DNA of 64,000 nt, from contig JBHGNT010000018.1 in NCBI GenBank assembly GCA_043228905.1, positions 13,144,001 through 13,208,000 on the forward strand, given 5' to 3'. Origin of the DNA: Azolla caroliniana. Taxonomy: Eukaryota > Plantae > Polypodiophyta. A program made the translations under genes and the position numbers. Positions 1-64,000 of this stretch are shown here, piece after piece. Within the stretch, counting starts at the first letter, position 1. Every line of letters begins with the position of its first letter. The notes under the pieces are model-generated. The model ran no database searches, had not been told where the DNA came from, and was given only the letters and a program-made list of their open reading frames with translations.

Positions 1-21
1 TCGGGAAGCTCACACAACTTT

Positions 22-3000
22 GTGAATGATCGTTTGGTTCAGATATGGGGAATCCAACCCACCGTAAGTGATCACACCTATACGGTGCACTTGGCTGATG
101 GAAGAGTACAATACATCAACTGGGCGATTCATTCATTAGGAATTTCTATTGATACTTATATACAGGAAGTAGACTACCATGTAATGAATCTTTGTACCAC
201 TGATGTAATACTGGGTTATCCCTGGTTCTATAATAAAATCTCTTCTTTATCTATTGATTGGGTTCATCATTCAATTACATTTGTACTGAACGACTGTACT
301 CATTTTATGCAATGTGTAAAAAAACAATCCCTCTCGATTGTTTCCTCTCCATCAATATCCGAGTATTCTTGTTCTACTCTATTTTATTGTGTACTTGATC
401 CGGACATTCTCGTTTACAATATCGATAATGTCTCGGTTCAATTAACATATTTTGAACAACAACAACTTGATGAAATCTTAAATGATTTTCGTGATGTTTT
501 TCCTAGTGAACTACCAGATGGGTTACCTCCAAAACGTAATATAGACCATCATATATTGTACCTGGCGTTGCACCAATAAGTATACCCCCTTATCTCTTAA
601 GTCGATCCGAAGAGGATGAGGTATCTAAGCAACTCAAGGACTATTTACGAATGGGTTATATACGTTATAGTAAATCTCCATGGGGGGCACCAGTTCTCTT
701 GGTTAAGAAGAAAGAGGGCACATGGCGTATGTGTATTAATTACCGACGCTTGAATAAAGTGACGATCAAGAATTTGTATCCATTGCCCCGGGCTGACGAT
801 CTAATTGACCGTCTCCAGGGAGCTCGGTATTTTACGAAACTTGATCTCCGTACGGGCTACCATCAAATTCGTATAAGTGAGGATGATGTTCCTAAAACAG
901 CATTTCGTACGCGCTATGGCCATTATGAGTTTTTGGTTATGCCTTTTGGTTTGACCAATGCTCCAGATACATTTCAACTAGAAATGGATGACATTTTCCG
1001 AGAACAACTTGGAAAATTTGTCGTTATTTTCTTGGATGATATTTTAGTTTATAGCTGTACATTACACGAACATGCTAAACATGTCCGCTTTGTTTTACAA
1101 ACATTAGGTGACAAACAGTTTTACGCGAAGATCTCAAAATGTGAATTCTTCAAGAAATCAATTACTTATCTTGGACATCTCATAACCGAACGAGGAGTTG
1201 AAATTGATCCTTCTCGCATTGAGAAAATCAAGCTTTGGCCCACTCTTCGGAATATTCGAGAAGTTCGATCATTCCTTGGTTTTGTCGTGTTTTTGCGAAA
1301 ATCCCTTCGTAATTACTCCCAATTGACAACGTCGTTTACTGATCTTCTAAAAGGTCAAACATGTAAGTCTACAAAACCTATTTTCTGGAATGCTACGCTA
1401 CACCTCGCCTTTAAGGAACTCAAGGACCTGGTGTGCAAGGCTCCTTCACTTCTTTTACCTGATCCTTCAAAACCTTTTGAGGTTGAAACCGATGCAAGCA
1501 ATTATGCTATAGGTGCTATCTTATATCAAGATGGTAAACCAATAGCATTCGAGAGTAAGAAACTTGATTCTGCTCAATGTCGGTATACCGTTCAAGAAAA
1601 GGAATTATTTGCAGTTATACATGCACTCAAAACATGGCGCCATTATCTTTATGGAAATCGCTTTGTGGTAACTACGGACCACGAGTCCTTGAAATATTTT
1701 TGTGACCAACAAGACCTGAAAGGTCGTAAGGCATGATGGGCTGATCTCATGCAGGACTTTGATTTTTCCATACAATATCGTAAAGGTTCCATGAACACTG
1801 TCGCTGATACACTAAGTCGCATCCGTGAAGTTAACATGCTTAGCTTCACTGAAATAACATAAAATCTTTATGTGATGACAGTTATTACGCAAAATACTGG
1901 GCAAGAGTTGAGTCTGGAACAGACACCACCACATCCTCGAAGGAATACTTCTACATTGCTAACGGTCTGCTCTACCGTAATGGGAAGGTTTGTGTTCCAG
2001 ATTTGCCTGAGGTAAAAAAGAGGATTCTTTTTTAATGCCATGATGCACCCTCAACAGGGCACCCTGGAATACATCGCACACTCGTTCTCATCTCCACTCA
2101 ATTTTATTGGCCTAACATGCGTCCTGACATACATAGCTATGTGAATAAATATCACCAATGTCAGGTTAACAAAGCCGAGTTTTTGGTTATGCCTTTTGGT
2201 TTGACCAATGCTCTAGCTACATTTCAACAAGAAATGAATGACATTTTCCGAGAACAACTTGGAAATTTTTTCGTTATTTTCTTGGATGATATTTTAGTTT
2301 ATAGCCGTACATTACACAAACATGCTAAACATGTCCGCTTTGTTTTACAAACATTACGTGGCAAACAATTTTATGTGAAGATCTCAAAATGTGAGTTCTT
2401 CAAGAAATCAATTACTTATCTTGGACATCTCAAAACTGAACAAATAGTTGAAATTGATCCTTCTCGCATCGAAAAAATCAAGATTGGCCCACTCTTCGGA
2501 ACATTCGAGAAGTTTGATCATTCCTTGGTTTTGTCATGTTTTTGCGAAAATCCCTTCGTAATTACTCCCAATTGATGATGCCGTTTACTGATATTTTAAA
2601 AGGTCAAACACGTAATTCTACAAAACCTATTGTTTGGAATGCTACACTAGACCTTGCTTTTAAGGAACTCAAGGACCTGGTGGGTAAGGCTCCTTCACTT
2701 CTTTTACCCGATCCTTCAAAACCTTTTGAGGTTAAAACCGATGCAAGCGATTATGCTATAGGTGCTGTCTTATATCAAATGGTAAACCAATAACATTCGA
2801 AAGTAAGAAACTTGATTCTGCTCAATGTCAGTATACCGTTCAAGAAAAGGAATTATTTGCAATTATATATGCACTCAAAACATGCCGCCATTATCTTTAT
2901 GGAAATCGCTTTGTGGTAACTACAGACAACGAGTCCTTGAAATATTTTTGTGACCAACAAGACCTGAAAGGTTGTAAGGCACGATGGGTTGATCTCATCC

Positions 3001-3793
3001 AGGACTTTGATTTTTCCATATGATATCGTAAAGGTTCCATGAACACTATCGCTGATGCACTAAGTCGCGTCCGTGAAGTTAACATGTTTAGCTTCATTGA
3101 AATAACATCAGATCTTTATGATCACCTTCGAGGAAAGTATCCTGATGACAGTTATTTTGCAAAATATTGGGAAAGAGTTGACTTTGGAATAGACACCACC
3201 ACATCCTCGAAGGAATACTTCCACATTGCTACCACATTGCTAATGGTTTGCTCTACCGTAATGGGAAGGTTTGTGTTCCACATTTGCCTAAGGTCAAAAA
3301 GAGAATTCTTTTTGAATGTCATGATGCACCCTCAACAGGGCACCCTGGAATACATCGTACACTCGTTCTCATCTCCACTCAACTTTATTGGCCTAAGATG
3401 TGTCCTGACATACATAGCTATGAGACTAATGTCACCAATGTCAGGTTAACAAAGCCGAGCGACTTAAAGCCGCATGACTTTTACATCCCCTGGGCATTCC
3501 CAATAATAAGTGGGAAAGTATATCCATGAATTTTATTGTTAGCTTTCCTCGCACCCAAAAAGGCCATGATGCCATCTGGGTTGTGGTTGATAGACTAACT
3601 AAAATGGCCAGATATATTGCTACTAAAACCACGGTAACAGCTCCTGAATTGGCTTACCAATTCGTTGATGAGTTATTTCTTTTTTATGGGTTACCAATGG
3701 ATATCGTGAGTGATCGAGATCCAATGTTTACTAGTGACTTCTGGACGCAAGTCTTCAAGAAGTTAGAAACTACATTGAGCACGAGCTCCACGG
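22..3793 (+). pseudogene. pol: Gypsy pol (protease, RT, RNase H, integrase N-terminus) with frameshifts, stops and an internal duplication
   Basis: Motifs [62 protein letters not shown] and IVSDRDPMF. Confidence 0.95.
930..3459 (+). repeat. Tandem duplication of about 1.25 kb covering RT-RNase H-integrase zinc finger (930-2179 and 2180-3459)
   Basis: The junction aaagccGAG|tttttggttatgcc at 2179/2180 rejoins the integrase to the RT sequence first seen at 930; GAG microhomology. Confidence 0.9.
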
Positions 3794-4509
3794 TGTCGTG
3801 AAGATTTTCGTCCACAAGCGGAAACCCGAGCAACGAGAGCCAAAGAGCGACGTGCAACGTTGCACACGTACATAATGTATTTGTAATAGTAATAAGGGTA
3901 AAGGGTATGGTGCTAGAAATGCCCCATAAGATCCCTAAGGTATAAAGGTGATGTGGTCTTGTGCGCACATCCACGCGAGAGAGAGAGAGAGGTACTATGC
4001 GGTACATAGGTACCTAGTTGTTTGTGAGGAGGTGGGAGTTAAGGGGGCCATCAATCTCACCCTCCCCAAATCAAGGCAAATATCCCCTTTGAATGAAAGG
4101 GGGATATTTTAGTCTCAATTTTGTAAACGGTCTTCCCTCCTTGTGCTGTAAAAGGAGAGGGAAGGCACCATTGTGGGGGTTGCCTATTTTGAGTGTGCGA
4201 GGTATACCACATAGGTCGAGCGTTAGGGTTAGGGTTAGGGTTTCTTTATCTTCATCTTCGTCGGTTAGGGTTTCGAGTAGTCGTTTGGCGCGGCCTATGC
4301 GGCCACCATTTTGTAATCGTTCATTTCGTTTTAATATATCTTGTTGATCATCTTGTCTCCATCTTCCTCTTGTTCGATCTAATCTCTTGTTCATTCTTCT
4401 TCTTCTTGAGCAAAGCTTCCATTCCATGTCCGATTCCTTCTCCTCTACTCCTTAGTCCAAGACCCCCGTGGTCCCGCCCTTCGCCACGCACGCGCGTAGC
4501 AACGCGACA
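3794..4509 (+). repeat. 5' LTR
   Basis: TGTCGTG..GCGACA; near-identical to 7862-8305 where they overlap; contains (TTAGGG)3 at 4223-4240. Confidence 0.93.
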
Positions 4510-4513
4510 TATT

Positions 4514-4531
4514 TGGTGAACCTGACGTGAA
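4514..4531 (+). promoter_or_regulatory. Primer-binding site, tRNA-Trp
   Basis: tggtgaacctgacgtgaa matches 17/18 the complement of the plant tRNA-Trp 3' end as I recall it (TGGTGAACCCGACGTGAA). Confidence 0.85.
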
Positions 4532-7500
4532 GAGACGGCAATGGAGGAAGGAGATGGAAGCCGGAGACATCGCCGAAGTAATTACGAGAATGGCAAGGGA
4601 TTTCGCAAGAAGGAGAGAAAGATGGGAAGAGGCGTACAAGTACGATCGACGCGAGTTCGATCTATGGGTGTCGTCGGCAAAGGCTCCTCGAAGCGCAATG
4701 ATGGCATTCCAGGAGTTCGATCTCTGGTTTTCCCAACTTTCGGTCCGGGATCAAGAATCGGTGGGGGCGGACAAGGTCCTACTATTCTTGAAGTCAGTCA
4801 ACGAAAGGGGAAGAATGGCCATTTTTCCCTACCTCGAAGACGATGAAGGGGCGTATGGCCTCACCGAAGACTGGAACGAGGTGGAATGGGCGTGCATACA
4901 ATGCGATGAGAGGCGGTCGGCCACAACGCGACCCGCGAGCGGCGGAGAAGAGAGAGCGGCGACCGATTATGCACTACCGCCGGAAGAGAGCTCAACGCAA
5001 ATCGGTTCGGAGGAGCTCGACATCGAAGCCTTGGTGCGGGAAGCGTACGAGATCATAGAGGCACAAATCGAAGCCGAAGAAGGGCTTATTGCGGAGTCGG
5101 GGCCGAGCGGATCGGAGGATGAGGAGGCCGAAAGAGAATGGTACATCGGTACCACGGGAGAGGGTGCGGGACGAGCCACCCTCTCGACATGCGGAGAAAG
5201 ATCGACTGAGGATGAGGTCGGGGACGGTGAGGCGGTGATCGCCGGTTCGAGCGGACATGAGGGAGTTCGGGCATGGAGGCCCGAAACATCGAGCGGGGAG
5301 AAGACGGGCGGTGGTGCCGGGACCTTACGCACACCGGGCCTAGAGACTCCGGCAACCGGCCCGAGAGCCGGTGTGAGACCTAGAGTGACGGGCGGTGGCG
5401 GCGGCAAGGCGGGCGACCACGATGGTGACATGGGAGAGGGTGCGGAAAGAGAGACTCTCTCGTCTTGCGGCGAATGGACGGCCATGGAGGCCGGTAACTA
5501 CGGATTCGGGACATGGCGGCCCGAAACATCGAGGGAGGAGGAGACAAGCGGCGGTGCTGCGACCTTACACACACCGGCCCTAGAGGCACCGGCGGTCGGC
5601 CCGATTGCCGGCGTGAGCCCTAGAGCGACGGGCGGTGGCGGCGGCAAGGTGGGCAACCAAGACAACGGTAATGAGACTGTGGAATAGGAGGCGGCAAGCA
5701 TAATTGATGCTTGCATATACAGAGGCGGCGTAGCCACGGACGACAATGTCCGAATGGAGGTGGCTACGGGCATAGCATCGACGAGCGGCGGCGTTGCTAC
5801 CTTACACGCACCGGTTCAAGAGACACCGGCGGCCGGCCCGAGTGCCCGCGTGAGACCTAGGGTAATGAACGGTGGCGGCGGCAAGGCGGACGACCACGGT
5901 GACGATGTGGGAGAGGGTGCGGAGCGAGCGACCCTCTCGACTTGTGGAAAGAGGACGGCCATGAATGAGGCCGATATCTACGGAGCAATGGACGCCACTT
6001 CGAGAGTGGGCGAAAGTTTCGGGACGCGGTTGCCCGAAACGTTCTACGAGGATTTCGCGAGCATACTGGAGGCTTGCGAAATCGAGGAAGAAGAGGAGAC
6101 GAGCGGCGGTGCTGCGACCTTCCACACACCGGTCCTAGAGACTCCGGCAACTGGCCCGAGAGCCGGTGTGAGACCTAGAGAGACGGACGGTGGCGGCGGC
6201 AAGGCGGGCAACCGAAATGACGAAGAGGAGGTTTGTAGCGGACAGAGGCGAGATCCCTCGACACCGGGGCCGGAGACTTCGGCGGTTGCGCCCGAGTGTG
6301 GACATAAGACCGGAGAGATGGGCGGTGGCCGTGAGGATAGGAGGCCTAGTGGGCACGGTGATCACGGCTTGCTAGAAGACCGAGAGCGAGAGGGACCTTC
6401 CACACCCATTCTAGAGACTTCGGCGGTTGCGGATCAACGTGAGACCGGAGAGACGGCGCGTGGCGGCGAGGAGTTGGAGGCCGAAGCAGACAAAGTTATC
6501 GGAGCGGGTATCCGGTATGAGATGATGGACGAGCGGGTCCAAGATGGCGAGCCCGGGTCGGAACAGGCTATGGTGACAAAGGAAGAAGTGGCCGACGCGA
6601 AGGTTGGGTCTACGGCGGATGAAGGGCGTAACACGAAGCATGCATTACGGTCGGTGAAGGGCCCAAGAACGAGCATGCATCCGAGAGAGGGTCAACGAGT
6701 GACCGGAAACGGTGGACCGATTGAGCCTTTGAGAGGTGAGGACTCGGTCGTGGACCGAGAGTGGGAGGAACCCTCCACACCTACCCGTGAGGCATCGACA
6801 GTCGCGGATTGAAAGGAGAACGGGGAAACGGTGGGTAGCGGTGAGGAGTTGGAGATCGATGCGGAGGTCGGGTCTACGGCGGAAGTGCGACACGAGACGC
6901 ATACAATACGGACGGTGGAGGGCCAAGACACAAGCATGCATACGGCGGATGGGCGACAACGATTGACCGACGATGACAGTCAGGTCAAGCCTTCGATAGG
7001 CAAGCGTGGGACGAAGGACGGCGCGGCGAAACACCAAGACCGACGACATGGGCCGAGCGCGATCTGCATGAGCGGAGAGTCGTGTCTAGGAAAACGGAGG
7101 AGGTGCGTGGAGAACGGAGGGCTACGCACCGGGAAGAGAAAACGCGGTGTCCCGAAGGACATGTGAGGCCAATCGGGCCAAGAGGGCGCGGGTCGAGGCG
7201 AAGCGGTAATGAGAGCCACGAAGAAGGACGGGGTGATGGCACACTCTACCGCGAGAGAGCACGACGAACAAGGGGAAAGCGAAAAGCGCATGATGGGGTC
7301 ATCGAAGGACCGAAGCAGGAGCACGCATTCGGAGGAGAGCATCGTCACATGGGAAGAGCCTACGGAAGGGAAGCGTGGAGCGGAGAGAGTCGGCACGCCG
7401 AGGTGCGCGGCACGCAAAGGGCGGAATCCGGCATGCGACCGGGAGCGCATCCGGAGGATATACGAGGCGGACAAAGGAAGAGCAACCGAGTCGGCGACGG

Positions 7501-7613
7501 CGTTCGGGAGGACCGAACGGGGAGGAAAGCACGGGCATCGGATACGGCGGGTCGGATGTAGTCGGTGGTTCAAGGACCCACAGTGGACGTGGTGGATCGG
7601 GTGGAGGCAATGA
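4527..7613 (+). pseudogene. Gag-like domain followed by a long acidic E/G-rich repetitive tail; one reading frame broken by three stops
   Basis: ORFs 4527-5687, 5754-6812, 6831-7166 and 7209-7613 share one frame; the N-terminus is homologous to ORF 62220-62756 (FDxW..SAM.AF.EF..FxQLS.RDQ..VGA.KVL.F.KSV..GLTExW.EVE..C). Confidence 0.75.
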
Positions 7614-7861
7614 CTCGGCGAACATCGTCGAGTGTGGCGGATCGGATGGCGCCGACGATTCGAGACCATTCGGCGAGGATGGTGGACCGGAAGGCGGCGG
7701 CGGTTCGTATGGACGGGGTGGTCTTGCTCGAAGTGGAAGACAAAACCGGGCGGGCCCACGAGGACGCTAAGGATTCGGCCGGTCGTCGTGGCCGAAAATC
7801 TCGTGTTCTCTCCCCTATGTTTTGGCACATACCAGTGGATGTGCGGTTAGGTGGGGGCGGA

Positions 7862-8305
7862 TGTCGTGAAGATTTTCGTCCACAAGCGGAAACCCGAGCA
7901 ACGAGAGCCAAAGAGCGATGTGCAACATTGCACACGTACATAATGTATTTGTAATAGTAATAAGGGTAAAGGGTATGGTGCTAGAAATGCCCCATAAGAT
8001 CCCTAAGGTATAAAGGTGATGTGGTCTTGTGCGCACATCCACGCGCGAGAGAGAGAGAGGTACTATGCGGTACATAGGTACCTAGTTGTTTGTGAGGAGG
8101 TGGGAGTTAAGGGGGCCATCAATCTCACCCTCCCCAAATCAAGGCAAATATCCCCTTTGAATGAAAGGGGGATATTTTAGTCTCACTTTTGTAAACGGTC
8201 TTCCCTCCTTGTGCTATAAAAGGAGAGGGAAGGCACCATTGTGGGGGTTGCCTATTTTGAGTGTCCAAGACCCCCGTGGTCCCGCCCTTCGCCACGCACG
8301 GGACA
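7862..8305 (+). repeat. 3' LTR with an internal deletion of about 260 bp
   Basis: Preceded by PPT ggttaggtggggcgga; jumps from gagtgt to ccaagacccc relative to the 5' LTR. Confidence 0.92.
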
Positions 8306-8309
8306 ACGG

Positions 8310-9090
8310 ATCATCCTCAATCCGATGGACAGACATAACAAGTAAATCAAATTATTGAGGACATGCTCTAAGCATTCGTTGGTGCAAAACCAACAAAATG
8401 GGAATTTTATCTCCCAATTTTGGAGTTTGCTTATAACAGCTCCAAGCATACATCAACGAGATATAGTCCTTTTATGTTGATGTATGGTTTTCAACCACGA
8501 GCCCCGATTGATGTTAATATACATCACGATGAGTTGCGACATACGCAAAACTTTCTTTGGGATATGCAAGATATGTTGCATATTGCATGAGATAATATAA
8601 AAACAGCTTAAGATAGAGCACATTTTTATGTCGATCATCATAGCCAACCTCGTGTATTCAACCTTGGACAGAAGGTATTTTTATGTGTACCTGACAATTC
8701 TAAGACATTGTCTAAGAGTAAGTGCGCTAAGTTAGCCCCACGTTTCTGTGGACCTTTTACAGTTCTCAAACGCATTGGGTCATCAGCCTATCGTCTTGCT
8801 CTTCCCGATGGTGTTGAAATTCATCCAGTTTTTCATGTGAGTCGTGTAAAAGAACTTCTAGGTTTTGGTGACAATACAGTTACAACTGAAACTTTGGTTA
8901 CTTCTGAAGAATTATCTTCTAAACCACATGTACCAGAAAGAATCCTCGATGTTAAAACAAAAAAATTACATACTAAAGAAATCCGAGAATTTAAAACAAA
9001 ATGGATGGATAAATCAATAAAAGATGCCACATGGGAATGTGAAAATACTCTCAACTACCCTAACTTTCCATTGCAAGAGTGCAATGTTTT
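8310..9090 (+). pseudogene. Integrase C-terminus, GPF motif and chromodomain of the host chromovirus
   Basis: KLAPRFCGPFTVLKRIGSSAYRLALP..HPVFHVS; PERILDVK..KWMDKSIKDATWE. Confidence 0.9.
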
Positions 9091-9104
9091 AAAGAGGGGG
9101 AGTA

Positions 9105-9561
9105 TGTTACGGGCATGACCATATAATATCCCGTGTTGAGAATTTATACCGTAACATTCTATACACGTGGATAAGTGTGAGGGTTAAATGAGAGTGTAAA
9201 GAAGGGAAGAATTACTTTTAATCCTCCGAATTTAGACAACCTATTAGGCCAAGTGTGAATTTGCCTCGGGGCCTTGGGTATCGCTATAAATAAGAGGCCT
9301 AGCTACCCTCATTTCATCATCTTGTTGACTACGTCGAGACTCTGTCTTGTGCTGGGTCAACTCTTATAGCGAGCGCGCCAGCACCAGGTACGACTCGACC
9401 CCATGGCGGTGGTATGGGACGCCGATCGAGGCTCGAGTATGTCTCGATCCCTTCGCTCGGGGGTGGTCGGGTGAATCGACACCCTTCTTTCTCTCTCTCC
9501 TTTCTATCTAGATCTATCTTTTATCCTTATTTTATGCTTACATTAGTTCATGTCTCTAACA
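9105..9561 (+). repeat. Chromovirus LTR
   Basis: Follows the PPT; TGTTA..TAACA termini; TATA-like tataaata; second copy at 18869-19286. Confidence 0.85.
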
Positions 9562-12211
9562 TTGGTTTCAACCTCAAAAGGTTTTGAAGGATCAGGTAAA
9601 AGAAGTGAAGGAGCCTTGCACACTAGGTCCTTGAGTTCCTTAAAGGCGAGGTGTAGTGTAGCATTCCAGACAATAGGTTTTGTAGACTTACGCGTTTGAC
9701 CTTTTAGAAGATCAGTAAACGGCATTGTCAATTGGGAGAAATTACGAAGGGAGTTTCGCAAAAACCCGACAAAACCAAGGAATGATCGAACTTCTCGAAT
9801 ATTCTGAAGAGTGGGCCTAATTTTCTTGATGCGAGAAGGATCAATTTCAACTCCTCGTTCGGTTATGAGATGTCCAAGATAAGTAATTGATTTTTTGAAG
9901 AACTCACATTTCGAGATCTTCGCATAAAACGGTTTTTCATGCAATGTTTGTAAAACAAAGCGGACATGTTTAGCATGTTCTTGTAATGTACAACTGTAAA
10001 CTAAAATATCATCCAAGAAAATAACGACAAATTTTCCAAGCTGTTCTTGGAAAATGTCATTCATTTCTTGTTGAAATGTAGTCGGAGCATTGGTCAAATC
10101 AAAGGGCATAACCAAAAACTCATAATGGCCATAGCGCGTACGAAATGCCATTTTAGGGACATCATCCTTATACGAATTTGATGGTAGCCAGTACAGAGAT
10201 CAAGTTTTGTAAAATACCGAGCTCCCTGGAGACGGTCAATTAGATCGTCAGCTCGAGGCAATGGATACAAATTCTTGATCGTCACTTTATTCAAGCGTCG
10301 GTAATTAATACACATACACCATGTGCCCTCTTTCTTTTTAACCAAGAGAACTGGTGCACCCCATTGAGATTTAGTATAATGTATATAACCCATTCCTAAA
10401 TAGTCCTTGAGTTGCTTAGATACCTCATCCTCTTCGGATCGACTTAGGCGATAAGGAGGTATACTTATTGGTGCAACACCAAGTACAATATCTATACGAT
10501 GGTCTATGTTATGTTTAGGAGGTAGCCCATATGGTAGTTCACTCAGAAAAACATCACGAAAATCATTTAAGATTTCATCAAGTTGTTGTTCAAAATATGT
10601 TAATTGAACCGAGACATTATCGATATTGTAAACGTGAATGTCCGGATCAAGTACACAATAAAATAGAGTAGAACAAGACAACTCGGATATTGATGGAGAG
10701 GAAACAATCGAGAGGGATTGTTTTTTTACACATTGCATAAAATGAGTACAGTCGTTCAGTACAAATGTAATTGAATGATGAACCCAATCAATAGATAAAG
10801 AAGAGCTTTTATTATAAAACCAGGGATAACCCAGTATTACATCAGTGGTACAAAGATTTATTACATGGTAGTCTACTTCCTGTATATAAGTATCAATAGA
10901 AATTCCTAATGAATGAATCGCTCCATGGATGTATTGTACTCTTCCATCAGCCAAGTGCACCATATAGGTGTGATCACTTACGGTGGGTTGGATTCCCCAT
11001 ATCTGAACCAAACGATCATTCACAAAGTTGTGTGAGCTTCCCGAATCAAACAAAAATTGTATGGGAGATCCATTGATATACCCGTTTGCACGTAGTAAAT
11101 CATTGGGACCCAATACATAGTGAGGGAAAGAACATTGACAATTACTTAAATGATGTGTATAGACCTGAAGGACATTAGGAATCTGACCTTTGTGGTCTAC
11201 AACTTTAGCTTTGCTGTCGTGCTCTTTCCGTTGGAGCTTTCGACATTGCGCTTTTGTATGACCCTTCTTTTTGGAGAATACGCAAAAAGGATGTTGTCGC
11301 TTACAATCGTGATCCATGAATTCGTTGGGTGTCTTGCGTTTCCTAGCGAATTGCGACTGCTTAGTCCCCGGCCCTTCATTGGGTTTGTTGTGGTCCTTCT
11401 TCGAAGTGCATTGATAGCGAAGAACAATTTGAACGGCCTCTTCGAAGGATTTTGGATCCTTATCGTGCACTATCAAGGGATAGTCCAAATTAGGGATGCT
11501 ATTGACAAAACACGGTATTAACCAATTGTCCCCTTCTAGATCCAATTTTTGGATTTGGGTTCTAGCATGGTGGACATAGTATTCTAGCGAGGAAAACTTC
11601 CTGCTAGAGAGGTTCATTAAAGCTTGAGCTGGCTCGGTTCGAGAGGGAGGTTGTAGAAATTGGCCCTTAAAAACAATGACAAAATCTATCTAAGTATCGG
11701 GCAATTTCCCCAAAGTACAGAGCCCACGCCACCAGGCGGCAGCCTTACCCCCTAGTTCTCGACCGACATATGCAATCTTCGTACTATCTGGCGTGGGATA
11801 GAGCTCAAAATGAGACTCCCATCCTCCCAACCACGTGCAGATTGCTTCTTTGCTTCTTTCCTTTTTTTCTCCCGTAAATGGCTTAACGACAAACGATGGT
11901 TCACATTGTCGCTCATCAAGTCTATTAGTCTCACGTTGTAAACTAATGACACATGCCTCGAGAGCACTTTGAGATTGCCAAAGTTCGGTCATCTGTTGAG
12001 CAGTGAAACTAAGGTATTGGGTTATTTGCGAAAAATACATCTCAATGGACATTTGTCCAGGAGGATTTCCTTGAGTTCCTTCCGTTTGAGCGGATGACAT
12101 GGGGTCGTTATTTTGAGCCATTGAATGATTATTTCTGGCAAAGAAATAGGATAAGCTCAGACAAATAGTCATAACATCATGTCGTGATGTAAACATATCA
12201 TGGACAAACAT
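9562..12211 (-). pseudogene. gag-pol: gag-protease-RT-partial RNase H of the same chromovirus family, inverted
   Basis: ORFs 11690-12211, 10094-11617 (degenerate [14 protein letters not shown]) and 9543-10151 (FLDD); near-identical to the reverse complement of 1-1490. Confidence 0.93.
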
Positions 12212-13029
12212 TAATCGATATCATGATCTCACGTCAATACCCCTCTAGACTTATGAGATGAGGTTCAAGATCAGGTTACTATGGTAACACAAAGGTGTTT
12301 TAAAAACCATAGGGGTGGCAAATTAATGTCTTTCCCTGATCTCTATATCGATTTTTTCATGGCGGCTCCCCAAGGCTCAACCATGTATGTTCGCGTCATG
12401 AGTAGTTTATACATGAAGGAAATGTTAACAATAAACTATGTTTCTGTGCCCACGTATGTGGTTTCGGCTCTTTAAGTCCTATTATGAGGACCCCGAAGTG
12501 CACTTAGACCTCAAGTCTAAACAAGTGTTATAGTCATATGTATCAACGATATTGTATGGTCTTGGTCATATTTGAACTCGAGACCAAATGCATTAAACAC
12601 TTGAGCCAAATGTTTAATGTTTCATGCGTATAAGAGATATGCGAGGCATTTGCCCATATATGTTTTTTGAAAAGAAACATGGGTGAAAGCATGCGAGTGG
12701 AAACAATTAGCTATGTCCTTGACATAGCTAATTAGCTATGCAAAAAGCTACCATTGATAAATAGTCATTTTAGTAAAAAGCCATCATTAATAAATTAAGT
12801 ATGCAAAAAACTACCATTGAAAATACTAGAGTGTTTTAATTACATATGTAAATGAGTGCCATAAATGTGCAACATAAATTGATGTGTGCACCATAAATGT
12901 GTACCATAAATTATATATCGAATTCCTAGGTCCATTATGCATGATCCTTTGCCACATCACGTAGGCCATCTCTAGTTGAGTACTGTGGGTTAGTTGCTAC
13001 CACTGTTGCTAAACCCTATCGAGTCCACC

Positions 13030-13800
13030 TGCCGCCACTCTACACTGAGGGGCCGCTACTGTGCGTTCCAAGCATCATCAAAGAGCTGCTCAATCTGACG
13101 GGGTTCTCTTCTCTGTGACACTCTACACTCAGGGGCCACTACTGTGCATTCCAAGCATCATCAAAGAGCTGTTCAATCTGACGGGGTTCTCTTCTCTGTG
13201 CCACTCTACACTCAGGGGCCATTACTGTGCGTTCCAAGCATCATCAAAGAGCTGTTCAATCTGAGGGGGTTCTCTTCTCTGTGCCACTCTACACTCAGGG
13301 GCCATTACTGTGCGTTCCAAGCATCATCAAAGAGCTGTTCAATCTGAGGGGGTTCTCTTCTCTGTGCCACTCTACACTCAGGGGCCGCTGCTGTGCGTTC
13401 CAAGCATCATCAAAGAGCTGTTCAATCTGACGGGGTTCTCTTCTCTTTGCCACTCTACACTCAGGGGTTGCTACTGTGCGTTCCAAGCATAATCAAAGAG
13501 CTATTCAATCTGACGGGGTTCTCTTCTCTTTTCCACTCTCACTCAGGGGCCGCTACTGTGCGTTTCAAGCATCATTGGTAACTGTTCAATCTGACGGGGT
13601 TCTCTTCTCTTTTCCACTCTCACTCAGGGGCTGCTACTGTGCGTTTCAAGCATCATTGGTAACTGTTCAATCTGACGGGGTTCTCTTCTCTATGCCACTC
13701 TATTCTCAAGTGCCTTCTATGTGCGTTTCAAGCATCATCGGTAACTGTTCAATCTAACGGGGTTCTCTCCTCCATTGCCATCATTCTATACTCAGTTGCC
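13030..13800. repeat. Tandem repeat of about 83 bp, roughly 9 copies, decaying at the 3' end
   Basis: Recurrent ccactctacactcaggggccnntactgtgcgttccaagcatcatcaaagagctgttcaatctgacggggttctcttctctgtg; ORF-track starts are spaced 83 bp apart. Confidence 0.95.
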
Positions 13801-14115
13801 ACTACTGTCCAGTCCCGGGTTGCTTCCACATTTCGATTTGACGGAGTTCACTCATCCAACGGCAACATTCTACACTCAGTTGTTGCCATTGGTCGGTCTT
13901 GGATCGCCTCCTCAACTGTTGGATCCAACAGAGTGAAATCCTCTACTGTTCGGTCTTGGATTGCAATAACTTTTCTGTCTATTGATTATCTTGTGTATTG
14001 TTGTGTCTAATCTTGTGTATTGTGTGGAATATTTTTGTGTATTGTTGTTGCCCATAGCCATCTTTAATACTTGTTTTTTTTTCTGGAAATTTAGGGTTTT
14101 AACATTTCTAGCCAA

Positions 14116-16367
14116 ATGGAAGGGGAAGAAGGGTGTTTAGAATTACCCCTCAATGATCATAAGGATAGGGATGATGTTATCAGGACACAACAAGCCATAC
14201 GAAACTATTGGGCAGAAAAGAAAAGGAAACATCGTCAATTGTTGAAGGATACGAAAGCCACACTCAGTAAAGGTAAGGATAGTTTAGCTGAGAATGTAAG
14301 TAATGCGACTACTATCATAGAGAGAAAGGTTGTAGACTATTTCAATGTTCAAACCAAGCACATCAGCAATGAAGAAAAGAAGGTAGTACTTTATGGAATA
14401 TGTAATGATCCATCGATAAAGGACTTAGTTGATTGTGATGGTCTTAATGCAAACATATCATCTATTTTAGTAAATAATCTTCGTAATAGTTTCGTATCCA
14501 TGAGCAGGTCAGAAGATGATCTTGTCTTAAAAAGGTCTAGTCTAATGATGTTACTTAATAGTGATGTTGACGATATAAACATCAGTGAGCTATCTAAGGT
14601 AATTGGTGTTAGTAGAAAAACAGTGTACAATACAATGAACCGTATAATTTCCTCGGGTGAAGGAACTAGTCTATTAAAGCTAACTACAAGATGTAAGCCA
14701 ATGACACCCATAACATTTGAAATCAAGGATGTAATCACAATGTTTTGGACTAATGAGAGTAGGGTTTCACCCAATAAAAAGGATTTATGCAGGAAACGTG
14801 TTGGAAGAAATCAATACGAGGAGCATCCCATTCATCTTCTTGATGTACCTCAGGTATTTACATTTATCTCAACATTTGTTTTGACTCTACTCGGAAAGTT
14901 AATTAGCTCAGTTAGCAGAAAAGCTAATTAGCTTATCAGTTACATTTACCTCAGTTAGCTACTAGGATCGCTACTACATAGGTAACTAGCTACTCTCAAT
15001 AGTTACTACCATGATAGCTAATTAGCTATTCTCAATAGCTAATTTAGGTACTACCAGATAATTAGCTGTACTGCTAGCTAGTTAGCTATCATGGTAGCTA
15101 GTTAGCTATTTCGTTATTACCAGCTAATTAGCTACTAGGAAAGCTAATTAGCTACCATGATAGCTAATTAGCTACTATGATAGCTACTACATAGGTAACT
15201 GGCTACTCTCAATAGCTACTACCATGATAGCTAATTAGTTAGGATAGCTAATTAGCCACCATTATAGCTAATTAGCTACTAGACCAGCTAATTAGCTACC
15301 ATGATAGCTAATTAGTTACTAGGACAGCTAATTAGCCACCGTGATAGCTAATTAGCTACCATGATAGCTAATTAGCTACTATACCAGCTAATTAGCTACC
15401 ATGATAGCTAATTAGTTACTAGGAAAGCTAATCAGCCACCATTATAGCTAATTAGCTACTAGACCAGCTAATTAGCTACCACGATAGCTAATTAGCTACT
15501 AGACCAGCTAATTAGCTACCACGATAGCTAATTAGCTACTAGACCAGCTAATTAGCTACCATGATAGCTAATTAGTTACTAGGAAAGCTAATTAGCCACC
15601 ATGATAGCTAATTAGCTACTAGACCAACTAATTAGCTACCATGATAGCTAATTAGTTACTAGGAAAGCTAATTAGCCACCATGATAGCTAATTAGCTACT
15701 AGAGCAGCTAATTAGCTACCATGATAGCTAATTAGCTACTAGGACAACTAATTAGCTACTAGGACAGCTAATTAGCTACCATGATAGCTAATTAGCTACT
15801 ACGACAGCTAATTAGCTACCATGATAGCTAATTAGCTACTACGACAGCTAATTAGCTACCATGATAGCTAATTAGCTACTAGGACAACCAATTAGCTACT
15901 AGGACAGCTAATTAGCTACCATGATAGCTAATTAGCTACTACGACAGCTAATTAGCTACCATGATAGCTAATTAGCTACTAGAATAGCTAATTAGCTACC
16001 ATGATATCTAATTAGCTACTACGACAGCTAATTAACTACCATGATAGCTAATTAGCTACTACGACAGCTAATTAGCTACTAGGACAGCTAATTAGCTACC
16101 ATGATAGCTAATTAGCTACTAGAATAGCTAACTAGCTACTAGAATAGCTAACTAGCTACTAGAATAGCTAATTAGCTACTAGGATAGTTAGCTAGTTACG
16201 AGAATAACTAATTCCCCTTTATTACGCAGGTCGATTTATTTATTAGGTTCAAACGAATGCATCCAACTATCAAAGTTCAACTACGAACATTCGAGTCTCT
16301 TAAGCCACACTTTGTGAGACGCTTAAAGGATCGATACACATGTTGTTGCATTTACTCTTGTTGTTGA
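14116..16367 (+). pseudogene. Truncated Sola-type transposase N-terminus; exons 14116-14853 and 16230-16367
   Basis: A phase-0 GT..AG intron (14854-16229) gives ..FWTNESRVSPNKKDLCRKR..HLLDVPQ|VDLFIRFKRMHPTIKVQLRTFESLKPHFVRRLKDRYTCCCIY; HTH-like ISELSKVIGVSRKTVYN; no DDD catalytic domain. Confidence 0.72.
14900..16200. repeat. 20-bp minisatellite built on the perfect palindrome TAGCTAATTAGCTA, with 40-bp higher-order alternation
   Basis: Alternating tagctaattagctactagga and cagctaattagctaccatga units, roughly 50 or more, all inside the transposase intron. Confidence 0.97.
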
Positions 16368-16404
16368 AAGATACACCAACTTTGCTCAGGAATCGTTAAC
16401 TTAC

Positions 16405-18120
16405 TTGAAGCTTATCCAAATTGTAATCTGCAACAGTATTTACACCTAGAAGGTCCAGGTTCATTGAAAGAACCTGGATCTCTATTTGCAGTTCTATTTT
16501 ACGCTGGGGATCTAGTGGCCCCTCTAATTCAAGCTCCTGTTGCGCAACCTATTCCAGATAATGCTTGATTAGCACATTTTACCCGTTATTTATAACACAA
16601 TCACATACCAGCAAAACAATAGTTACTTGAATCTTATTTCTAATTGTTGTAACAGCAGAAGTAACTTTGCTCTCCATTGCAGAAGCCATTGTGGCTTTCT
16701 CTAAATCAGTCTTAAAAAATGCCAATGTCTCACAGGCTTCATGGACATTTTTTAGCATATAGCTAACCAATGTCTCACCTGTATCATCGACATTGGCTTT
16801 CCTTGGGTGTCGGTGTGGTGTATGCCCCCGGTCTTGCTGGGAGTCGGTAGTTGCATCAACGGCTGCCATGCTCCAAAATCTGTCTATTTTTTGTGCCAAG
16901 GTCCCCATCTTTCGGCATCTTTTTACCGATGCCTCACCATAGACTGCCCAAGCTACCCTATACATTTCAGGGTCTCTAGATTCCTTCGCTGTTTTGCAGT
17001 ACTCATATGCAAATGCTCTAGCAAATGAAACTGACAACTCATTGTTGACTGGGATCTCCTGATGAACTTTCTGGTGCAGTCTCATGCAGTCATCGTACAA
17101 GTCGGCTCGTACATGCTTCAGCTTGACCTTGCCTTTGACTCTAGGCATTGTATATACTGTCATCCAGTCTATATCACCGATCAATTTATCACTTAGGACA
17201 GCAGGGTCAACACCCTCGAGTGACAGACCATAGGTGTTGTGGAAGTCCTCCTTTGTCTCGCAAAATTTTGCGAAGTTTAGCACTCTCATATACGGAGGAA
17301 CGAGCCATCTGAAATATCATTTCAGAAATCAGAAATAGTGCAAAATCAGAATATGTGAGAATCAAAAACCCCAATCAACAACAACAAAAATGGTGCAAAA
17401 TCTTTAACTTAGCAAATCAGAAACCCTAATCATAATTTGTATTCAGAAATTTGAAATCAGAAACCCTAATCAAAATCTGTAATCAGAAGTTTGAAATCAG
17501 AAACCCTAATCAAAATCTGTAATCAGAAGTTTGTAACCAGAAACCTATTCAGAAATTCTAATTAGAAATTTATAATCAAAAACCCTAATCAGAAATTTCA
17601 ATCAGAAACCCTAATAAAAAATTTCAATCACAAACCGTAATCAGAAATCCTAAGCAGAAATTTATAAACAAAAACCCTATTCAGAAATTCTAATTTGTAA
17701 TCAAAATTTGTAACCAGAAACCCTATTCAGAAATTCTAATCAGAAATTTATAATCAAAAACCCTAATCAGAAATTTCAATCACAAACCCTAATCAGAAAT
17801 TTCAATCACAAACCCTAATCACTAAAGACAGGATTAAACACAAAAAAAGTAATATAAACACACCTGTTGCTACTCCCCGATTTGCGAGACATCCTTGTAT
17901 GGGACTCCAAGGACTTCGCCCTATTCGATTTTGGGGAAATATGAATCGGCACCAAAGTTCAGACAGTAGTCAAAAAGAAAAAACAAATGTTTGGGGTTTC
18001 TGTAACTGAAACATACCTGGACGATGATCGAGCGGGTTCTGTGTTGTAGCTCTCAATCTGCAATGTCGATTTTTTGCTGTTGCGGGAGCTACGTCTGCGT
18101 TCGTGCTCTGAGTACTCCAT
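16405..18120 (-). CDS. Four-exon gene of unknown function (about 330 aa) inside the DNA transposon, convergent to the transposase
   Basis: Exons 18120-18017, 17920-17864, 17308-16627 and 16548-16405; three GT..AG introns with matching phases (2,2,0); no stops; MEYSEHERRRSS..RWLVPPYMRVLNF..SFARAFAYEY..VAWAVYGE..KIQ|VAQQELEL..DKLQ. Confidence 0.75.
17410..17822. repeat. AT-rich degenerate tandem repeat rich in AAACCCTA telo-box motifs, in intron 2 of the minus-strand gene
   Basis: Repeated atcagaaaccctaatc and agaaatttcaatc units. Confidence 0.85.
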
Positions 18121-18868
18121 CTGCGTTCAAAATCAGACTTAGGCTAAACAGGAAATTGATGACATTGAAGTCGACCTTAGATGATGGTGATATTCCCCAA
18201 GTTCCACTACGTCTGAAACAGAAGTTCAAATATTTGAGTTTTTTCATAAATTAGTTTTTCAAATATTTGATTTTCCCACAAGAAAGACTAGCTAAACAAA
18301 TAGCTAATTAGCTATGGCCATTTTAGTAGCTAATTAGCTATAATAGTGTTTCCACTCGCATGCTTTTACCCACATATAGGTCAGGAGTCCTTATTTCCCC
18401 CTCGTTTACCACAAACTTTGTTGGTACATTACGTAACCTCAAGTCTCATAATTACGATGGCATACGCCAAAGTGCAACCTAATGGTCAAGCCAAATGAGC
18501 CTTCTTTTCGTAGTAGGCCCTGGTGGCCCATCACATGGTTATGTCATTACGAATGCCTCTCGTAAGAATGATCTCATGGTGGCATCGTATCCATGTAACG
18601 AGGGAGGGATGTTGGATATGTGTATCATAGGAGCGACCTCACATGAACTGGGTCAAGCCCTACCTTCTCGACATCATTGTGGCTATAGGCATTTGTTTAC
18701 GTAATAAAATCGAAGTCACCAACGGGAATGTCAACAATTAAAAATTGTTGAAAAAAAGGGATGGTGACAACGTCATTCTCACAAAAATGTGAGGACAGCC
18801 ACCAAGATCCTTTCCTCGAAAAGGAAAACATTTGATATAAAGATCACGTAATATCAATTATATGGTCG

Positions 18869-19286
18869 TGGTGAGAATTTACCGTAGCATTCTCTACACG
18901 TGGATAAGTGTGAGGGTTAAATGAGAGTGTAAAGAAGGGGAGGATTACTTTTGATCCTCGGGATTGAGATAACCCATTAGGCCAAGTGTAAACTTGCGTG
19001 GGGGCCTTGGGTATCGCTATAAATAAGAGGCCTAGCTACCCTCATTTCATCATCTTGTTGACTATGTCGAGACTCTATCTTGTGGTGGGTAGCGAGCGCG
19101 CCAGCACCAGGTATGACTTGACGCCACGACGGTGGTATGGGACATTGATCGAGGCTCGAGTTCATCTCGATCCCTTCGCTCAAGGGTGGTCGGGTGGATT
19201 AGCACCTTTCTTTCTCTGTCTCCTTTCTATCTAGATCTATCTTTTATCCTTATTTTATGCTTACATATTAGTTCATGTCTCTAATA
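18869..19286 (+). repeat. Second chromovirus LTR copy, missing about 29 bp at its 5' end
   Basis: Aligns with 9134-9561 (tgagaattt..acacgtggataagtgtgaggg..gttcatgtctctaa). Confidence 0.9.
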
Positions 19287-21409
19287 TTACCTACTAGTTC
19301 GTCTAGTCATTTCCTACTGATGGGAGTTAGTTCCCTTTAATCGTTGAGAAAGACCGACTGTGGAATATACAATATTGCGGAAAAACTGAAACACAACAAA
19401 TACATGAATACAGAATTTTACGTGGAAACCCTAATCGGGGAAACCATGAGAACAGAGATTCCACTATACACAAGAGAGTACAAAAAACAGTTACAATCTT
19501 CTCTGATACACACAAAGGATAACCCGCTTAGGGTTCTTAGCAAGTTCATTGAACTTTGTTGTCGCTCTCTCTCACGCTCACACACTCTCTCTTCTCTGTC
19601 GCGGTACCCTACAGAGGCTCACAAACTATTTTGTTCAACTCACATACGATGTTTGCCCTAAGTGTATTTATACTTATACACTGTATGTGCTATTTACAAA
19701 TGTAGCCACTTCTACTGTCATTACCATAATAAGAATAATAGTTATTTAATCGACTAATCGACTAGTCCACTCCAGTGTTGACTCTCCAGTCGGCCTGACC
19801 AATTGGTCGTGTCTTCAACTTGGACTCTCCCCATCTTCGACTGTTGGCACTTGGCCTGACCAGTCAACTGCTCCCATAGGAGGGACATATTCCTAACAAA
19901 CTCCCCTTCACTCCTATGGGTGGAGTCGCTTAGTCCTGCCCTCTATCTACAGACTCCGAGTTTTTCCATTGGTAGGTTCTTTGTCAGCATGTCAGATCCA
20001 TTGTCGTCAGTATGGATCTTCACAAGGGTGAACTCCCTCTCATCCACTTTCTCCCGCAACCAGTGATACCTTCTCTATATGTGCTTTGTTCAAGAGTGGT
20101 ACACAACATTCTTTGCTAGATGTATGGCGCTTTGGCTATCACAATGAAGCAAGAACTCCCTTTGCTTCATCTCCAACTTGCTGAGGAAATTTCTCATCCA
20201 GATTAGCTCTTTGTCGGCCTCTACCACTGCCATGTACTCTGCCTCTAGGGTCGACAAAGCCACAGACTTCTGCAGTCGCAATTGCCACGACACTGCTCCC
20301 CCTACATAGGCCATCCCATGCCCCGAAGTGGATCTACTTGTGTCTACATCCCCCGACATGTTCGAGTAGGTAAACCCTTCGAGCATGGGTTTTCCAACAC
20401 CATACCTAAGGCACACACCCAAGGTGCATTTTAAGTACATGAGTATCCATTTTACAATTGCCCAGTGTTCTTTGCGTGGATTACTCATGTATCGGCTTAC
20501 TGCTCCCACAACAAAAGCTATATTTGGCCTTGTACAGACCATAACATACATTAAACTACCGACGGTTGGGGCATACAATACTTTCTTCATCTTAGCCTTT
20601 TCTTTCTCCCCTCTCGGGCATTGCTTGGCATTCAACTTGTAGTTGGTCGGCAACACAAAGCTGACTAACTTTGCCACTAACATGTTGAATCTTTCTAGGA
20701 TTTTCGCCACGTATTTCTCTTGTGACCACCACAACACTTTTTTAGTTCTATCTCGAACTATGTGCATCCCTAATATCTGTTTTTCCGGTCCAAGATCTTT
20801 AATGGCAAACGACTTTCCTAATGCTTTCTTCAAGCTCACGACCTTCTTCGTGTCGTGTCATCCACATATAATAAGAGAATCAAGAAAACCCCTTCTTCAT
20901 ACCTTTTGACAAACACATAATGATCAACCTGTGTTTTCTAGAACCGATGTTCCACTATGAACGATTCAAACTTCTTGTACCATTGGCATGGAACTTGTTT
21001 CAACCCATACAAGCTTTTCTTCAGTTGACACACTAGCTTCTCTTTTCCCTTCTCCACAAAGCCTTCGGGCTGCTGCATGTAGACTTCTTCATCCAGCTCC
21101 TCGTGCAAGAATGTTATCTTGACATCCAACTATTCGATCTCCAGATCTATGCTCGCAACAATGCTTAGAACAGTTCAGATGGATGTCATCTTCATGACTG
21201 GTGCAAATATTTTGTCGAAGTCGACACCCTTTTTCTGTTGGAACCCCTTCACCACAATGCGGGCTCTAAATATGGGTGTGTTAACGTCTCCAGTCTTCAC
21301 CTTCTAGATGTTGGGAGACAGGTCCCTCCGGATGGGAAGGGAGAAGAACAGTGCCGATGAACAAACTCGGCCGAGGCCGATAGGCCGAGGACGAAACCGT
21401 ATGAGGTGG

Positions 21410-21705
21410 ACCCGGCTACGGAGAGCCGGATGATGCAGACCTGGTGAAGACCGGATGAGGAGTACCCGGCTACGGAGAGCCGGATGATGCAGACCCGGTA
21501 TGAAGACCGGATGAGGATTACCCGACTACGGAGGGCCGGATGATGCAGACCCGGTGAAAACCGGATGAGGAGTACCCAGCTACGGAGAGCCGGATGATGC
21601 AGACCCGGTGAAAACCGGATGAGGAGTACCCGGCTACAGAGAGCCGGATGATGCAGACCCGGTGAAGACCGGATGAGGAGTACCCGGCTACGGAGAACCG
21701 GATGA
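21410..21705. repeat. 54-bp tandem repeat in the Copia LTR U3, about 5.5 copies; also at 26348-26643 and 27471-27628
   Basis: Unit ggagagccggatgatgcagacccggtgaagaccggatgaggagtacccggctac. Confidence 0.93.
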
Positions 21706-22190
21706 AGAGACATATTCGTAAATATGTTTTCTGATAGTGCATCGAGGCTATATTTGTAAATAGCCGAAAAGTCATATTAGTATAAATATGACTTAGGGCA
21801 AACTAATATATTGTTGTTGTCATTTTCTTGTTGGTGCAAGAAGAATAGAAAGTACGTAACGTTGTACAGAGAGAGAGAGAGAAAGAGGTTGTTGCCTCTG
21901 TTGTAACCGCCGCATGTGGCGAAGATCGTGAGTCTGAGGTCGTTGCCTCCGTGAACTCACTGTTTTGTACATTCTTTCATAGTGACAGTTTGCAGCCTAT
22001 GGGCTGCCGTGGTTTTTCCCCTAATTTGGGGTTTTCCACGTAAACCTCCTGTGTAATTTTTCCTCTTCTTTGTGTCGCGTCTTATTTCCCGTTTTCTATG
22101 TATCATTCCAAGCTTGGTTGTGGCCGAGCGTTGCGCATAAGGAGCGTTGAGTTCCCGTCAAGTGGTATCAGAGCGAAACGACACAGAAAT

Positions 22191-25100
22191 ATGGACGAAT
22201 CGTTTGGCGGCATGTTCAAGCTCACCGGCTCCAACTATTCGGTATGGAAGTCGAAGATGAGGGACATGCTCGTGGTTAAAGACCTCTGGCTGCCGGTTCA
22301 GTTCAGGGACAAGAGACCGGACAAAATCGACGCCGCGATATGGGAGGTGATGCACATGAAGACAACGGCGTACATACGGTGCTTCATCGACATGAGCGTG
22401 TACAGTAACTTCAATGAAGAGAGCAAGGCTCATGAGCTTTGGGAGAAGATCGGCATAATGTTTCAGAACAAAAATGCTGTCAATCAGGTGTCGGTATTCC
22501 GGAAGCTAGTAAGACTCCGGTACCAAGATGGCTCTAGCATGGCGGAGCACATGAATGCCTTCCAGGGGCTGATCCACTAGGCAACTTCATTGGAAGTACC
22601 TCTCGCCGATGAGGTACTAGCGCTACTCCTGCTCGGTTCCCTCCCGGATAGCTGGGAGACATTGGTTGTCACTTTGGGCAACGCCGGGCCGGAAGGAAAG
22701 CGGTTATCCCTAGCAAGAGTAAAGTCGAGCTTGCTAGATGAGGAGGCGCGTCGGAAAGATAAGGATACGAGCTCCGACTCCAAAGCGCTCCTTACCGAAT
22801 CGGAACGCGGAAGACATAGAAACCGTAGTCCCCAGAATCGGGACAAGTCGGGGATACGGTCAAAGTCAAGGGGCAGGCCCACTTGCTTCTATTGCGGCAA
22901 GCCGGGTCACTTCCAAAAGAACTGTCGGCATTTCCGTAAAGACAAGGAAACCGACGGTACCGATTCGAAGCAAACCCCGGACCGGAACGGTAAAGACCGG
23001 AGGGGGCCAGACCGGAAGGGAACGACGGCAATCGCGGCAAGTGAAGAAGAGTTGATGCTCATCACCGAGGAGTGTGAGATAAACCTTGCCGGCGACGAGA
23101 TGACCTGGGTGGTAGACTCCGGAGCGTCGTTCCACCTTACCCCGGACCGGAAATGCTTCTCATCCTACTCAGCCGGTGATCACGACTGTGTCCGGATGGG
23201 GAATGAAGGTACATGCCGAATTGTCGGCATAGGAGACGTGTGGCTGTCGACACCAACCGGATGCAAGTTGCTGCTGAAGGATGTCCGACACGTTCTGGAG
23301 GTTCGTTTGAACCTGATATCAACCGGTCGGCTAGATGATGAAGGCTACACGGGTGGCATCCAGAACGGTGTCATGAAGTTCAGCAAAGGGAGCCTGATTG
23401 TGGCTCGGGCCCAGAAGGTCAACACACTGTACCTGATGAATGCTCGGTTATGCCCGGAAGAACTGAACGTGGCATCCGACACTGCCGGTGAGTTGTGGCA
23501 CAAGAGGCTGTGTCATATGAGCGAGAAGGGGATGAAGAGGCTTGCAGAAGACAACCTCATTCCAGTGAAGAACGTGCACTTAGAGAAGTGCACTGATTGT
23601 CTGGCCGGTAAGCAGAACCGGACCTCCTTCCGACCAAGGCCACTGATGAGACGTATTGCACCACTAGAGTTGGTGCATATGGATGTGTGTCAGGTAGACA
23701 CAAAGTCACATGCCGGAGCGCAGTACTTCGTGACGTTCGTAGATGACCACAGCCGGAAGCTGTGGGCCACACCGTTGAAGACGAAGGATCAGGTGTTATC
23801 CATCTTCAAAGAGCTCCACGCGAGAGTGGAAAGAGAAACCTGCCGGAAGCTGAAGGCGGTTCGAGCAGATAACAGAGGAGAGTACCGGGGGCAGTTCGAG
23901 GATTACTGCCGCTCGAAGGGAATCCGGCTCGAATTTACCGTGCTGAAGACGCCGGAACTAAACGGACTGGCCAAGAGGATGAACCAGACCATAATGGAGA
24001 GGGTCCGGAGTATGCTAGCACATGCAAAACTACCCAAGAAGTTTTGGGCTGAGGCATTGTCGACGGCGACATACATGATAAACAGATCACCCTCAGTACC
24101 CTTGGACGGAGACACGCCACAGAGAGTTTGGACCGGTAAGGAAGTATCCTACCGGCATCTGAAGGTGTTCGGGTGTCTCGCGTACGTGCATGTAGCTAAG
24201 GACCGGAGAGGAAAGTTAGACCCAAAGACCCGGCCATGCATATTCCTCGGTTACGGCGACGATGAGTTCGGCTACCGAGTGTGGGACCCGGTCGACAAGA
24301 AGGTGTTCCGGAGTCGAGATATTATCTTCATGGAGGACAAGACGCTCGCTGACTGGGAGTCGGAGAAAAAGATAATGAACTCCGAGTCGACCGGTAAGGA
24401 TCGATTCTATGATGAGCAGACCCAACCGGCAAGAGACCGGTTAGCACTCGACGAACCAGCCGGTTACGGTGAGGATACCGAACAGGCTGAAGAAGAAGTA
24501 GAAGAAGCTGAAATCAGAACCGGACAAGACCCCGAATCGGATTCGGATGAAGAGCAGATGGATGAGCCGGTCACCGAAGCCCAGAGACGGAGATATCCTC
24601 TCAGAGAGAGAAGGGCCCCCCGGAGATTTCCGGATGCAGAGCATGTTCTGCTGACCGATGAGGGGGAGCCGGAAAGCTTCGAAGAAGTGAAGGAAGACAC
24701 CCACAGCCGAAAATGGTTAAGTGCCATGCAGGATGAGATGGATTCCCTGCATGAAAACCATACGTACGAATTGGTGGAGTTGCCAAAAGGAAAGCGGGCA
24801 CTCCGAAATAAGTGGGCGTACAAGTTGAAACCGGGAGATGCCGGCAACCCCCCGAGATACAAAGCCAGGATCGTGGTGAAGGGGTTCCAGCAGAAAAAGG
24901 GCGTGGATTTCGACGAGATATTTGCCCCGGTTGTAAAGATGACCTCCATCCGGACGATGCTGAGTATAGCGGCAAGCATGGACCTTGAGGTAGAGCAGTT
25001 GGACGTGAAGACGACATTCCTTCACGGCGACCTCGAAGAGGAGATCTACATGCAGCAACCAGAAGGATTCGTGGAGAAAGGGAAGGAGCACCTGGTATGC

Positions 25101-26236
25101 CGGTTGAAGAAGAGCCTCTACGGGTTGAAGCAGGCCCCCCGGCAATGGTACCGGAAGTTCGATTCCTTCATGACCGATCACGGGTACCACAAGACACAAG
25201 CCGATCACTGTGTGTTTGTGAAGAAGTTCGAAGGAGGCGACTTCCTAATACTCCTTTTGTACGTGGATGACATGTTAATCGTCGGAGTGACCAAGTTAAA
25301 ATACGGATGTTGAAGAAGGCTCTCAACTGGACCTTCTAAATGAAAGACTTGGGTCCGGCAAGAAAGATGTTGGGGATGCACATCATCCGGAACCGGTCAA
25401 AGAAGCAATTATGGTTGTCACAGGAGAAGTACGTGACAAAGGTGCTTCACCAGTTCAACATGTCAGAAGCAAAACCGGTCGGATCGACACTTCCGGCAAA
25501 CTGCAAGCTATCCGGTAAGCAAAGCCCGAGGACGAAAGCAGAGAAGACGGATATGATGAAGATTCCATATGCCTCTGCCGTCGGGAGCTTGATGTACGCA
25601 ATGGTGTGTACCCGACCGGATATAGGATACGTAGTCGGAGTGGTGAGCCGGTTCATGAGTAATCCCAGCAAGGAGCACTGGAACGCGGTCAAATGGATAC
25701 TCCGATATTTGAAGGGAACCTCAAATATGTGTCTCCGATTCGGCTCCGGAAAACCTCATCTGGACGGTTTCACCGATTCGGACATGTCGGCTGATGTGGA
25801 TACCAGCTGGTCTACATCTGGGTATGTAATGACATATGCAAGGGGAGCTGTTTCGTGGCAGTCGAGGCTGCAGAAGACGGTTGCATTGTCAACCACGGAG
25901 GCGGAGTACATGGCAGCTGTGGAAGCCAGCAAGGAAATTTTATGGATGAAGGACTTCATCGGAGAGCTCGGTATACGACAAGAGGAATACCGACTCTATT
26001 GCGACAGTCAAAGCGCCATCCACCTTGCTAAGAATGCGGCCTACCACTCTCGGACGAAGCATATCCAACGAAGATATCACTAGATCTGGGAAAGAGTAGA
26101 CGACCAGGAGTTCGCACTGACGAAGATCCACACGGCCGAGAACGGGTCAGATATGCTGACCAAAGTGCTGACACCCGACAAGCTAGATGCATGCCGGAAG
26201 CGGATCGGACTGGTAAGACACCCCATGCCGGAGTGA
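22191..26236 (+). pseudogene. gag-pol: Copia gag-pol polyprotein with few lesions (stops at 22578, ~25337 and 26081; frameshift near 25285)
   Basis: CFYCGKPGHFQKNC, WVVDSGASFH, LWHKRLCH, VRADNRGEY, LYGLKQAPRQW, LLYVDDML and YCDSQSAIHLA. Confidence 0.96.
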
Positions 26237-27470
26237 AGGGGGAGTTTGTTGGGAGACAGGTCCCTCCGGATGGGAAGGGAGAAGAACAGTGCCGATGAAC
26301 AAACTCGGCCGAGGCCGATAGGCCGAGGACGAAACCGTATGAGGTGGACCCGGCTACAGAGAGCCGGATGATGCAGACCTGGTGAAGACCGGATGAGGAG
26401 TACCCGGCTACGGAGAGCCGGATGATGCAGACCCGGTATGAAGACCGGATGAGGAGTACCCGGCTACGGAGGGCCGGATGATGCAGACCCGGTGAAAACC
26501 GGATGAGGAGTACCCAGCTACAGAGAGCCGGATGATGCAGACCCAGTGAAAACCGGATGAGGAGTACCCGGCTACGGAGAGCCGGATGATGCAGACCCGG
26601 TGAAGACCGGATGAGGAGTACCCGGCTACGGAGAACCGGATGAAGAGACATATTCGTAAATATGTTTTTTGATAGTCCATCGAGGCTATATTTGTAAATA
26701 GCCGAAAAGTCATAGTAGTATAAATATGACTTAGGGCAAACTAATATATTGTTGTTGTCATTTTCTTGTTGGTGCAAGAAGAAGAGAAAGTACGTAACGT
26801 TGTACAGAGAGAGAGAGAGAAAGAGGTCGTTGCCTCTGTTGTAACCGCCGCCTGTGGCGAAGATCGTGAGTCCGAGGTCGTTGCCTCCGTGAACTCACTG
26901 TTTTGTACATTCTTACATAGTGACAGTTTGCAGCCTGTGGGCTGCCGTGGTTTTTCCCCTAGTTTGGGGTTTTCCACATAAACCTCCTGTGTAATTTTTC
27001 CTCTTCTTTGTGTCGCGTCTTATTTCCCGTTTTCTATGTATCATTCCAAGCTTGGTTGTGGCCAAGTGTTGCGCATAAGGAGCGTTGAGTTCCCGTCAGT
27101 AGACCCACTTGTTTCTGAGTGCTCTCTTACCTTTTGGTAGTTCTACCAGGTCATAGGTGTAATTTTCATGCAAGGAGTCCATCTCATCTTGCATTGCACT
27201 CTGCCATTTCTGCTTGTGCTTGTCGGCAATGGTTTCTTCATAGCACTTAGGCTCACCTTCATCGGTCAAGAGGATGTATTCACTAGCACATGTCATCGAT
27301 GCTTTCTTTTCTGTAAGTGGATCTCTCCTTCCATTTTTTGTCGGTTCCGGTTCGGATATCTCTATCGACTCTTCTCCCAACTCGGGTTCATATGTGTCCA
27401 TTGATCATTGAGGGTTAGCCGATTCCTACTTGTATTCCTCGATCGACTTCTATGGGTCTGCCTTGGCCGA

Positions 27471-28088
27471 GACCGGATGAGGAGTACCCGGCTACGGAGA
27501 ACCGGATGATACAGACCCGGTGAACACCGGATGAGGAGTACCCGGATACGGAGAGGCCCGGTATGAACCGGATGAGGAGTACTCGGCTACGGAGATCCGG
27601 ATGGTGCAGGCCCGGTATGAACCGGATGAAGAGACATATTCGTAAATATGTTTCTGAGAGCCCATTGAGGCTGCATTTGTAAATAGCCAAAAAGTCATAT
27701 TAGTATAAATATGACTTAGGGCAAACTTTTAGATATAGTTGGTAGTTGTCATTTTTCCTTGTTGGTGCAAGAAGAAGAGAAAGTGCGTAACTGTACAGAG
27801 AGAGAGAGAGAGACGAGGTCGTTGCCTCTGTTGTAACCGCCGCCTGTGGCGAAGATCGTGAGCACGAGGTCGTTGCCTCCGTGAACTCACTGTTTTGTAC
27901 ATTCTTACATAGTGACAGTTTGCAGCCCGTGGGCTGCCGTGGTTTTTCCCCTAGTTTGGGGTTTTCCACGTAAACCTCCTGTGTATCTTTCTCCTCTTTG
28001 TGTCGTGTTCTATTTCCCGTTTTCTGTGTATGAAAAGAATCTCGGTTGTGGCCGAGCATTGCGCATAAGGAACGTTGGGTTCCCGTCA
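27471..28088 (+). repeat. 5'-truncated solo LTR of the same Copia family (diverged variant)
   Basis: Aligns to the 21309-22160 LTR through to tcccgtca; no PBS follows; flanked by the minus-strand host Copia. Confidence 0.9.
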
Positions 28089-30990
28089 TGTTGGTAGGCC
28101 AACTCGGATTCGGCTGTGCCAACTGGGTGTCTCTGAACAGCCAACTGTGTCGGTTTGACTAGTCTTAAGTAAGTGGGAGTTGATTGGGAAATCGTTTTTG
28201 ACTTCTGTTGCTTCCAGTCCTCAATTGTCTTGTTTTCCAAGAAGACAACGTCCCGACTCCTCACCACTTTCTTGCCGACTAAGTCCCATAGCTTGTAGTT
28301 GAACTCGTTCTCTGAGTTTCCCATCAATATTCATGGTTTCAACTTACTGTCAAGCTTCAACCTCTGATCCTTAGGCACATGCATATATACTAGACATCCG
28401 AACACCCTCAGGTGTCTGTAGGAGACATCCTTTCCTTTCCACACCCTCTATGGGACATCAAATTTCAATGGCACTGAGGGAGACCTGTTGATAAGATAAA
28501 CAACCATATACATCGCCTCAGCCGAGTACGATTCAGACATCTTGGCATGCAACAACATGCTCCTTACTCTCTCCATAATCGTTTGTTTCATCCTCTCTAC
28601 AAGCCCATTCAACTCATGGGTCTTCGACACTGTATATTCAATTCGAATACCTTGGTCCTTGTAGTATTCTTCAAACTGCCCTCTATATTGACCATCGTTG
28701 TTTGCTCATACAGTCTTCAACTTCTGACCCGACTCTCGTTTGGTTCTTGCATGAAACTCCTTGAACATTGACAGTACTTGATCCTTTGACTTTAGTAAGA
28801 AGGCCCATGTCTTCCAACTATGGTCATCAATAAACATTACGAAGTACTGTCCACCTCGATGTGATGGAGCATTTACATAGCACACATCTGTGTGTTCTAG
28901 TTCCAGTGGCACTTCTCTTCTTGTCGGTGGTCTTGCATGGAATGCAGCTCTGTTCTCCTTTCCGACTAAATAATCGACACACTTCTCCAAGTGTACTCCT
29001 TTCATTTTTGGGAGAAGTTCCTGATCGGCTAACAAATGCATTCCCTTCTCACTCATGTGGCCGAGCCTTTTATGCCATAACTCTCCACTCGAGTCGGCTG
29101 CCACATTTGCTTCCGACTTGCACAATTGGGCATGCATCATATACAATGTGCCCTCTTTCTGTGCTCGGGCCACTATGAGGTTTCCTTCACAGAACTTCCA
29201 ATTGCCGTTTCGAAAGCTACCACTGTAGCCTTCAAGTCGATATCAGATTCAGTCTGATATCGGGGACATGTCGAACTTCCTTCAGGGTCAGTCGATAACA
29301 TGTCGACATCATCAAGCTTACACTCCCAATGCCAGCTATCTTGCACTCACCATTATCTCCCATCCTTACATAGCCATGGTCCACGAGTATGTAGGTCGAG
29401 AAGCACTCTCTTGATAGAGGTTTATGGAAAGATGCACCTGAGTCGATTACCCAGGTACACTCCTCACTTGCAAGATTTGTGCTTGCCTGCTCACAGATGA
29501 CCATGATCTCCTCTGCACTTGTAGCTATGGCCAATGTGCCCTTTTCTTCAGGAATCTTCTTGGGTTCGACAACATTACCAACAACTTTGTCCTTCTTCAT
29601 GTGTCAACTGTCCTTTTGGAAGTGTCTAGGCTTTCAACAATAGAAACATGTCAGTTTGCCTTTGGACTTCGACCTAGCTTGGAACTTGTCCCTTCTTTGT
29701 GGACTTCTTTGTTGGTTTCTTCCTCTCTTGGTAAGTTAAGCTAGGTTTGACTACGACTGGGACAAGACACCCTTGTCTTTCCTTCTTTTCTCCTCGTTCA
29801 AGATTCTTGTCTTTACAACTTGAAGAGATAGGTTCTCTTCTTGACACGAGGTGCTGAGAGTCACCACTAGATTCTCCCACTTTTCCGGCAGGGTACACAG
29901 TAGCAGATTGGCCTGTATTACATCTTCAAGGGGAAACTTGGTTGCAGTAAGTCAATTCACATACCCCATGAATGTGCTTACATTCTCCACTATGCTTTCT
30001 CCATCCCTATATTTCAACCTCATAATCTTTCTCATCAAAGATGTTTTGTTGAGGGCGTTCTTCCTCTCATATAGACCTGACAACTTCTACCACATCTCGT
30101 AGGCTTTTGTGTCGTTCGCCACATTTTGAAGGACACTTACATCGACGCACTATCTGATAGTGGCCACCACCTTTTTGTTCAGAAGTTTCCATTCAGACTC
30201 TAATACCCTTGTGGGTATTTCTGCTCTGTCTATGGGCTCGTACATGTGTTTGACTATGAGAAGGTCTTCCATCTTTATCTTCTAATCGCATAGTTCTAAG
30301 AGTTTAGAACTATCATGCCTGGGAAGCCACTCACACCTCCTTCCATCTTTCACCTTTGCTCTGATACCAGGTTGATGGGATGGGATCGTAAATCTGTCGG
30401 TTGAAGATATGTTGAGATACACAGCTCGAAGTAGAAAACAACAAATGGACAAAATACATAGTGCACACTGTTTTACGTGGAAACCCTAAATGGGGAAAAT
30501 CACGGTGTCGTGCCTTTCGGCTCCGGATCGTTGCGTGAGTCGGGTGGGAACCACCGAGGTTTTTGACTAGGAGGAAGAGGAATACAACTTAAGGCTAGTT
30601 ATGAATAGTGGAAAGAGAAGTAAGATAGCAATCTCGTGAATCCCACGAGTTTAGTGTATTTAAAACAATATTTAGATTACAAGAGTAATTTAGATGGCAA
30701 AATTCGTGAATCCCACGAATATATTAGATTGATCAATCCTTGTATATTAATCAACAACCATATACATATTTCTCTCCTCCTTATATAAAGATGGAAGAGG
30801 CTAAGCATGGCTTCATGCTTTTTCACCAAAAGTGTCCATGCACACTAAATGTGCATGTGATGTTTTGTCATTTCCTAAGTATAGGGCTCATGCACGCTAG
30901 ATGTGCATGAGTCACTTTTAATGTCACGTGTAAATAAAATATTGACACCCTAAAGAATACATGATTTTTACCTTTTAATAAAGGTATGTG

Positions 30991-33778
30991 TGTTGGCCGG
31001 TCAGAAGAGCACAGATCTTGGAGAAACACACCCCCGGATGGACCCCGCAAGAAGCAGAACAGCAGGGGGAAGGACCATCCCGACAGCAACAGGAACCGGC
31101 AACAAAGGCAAAACCGGCAGGTAAAGGCAAAGGGAAAGCGGTCGAGGAGGAACCGGTAGCGCGCAAACCAATCCATATAACGCTGCGACGGCCGGAACCG
31201 GAACCAGAGGTCTCTAGACAAAAGGTCCGTCTGGTAACTGCACCGGAGGAGGAAACTGAAACAGAAGACTCATCTGAACCACTGGTAAGACTCCCAGCAA
31301 GACAAGGTCGGGAGAAACGGGCGAAAGGACCGGCTCCACCAGTGGACAGAACTCAGCAGAGGGCGCAAGGACCATCTCCAGTAGCCGAGGCGGAAACAGC
31401 ACCGGAACCCGTACCCAGGGAAGCAGCACCGACACCGGTTGGGCCGGACTTCAGAAAACCGGTCATCCCAGAGAAGAAGAAGGAACGAGCGCCGGAGCCG
31501 GAGCCAGAGAAGAGGCCGGAAAATCAGCTTGGCTTAAGTGAGCAAGGCCACCCCGAAATCGGAAGAACAAAGCCACAATGGCTGAGATGGCTTTCGGAGC
31601 AGTTATCGGGAGTAGCGGACCAGTTAGAGAAAGAAGAAACGTGTCGGCAACAGCTGACGCATACAACAACTCAGGAGTTGGTCGCGCTCCGAACACAGAT
31701 CGAGGAAATGCAAGGGGAGCTGTTGCAGGCAAGGGAAGGAATTCAACGAGCACAAGCTGTCACCGAGCCGGTCGGGACAACAAGGAAGCAACCAGAACCA
31801 GAACCGGAACCAGTAGCCTTGCAAACCGGCCCTGAGACCGAAAAAATAATAGAAACCTTACGAGAGGAGTTACAAGCTCAGGAGGCATTAAGGGAAAGAG
31901 AAAGGGAGCAGCGGAAAGCGGTGGAGGATGACAGACGAAAAATGGAAGAAGGCCTCCGGAAAGGCCGAGCCGCTAATGACCGACTGCAAGAAGAAAAAGA
32001 GAAGCTGCAGAAGGAGAAGGACCGACTACGTCGACATGCCGAACAAGAGATAGAACGACTGCAGGAAGAACTCCGACAACAGAAGGACCGGGACGATCGG
32101 TTAAGAGCTCAGACAACCCGACGCCTGAAGCAGAAGACGGAGGACTTCGACCGTCTCTACCGAGATCACAAGCAGGCCGAGTCGGACAACAAAAAACGAG
32201 CAGCAGACTACGACCGGCAAATAGAGAAGCTGAAAGAGCAGCTCAAAGAAACCCGATTAGACCTGGCTAAGGCGATGGATGAGGTCAGTGCCAACAAGGA
32301 AGCATTGTCGACGGAAATAGCCCAAGCAACGGAGAGAAGGAAGGAATTAGAGGCGCTAAGGCGGGAAAAGCTGGACCTGACCAAGATCAGGAATGAAGGA
32401 AAGGAAAAATCGACCTTCAGGATCAGCAAACTGCAGAGTACCTATGAAAAGCAGAAAGCAGATTACGAGGCCCAGGCTCAGATAATGGCCGACATTATAA
32501 AACGGGCAAGGAAGGAAAAGCAGGAAGCTTATGCGCATGCTAAGGCAGGAGTTGACCGGATCAAGCTCATCATGTCAGGATGGAGTACCCGAGCTCAGGC
32601 AAGTATCAACGAAAGTACGGAAAAGCTATGGAAGGAGTGGTCACAACAGGCAGCCGAGCTGCAGACACTCCGAGCGGATGCCGAGAATCGGAAGAAGACC
32701 GGCGACAGGTTCTACAAGATGGATGAAGAAAGTATCGTCGCCATTCGGGAGGAATTGTCGGAGGATTTCTACACTTTAGCAGAAGAACACCTCAAAGAAA
32801 TTCGAGGGTTGGTAGAGAGGTTGGATGACGGGCAGCTCGCAACTCAGTTGGAGTTGGAGAGATACGAGCATGACCGGTTACGACAGGAAGCTAAGGGAAG
32901 AACGACGCCAACCACTATTGGTGAGGGAACGCGACCGGCTGAAGATGAACCAACCGACACCGAACAACCCCGACGAGGAATACCTGAAGACGAACTTGAA
33001 GAAGACCAGGAGCGGACCGATGCCGGAGAAGAAGAAGAGCTGAGACCGGAAGACACCAGGGCAGAGGAAGGAGTCATATCAAGTCGACCAGTCGAGACCG
33101 GAGAAAGCGACACCGGTAACAGAACAGAGCCAGGAACGGAGGGAGAACAGGAAGAACCTGGACGAAGCGGTGAGGAAGCACCGGCACCACGGAATCAAGC
33201 AGAGCCGGAGTAGAAAATTTTTACGGAACAGCCTACCCAACAGGAGGTCGGAGACAAGGCAGGCAAGGAACAGGAACAGGAGGAAGAAGCACCACTTGAC
33301 ACTATCGAGCAAAGTGTGCTCGATATTTTGGAGGAAGACTGAGGCCGGGAGTGGATTCGAAGTGCAAGGCACTTTCCCACGGGCGTGCCATGTGTTGGCC
33401 GGTCAGAAGAGCAAGGACAAGTGGGAAGGCGGAATCGGATCGGATAATAGGAAGTAATAGTAGAATTATTATTCGGAGGGACGGATTCGGTACAGTTGTA
33501 CCGATCCGGATCCGAACCGATTCGGATGTCGGTTGCCTAAGCGCACCGATTGTAACCTTGACGGATGCCTATAAAAGGATCCGATGATTTGTAAAGTGTT
33601 TTGACGGAAGTAATACAATAGTAATTATTGTGTATTTATCTGTATCTCGTATTGTTTGCCGTCCGTGCTTAATTGTAATCATCTTATGCGTATAACCTAG
33701 CATCCAATCCTTACCACCCCTTTGGAGAAGTGTCGGATAGACACCTGTGTTGAGGCTAGTCTGGCCAGACAGACAACA
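30991..33778 (+). mobile_element. Deletion derivative of an Athila/OTA-like Gypsy: 21-bp 5' LTR stub, accessory ORF and 3' LTR (33393-33778)
   Basis: TSD ATGTG at 30986-30990 and 33779-33783; tgttggccggtcagaagagca occurs at both 30991 and 33393. Confidence 0.9.
31012..33213 (+). CDS. Retrotransposon 3' accessory ORF: P/E-rich linker plus long coiled coil; N-terminally truncated but stop-free
   Basis: 741-aa open frame; conserved QWLRW and YKMD.ESIV.I.EELS motifs shared with copies at 36540-38170 and 52400-54580. Confidence 0.8.
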   Translation, partial: QILEKHTPGWTPQEAEQQGEGPSRQQQEPATKAKPAGKGKGKAVEEEPVARKPIHITLRRPEPEPEVSRQKVRLVTAPEEETETEDSSEPLVRLPARQGREKRAKGPAPPVDRTQQRAQGPSPVAEAETAPEPVPREAAPTPVGPDFRKPVIPEKKKERAPEPEPEKRPENQLGLSEQGHPEIGRTKPQWLRWLSEQLSGVADQLEKEETCRQQLTHTTTQELVALRTQIEEMQGELLQAREGIQRAQAVTEPVGTTRKQPEPEPEPVALQTGPETEKIIETLREELQAQEALREREREQRKAVEDDRRKMEEGLRKGRAANDRLQEEKEKLQKEKDRLRRHAEQEIERLQEELRQQKDRDDRLRAQTTRRLKQKTEDFDRLYRDHKQAESDNKKRAADYDRQIEKLKEQLKETRLDLAKAMDEVSANKEALSTEIAQATERRKELEALRREKLDLTKIRNEGKEKSTFRISKLQSTYEKQKADYEAQAQIMADIIKRARKEKQEAYAHAKAGVDRIKLIMSGWSTRAQASINESTEKLWKEWSQQAAELQTLRADAENRKKTGDRFYKMDEESIVAIREELSEDFYTLAEEHLKEIRGLVERLDDGQLATQLELERYEHDRLRQEAKGRTTPTTIGEGTRPAEDEPTDTEQPRRGIPEDELEEDQERTDAGEEEELRPEDTRAEEGVISSRPVETGESDTGNRTEPGTEGEQEEPGRSGEEAPAPRNQAEPE

Positions 33779-34530
33779 ATGTGTAAATAAAGGTCGTATA
33801 CGTATTAAATCTATATGTATAACACTAAAGATAAGTTATTACAATGGTAAAGTTGGGGTTTATCTATGTGGAGGTGCAGGGTTCGAATCTTGCTCTATGC
33901 ACGTGATAAATGTTTTGATATATTATTTATTTATTTATATGTATCTAAAATCGGATATATTATTTTATGGTTTTCACGTAGTGTGTGGAATACACTACGA
34001 CAACGGGAACAAAGATTCCACTATACACATAGAGGGTACAAAGAATGGTTGCAACTCTTCTCTAATACTTAGAGGATAACCAGTCAACTCTTCTCTTGGT
34101 AGGTTTACTCAACTTTGTCGTCGTTCTTTCTCACGCACACACTCTCTCTACTAGAGAAACTCAAATATGTTCTTCATCTAAATCTTTGCCCTAAGTGTAT
34201 TTATAGATATACACCTTATGGGCTATTTACATATGTAGCCTTTGCTAGTATTATTCCTATTGTTATAGTAACATTCAATCAGCCAACTAGTCGACTAGTC
34301 GACCCGACTAGCCGACTCTTGTGTCGACTGTCTAGTTGGCACGACTAGTCGGTCTTGCCATCGACTTAGATCTACTATGGGCTCTTCATGTCAACCCTCT
34401 CTCAATCGACTCACCATGTCATCGATTGTCGGCTCTCAGTTCAAACAGTCGGCTCCTCCTTGTCTTCGATTGTCGGGTCTTACTCAACCAAACAGTTGGC
34501 TTCTCCCATAGGAGGGACATATACCTAACA

Positions 34531-36200
34531 ATTTCTCTGTGTTGAGTCTCCACGTTCTGTGTAAATGTTGTGTAACCAATAGGTTGTAGCCGGCTTGGTC
34601 ATCTCCATAGTCGCGCAATCATTCTCTGTTCGATTCATACGTAAGTCCATTTCGTTCAGAGTCCCGAACGATTCGAAGCAAAATGAACTCCTTTTCCCGA
34701 ACACAAGACCTTGAGTCGAATTGACAAAGGTCCGGATATTCAACACCGTGTTATCCAAGTTGATAACACTTTGGCATGCATGATGGGATGACTGGTCCGC
34801 ACAAGGTGCCGAACTCTAGATATTTTGGGCAGACCAAGAAAATCGTAGGAAAGAAGGCCACGGGTTCTATAAGCTCGATGAAGAGAGCGTCAACACCGTT
34901 TGGGAAGATCTCATAGAGGACTACAAGGCATTCGTGGCACAACACTCCGCGAAAATAGCGCAACTTTTGGAAGAATTTGGCGAAGATCAAATCGATGTCG
35001 CACTCGAATTGGAAGCATACGAGACCGAATGCGTGGAGGCGAAAAAGGAGCATAACACTACGAAAGAGCCAAAAATCGTCCCGCTCCCCGACAATGGATC
35101 AGACGAACAATCACCAGACGTCCTTCATCCCATGGAGCCCACACCAACCCTTGATGCGGAAATTACAAAGCAGTAGCTGGCCGAAGAAACTCCGGAGATG
35201 ACTAGGCAACATGCGCAACTTACGACCCCTCTCGAGCCACAACCCCATACTCCCCGTTAGAAAACGAACAGATTGAACAAGTCGCGGAGCCAGAGTTGGA
35301 TCCTACCTCGACCCCAAAGCAACATAGTGAACTGGAATTGACTTCGACAAAGCCAAACATTTTGCACATTTTTGACGAAGCCTAAGTGGCCCGTGGGTTT
35401 GACTGTGCATGCACTGTCCCAAAGACGTGCCATGTGTTGGCCGGTTTGGACGACCAAGTGTGGAAGGGGCGAAAAACGGCTACGAGTCGAATTAGTAGTG
35501 GGTAGGACGGAGCGACGCAATAAAGAAGCGAGAGTAGGAAATAATGAATAAACAAATAGTAAAGTATTGAATACGTAGTAACGGTTCACGCACATTCGTA
35601 ACCATCCATGAGCTCTATAAAAAGGGCCATGGAAAGCTTGTAAACGTTAATCAAATCTTATTGTATCAGTGCGCTTGTAATAGAATTTTGTTTACCCCCC
35701 TGATACCCCAAGTAAGAAATTGTGTCGTAATCTCTCTATGTTGAGTCTCCATGGTCTATGTAAACGTTGTGTAACCCGTCGGTTGTAGCCGGCTTGGTCA
35801 TCTCCATAGTTGTGCAATCATTTTCTATTCGATTCATACGTAAGTCCATCTTGTTCGGAGTCCCAAATGATTCGAAGCGAAACAAACTCCTTTTCCCAAA
35901 CACAACACCTTGAGTCGAATAGACAAAGGACCAGATATTTGACACCGTGTTATCCAAGCCGATTGTGTAGTAATTTCTCTGTGTTGAGTCTCCACGTTCT
36001 GTATAAACATTGTGTAACCAGTCAGTTGTAGCCGGCTTGGTCATCTCCATAGTTGCGTAGACATTCTCTGTTTGATTCATATGTAAGTCAATCTCGTTCA
36101 AAGTCCCAAACAATTCAAAGTGAAACGAACTCCTTTTCCCGAACACAAGACCTTTAGTCGATAGACAAAGGCCCGGATATTCGACACCGTGCTATCCAAG
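34531..36200. repeat. Repeat of about 240 bp, 3 copies (34531-34760, ~35730-35970, ~35973-36200)
   Basis: Recurrent gttgagtctcca..gttgtagccggcttggtcatctccatag..tccttttccc..acaccgtg.tatccaag. Confidence 0.88.
34765..35725 (+). mobile_element. Fragment of the accessory-ORF Gypsy family (ORF C-terminus plus partial 3' LTR from 35435)
   Basis: The segment encoding FYKLDEES..DVALELEAYE is homologous to the 741-aa ORF; cgtgccatg|tgttggccgg junction. Confidence 0.8.
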
Positions 36201-38175
36201 CGGGTAACAGTGAGCAAGGCGTGAAGACGCCAAGAGAAGCCGGAGGCAAGGACCGGCGGATACTGACACGACGGATTGACCTCAAGTTGATCTTGAGGGG
36301 GAGTGTTGAGCGAGCACGCTCAACGTTGTCCAGATCGGTTGAACAAGCTAAGAGCCGGAATGGAGAAGCCAGATCAGTGTGCCGGATTCGGGAGTTGGAT
36401 CGGAGAGCCGGACCCATGTGCGAACCGGTAGGCCGTTTGAGGCTTGGTTGTCCATTATCTGTTGTTCTACCAGTTGAACTCTTTCCCACTCATAAGCTTC
36501 CAACCACCGGTTGAACTCTTTCCCACTCATAAACTTCCAACTCCAATGTCAACTAGAACTGATCATCCTCAAACTCTTCCAACAATTTCCAAACTTCATC
36601 GGTTTGCACCTGAGCCAAAGAGTAAAATTCCTTTGATACAATTCCTCCCGTATTGTGATGATACTCTCTTTGTCCATTTTGTAAGAGTGATCTCTTGACT
36701 TTCCCCTGTTCTCTGCATCGGCACCGAATACCTGCAGTTCCGTTGCTTGCTCCGACCATTCCTTCCATATCATAGTAGAACATTCCTTAAGTTTTTCACT
36801 CATTCGTTTTTGCGGATTCTTTTTATCCCCATCTCCATCTTCTCTTCCATGGCGTGCTTGTCCTGCTGCAACCGCTTAATTTGCTTTTCCGCTGCTATTT
36901 CTTCGATCTCATCTATGGTTATCTGAGCCTGATACATGGTCTGTACTCTGTCCAGCATTGCTTTAGATCGTCCTAGCATCCGATCTTGATCCTCCAGCAA
37001 CATAGCCTTTTCTTGCTCCGCCTCTTCTCTCATCTTCACTTTTGTTTTCTCAAAGACTGTTTCCTGCAACATCAGCGATTCTGCCTTCTCCTTCATTTCT
37101 GCTCGTGCCTCTTTGAGCCTCTCCCATTGCTGGTTGTACTCTTTTTCCAACTCCTTGGGATCTCGACAGAGTTTCTCGAAATCAGCATGCTTGTCCTTCA
37201 GGCATTGGTTCGTCTGTGCTCGCAACTGCTTGTTCCATTCCTTTTGTTGCCGGAGCTCCTCCAACCGTTCGATTTCTGTTCCCACCATTCCTTTTAGTTT
37301 CTCTCTTTCTTGATAAATCACCTCATTTTCTTGCTTCAGCCGGTCTGCGCTTCCTTGGACTCTACAGAGTCCTTCCCGTAGCTTTTGCTTCTCTTCTTCG
37401 GCTACTCACCGGAATTGTTTTTCTTTGTCAATCACAGCTGCTTGCGCGGCTATGTCTTCTTTAAATAAGCTTTCTATTTCCTTCTCTGCTTACTCTGCTC
37501 GTCCGACTGGATTTTCTTTTTCCGGTTCATTCTCCGGAATGGGTACTTTTCTCAGTGGTTCCTCCGTCACTACGTCTGGTACAACAGTTTCCAGTTTCTG
37601 AACCTGGCTCTTTGGTTCCTACGCTCTCGTCTTGTCTTAACCAATAACTCGTTGGCTTGCTTTAGCTCCTCCTCCGGTTCTTCAATTCGGGCCTTGGCCT
37701 CTATCAATTGCTTGACCATATCGTTCGTCTTAACCTTATGTGTTGGTATGTTGTCCCATTCCCTTTGCTCCGTTGCCATTCGTGCTGCCACTATGGTGAC
37801 CTGGCCCCCCAACGATTCTACTAATTATTGGCAGGTCTCAAATTGTGTGATTACCACGAACTCATGCGTGGCATTCAACATATCCGAATATGCCCCTCGA
37901 CTGTTTGTAGTAGGTGATCCTGTTGTCCCTTAAGCATGTTCTCCCTATCGTTATAGATTAGCGACCAACTCCTCCTGATGTCAGATGACTGTCTTGTTTC
38001 CTCATTCTCCAACTGTCATAGTTGTTTTGTATGAACCGATTGACTATGCTTCTCCAGTTCTTTTTCTGGCTGAATCGGTGACTCCGCTTCAGAACTCCTC
38101 TTCTACGTGCTTTCGACTACCCTTTACGCCACCATTGCTTTTGTGACGACCGACGTTTTGTCCTCTCGTGGACCC

Positions 38176-38363
38176 TGTGGAAAATATTAAGCAAAAATAT
38201 TAATATTAATATATTAATATATATATAAATAGTTAGTAGTTCTTATGAATACGGTTTCCTTCATGAGACCGTAAGTGTATTGTTGGTGGTCTATAAAAAG
38301 GCACCAACCAATGTTGTAACTATTAGGGCATTATATTAATAGAATATGTTCTCTGTTTCCCTC

Positions 38364-38404
<41 letters not shown>

Positions 38405-41400
38405 TTCTATTTCTCTTTCTTCTCTCTCTCTTCTTTTCCAACATGGTATCAGAGCCAAATGACCTAATAGCCTTATAGCCTATGCCTTTCTAAAATTACA
38501 AAATATGTGCCCTTACCATAATTTAACTTTCATGCACATACAAAAATAATTATATTCATAGTGTTCAAGATCGTCAAATAACAAACGACAATTTTGTGTT
38601 TGTCGTGCGTTGATCCGGACAACCCTTTGCAATAATGGCACAATCTATGTCGTCGTCGCAACTCAACATGCAAAAATTCACGATCGAGAAATTATCAAAC
38701 ACAAATTATCGAATTTGGAAGGCAAGATTAGAATTACTTTTTAAATATAATAAAGTATGGGACATAATTTTAGGATCGTCGACAAAACCTGAAAAAGGCG
38801 AAGAACTTGAAGAATGAAGAAAAAGACTTGTGTGCAAGAATGGAAATTCTAATGCACGTAAGTGATGGCACTGGAGAAACATTGCGAAAAATGGAGACGG
38901 CTCATGAAATGTGGAAACACTTACAAACTATCTACGAGCCGAAAAACGATGCCCAACAAGCGCATACACTTCAAGCGCTTGTTAATTACAAAATGAATGA
39001 TGAACAACCGGTTGGTGAATTTCTATTAATATGGCAAAAGAAATTAGATGATGTGTTAACTTCTGGATTAGAAATCCATGATAAATTACAAAAGATTCTC
39101 CTTCTTGGTGCTCTTCCTCACTCGTGGTTCACTTTTAGAACCACCCAAAACTCTATAAATTGTCCAACGCTAATTGATCTTCTTGCAAACATTAGACAGG
39201 AGGAAACAATGCGTTCACAAAGGTCTTCAAATTCAACTCCAAGTGTGGCAATGGTAGCATACAAGAACAAAAGGTTCACCCAAAGAGGAGAAAGCTCAAA
39301 GCCGTGGATAAAGAAAGATTAAAACACAAAACAAGGAGGAATGTGGTTCAACAATACCCATTGTAAAATATGCAAACGTACAAATCATGCAACCAAAGAT
39401 TGTCATGCAAAGTCAAATTTCAAGAGTTATCAACCATGGAAGCGTGTACAAGCCCATCTTGTTGAAGAAGAGATGGATGATGAAAAAGTCATAGGAGATG
39501 GATATCAAAATGGCGACAAGTATGATGACATCTTTCAAGCATTCATTGCTGAATCACTTTCAGCGACAATTCCAAACCCAAGTAATGTAAATGACATATG
39601 GTATCTCGACACTGGTGCTACTAACCACTTAACTAATAGAAAAGATTGGTTATGTAACTATAAGGATGTTGAACCTCCTATCATTGTAAGATTTGGAAAT
39701 AATGGGACTAAACAAGCTATTGGCAAGGGTGATATTACGTTTGAAGTCACAGGAGGAAGACATTTCACAATCAATGAAGTTCTCTATGTCTCGGGCATCA
39801 CCAAACATTTGCTATCGGTTAGTCAAGCAACAACAAATGGTACTATCATTGAATTTCATCCTAACCATGCTATTATTAAACATAAAGCCTCAAATGGAGA
39901 ACTTATTAGAACATGTTGTAAATGAGAAAGAGGCTTATATCCCATAAAATGTATTCCAACATCTCTTATTTTAGAAGCACATCATACTACCCCAATACAA
40001 TCCTCCATATCTTTAACCAATCTTCATTCTCCTTCTTCTCTTTGGCACTTTCGTCTAGGTCATATGCATTTCAATGCTCTAAAAACACTACAATGTAATA
40101 ATCTAGTCCATGGTTTGCCAAAAGAACATTTCAAGCCCATCTCTTTGTGTGAAAGTTGTATCCTTGGGAAAATGCCCCAACAACCATTCCCAAAGCATAG
40201 ATCTAGAGCCACTACCCCTCTTGCATTAGTACATAGTGATCTATGTGGACCTTTTCCAACCCCTTCTCTTAGTGGAGCCAAATATTTCATTAGCTTTGTA
40301 GATGACTTTAGTCGATTTACAATCTTGCATTTTCTCAAGTACAAAAGTCAAGCTTATCAAGCATTCAAAGAATACAAGGCTCGAGTCGAAGTGCAAACAT
40401 CATCAAAGATTAAAAGTGACCGATGGTGGTGGTGAGTATATGTCTCATGAATTTCAAAGTTTATATCAAAATGAAGGCATACATCATAGAATATCAACAC
40501 CACACACACCACAACAAAATGATGTATCCGAAAGGAAGAATAGATCACTTCTCAATATGGCTCGAAGTATGTTACAATTTGCTCACTTATCACCTCAATT
40601 TTGGGAGGAAGCGGTTGGCACCGCTTGCTATATTCAAAATCGAGGATTTCATAGATCCTTGGGGCTCCAAACCCCTTATGAACTATGGCATGGTCACAAA
40701 CCTAACTTAAGTAACCTTCGTATTTTTGGTTGTGATGCTTATGCTTTTGTGCCAAATGTTCAAAGAAATAAGCTAGATCCAAGGGCTACAAAATCAACTT
40801 TCATTGGATATGGAGAAGCTTCGGGATACAAGGCATACAAGCTCTACGATCCACAAAAACGAAGAATATTCTTTAGCTGTAATGTGATATTCCAAGAAAA
40901 TGGGCCTTCTACAAAGGTTTCTTCTTCACTCTCTTCTAATCTACCTCCCTTATTACCTACCCCTACCCACTTACACCATCTTCCTCAATCACCTCTAATA
41001 TTAATAGCTCTCATATTGAAGGAGCCAACATTAGCTCATCCTCTACTTCCACTATTTGTGTTGCTCTTCCATCTATTCACAAGGCAAAGATCAATCCTAC
41101 TCAACCAACTAATTCTTCTTCTCATCTTCCCTCATTCCAAGCTCTAGATGATTCTCTTCCTCATACTCCTTTAAATACACATTGTTTAACTCCCTCAAAC
41201 AATATAAATAATGTTATCTTCTCCACTCCCTCTCCTAATCCTTCATTCCAAGCGTCATCACCAACTTCTCCACCAAACTCTCCACCTCCAAAGTATAGAT
41301 CTCTAAGTAGTATTTACGAACAACTTGATCAAATGGAAGCACATTTCGTGGACTTGGACCATGAAACTTATATACAAGAAGAAGATATTCCAACCCTTAG

Positions 41401-43295
41401 TGATGACACAAATTTATCGGCCAAAGATGCACTTTCCGGATCGGATTCTATCAAATGGAGAAAAGCTATGGAAGAAGAAATGAAGGCTTTACTTAAAAAT
41501 GGTACGTGGACCCTCGTTGAGCCTCCAAAAGATCGACAAATAATTGGTTCTAAATGGGTCTTACGCATAAAGTGAGATAGTAATGGCAATCCAATTCGCT
41601 TCAAGGCTCGTGTAGTTGCTCAAGGATTTTCTCAAGTACCAGGTATTGATTTTCAAGATACATTTAGTCCAACGCTAAAAATATGTGGTTTTCGAATGCT
41701 CGTTGCTCTTGCCACGCAACATGATCTAGAGTTGCATCACTTGGATGTACAAATGACTTTTCTTCATGGAGATTTAGATGAAGAACTTTATCTACAACAA
41801 CCACAATTTTTGAAGATCCAAGTCATCCGACACATGTTTGTCGACTTCGTAAATCTATTTACGGTCTTAAGCAATCTCCACGCATATGGTATCACAAACT
41901 ACACTCTTTTCTTATAAAAGTTGGATATCATCGTCTAAACAATGAGCCAAATATCTATGTTAGAAAAGCCAAATCCAATTTTGTTATCATAGATGTCTAT
42001 GTTGATGATTTGCCCTTGATCTCTAAATCTAAATCTTATCTAACTATTGCAAATAAGGAACTTGCATATGTCTTTCCTATTAGCGATTTAGGCCCTATGA
42101 CCCATTTTCTAGGCATCAAAGTAACTCAAAATAGAACAAATCATACTATCTCATTATCACAATCAAATTATATTAATTCTATCCTCCAAAGATTTGATAG
42201 GCTCCATAGTAAGCCTATTAGTATTCCTCTTACCTCTCCATGTAAACTTTCAAATGATGATTCTCCCAAAAATGAACGAGAAATTTTCGAAATGAAGGAT
42301 GTACCCTATAAACAAATCCTTGGGTGTATACGATATCTAGTAAGTTGCACACGTCCCGATATTTGCTTTGCCTCTGGTTTTCTTTCTCGTTTCATGGCTA
42401 ATCCAGGACCAAAGCATTGGATTGTGCTCAAAAGATTACTACGCTACTTGAATCATACTCAACATTATGCGTTGACTTACTCCGCCACACAATCTGAGTC
42501 AACCACACTTGTGCAAGGATAGACAAATCCTCTAGCCAACTAATTGGTTGGTTAGACTCGGATTGGGGGGGGAGATGTGAACGATCGCAAGTCAATAGGT
42601 GGATATGTTTACACACTAGCTGGCACTGCAATTTCATGGAAGTCGAAGAAACAAACTACCGTAGCATTGTCATCCAGCAAAGCTGAATATTTTGTCGCGG
42701 CTTTAGCGGCTAAAGAAGGCCTATGGATTAAAGCTATGCTCAAAGAATTTAAAATATTTACTATTCCAACAGTGAATTTGTTTTGCAATAATCAATCTTG
42801 CATCAAGTTAGCCAACAATCCAAAGATGAGTGGCAATATACATCATGTGGACTTAAAACATCATTTTCTTCGCGATCTCATTGAAACAAAGAAGATAGAG
42901 TTAAAGTTTGCTCCCACTCATCAAATGTGGGCTAATTTTCTAACAAAACCTCTTCAACATTCTAAGCACATTATTTGTTGCAAGCAAGTTGGATTAATTT
43001 ATGTAATCGAAGATAAAGATGAAAACTTACACTTCTAGAAATTTTTGCTTAGGGGGGAGTGTGGAAAATATTAAGCAAAAATATTAATATATTAATATAT
43101 ATATAAATAGTTAGTAGTTCTTATGAATACGGTTTCCTTCATGAGACCGTAAGTGTATTGTTGGTGGTCTATAAAAAGGCACCAACCAATGTTGTAACTA
43201 TTAGGGCATTATATTAATAGAATACGTTCTTTGTTTCCCTCATCTCTCTCTCTCTCTCCTTTTTATTTCTCTTTCTTCTCTCTCCTTTCCCAACA
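38176..43295 (+). mobile_element. Ty1/Copia element with short LTRs; degenerate gag-pol at 38635-43038
   Basis: LTRs at 38176-38443 and 43060-43295; PBS tggtatcagagcc 38444-38456; PPT aggggggag 43051-43059; WYLDTGATNH, VHSDLCGPF and YVDD motifs; probable TSD GACCC, eroded on the right. Confidence 0.95.
38364..38402. repeat. (CT)n microsatellite in the Copia 5' LTR, shorter in the 3' LTR
   Basis: Direct reading of the sequence. Confidence 0.95.
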
Positions 43296-46200
43296 CCCAA
43301 GCCGTCACTTGCCCGTTCTCCGAGACGTATTCTCTTGCGTCTTTGCAAGGGTTGCTTGTCTTCCTCGGCTGTGTCTTTTTCTTGTGCAGTATCTTGGTGG
43401 CCGTCGTCTATTGGTCGTATTTGCATCGAGTCCTTCTGCTTCAACTTAATTATATGTGTCTTCATCAGTTTCGATACTGCTCCCCTCATTACGACTGGGG
43501 GTGATCCTACTTCTAGAGATCCCTCCCCTTGCCAATTGGTTGCTTGTCGGGCCATGATCTGTTGCTGTTTTGACTATTGCGGCGTTACCTCTGCCCTCTT
43601 CTTCCTTTTTGCTTTAATGGTCAGTGCTAATATTGTCAGCCACTAGGGTATTGCCAGCCATACCTTCTTGTTGTTCGTGACTGCCGCAATTGCTATTAGT
43701 AGTGCATCTACCGTGATAACGCTCCAATCCACCTTCAACCCTTCATAGGTGGCAATGATGAATCTGGCTCTATTCTTTGGCATGGGTGCACAAACCTGTA
43801 TTCCAATAGCAACTTTGCGACTTCCTTAAATAAAGGTACATCGGAACCACCCTGTGTTCGGTAAGCCTTGTTCGCAATGGAAAAGTCTCTGAAGTATTCG
43901 ACCAAAATGTCGGTTTCAAGGTTCTCAATGAACCACAAATCTCCAGTTTGGAGTTCTATGGCCGTCTGCACTATGGCTCCGGAGATTCCATCCACATCGT
44001 TTTTCTTCGCTATTTCCTCCAGTTCTGAGTGTGGTGGAGCTTCTACTACCCGAATAAACCCTTCTAGGCCGTGCTTCTGCAACCACTCTTTCAATTTTGT
44101 TGACAACTCCATAGGTCCCGTGTCTGGCTCGTGTGTGTTGGTGCTGATCTGATCTTCCGGTCCGATGTGTGTACTCCTATTCTCTCTTTTGTTGTGTGCT
44201 CCTATGAATTTTCTATCTCTGAATGAGACACCTTCGTTGATTTTGGGTTTTTCTATTCCCATCGATATGTCTCTTCTTGTCCATGCGTCACCGCATCCTT
44301 TTTTTCCTCGATTGACATGCTCACTATCGTCCCTATACATCGTGACTATTTATGAAGTCATCACGACGTTTTGTGGCTAATTATGGGACCATCATGACAT
44401 TACGTGGGCAACTTCTGCCGAATTCCGATTGCTTTCGGATACGGTTCGTTTCCCTACGACTACCGTATTTCGGTTTATTTCCTCATTATTCTCCTTGCTA
44501 TTTGTCACCTTTTTTTGGTTTTCCTTCTTGTGTTCTTTAAACAGGTCGACCGACATTGACCCCCTATATGGTTTGAGCCGGAATCCATTTACCCATTGCT
44601 CCAAAATGTCTCTAGCCAATGTCCCTAGATGAAAGGTTCCATTGAACTCATCTATAATCCAGTAGGGTCCAGTCCACCAGAACCTTGATTTTCCCAGCAT
44701 TGGCCCCATCCGAGTCTGGAATACCAAAACAACCTTGCCAATTCCGAATTGTTTTTCATTCCCCTTCTGGTGTCTATCCACGAATTGTTGGCCGGTTAGG
44801 CCAAATTATGAAAGGGGAGTCGGTTTTGGCAGTTGTAATTAGATAAATTATGATAATTATAAGATCGAACGGATGGACCCGGAATTGGTATGCCGATCCG
44901 GATGTGGGCCGGTTTGTAGCCGGTTGCCGGTTGGCACCGGTTTGTAGCACAACTGGATACCTATAAAAGGATCCAGAGATGACGTAATTGATAACGGATA
45001 ATTAATAGAGAGATGATGTGTCTTTACGTATTGTGTATCTTGTTAATACCGTTCTGTGCTTAATGTGATTATCATACGCGTGTATCAAGTTAATCATTCC
45101 GGATAGTGACCGGGAAGGATCGGTCCTGTATTACGGTCTGCACATTCCTTACCGTACCACCCCTTTGGTTAAGTGTTCTAAAGGGACACCCTGTGTTAGC
45201 GGCTTGTCCAGCCCGGTGAAAACACAGTTTTGGCGACCACGATTCCTGCAAAAACTGCAGTGAACAACGGGGGAATGGATGAATAGACTAACAAACGACA
45301 CAGTAGCCGAGCGAGCGAGAAGACTTGTCATGAGACTACAGAAGCGGTAGGCTTACCAGCAGGCAATGGAAGAGATCTGGTTGGATCGGTCTTTTTCCAG
45401 AGTGATTCGGCAGGTCGCTGAGGAGTCACTCCGATTGCAACAAAACCACCACCCGGACGAAGGAAGTAGTATGAGCAGTCTGAAGGAAGCGTAGTCCATT
45501 CTGCAAACACTTGCCACAAGAGAAGACGGTTCAGAAGCGTTGTTAGCCATCGAATTGGATTCGGACGACGAACACAACGTCCAATTGAATTATCGTAGTA
45601 GCCACATATCGACCCCAGACGACCCGGAAGACGACGAATTGGACCACATATCGACATCGGAGCCGACAACAACGAAACCGGAAGCTCCAGACAAAACGAC
45701 CGGCACGGAACACCAAGAGGAGGAATGAGTTCCAACACCACAACCCGAGCCACCGACGGAACAGGAGGACCGAGTTCCGACACCGGCCCCAACACCACAA
45801 GAAGAAGACGATACAATGTCGTACCAATATCCGAAGTTTCGGGATGACTCAGATGCGGAAGCCCATGTATACGTGTTTCTCCAAACTTGGGAGGTGAATC
45901 ATGTATCCCAACGACTACACGATGCAGAGGTAGAATGATCAAAAATTCTGAAATTCGGCATGAATTTGGAGGGGCCCGCGGCACATTGGCACTCCAAGCA
46001 CCTTCCCGGCAGCATCGCCACATTTGAGGATTTAAAGACTAGATTTCTACGCTTCTTCCACAAACATGTGGATCAAAGAGAGATTGTTGGCCAATTTTAT
46101 ACGACACGACGGGACTCGTCTGAAACCATTTAGCAGTTTGTTATCCGGTTCCAGACGATGCATAGTCAACTCACTAGAGCACCGCCAGAAGCTGAAGCGA

Positions 46201-48014
46201 AAGCGGTATTTTTGGTAGCGCTCCGGTATTCTCCGAACCGTGTGTGCGGTCAGAGATTTTCAGACCTGGACAATAGATCAGGTAATTGATCGGGTCATGG
46301 AAATGGACAAAACGAGTTCCTGGTTGATGATGGGAGCACTTCAAAGAACACTCCCCACCGAAGAGGACCTACGCTTTCACTAGGTGGTCCAATGCACGAC
46401 GTGCCTTAACCTCGGGCACTCAACAATAGAGTGCACAAAGAGATTGCAATGGATGTTATGCCATTCTTGGTCACATACAATGAACCGCTGCGAGTACACC
46501 CTACTGAATCGACAAGCTGCACTAGTTCGGCACATCGAGATCCGGAATGATCGGGAGGACAAAGAAGAACGATTTCGGCGAGACGATCGCTACCGACCGG
46601 TACAAGATGTCCAATCTAGTGACTGACATGACAATTATGACTAGGACAAGAGCGAGAGAAGCCGCAACTATAATGGTGATCGTTATAATCGAGATTACTC
46701 CCCCGACTATGATTGGAGAAGAGAGGATCAACGGGAAGACTATGAAGACCGGCGCCGGCAAGGATACCAAAACAACCGACGCTATAATAAAAAACGGAAC
46801 GCTCAGAAAGAGGATCGTCGGGAACCGACAAAGGATTACCAATGAGAGCCGGACAGAAGCATAATTAGTGCTCAAACGGAACAACGAAGACTAGAGGAGC
46901 CTAACCGGATAGTATCTGGGTGTCAACCGGGTAACATGCAAAAAGCAAAGTCTAGCAATAAATGGAAGGCGTATTGCGACTATTGCCGTGAGCAGGGACA
47001 CTACAACAACCAATGTTCGTTAAAGAGTCACGACAAACGACTGGTAGTCAACATGGTGGTCGCGGAAGGGGTGGACATGTAGCAAGTCACCACTAGATCG
47101 AAGGGAAAGATGGTTGAATGGGAGGCTGAGGAAGCTATCCGCATACAAACTATGCAGTGGATCGAAAAGGCAAATGAATAGAATGTCACTGAACTGAAGG
47201 AGCAAAGGAACGCATGGAGGAACCTACAGAGACGACACAGTAGGATAACCCCACCTTGCGGGCATTCCGGGAATGCCAGATCATGCTACCACTGGGTCGG
47301 TTACTGCAATTGGTGCCCCGATTCACCGATGGGTTAAAATCAACATGGGCACCACCAAGCCCCACACCGACTCTGGCGTTCTTTTCAAATCCGGAGGAAG
47401 GGTCGGCAATGGTCGATATCAGTAATCCCGCAATCACCACCATTATCAAAGGACGGGAAGTCTCAAGGACGATTGTCGATGGCGGATCGGGAGTAAACAT
47501 AATTAGCCTCCGAACATGCAACACTCTTGGAATCCAAGAATGGGAACCATGCCTGTTCTGGCTTCGGATGGCGGACACCAGCTCAATACGACCGACCAGA
47601 TTGATTCGGGATTTGGAGGTAACAATCGGAGTCCATGCCTTCCGGATTTCTGTCGTCATCCTCTAGTTGAATGCGTAGGGAGCATACTCACTGTTGCAGG
47701 GACGACCATGGTTACGGTCCACCCACATCAAACAGAACTAGCAGAAGAACAACATTACGTTTCGAAGGAGGAAAACTAAGGTAAGAGTACCCACGCACCC
47801 TCAAGCGGGCCCAGGCAAGGAAGTAACATCGTTATATGCCGAAAATGTGAATATGCTGGAAGGGCTTGACGATGAGGAGGTCGATCGCTACCTTGATGAA
47901 AACCCAGGGATAGTCCCTCTGTTCAAAGTAGACGTAGCAGAGGCGGTGTCCCCATATATTGGGCAACCAGAGGAGGAGAAATCGGCAATGATCACATTAT
48001 TCAAAGAATTCTGG

Positions 48015-48990
48015 TGTCGTGAAAACATGCGGTCATATGAAGACATGCGGTGTCGTGAAAATCCGTCACTACGTGCGGATCGTGAGGCGGAACCATTGGG
48101 GTCCTAGACCGGAAGGATTCGAAGTTTGCACTAGCTTTAGTAAGAAAGTATTTAAGATAGATTGAGAGAGATTGATATGGCGAGAGGGAGATGTTGAGAT
48201 AAAGATTGAACTTTTAACTTTAGATTTAAGAGAGAAGATACATCAACAATAGGATTACAAGTTTCTTATTTTTCCCAATTTTTTCATTATTCCCATTTGC
48301 TTGATTCCTCCACTCTTTTATAGATGCCCCCATGCATATGGTGCATGTGAGGTTGCAAGACATGCACGTAATGCATGAAATGCATGCTTGCCATGTCATC
48401 ATCTAAGCTCTAATGTATGAGAATTTAGATGTAAAAGTATAATGATAAAAATATAGTTCTTTATAAGGAAATGATTTAGCTTAGTGGTAAGTATATTGCT
48501 TCTTATCTTGGGGGTGCAAGGTTCAAGCCTTGCTCACATCCCTTTTAAAACACAAAAATACTACTAGGCTTTTGGTCTTGTATTTACACTGAAAATCTTC
48601 AAAACATCGTGCATCGCGATCAACCGACCGATTGTTTTGTCCCGACTGGTTCAATCCGATCCCAATCCGATCTTGTCCGTCGCCGGCTCCGTCCGATCAC
48701 TGTCGCCTTGCCGTTTCCGATCGGTTCCGGTTAGCCAAAACCTTTATAAGTAGTTAGGCCACACCCATTCATCCGGTTAGTTTAGCTCAAGTCACCTTGA
48801 ACATTCTATGATCCACTCATAGACACAAAGTAATAGATTTTGGCCCTGTTTATATACTCTGGGATCCTTATTTGTCATGTCTACGTGAGATATCTCGTAG
48901 TTTTTTTTTTCTCTTCTTCTTCGCAAACTTCATACCCACATAACTTGCCACTTAGTTGTTCGTTTTTTATGTGGTAAAGTGTATTCGAAA
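48015..48990. mobile_element. Nested LTR fragments of the TGTCGTG group (starts at 48015 and 48051); right ends lost
   Basis: Two tgtcgtgaaaa starts; AT-rich LTR-like body; interrupts host pol between ..KEF and QHQIHL. Confidence 0.65.
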
Positions 48991-51640
48991 GCTCAACACC
49001 AAATTCATTTAAGCAATGATGCGAAACCAGTAGCGCAAAGACATTACCGGATGAATCCGAATTACGCGGCTAAAGTAAAAGAAGAGATCGACAAGTTGTT
49101 GCAGGTTGGGTTCATCCAGCTGGTTAAGAAGGCCGCCTAGCTAAGCCTAATCGTGGTGGTACCGAAGAAAAATGGAAAGATCCAGGTCTGTGTGGATTAC
49201 CAAAAATTGAATGCTGCCACTATCACTGATGCATTCCCACTCCCATTCACGGATGGAGTCTTGGATGCGGTAGCAGGCCACCAGGTGTATAACTTCCTCA
49301 ACAGATTCAGCAGGTATAACCAAATCAGGATGCAGCCAGAAGATCAAGAGAAAACAACGTTCGTCACCAAATGGGGAGTCTTTGTAGCGGTCGTGATGAT
49401 GTTCGGACTGAAGACGACACCAACAACATTCCAACGAATCATCATGGAAATTTTCGAGGAATTTATCCCAGCATTTATGCAGGTGTTCTTAGATGACTTT
49501 GCGGTGTACAACACGAAAGGAGAACATCTTGACCATCTCTGGTTATGCTTGGAGAAATGCAAAGGTTACCGGCTATGTCTGAACCCGGCGAAATGCGTAT
49601 TCAGGGTAACCAACGGCATGCTACTAGGCCCTATTGTAGTAAGGACGAGATTGCGGTGAACCCGGATAAAGTTAAAGCCAATTTGGAAGCACTGGCACCA
49701 ATAACCGGCAAAGCTTTGAGCCGTTTTTTAGGGCAAATCCCGTGGCATAGCCGGATGCTTCGATACTTGGCTGATCTTGCGACACCACTACACGCAGTTG
49801 TACACCGGACACCCTTCCAATGGATAGAACCAGAGGATAAGGCATACCATGCGCTCAAAATAATGTTGTCCCAGGCACCGGTTTCAAAATAAGCCTTGGG
49901 AATGATATACAACATAACGAAGTTCCGTCACTATTTGTTGGGGCGAAAATTCTCATTCCACGTAGATCATTCGTCTTTACTTTACTTGGTTTCCAAGGCA
50001 TCGCTAACCGGAAAACTAGCACAATGGACGCTGCTTCTACAAGATTTTGAATTCGAGATTTACCATAGTCCGGGAGTACAACATGCGGTCGCGGATTACT
50101 TGAGCTGGTTAGAATCTGGAGAGGCAAGCGACGATGTCAAAGACAACCTTCCGGATGCACAACTATTCAGGGTAACAATAGAGAATATGGTGGACGGGAC
50201 AGTGGCCGAGGAAGACAAATGGCTGACGAATATGCATCAATTTTTAAGCACCGGATTGCCTCCGGAAGAACTGAACCAGGATGAACGGAAGCGGTTGGCG
50301 GTACAAAGTCGACATTTTTGTTTACTGCAGGATACGTTGTACCACAAGGAAGCGGACAGTATATGGAGAAGAGTGGTTTGGAGTGACAAAAAGGAGACAA
50401 TTTTATGTGAAGCTCATTGTGGAGTCACCGGAGGATATTATGCGAGAGAAGCAATGGCAAAGAAGATATGGCGAAGCGGATTGTGGTGGCCTACAACAAT
50501 GAAGGACTCGATTTGGTATGCAAAGGAATGCGACTTATGTCAACGGATGGGCCAACCAACGGAACAAGCAAGGATGCCACACCAGCTGGTGTTACCACTG
50601 GAGCCGTTTCAAAAATGGGGATTGGACTTCGTCGGACCGTTCAAACCTCCGGCAATTTGGACCGGGAACTGGTATATCATTGTAGCAACAGACTACTGCA
50701 CCAAATGGGTGGAAGCAAAGGAATTTTGGGATAATACCATGGCCTCAACGGCCAAGTTCCTATACAAGTGCATTTGGTGCCGGTATGGATGCCCGATAGA
50801 ACTGATCAATGATCAAGGAGGACATTTTCTCGGTGAAGTAGTAGAGAGCTTGACGACGTTTTATGTAGTCGTACACAACACCATTCCGTTTAGCTTTCGG
50901 ATTAGAAGCGGTCATGCCGATAGAATTTCAAATTCCGAGTTTGCGGATTCAAGTACGGGAAAGGTTAAGTGAGAAGGAATCAGAGAAAATTCGACTAGCG
51001 ACATTGTGTGAATTAGAAGAACATCGGATAGCTAGCATTCTGTAGTTGGAACTCGAGCAACGATGCCAAAAAGCGTTCGTCGACCGGCACTGGAAAGGAA
51101 ACGAGAAAATGTTCGGAATCGGCAAGCCAGTGTTAGTATTTCAAACCCGGATGGGCAAAATGCTGGGAAAGTTATGGTTCCAGTGGACCGGACCGTACTG
51201 GATAACACGAGAGTTTAACGGCTCGTATCAGCTAGGTACGCTAGCCGGCGAGGTCGTGGAAAAATGGGTAAATGGTTTCTAACTAAAACCGTATTACGAA
51301 CCAATGCCATGGAACCCGTTTAAACAACCGGATGCCAAAGCAGAAACCAGGAACGACAAGCAGATAACCGGTAACTAGGAGGAGGAACATACAACGGATC
51401 CGGTGTTGTCGGATACAAGGGTTTAGAATACCACGCACGAAAAAGAAAAAAAGAAAAAAAAACCATCATGCAAGGGCGAGGAGTAAAGACGTGAAGTAAA
51501 GCCACCATGCAGGTGAAAAAATAAATAAATAAATGAATGTAGGCCATTAAAAAGTGAATGGACACCTCCAAACGGTGTGACGTAAGTCATTTAAAGCACA
51601 GCACGCGTCAGACAACCGCTATTAAAAGCACACGACGTGC

Positions 51641-54580
51641 ATGCACGGGACTCGAGAAAAGGCGGCAAGAATGGGAGCACAAAACCTTCGCATAACAGAG
51701 TCTCTCTCATTTCGCGAACACAGAGCACTTAGCACACAAAGGTGGATACAAGTGATTAGGCGAATGCCAGAAGCTACCATGGGCACATCAAAGCTCTCCA
51801 CCACCACCGAAACAAAGGACACGTTGGACCCCATGGCGCTTTCCAGGACGGCCAAGAAATGGTTCACGCAACATGGCTTGGAGGGCTTCCTACAGATAGC
51901 AGAGGCACCTCCGCACAAAGAAACGGAAAAGGTCGCGAAGAAGATCGACCTAGAAGTAATCACGGAGGAGGCCATCTGCACCTTAATCGGATTGCCAGAG
52001 GGAGGGATCTACTCCATTGAGAATCCTTCCCTAGAGACGATGACGAAGTTCTTCGGGGAGTATTCCCTGGCCAGCAAAGCGTACCAGACACAGGGCGGCG
52101 ATGACGCCTTGTTCCGAGAAGTAGCTCGTGTGCTCCACAAGTATGGGTTTGTGCACCCCCCACCCCAAGCAATGCCAAAGAGCAAAGTCGGATTCATCAT
52201 CGCCACATACGAAGGGGTAAAGGTGGATTGGTACGTAATCATCAGTGATTGTTTGCAAGCGGCCATACAATCGGTGGTAGACGGCAAGAAGGTGTGGACA
52301 ACAGTGGCTCAATGGCTCACTCTCCAGGTACCGATGGTGCTGATATTAAAAGCAAAGACGCGGGGCCGAATGGCCGATACAACGCAAACAACCATCGAAG
52401 CGGCAACAACTCCATGCCAAGCACACGCCCGGTTGGAGAGAGGGTGATTCATCATAGAAAGGGAAGGAGCAGCCCAGTCGAAAGAGGCAGGCGGAGATAG
52501 AGGCACCAGTAGAGCAACCGGTTAGGCCTCTTAAAATCAAATTGCGCCAGCAAGAGCAAGAGCCGCCTAACGGGATAAACATGAGAACCCAAGAGGAGGA
52601 GGCGGAGGAAGAACCTGCCGACACTCCCCTACATCGCCGGAAGAGAAGCGACGTAGAGCAGAAGGGGGACGAATCGGGACTAGTAAAAGACAACACACTG
52701 ACACCCCGTTCCGAGGAACTATAGCCAACGAAGGAACCGGGGCTTGATCGGCCAGTAATGGCAAGGGAAGTACCAATATCACCGGGTCAATAGGCACAAC
52801 AAGAAACGGAGTTGCCGCTACAAACAACAATCCAACCAGGGTTTGTGGCGAGAGCAGAGCCAACACCGGAACCGGAACCGGTAAGGCAACAAGGCACCGG
52901 TAGTCAATGGCTACGATGGATCGGAGAACAGGTGGCCGGGGTTGTAAGCCAAATTGAAGCGAGAGAGAGAGTACAACGGGATCGGTTGTTCGCCACAACC
53001 AAAGAACTCGAGAAGGCCCATTCAAGGATCTGGAGCATGGAGGAAGAAATTGAGAAGGCCAAAGCAGACACGGCTAGACAGGTCAGTCAAGGGCCGACAA
53101 GACCAGAACAAGTGGCGCTAGTGACTGTGTAAACAGATAACACACCGGCAGCTCCTACAACATCGGACACAAGCATCACACGGGATCAAGAACTCTCCAC
53201 TCTCAGGGAAGAGTTAGAAACCCAGGAGGCCTTGAAGGCTAGAGAATGAGAGTAGAAGAAGGCAGCGGAGGAGTAGAAATGAAGACTCGAAGAAAATCTC
53301 CGGAAAAGTTGCCAATTAAATGAAGAAAAGGAGAAGTTGCTACAAGAGAAGGATAAGCTCTAGCGATCGGCGAAAACCGAAATGGAGCAGCTCAAAGAAG
53401 AACTCCGATAGCAGAAAGAACGGGAAGACCGCGCTCGACGCCAAATAAACCAAAAGCTGAAGCAGAAGACGGAGGATTTTGAACGACTACACCGGGATCA
53501 CAAGTATTTGGATGCGGAGCACAAGAAGTTGATGGCAGAAGGTGACCGGCAACAGGAGAAGCTAGGGGAACTCCAGAAGGAAGTCAACAGGGCGACGAAG
53601 GCATTGGCGGAAGAACGGACCAAGGTGGTCAACATGGCAAAGGCACTGGAAGAAGCGGCAAGGGACCGAATGGAGCTCACCCGGCAGCATTATGAGGAGA
53701 TGGAACAAGCAAAGATGGCGCTTAACAGAGTTCAGACCACTTATCAAACTAAATTCCTGGAATATGAGATGCAGGCACAGGCAACCGTGGGTCTGATAAA
53801 GAAGTTAAAGGAGGAAAAGCAGGTTGCGGAGGACAAATCCAAGACGGGGCTCGGCCAGATCCACGCCATTGTGCTGGCATGGAAAGAACGAACAAAGAGT
53901 ATGATTGGTAAAAGCTTAGTGCAATGGTGGTCAAAATAGGCACCACAAGCGGTGGAATTACAGACGCTGCAAGTGGATGTGGAAAACCGGAGAAAGGACG
54001 ATGATAACTTCTACAAGATGGATGCGGAAAGTATTGTAACCATCCTAGAGGAGTTGTCGGACGATTTCTTGTCCCTGGCAAGGGAACAATTGGCGACTGT
54101 AAGGCAGCTGGTAGAACAACTAGATGATGACCAGCTTGGTACTCAACTCCAGCTCGAGCGATACGAACGGGAGAGAAGACAGCAGATAGCATCGCAAATG
54201 TCGGCGGCAATTAACATCAGTGATGGAGAGCAATCTCTAGAGCAGCCACCAAATGTAGTCGGGACCGGAGGAGGCTAGCCAAACGCAGCCCCAATGGAAC
54301 AACCGGAAGAAGTCAGACCGGAGGAGGCAGACAAAGCCCCAGTACAGCAGGAGGAGGAGCCAAGGACGGAGGAGCCGGAGCCGGAGCCAGAAGCGCTGAG
54401 ACCAGTAGAGCCGGATACGGATAGAGTCTAAGAGGAAGAATAGGCCGGAGAGCAGGCCGAAGACCAACAACAACAACTACTACAACCGGAGGAGCAACAA
54501 CAGCAGCCGATGGAGCAACTATCCGATGAACCGTTGGAGCCCCTGGACCAGAGCATTCTGGACATTTTGGAAGATGAATG
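51641..54580 (+). pseudogene. 3' accessory ORF: globular N-terminal domain plus coiled coil, with many stops
   Basis: KKWFTQHGLEGFLQIAEAPPH..FREVARVL..YEGVKVDW is homologous to 43735-44340; the C-terminus is homologous to 31012-33213. Confidence 0.8.
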
Positions 54581-55330
54581 AAATGGCTAACCGTGGGTTC
54601 GGCGTACAATGTACTGTCCCACGAGCGTGCCATGTGTTGGACGATTAGGCCAGAGTATGAAACGGGAGTCAGTTTTGGGAGTTGTATTTAGATAATTTAT
54701 GATAATTATAAGATCATTATGATAATTATAAGATCGGAAAGGATCCGGAGATGCTATAATTGATGACGGATAATTAATAGAGAGATGTTGTGTCTTTACG
54801 TATTGTGTATCTTGTTAATACCGTTCTGTGCTTAATGTGATTATCATACGCGTGTATCAAGTTAATCATTCTGGATAGTGACTGGAAAGGATTGGTCTGA
54901 TATTACGGTCTGAACATTCCTTACCGTACCACCCCTTTGGTGAAGTGTTCTAAAGGGACACCCTGTCTTAGCAGCTTGTCCAGCCCGGTGACAACACGGT
55001 CACCTTCTGTCGATTCTAATTCTGCTCCAATTGCCTTATGTTGTGTAGTTTCTCTTCTCCGAGCACCAACAACTGTTTTGATTGGATCTGTTCCGATTCT
55101 GTGTCATTCAGTCGTTCTCGAAACTACACCCGTAGACTCGACACTTGGAAGTCAATCTATAGAACTACTTCTAGACCAAAAGCTAACTAGAATGGTGTCG
55201 ACCGAATACTTGTTTTAAAACTCATCCGATAAGCCCAACACTATGGAACTTCGTGTCCCAATCTATTCTATTTTCATTTACAATTTTCTTTAGGATTGTC
55301 TGCAACATCTTATTGGTCGATTCGGCCAAG

Positions 55331-56364
55331 CCATTAGCTTGTGGATAGTAGGGTGTACTCTTTTTATGGACTACGGCGTAAAAGTAGGTTAATCCATCAA
55401 TGAATTTATTAATAAAATGACCTCCCTAATCGCTAATTAGCTGGACTAGACAGCCATATCGATACCATATGTAGTCATAGAGAAACTTTACTGTTGACGC
55501 CACCGAATTGTCCAGTAGTACCTTCGCCTCAACCAATTTAGTGCAATAATCTGTGGCCACTATGATATAGAGATTTTTGGTCCATGCCACACCTGACTTG
55601 AAAGGCCTGACAAAATCTATTCCCCATTTCTGAAATGGCTCCAACGGTAATATCGGCCAATGTAGCATCCTTGCCTATTCCGCGGGTTGCTCCATCTCCT
55701 GGCACATGTCGCATTCCTTACAATATTTGATCGAGTCCTTAAGGGTGGTTGGCCACCATAGTCTATTGAGCCAAATTTTCTATGCAGTCGTGTCTCCTGC
55801 ATAGTGGCCACTGACTACTCCACAATGAGCATCTCGTAACACTGCAACTTTCTCGTTGCTTCGAACTGCCCGCCATTAGCTTGTGGATAGTAGGGTGTAG
55901 TCTTTTTATGGACTACGGCATAAAAGCAGGTTAATCCATCAATGACTTTATTAATAAAATGACCTCCCTCATAGAGAAACTTTACTGTTGACGCCACCGA
56001 ATTGTCCAGTAGTACCTTCGCCTCAACCAATTTAGTGCAATAATCTGTGGCCACTATGATATAGAGATTTTTGGTCCATGCCACACCTGACTTGAAAGGC
56101 CTGACAAAATCTATTCCCCATTTCTGAAATGGCTCCAACGGTAATATCGGCCAATGTAGCATCCTTGCCTGTTCCGCGGGTTGGCCCATCTCCTGGCACA
56201 TGTCACATTCCTTACAATATTTGATCGAGTCCTTAAGGGTGGTTGGCCACCATAGTCTATTGCGCCAAATTTTCTATGCAGTCGTGCCTCCTGCATAGTG
56301 GCCACTGACTACTCCACAATGAGCATCTCGTAACACTGCAACTTTCTCATTGCTTCGAACTGCC
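55331..56364 (-). repeat. Tandem duplication of about 540 bp of the integrase core
   Basis: ORFs 55426-55668 and 55815-56201 encode identical peptides; junction cgaactgcc|cgccattagc near 55870. Confidence 0.9.
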
Positions 56365-56475
56365 CTTCGCCAAAGTCCAATGACTCCTTTGTGGTATAGG
56401 GTGTCCTGAACCAGGCAGAAATGTCGACTTCGGACCGTCAACCGTTTCTGTTCATCGTGAACCATGCCTTCCAGT

Positions 56476-59391
56476 TGCCAAAACCAAGAATAAAAGATAG
56501 AGTGATGGAAGAAGGATATAAGAGAACACGAGAAGAAATGAACAAAATGCTAAGAGAAGAATGGGTGTACAAAGTTAGAGAAAGAAAGAGAATGGATACA
56601 AGATATGTAATGAGAGCTAAAGACTGATGTTGATTCGAATTGATTTTAGAATACATGTATACCCTTATTTATAGGTTCCTATAGAATAGCTTAGAGATTT
56701 CTATAATGTTCTAGAATGTTCAAGACCTAGAATGTTCTAGGACATTCTAGAACATTCTAGAATGTTCTAGGGTTTTTACAATAATCAATGTAATACAAAA
56801 AGTAGCATTTACCCTCTCATATGACAATAAGCTACTTTAATGGTTGAGGTTTTCAATTATGGATTACAATGTTCGAGGTTCAAGTCCGGGTGACGCCATA
56901 ATGGTCATGTTTTCATGACACTATCCCTCCTTCAAGAACGTTGAGTGGAAGTCGGTGTTAACATTGTAGGGCCAGGTTTGTTTGGATAGTGGCGATGGAA
57001 GTCATCGACAATAGCTTGAGCATTACAAATGTTATCGACAGGTTCCCAAGTGCGATCACTTAGAGGATAGCCAAGCCAATCAACTAGATAATAAAGCTTA
57101 TTACGCACAATCTAAGAATCAATTCATATTCAGGGCCGTCAACCAGTTAGACAGAAGGCGGTGGTGGTACGGCATGATTAGGAATTAAAGAGGTGTGGCA
57201 AGGTTCCAAAAGAGAGCTATGAAAGACTGGGTGAACCCGCATATGTGCAGGAAGGTCAAGACGAAATGTTGCATCATTAATCCGCATTGTGATGACAAAA
57301 GGACCTAAGCGTTGATAATCGACCTTAGCACACGGGCGGGTAGTCTTGATGTGACGACGAAGCAACTATACTCGGTCACCAACCTTAAAAGGAGACTTAA
57401 GACGATGCCGATCAGCATTGGTCTTATGGTGTGCTTGCACTTTTTGAAGATGTGAAGATAACTTAAACTGGATTTGTTGTAGTCGGTGGAGGTGATGCGC
57501 CACACTAGGGTTTCGTGACACCTCAGGAAGATCCAAGATACACCATCGAGGGTGGTTGCTAGTGTAGGCAAAGAAAGATGTAACTTTGGTAGAAGAGTGT
57601 ACCGTGTTGTTGTATGCAAACTCGGCAAGATGTAAAATATCACTCCAATCATCTTGTTGATAATTGATGAAGCATCGAAGATATTACTTGAGCGTTTGAT
57701 TTGTGTGCTTTGTTTGTCCGTCAGTTTGTGGATGATAAGCCGAAGAGAGTTTGCAGGAGATTTTGAGGCCTGCCCATAGGTGCTTCCAGAAGTGTGAGAT
57801 AAATTGAGGACCTCGATTGCTAATAATATCATTTGGGAGACCATGATGGCGAAACACCTCACGCATAATGAGATCTGCAGTTTCTTCACTACTAACATGG
57901 TCTTTACACACGGTACAAAATGTGTCATCTTTGTGAACCAATCCAATACTATTAAAATACTATCAAAGCCTTTGGAAGGTGGCAGATTCGTAATGAAATC
58001 CATAGAAATAGACTGCCACAGCTTGCTGGGAGGTGGTAATGGTTGTAGTAAGCCATAAGGATGATGCTTGGGTATTTTGGCGCAATAGCAGGTGTCACAT
58101 GTGCAAATGTAATCTTCGACAAATGTTTGCAAGTGAGGCCACCAAAACGAACGTTTCACCAACTCAATGGTCTTGGCAATACCAAAATGTCCAGCCATGG
58201 GGGCATCATGACAATGTTCTAACACTTGAAGTTGGGGTGATCCGTCAGGGACGTAAAGGAGATTCTTGTAGAAGAGTAAGCCATCTTGCCACTTAAGGTC
58301 TTGATAATGTTGAGATGACCCTTGCAATGTGGAGCAAGATGGACGACTTGAACCAATGTGGGCTAAGACATCCTTAGTGAAATCATCAGAGTGAGGTTGT
58401 TGCCAAATAGTGTCAAGAAGGCTAGAATCAAGTGGGATGGCATAAATTGTTGTTGCCTGTAGCTTTGATGGCCCGAGGAGAATCTTCTTTTGATTGTCAA
58501 AGACCAGATCTCCAGGTCAAAGAGCTAGATACGAACACCAAGACAAAGCATCTACTTTTCCTTGTTGTTTTCCGAGGCGAAAAATGATCTTGAAATCGAA
58601 ATGCGTTAGAAATTGCGCCCACCGAGCTTGTTGTCTATTTAATACTCAAGTTGTTTGAAAATATGTGAGATTTTTTTCATCACTATAAATGATAATCTGA
58701 TGAGGCGATCCTTCTAGAAAATGACACCATTGCTCGAATGAGTCGACCACAACTAGTAACTCCTTATTATGCACCTCATAGTTTATCTCTGAAACAGTAA
58801 ATTTTCTCGAGTGAAACACGACTGGATGAGTCTGCCCGTCCTTGCCTGGTTGTGATAGGATACTCCCCAATGCGAAGTCTGACGCATGCGCCTCAATATT
58901 AAATGACTTTTCGGGATCAATATGCGCTACAATAGGTGCTGATGTGAATGCCTCTTTTAGCTGAGTAAAAGCCTTGTTTGCTTTGATACTCCAACACAAT
59001 GCTTGAATAATTAGGTATGAATTTGATTATTTTCCGGGATTTCTTGGATATCTTTCTCATCATCTACCTAGATGATATGTTGATTTACTCTATCTTTTAT
59101 TCTTGGTTCTGACAGTTTGATTCGAATTGATTTAAGAATACATGTATACCCTTATTTATAGGTTCCTAAAGAATAGCTTAGAGATTTCTATAATGTTTTA
59201 GAATGTTCTAGGACATTCTAGAACATTCTAGAATGTTCTAGAGTTTTTACAATAATCAATGTAATATAAAAAGTAGCTTTTATCCTCTCATATGACAATA
59301 AGCTATTTTAATGGTTGAGGTTTTCAATTATGAATTACAAGGTTCGAGGTTCAAGTCTGGGTGACGCCATAATGGTCATGTGTTCATAACA
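56476..59391 (-). mobile_element. Tcn1-like chromovirus with gag, protease and most of RT deleted
   Basis: TSD CCAGT at 56471-56475 and 59392-59396; 3' LTR 56476-56920; partial 5' LTR ~59117-59391; PPT gaaggagggatag; classical chromodomain YYLVDWLGYP..TWEP; integrase and RNase H. Confidence 0.9.
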
Positions 59392-59911
59392 CCAGTGGCA
59401 GTCCAATACTCAGAAAATGTGTCATCTCGAGTATCCAATGGTCCTCTAGTGACTCCTTTGTATCGGTCGGGTTCCTTGCCTTCATACTAAACAACTGTCC
59501 ATTTGGAAAATCATCCTAGACATTGTCTCCTTCTTCATTGGATTCCAGATGGCTCAGGTAGTCCGCAATTGTGTGTTGCACTCCGAGCTGATTGTAGATG
59601 TTGAATTCAAATTCATGTAGTAGGAGAGTCCATCAGGCCAATTTTTCGGTTAGTGAGGTCTTTGACTCCAAGTATAGTAGTGTTGAATGGTCTACATGAA
59701 ATGAAAATTTCCAGCCCAATAACTTCCCGCTCAAGTACTACACCGGCCGGTACCAAATTTGCTCTCTCAACTACATCAGGGCGCTCCCAATTACTAGGTC
59801 TGATGCGTCCACGAACACATGGAAATCTTTGGACCAATCCAGGGCTTGGACGATCGAAGCCCGTGACAACATAACTTTTAGTGTCCTATATGCTTTGTCT
59901 TCCATGTCCGT

Positions 59912-62900
59912 TGTCGTGAAGATGCACGTGCATGTGTTGCTCGAACGGGACCACCGGGGTCTCTGACCAGGGAGGACATTTACCAAGTTATCGAGAAACA
60001 ATGTTACCCTTGACAAGATCAAAAGATTGATGATTATAAGAAGTACAATAAGAAGTATCAAAGATGAAAGAAGATGAACAATAGAAGTATAATTATAAGA
60101 ATAATTTTATATTGATGATGATGATGACGATGGTGATTATCACCTATTGAGCCCCCCGTTTACACAAGCCTTACGAGGGTTTTTATAGGTCTATCCACAA
60201 AACCATGGGCTTGGACCCATGGTTTTTGGGCACACAGTTTTTCTCGTGGCATGCACAAAACCATGGGCTTGGAACATGGTTTTGTGCACACGGTTTTGTA
60301 CGTTTGTTTTCTTATGCCTTTTGAATATGAAAAGAAATTTACATAACATCTAAAGTGCTTGGTAGTTGCCCTAATGGTAAGGTAAATGGCTTTTATCTTG
60401 GAGGTGCAAGGTTCAAATCTTGCTTGCTCCCCTCTATATGCACTCGAATGCCACTAGGCCCTAGGATCATTTTCATATTTATAATCGTTTGTGTAATGTG
60501 CGTGGAACTACACTATTTCACAATTTCTCCCATTGGACATGCACATCACGACATCCACCCTCACCAAACCGCACATCCTTCGGCATGTGCCAAGAAGAAA
60601 AGAGTGATGTGGTGGACTCAAAGGTTGTTGGCCTTTGATTTCTTTCTTTCTTACGCCTCGCCTACGTCAGCCTTTGTCCTCCATTTTGAACACATGCATT
60701 CCTTCCACCCGAACCATCATCGCCACCCGATCAACCATATCATTCGCTCGCTCTTCACATTGCCATGACCACTTGGCATAGACCCTTTTGCTCCTCCTGA
60801 GCGTAACCCTTCATGCATCATACATGTGTCGCCTTCATCCCGACCATCTCCTTGTTCATCAAACTTCCTCCGATCAGCCTTTCTCGTCTCATGCTTGTCT
60901 TTCCTCATGCTCACTAGCCTCAACCGGCTGTCGCGGCTCGTCTACTTCAACCTACGGGTAGGTCGGCTCAACTTCTGTCAGGATTGGTCTCGACCAATCA
61001 ACTTCTCGCTTGGTCGGCCTTCATCCAGATTTACATTCGGCCAAATCGGACTTAGAGGAATGGCTTCCATCTGGGTCGGCTTCCATCCGGGTTTCGGTTG
61101 GGTAGGGCCTAGTTGATCAGTTCTCGTCTGGGTCGGCTTCCATTCAGGTCGGAATACCAACCGCGTCATCTTCCATCCGGATTGTATTCCGGTTCTTCCT
61201 TTCTTGCCGCTCTCTGGCTCTTCATCTATCTCTATTGTAGCTTTGTTTTTGGCCTCCTTGTTGGCCACCATTCCACTGTATGCGCTGGCTTCGACCCTCA
61301 TCTCCTCGTCGCCACCTTCCATCTCTCCGGTCTTATGTTGGCTCTCAAACACAACTACCGAAGTCTCCGGAACCGGTGTGGAGGGATCCCTCATCTGTGG
61401 TCATTCACCTCGTCGTCCTCATCGCCGTTTCAGTCCTTCAATTTCCTTTCACCACCTTCCGTCTCTCCGGTCTCATGTTGGCAATCAGGCACAACTGCCG
61501 AAGTCTTAGGAACAATTGTGGGGAGAACCTCGACACCATCGGTCCCTGTCTTCTCATCCATAGCCATCTTTCGCTCAATGTTGTTATTCTCATTGTCTTC
61601 AATATTTGCTTCCCCACCACTTTCCGTCTATTGGGTTCTCATGTTGGCTCTAGGACACAACTACCCAAGTCTCTAGATCAAGTGTTGGGAAAGTCTCCAC
61701 ACAGTCATCCGCCGTGGACTCTTCCATAACCATCTACGACTCGATGTCGTTCCTCGTGGCTACCGCCTCAATCACGTCGACCTCGTACTCTTTACATCCC
61801 TTGATCACGAAAGCTTTCCTCATGCTTGCACCTTCATCACTCGATATTTTAGACACAACATGTGTTCCGAAATGCTCGTCCACTCTTAAAGCAGCATTTC
61901 CCACTCTCGAGTCTTCGGCTTTTCTCTTGATGGTCGTTCCTCCGTAAGTCGAGAAGGTAGCTTGTTTCACACCTTCTCCAGTGGTACTGTCGTACCAAAC
62001 CTGGGCCTTCATATTGGCCATATCATTAGTCTGCATTTGTCGGGATTTTGGCTCCATTCTAAGCTTCTCTTTGGCCTTGACTTGCACCTTTAAACTCTCA
62101 TATTTCTCCTTTACGAAGGCTTCTATGTCGAGAACTGACCTGTCTCCCCACTTCGAGCTCTCTTCCTTTAGTGGTGGCGCATTGTTGCATGTCGTTCCTC
62201 TTCGATCTTCCCTCATGGGTCATGACAATGTCGACAAGATTCCCATCTTCCTCTTGTCATGTTGCTGGCATACTCTTTCAACTTCAACCCAATTCTCGGT
62301 GAGGCCATTTGCTCCATAATTGTCTTCAAGTTGGATTCCAAGTGCCTTCCTTTCCTTTCGATCAACTGACTTTATGAACATAAGAACTTTACTCGCCCCC
62401 ACCAATCCTTGATCCCTCTTCGAGAGTTGAGCGAAGCGACACTCAAACTCAACAAATGCATGCATAGCACTCTGGTGGGTCTTCCTCAATGACAACCATT
62501 GGTCAAACTTGTATAGACCTCGTCCCTTCGGCTCTTCATGATCATATGCCTCTCGTAAAGCTTCTTCGAAGGACACCCACGAATCATGAGCTTTTTGAAG
62601 CTCTTTCATATCTTTGTAGATTGGTTCGGCCACCACTCGACAAAAGTACTCCAACCTCATTGCTTCATTCACACATCTTGAATCCATTTCGGCATTGTAG
62701 GCCTCTAGAAAATTTTGGACTTTGCCTCCGTTGAAATAGTCGACTCGCTCGACCATGCTTTCGATGGCTTGTTGGGCCGCATCTCTATCTTTTTTCCCTT
62801 ATCTTGAAAAATCCATTATCATCTTTGACATTGCCTCCATGAGATATTCCTCGTCCATCTTCATCCTCCCATGCCGCTCTTCACGTTGGGTTCACCAAAA

Positions 62901-63492
62901 GATGTCGCGAAGATGCGCATGCGTGTGTCGCTTGAACGGAACCACCGGGGTCTCTGACCAGGGAGGACATTTACCAAGTTATCGAGAAACAATGTTACCC
63001 TTGACAAGATCAAACGATTGATGATTATAAGAAGTACAATAAGAAGTATCAAAGATGAAAGAAGATGAACAATAGAAGTATAATTATAAGAAGAATTTTA
63101 TATTGATGATGATGATGACGATGGTGATTATCACCTATTGAGCCCCCCCGTTTACACAAGCCTTACGAGGGTTTTTATAGGTCTATCCATGCACAAAACC
63201 ATGGGCTTGGAACATGGTTTTGTGCACACGGTTTTGTACGGTTGTTTTCCTATGCCTTTTGAATATGAAAAGAAATTTACATAACATCTAAAGTACTTGG
63301 TAGTTGCCCTAATGGTAAGATAAATGTCTTTTATCTCGAAGGTGCAAGGTTCAAATCTTGCTTGCTCCCCTCTATATGCACTCGAATGCCACTAGGCCCT
63401 AGGATAATTTTCATATTTATAATCTTTTGTGTAATGTGAGTGGAACTACACTATTTCACAATTTCTCCCATTGGACACGCAACATCACGACA
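59912..63492 (-). mobile_element. Non-autonomous tRNA-Trp-primed LTR element (gag-like only), TSD CCGT; relative of 3794-8305
   Basis: LTRs at 59912-60553 and 62903-63492; PBS 62880-62897 (tggtgaacccaacgtgaa); PPT region ggatgtgcggtttggtgagggtgga; CCGT at 59908-59911 and 63493-63496. Confidence 0.93.
61734..62756 (-). pseudogene. Gag-like protein, broken
   Basis: FNGGKVQNFLEAYN..W..FEEALREAY resembles a retrotransposon gag domain; homologous to 4527-5687. Confidence 0.78.
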
Positions 63493-64000
63493 CCGTCCAT
63501 TGAAATGGTACTTGGTGCATTGTGGCCTGCAACGACGTTGCGAAGTCCGCCATGTATCTCTACATCCGGTTATGCCACCGGATTTGACCTAAAAATCAGG
63601 TTAGTGTTTTGGCATTCGTTGGGGCTACTGCCCCCAGGATAACCCTTACCTTATTTGGATCGACCAAAATCCCCTCCTTGCTCACAATATGCCCTAATAG
63701 CATGCCTCTTGTGACTCCGAATACACATTTGGCTGGATTCAAACTTAGTCGCGAAATTCGATATTTTTCTAGACACCTCCGAAGATGGCCCAGGTGTTTG
63801 TCTTTCTAGTTGTACACTACAAAATCATCAAGGAATACTTGCATGAATGCCAGAATATAATCGCTGAAAATCTCCATAATGATTCGTTGAAATGTTGTTG
63901 GTGTTGTCTTTAATCCGAACCATAGTATGAACCATACGTACCATACGTGTATTTGCATTCGAGCATGGTAAACACCCTCTGAGAATGGTAAATACCATAC

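Follow-up and report, generated by a model that had tools for sequence, protein, structure and literature searches.

The termini of Sola2 TIRs read 5′-GRG, and the Sola2 elements of animals are single-gene elements. Records from plants exist as well: in cypress, Sola2 is said to exceed every other class II superfamily in abundance, and lists for Ceratopteris and Physcomitrella include ‘Sola’. In the accessible part of PMC3627910, a 4-bp TSD is stated for Sola2, the ends of dictyostelid Sola2 elements begin with G, and Sola2 elements with a Fanzor1 second gene are described from Dictyostelium and Polysphondylium. The available text of PMC12477816 adds Sola1-1_Ec32 of Ectocarpus, which carries a ParB-methyltransferase gene on the opposite strand. 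A first, sequence-only reading of the locus presented here had taken Sola2 as a group described mainly from animals and built around a single transposase, and both points need changing in view of these reports.

MuDR is a two-gene element too, with the accessory protein MURB. VANDAL elements of Arabidopsis, which are MULEs, combine an accessory gene with a short, non-palindromic motif tandemly amplified in introns and terminal non-coding regions, and both the binding of this motif by VANC21 and demethylation were shown by experiment (PMC5735166, accessible part), whereas the family described here is known from sequence alone. According to a 2025 preprint, no transposon other than VANDAL is known to bind its own sequence and modify it. 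In Spm/CACTA elements the second protein, TnpA, recognises motifs close to the termini and has two roles, in transposition and in activation of the element; it has tandem HTH domains derived from transposase and is apparently restricted to flowering plants (10.64898/2026.08.24.746577, accessible part). As far as the available portions of these two sources go, the proven transposon anti-silencing proteins belong to flowering-plant MULE and CACTA elements (PMC5735166; 10.64898/2026.08.24.746577).

Our analysis of a 64,000-nt stretch of the Azolla caroliniana genome (the window) supports the presence of a plant Sola2-type element with a dedicated second gene, here called the partner gene, and a deleted catalytic domain (Table 1). 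Sola elements with two genes have been published before, as has Sola2 in plants; it is the partner family for which we found no report, in a literature search that had most subscription papers and Repbase Reports outside its reach, and the supplements of PMC12973397 and PMC12477816 or Table 3 of the cypress study may list such elements.

Table 1. Features of the element, in window coordinates
Feature	Position	Strand	Remarks
Left TSD copy, ACAT	12677..12680	.	One copy in empty-site contigs of X7 and X10
Left TIR, 25 bp	12681..12705	+	
Left subterminal palindrome AGCTAATTAGCT	12726..12737	.	
83-bp tandem array, 9 copies	13034..13772	.	Upstream of transposase; no exact palindrome copy
Transposase exon 1, 246 aa	14116..14853	+	Weak HTH at residues 143-181; Sola2-type FW...SR.SP.KKD motif; start codon inferred
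Transposase intron 1, GT-AG	14854..16229	+	Skipped in X20; same splice site in Adiantum gene models
Array, 20-bp period, ~54 units	15122-16213		In transposase intron 1, which holds 36 exact palindromes
Transposase exon 2 remnant, 42 aa	16230..16355	+	Ends within CxCxxH; catalytic domain lost
Deletion junction, 4-nt microhomology TTAC	16352..16355	.	Transposase exon 2 fused to partner-gene intron 4
Partner-gene intron 4 remnant	16352..16404	-	GT donor at 16404; RING-like exon 5 deleted in window copy
Partner exon 4, 48 codons	16405..16548	-	Heptad-like pattern by eye
Partner exon 3, 227 codons	16627..17308	-	Conserved core without known family; helical in a low-confidence prediction
Partner intron 2, 555 nt	17309..17863	-	AT-rich 13-bp repeats, 8 telo-box motifs (AAACCCTAA)
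Partner exon 2, 57 nt	17864..17920	-	Basic and Ser-rich
Partner exon 1	18017..18120	-	Arg/Ser/Lys-rich; donor conserved; start codon uncertain
Two right subterminal palindromes	18302-18313, 18328-18339	.	
Right TIR, 25 bp	18347..18371	-	6 loci have it upstream of the partner gene, at 2-3 mismatches
Right TSD copy, ACAT	18372..18375	.	

Element ends, transposase and superfamily placement

The element is genuine. Its TIRs share 24 of 25 bases, each reading GGG inward, and a search of the window at up to three mismatches returned two matches, one at each element end, a number reached in 0 of 100 shuffles. Two contigs in each of X7 and X10, two of the four DNA runs, join position 12676 to 18372 with four shared letters; because these contigs show an empty site with one ACAT, the insertion is confirmed. 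The 25-bp TIRs with GGG..CCC ends and the flanking 4-bp ACAT TSD were both part of the sequence-only reading and stand as proposed. A second copy of the immediate flanks was not found within the window, and the TIR pattern had no match in prokaryotic genomes or viral contigs.

Joining 14116-14853 to 16230 yields 288 transposase residues, followed by three foreign residues and a stop. The named relatives are fern proteins. Among 151 transposase homologues, the motif FW...SR..P..KD occurs in 40, F..L[RK]P in 11 and CxCxxH in 7, most of the others stopping at the intron. In the window copy CxCxxH is cut just ahead of its His, which is present in loose ends of other copies, and the DF[AS]ENY catalytic region that follows is deleted. 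Only one of the 151 homologues, P0171 (28% and 46% identity to the two window exons), carries DFAENY and QEIQS, and its sequence ends ahead of the later acidic motifs. No catalytic motif was seen in 16 loci, a search for long transposase homologues (432-2000 aa) gave no match among 1217 candidates, a search of viral contigs with P0171 returned no locus, and none of the loci recovered held a full-length copy with both genes intact. A full-length transposase would presumably excise and insert the element via its TIRs.

Pfam holds no Sola model (PMC5751038), and our placement is made from motifs compared by eye, the TSD and the termini. With Sola2 the element shares a 4-bp, AT-rich TSD and short TIRs starting with G, here GGG, which fits GRG. 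The order F...SR..P..KD, LL, F..L[RK]P, CxCxxH matches by eye the N-terminal part of the Sola2 alignment in Additional file 10 of PMC3627910, the accessible source, and DFAENY and QEIQS, seen in the one homologue P0171, may extend the match. The fit to Sola2 first proposed from TSD, termini and CxCxxH is supported, the His of the last being supplied by other copies, and no other Pfam family was matched that would move the transposase to another superfamily. What sets the plant family apart from described Sola2 is a fixed intron position in the transposase, the presence of palindrome arrays and a partner gene of several exons in convergent orientation. The tail-to-tail layout is one that the element shares with PIF/Harbinger, but the TSD there is 3 bp, and Pfam matches to Harbinger DDE_Tnp_4/Plant_tran, to MuDR transposase or to Myb/SANT were absent from the window proteins, in which the catalytic region is deleted, and from eight homologues; we therefore reject PIF/Harbinger, as the sequence-only reading had done.

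The partner gene and its truncation

The minus-strand segments 18120-18017, 17920-17864, 17308-16627 and 16548-16396 together encode 331 aa without a stop. Contigs of run X20 skip 96, 555 and 78 nt, the three predicted partner introns, and skip the transposase intron as well; this splicing evidence comes from a single run that is only guessed to be RNA, and from contigs of related copies about 95% identical, with no splice joints in runs X18 and X21. The junctions predicted from sequence, on both strands, are those seen. Other copies use the GT at the end of exon 4 as a donor and splice to a RING-like fifth exon, so that the last three codons of the frame (16404-16396) represent read-through into intron 4, and the 331-aa product is the stump of a longer partner protein. 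Of the four-exon gene of about 330 aa originally predicted, the open, in-frame minus-strand structure stands and the end of the product does not. The true start is uncertain: L012 keeps the ATG at 18120 in frame (with a stop just after), L011 has a mutation in it, and in L003 it does not lie in the reading frame. By eye, nothing recognisable as a sixth exon appears in the tails of L002, L007, L011 and L016.

What shortened the partner also shortened the transposase. Loose contig ends in the DNA runs begin at 16355 and 16352, and comparison with L001 and L011 places the deletion junction there too; the catalytic domain of the transposase and partner exon 5 are both gone. The earlier proposal of a deletion near 16355 was right about the catalytic domain and missed the truncation of the partner gene with loss of its RING-like exon. 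The window copy may have arisen by a microhomology-joined deletion, likely during aborted gap repair, and would be mobile only in trans.

On sequence evidence, the partner gene is element-borne and under purifying selection. In six of the eight loci with enough flank, representing five distinct sites, a TIR lies ~0.8-1.0 kb upstream of partner exon 3, and L008, a divergent copy (55% aa), closes with 33 bp that match, in reverse orientation, the junction between transposase exon 1 and intron 1. Between subfamilies, at dS 0.6-1.2, partner dN/dS is 0.06 for exon 2, 0.18-0.28 for exon 3, 0.24 for exon 4 (against L003) and 0.32 for exon 5, and the splice sites are kept. A second gene captured from the host, or carried along neutrally in the way of Pack-type elements, would be compatible with the two loci that lack a TIR (L001 and L009) and with homology searches that were word-limited and length-limited; RING fingers are, moreover, common among plant host genes. 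However, exon 1 or exons 1-2 are likewise missing from the TIR-less loci, which look truncated or chimeric, selection at dN/dS ~0.2 holds across subfamilies at dS up to 1.2 with splicing preserved, and a profile search with the partner gave 55 matches, all of them ENA proteins without a name or Pfam domain and none a named plant gene. We regard capture as very improbable and reject it in its plain form, in agreement with the dedicated second gene of the sequence-only reading.

The best-conserved part of the partner is its predicted helical core with a basic patch (dN/dS ~0.2). The core has no Pfam match, and its profile found a single PDB sequence (E 0.39). Two AlphaFold2 models of the partner are of low confidence (pLDDT 45 and 46), Foldseek with the second of them gave no match at E ≤0.001 and two attempts with the ESM Atlas gave no usable match. 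By Pfam and PDB comparison the core matches nothing known. In L001, L004 and L005, exon 5 holds eight candidate zinc ligands, C-x2-C...C-x-H-x2-H-x2-C...C-x3-C, in which the last pair is C-x3-C, not C-x2-C; this pair is missing in L002. Pfam matches of the exon fall below the cut-offs (E 0.03-0.5), and 7 of 10 PDB matches, the best at E 0.042, are named as RING-finger or E3 proteins or At5g66160. From these weak hits, exon 5 is predicted to encode a RING-H2-like finger.

Such a protein differs from the cargo of the described two-gene Sola elements. Sola2-Fanzor1 likewise has a second gene, a 4-bp AT-rich TSD and copies with most of the transposase deleted (accessible part of PMC3627910), but its second gene is a TnpB-like Fanzor, whereas the window partner combines an unclassified core with a RING-like finger. 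A Fanzor cargo is rejected, since partner exons 1-5 have no Pfam or PDB match to TnpB/Fanzor (RuvC, C4 finger). Sola1-1_Ec32 likewise bears an accessory gene opposite the transposase strand, proposed to act on its own element, but is a 21.5-kb Sola1 whose accessory protein, 1104 aa long, fuses a ParB-like domain to a methyltransferase (accessible part of PMC12477816); neither domain was detected in the window partner.

The palindrome and the putative function of the partner

In a scan of the window the 12-bp palindrome AGCTAATTAGCT turned up in 39 exact copies, all of them within the element and outside its exons, with copies no more than 70 bp from both element ends. Palindrome arrays recur behind exon 5 in L002, L005, L011 and L016, and an element-specific short motif arrayed in non-coding parts, the feature known from VANC systems, is thus present here and in four other loci. 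Our best explanation of the locus as a whole, to which we assign a probability of about 0.4, is one internally deleted member of a multi-copy family of Sola2-type cut-and-paste transposons, in which the partner would bind the element's own palindrome and its predicted RING would keep the family expressed and mobile against host silencing. Self-activation of the element in the manner of VANC or TnpA would be the likeliest function of the partner, a suggestion that we make tentatively. The basic N-terminus may take the partner to the nucleus, the predicted helical core could bind the palindrome as a dimer, and the predicted RING finger might ubiquitinate or recruit chromatin factors at the palindrome, by analogy with VANC or Spm TnpA. 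The partner has no Pfam match or named match that would make it a homologue of VANC and, unlike TnpA, it shows no HTH and has a RING-like end.

The role of the partner as a DNA binder is weakened because the core has no Pfam match and both models are of low confidence. The transposase may instead be the palindrome binder, because it has a weak HTH of its own and the palindrome lies close to both ends. The partner, itself without DNA binding, could then be a diffusible, E3-like protein whose target is either a host silencing factor, which it degrades, or the transposase, the turnover of which it controls. This would suit the RING-like exon and a partner in which no DNA-binding fold was detected, and in the available part of a preprint (10.64898/2026.08.24.746577) a transposase is reported to be sufficient for the activation of its own copies, as for AtMu1. 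However, the helical core with its basic patch is better conserved than the RING exon, and no substrate is known; we consider a diffusible partner unlikely.

We also doubt that the partner is a transposition cofactor, comparable with MURB or the second protein of Harbinger, that binds the transposase or the element ends, is required for excision or insertion and plays no part in silencing. The tail-to-tail genes, the long-term purifying selection and the palindromes adjoining both TIRs are what a cofactor would predict, and MURB binds MURA, both being required for heritable insertions (PMC12973397, accessible part). Against this, the alignment in the accessible part of PMC3627910 gives animal Sola2 transposases as single proteins, so that a cofactor may be unnecessary; end recognition does not need intronic arrays of 36 motifs; and the RING-like finger suggests a regulatory role.

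Returning to the self-activator, its most specific form would be a fern Sola2 with sequence-addressed, ubiquitin-based anti-silencing, in which a novel protein family would read the palindrome, amplified by the element in its introns and ends, and a RING E3 brought there would remove or rewrite repressive chromatin. We put this forward as a long shot; were it true, such a system would have originated independently of VANC, TnpA and the ParB-methyltransferase cargo, and would offer a ready-made, motif-targeted chromatin effector. The family is easily mis-annotated, as neither protein reaches a Pfam cut-off and the transposase appears as ‘hypothetical protein’ in fern gene models. Together, the partner and the palindrome array of a multi-copy fern Sola2 represent a concrete protein and DNA pair with which to ask whether anti-silencing re-arose in seed-free plants, and the same pair bears on whether ubiquitin can serve as an anti-silencing effector.

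Identity of the element and its internal deletion

We interpret the element as a deleted Sola2-type transposon copy with a dedicated partner gene, at a probability of roughly 85–90%, a conclusion much firmer than any mechanism. The pattern of its terminal inverted repeats (TIRs) matched the window only at the two element ends (0 expected, 100 shuffles). Contigs from two of four DNA runs link 12676 to 18372 with four shared letters and, because this empty site has a single ACAT, the 4-bp duplication is real; both the TIRs and the duplication had been proposed in the sequence-only reading. Contigs matching the region in three of the four DNA runs numbered 5,039, 7,326 and 10,163, counts that take in repetitive flanks and whose depth does not equal copy number. 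All identity classes were represented and, as the contigs cover all 30 bins, the family is multi-copy. The 83-bp array varies in unit number, since contigs of other runs jump several units.

The transposase exons join in frame as predicted, giving 288 residues followed by three foreign residues and a stop. Pfam, which holds no model for Sola domains according to the available part of PMC5751038, returned only a sub-threshold HTH match (residues 143–181, E 5.5e-5). phmmer found 178 relatives at E ≤0.001, and most of the 150 listed stop where exon 1 stops, the mark of an intron common to these relatives. Of 20 relatives checked, the five that carry an organism name were Adiantum nelumboides hypothetical proteins, and gene models of this species cross the exon-1/exon-2 junction as predicted, making a fern the likely host. 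By eye, the motif order agrees with the Sola2 alignment, the only one compared, in Additional file 10 of PMC3627910 (available portion). P0171, a long homologue (28%, E 8e-14 and 46%, E 5e-13 against the window exons), extends far enough to include two motifs from the catalytic domain of Sola2, DFAENY and QEIQS, in keeping with the initial Sola2-like assignment.

Of the loose contig ends at the deletion, the one at 16355 extends the CxCxxH motif, supplying its His, and the one at 16352 matches partner-gene intron 4 of metagenome loci L001 and L011. Both sides have TTAC in common; therefore, one deletion with 4-nt microhomology took the 3′ part of both genes. The deletion suspected near 16355 is thus upheld for the transposase, and its reach must be widened to the partner gene. 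The window copy cannot encode a working transposase.

The element lies in LTR-retrotransposon debris. Elsewhere in the window, a repeat pair around a Copia polyprotein is, from its sequence, a young LTR element, and a purine-rich ORF and two similar short ones could belong to Gypsy elements as additional reading frames.

Coordinates of the element and other features of the window
Feature	Position	Strand	Remarks
Sola2-type element	12681-18371		25-bp inverted-repeat ends, one base different; ACAT on either side
Tandem array	13034-13772		nine 83-bp units, 5′ of transposase
Telo-box	14091-14099		just upstream of transposase
Transposase exon 1	14116-14853	+
Transposase exon 2	from 16230	+
Telo-boxes	17421-17818		eight, in partner intron 2
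Repeat pair	21309-22160, 26247-27098		850 bp, 98% identical, 54-bp tandem units
Copia polyprotein	22581-25310
Purine-rich ORF	30982-33210	+	743 codons; no Pfam match
Similar short ORF	43738-44349	-
Similar short ORF	51626-52444

Structure and conservation of the partner gene

The convergent partner gene has four exons encoding 331 aa in the window, as first described, and occurs in sixteen metagenome loci. The description proved incomplete for the family, as a fifth exon comes after a GT equivalent to that at 16404 in all loci reaching far enough (L001, L002, L004, L005, L008, L011 and L016). A GT directly 3′ of exon 5 in L001, L002, L005 and L016 means that further exons may exist; none was recovered by eye in the tails of L002, L007, L011 and L016. 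In most loci covering a junction, the exons are preceded by AG and followed by GT; L011, L012 and L013 deviate by single bases. The predicted junctions are supported by contigs of X20, a run guessed to be RNA whose pieces are ~95% identical to the window: these skip 96, 555 and 78 nt at partner introns 1, 2 and 3, plus the transposase intron. Splice joints were absent from the three other runs compared alongside, and none of the 15 joints listed from DNA runs (188 more exist) fell at a splice site. The intron-3 joint alone proves little, because L008 and the homologous protein P0008 are without this intron at the DNA level. These divergent subfamilies (L008:655-1320) record intron gain or loss within the transposon family. 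A further X20 joint, 12743 to 18334, brings both element ends together and suggests a very short MITE-like derivative.

A TIR with two to three mismatches lies upstream of exon 3 in six of the eight loci with at least 1.06 kb upstream, representing five different insertion sites; L001 and L009 have no upstream TIR and also lack exon 1 or exons 1–2. Transposase sequence was present in one of the 16 loci, most others ending in or before repeat arrays: at the end of L008, 33 bp match the exon-1/intron-1 junction in reverse orientation (E 8e-8), an arrangement that repeats the convergent layout in a copy sharing 55% protein identity. Nei–Gojobori dN/dS, in which private mutations are hidden because some loci are collapsed high-coverage contigs, was 0.40–0.45 for exon 3 against near copies and 0.18–0.28 against distant copies, 0.06 for exon 2, 0.24 for exon 4 and 0.32 for exon 5 (L001 versus L005). 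A profile search of 7,998 scored candidates (73–546 aa only, dependent on shared words) gave 55 matches, every one an unnamed ENA protein with no Pfam domain. The partner gene looks like a component that the element has retained for a long time, much as the accessory gene first envisaged. The TIRs, the dN/dS values and the lack of Pfam domains in the 55 matches argue against a fresh capture, and a passenger gene is improbable.

In L001 (671-2603), PPR-repeat ORFs adjoin the 5′-truncated, TIR-less partner gene, which may reflect a chimeric contig or insertion near a host gene. In L012 (977-1291) and L013, a gene for an RSN1_7TM protein (calcium-dependent channel) lies ~3 kb from the inserted element.

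Precedents among Sola and other elements

Sola2 had been regarded initially as mainly animal and single-transposase, a view contradicted by the available parts of two sources, which rank Sola2 first in abundance among the class II superfamilies of cypress (10.64898/2026.07.23.736688) and describe Fanzor1 as a Sola2 second gene (PMC3627910). Other sources, likewise available in part, give 2,739 ‘Sola’ counts in Ceratopteris (PMC6890710), list Sola1 in Physcomitrella (PMC9033089), count 9 Ginger and Sola clusters, taken together, among the 3,203 that are active across 1,007 plant genomes (PMC12973397), and report a ParB-methyltransferase as Sola1 second gene (PMC12477816) and red algal Plavaka elements that carry accessory genes next to arrays of inverted repeats (10.1101/2025.02.11.637652); the accessible text of PMC4455052 and PMC5753468 lists Sola1–3 and nothing more. 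The element is real and its architecture has precedent. The literature searched showed no Sola2 described with a RING-type partner, though Repbase entries or paper supplements could hold one; as far as the searches reach, neither the partner family nor its RING-like end has a precedent.

Motif arrays, the RING-like end and a possible role

The window contains 39 copies of the 12-bp palindrome AGCTAATTAGCT, all within the element (0 in shuffles): one near the left end, 36 in the transposase intron and two near the right end. Four other loci have 4 to 9 copies each, nearly all behind exon 5, and a palindrome-rich stretch follows exon 5 among the loci listed. This layout resembles that of VANC21, whose motif forms arrays within introns and at terminal regions (PMC5735166, available part). 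L008 (1800-2374) shows an apparent second, independent deletion joining the array behind exon 5 to transposase intron 1, so recombination may be concentrated in the palindrome arrays. The telo-box AAACCCTAA occurs 13 times in the whole window (0.61 expected) and is found in 13 of 16 loci. Plant TRB proteins bind telo-boxes, and the element may therefore recruit a host factor.

Exon 5 encodes a Cys/His pattern resembling RING-H2. It scored below cut-off against Pfam RING models (E 0.03–0.5), and seven of ten PDB matches (best E 0.042) were proteins whose names include RING finger or E3, or At5g66160, a RING-H2 protein; L002 exon 5 is without the last cysteine pair. The partner could be an E3 without DNA binding, with the transposase as motif binder, a reading to which we give less weight than to self-activation. 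We obtained no usable match or model for the partner core, centred on exon 3, from Pfam, PDB sequence search, ESM Atlas, two AlphaFold2 models or Foldseek; structure prediction, suggested at the outset, yielded agreement on helical content (pLDDT about 45) and no usable fold. That the partner is a transposition cofactor seems to us about as likely as the E3 reading. We tentatively favour a model, built on sequence features, where the partner is a self-activator: it would bind the palindrome, and its RING-like finger would act there on chromatin or silencing proteins.
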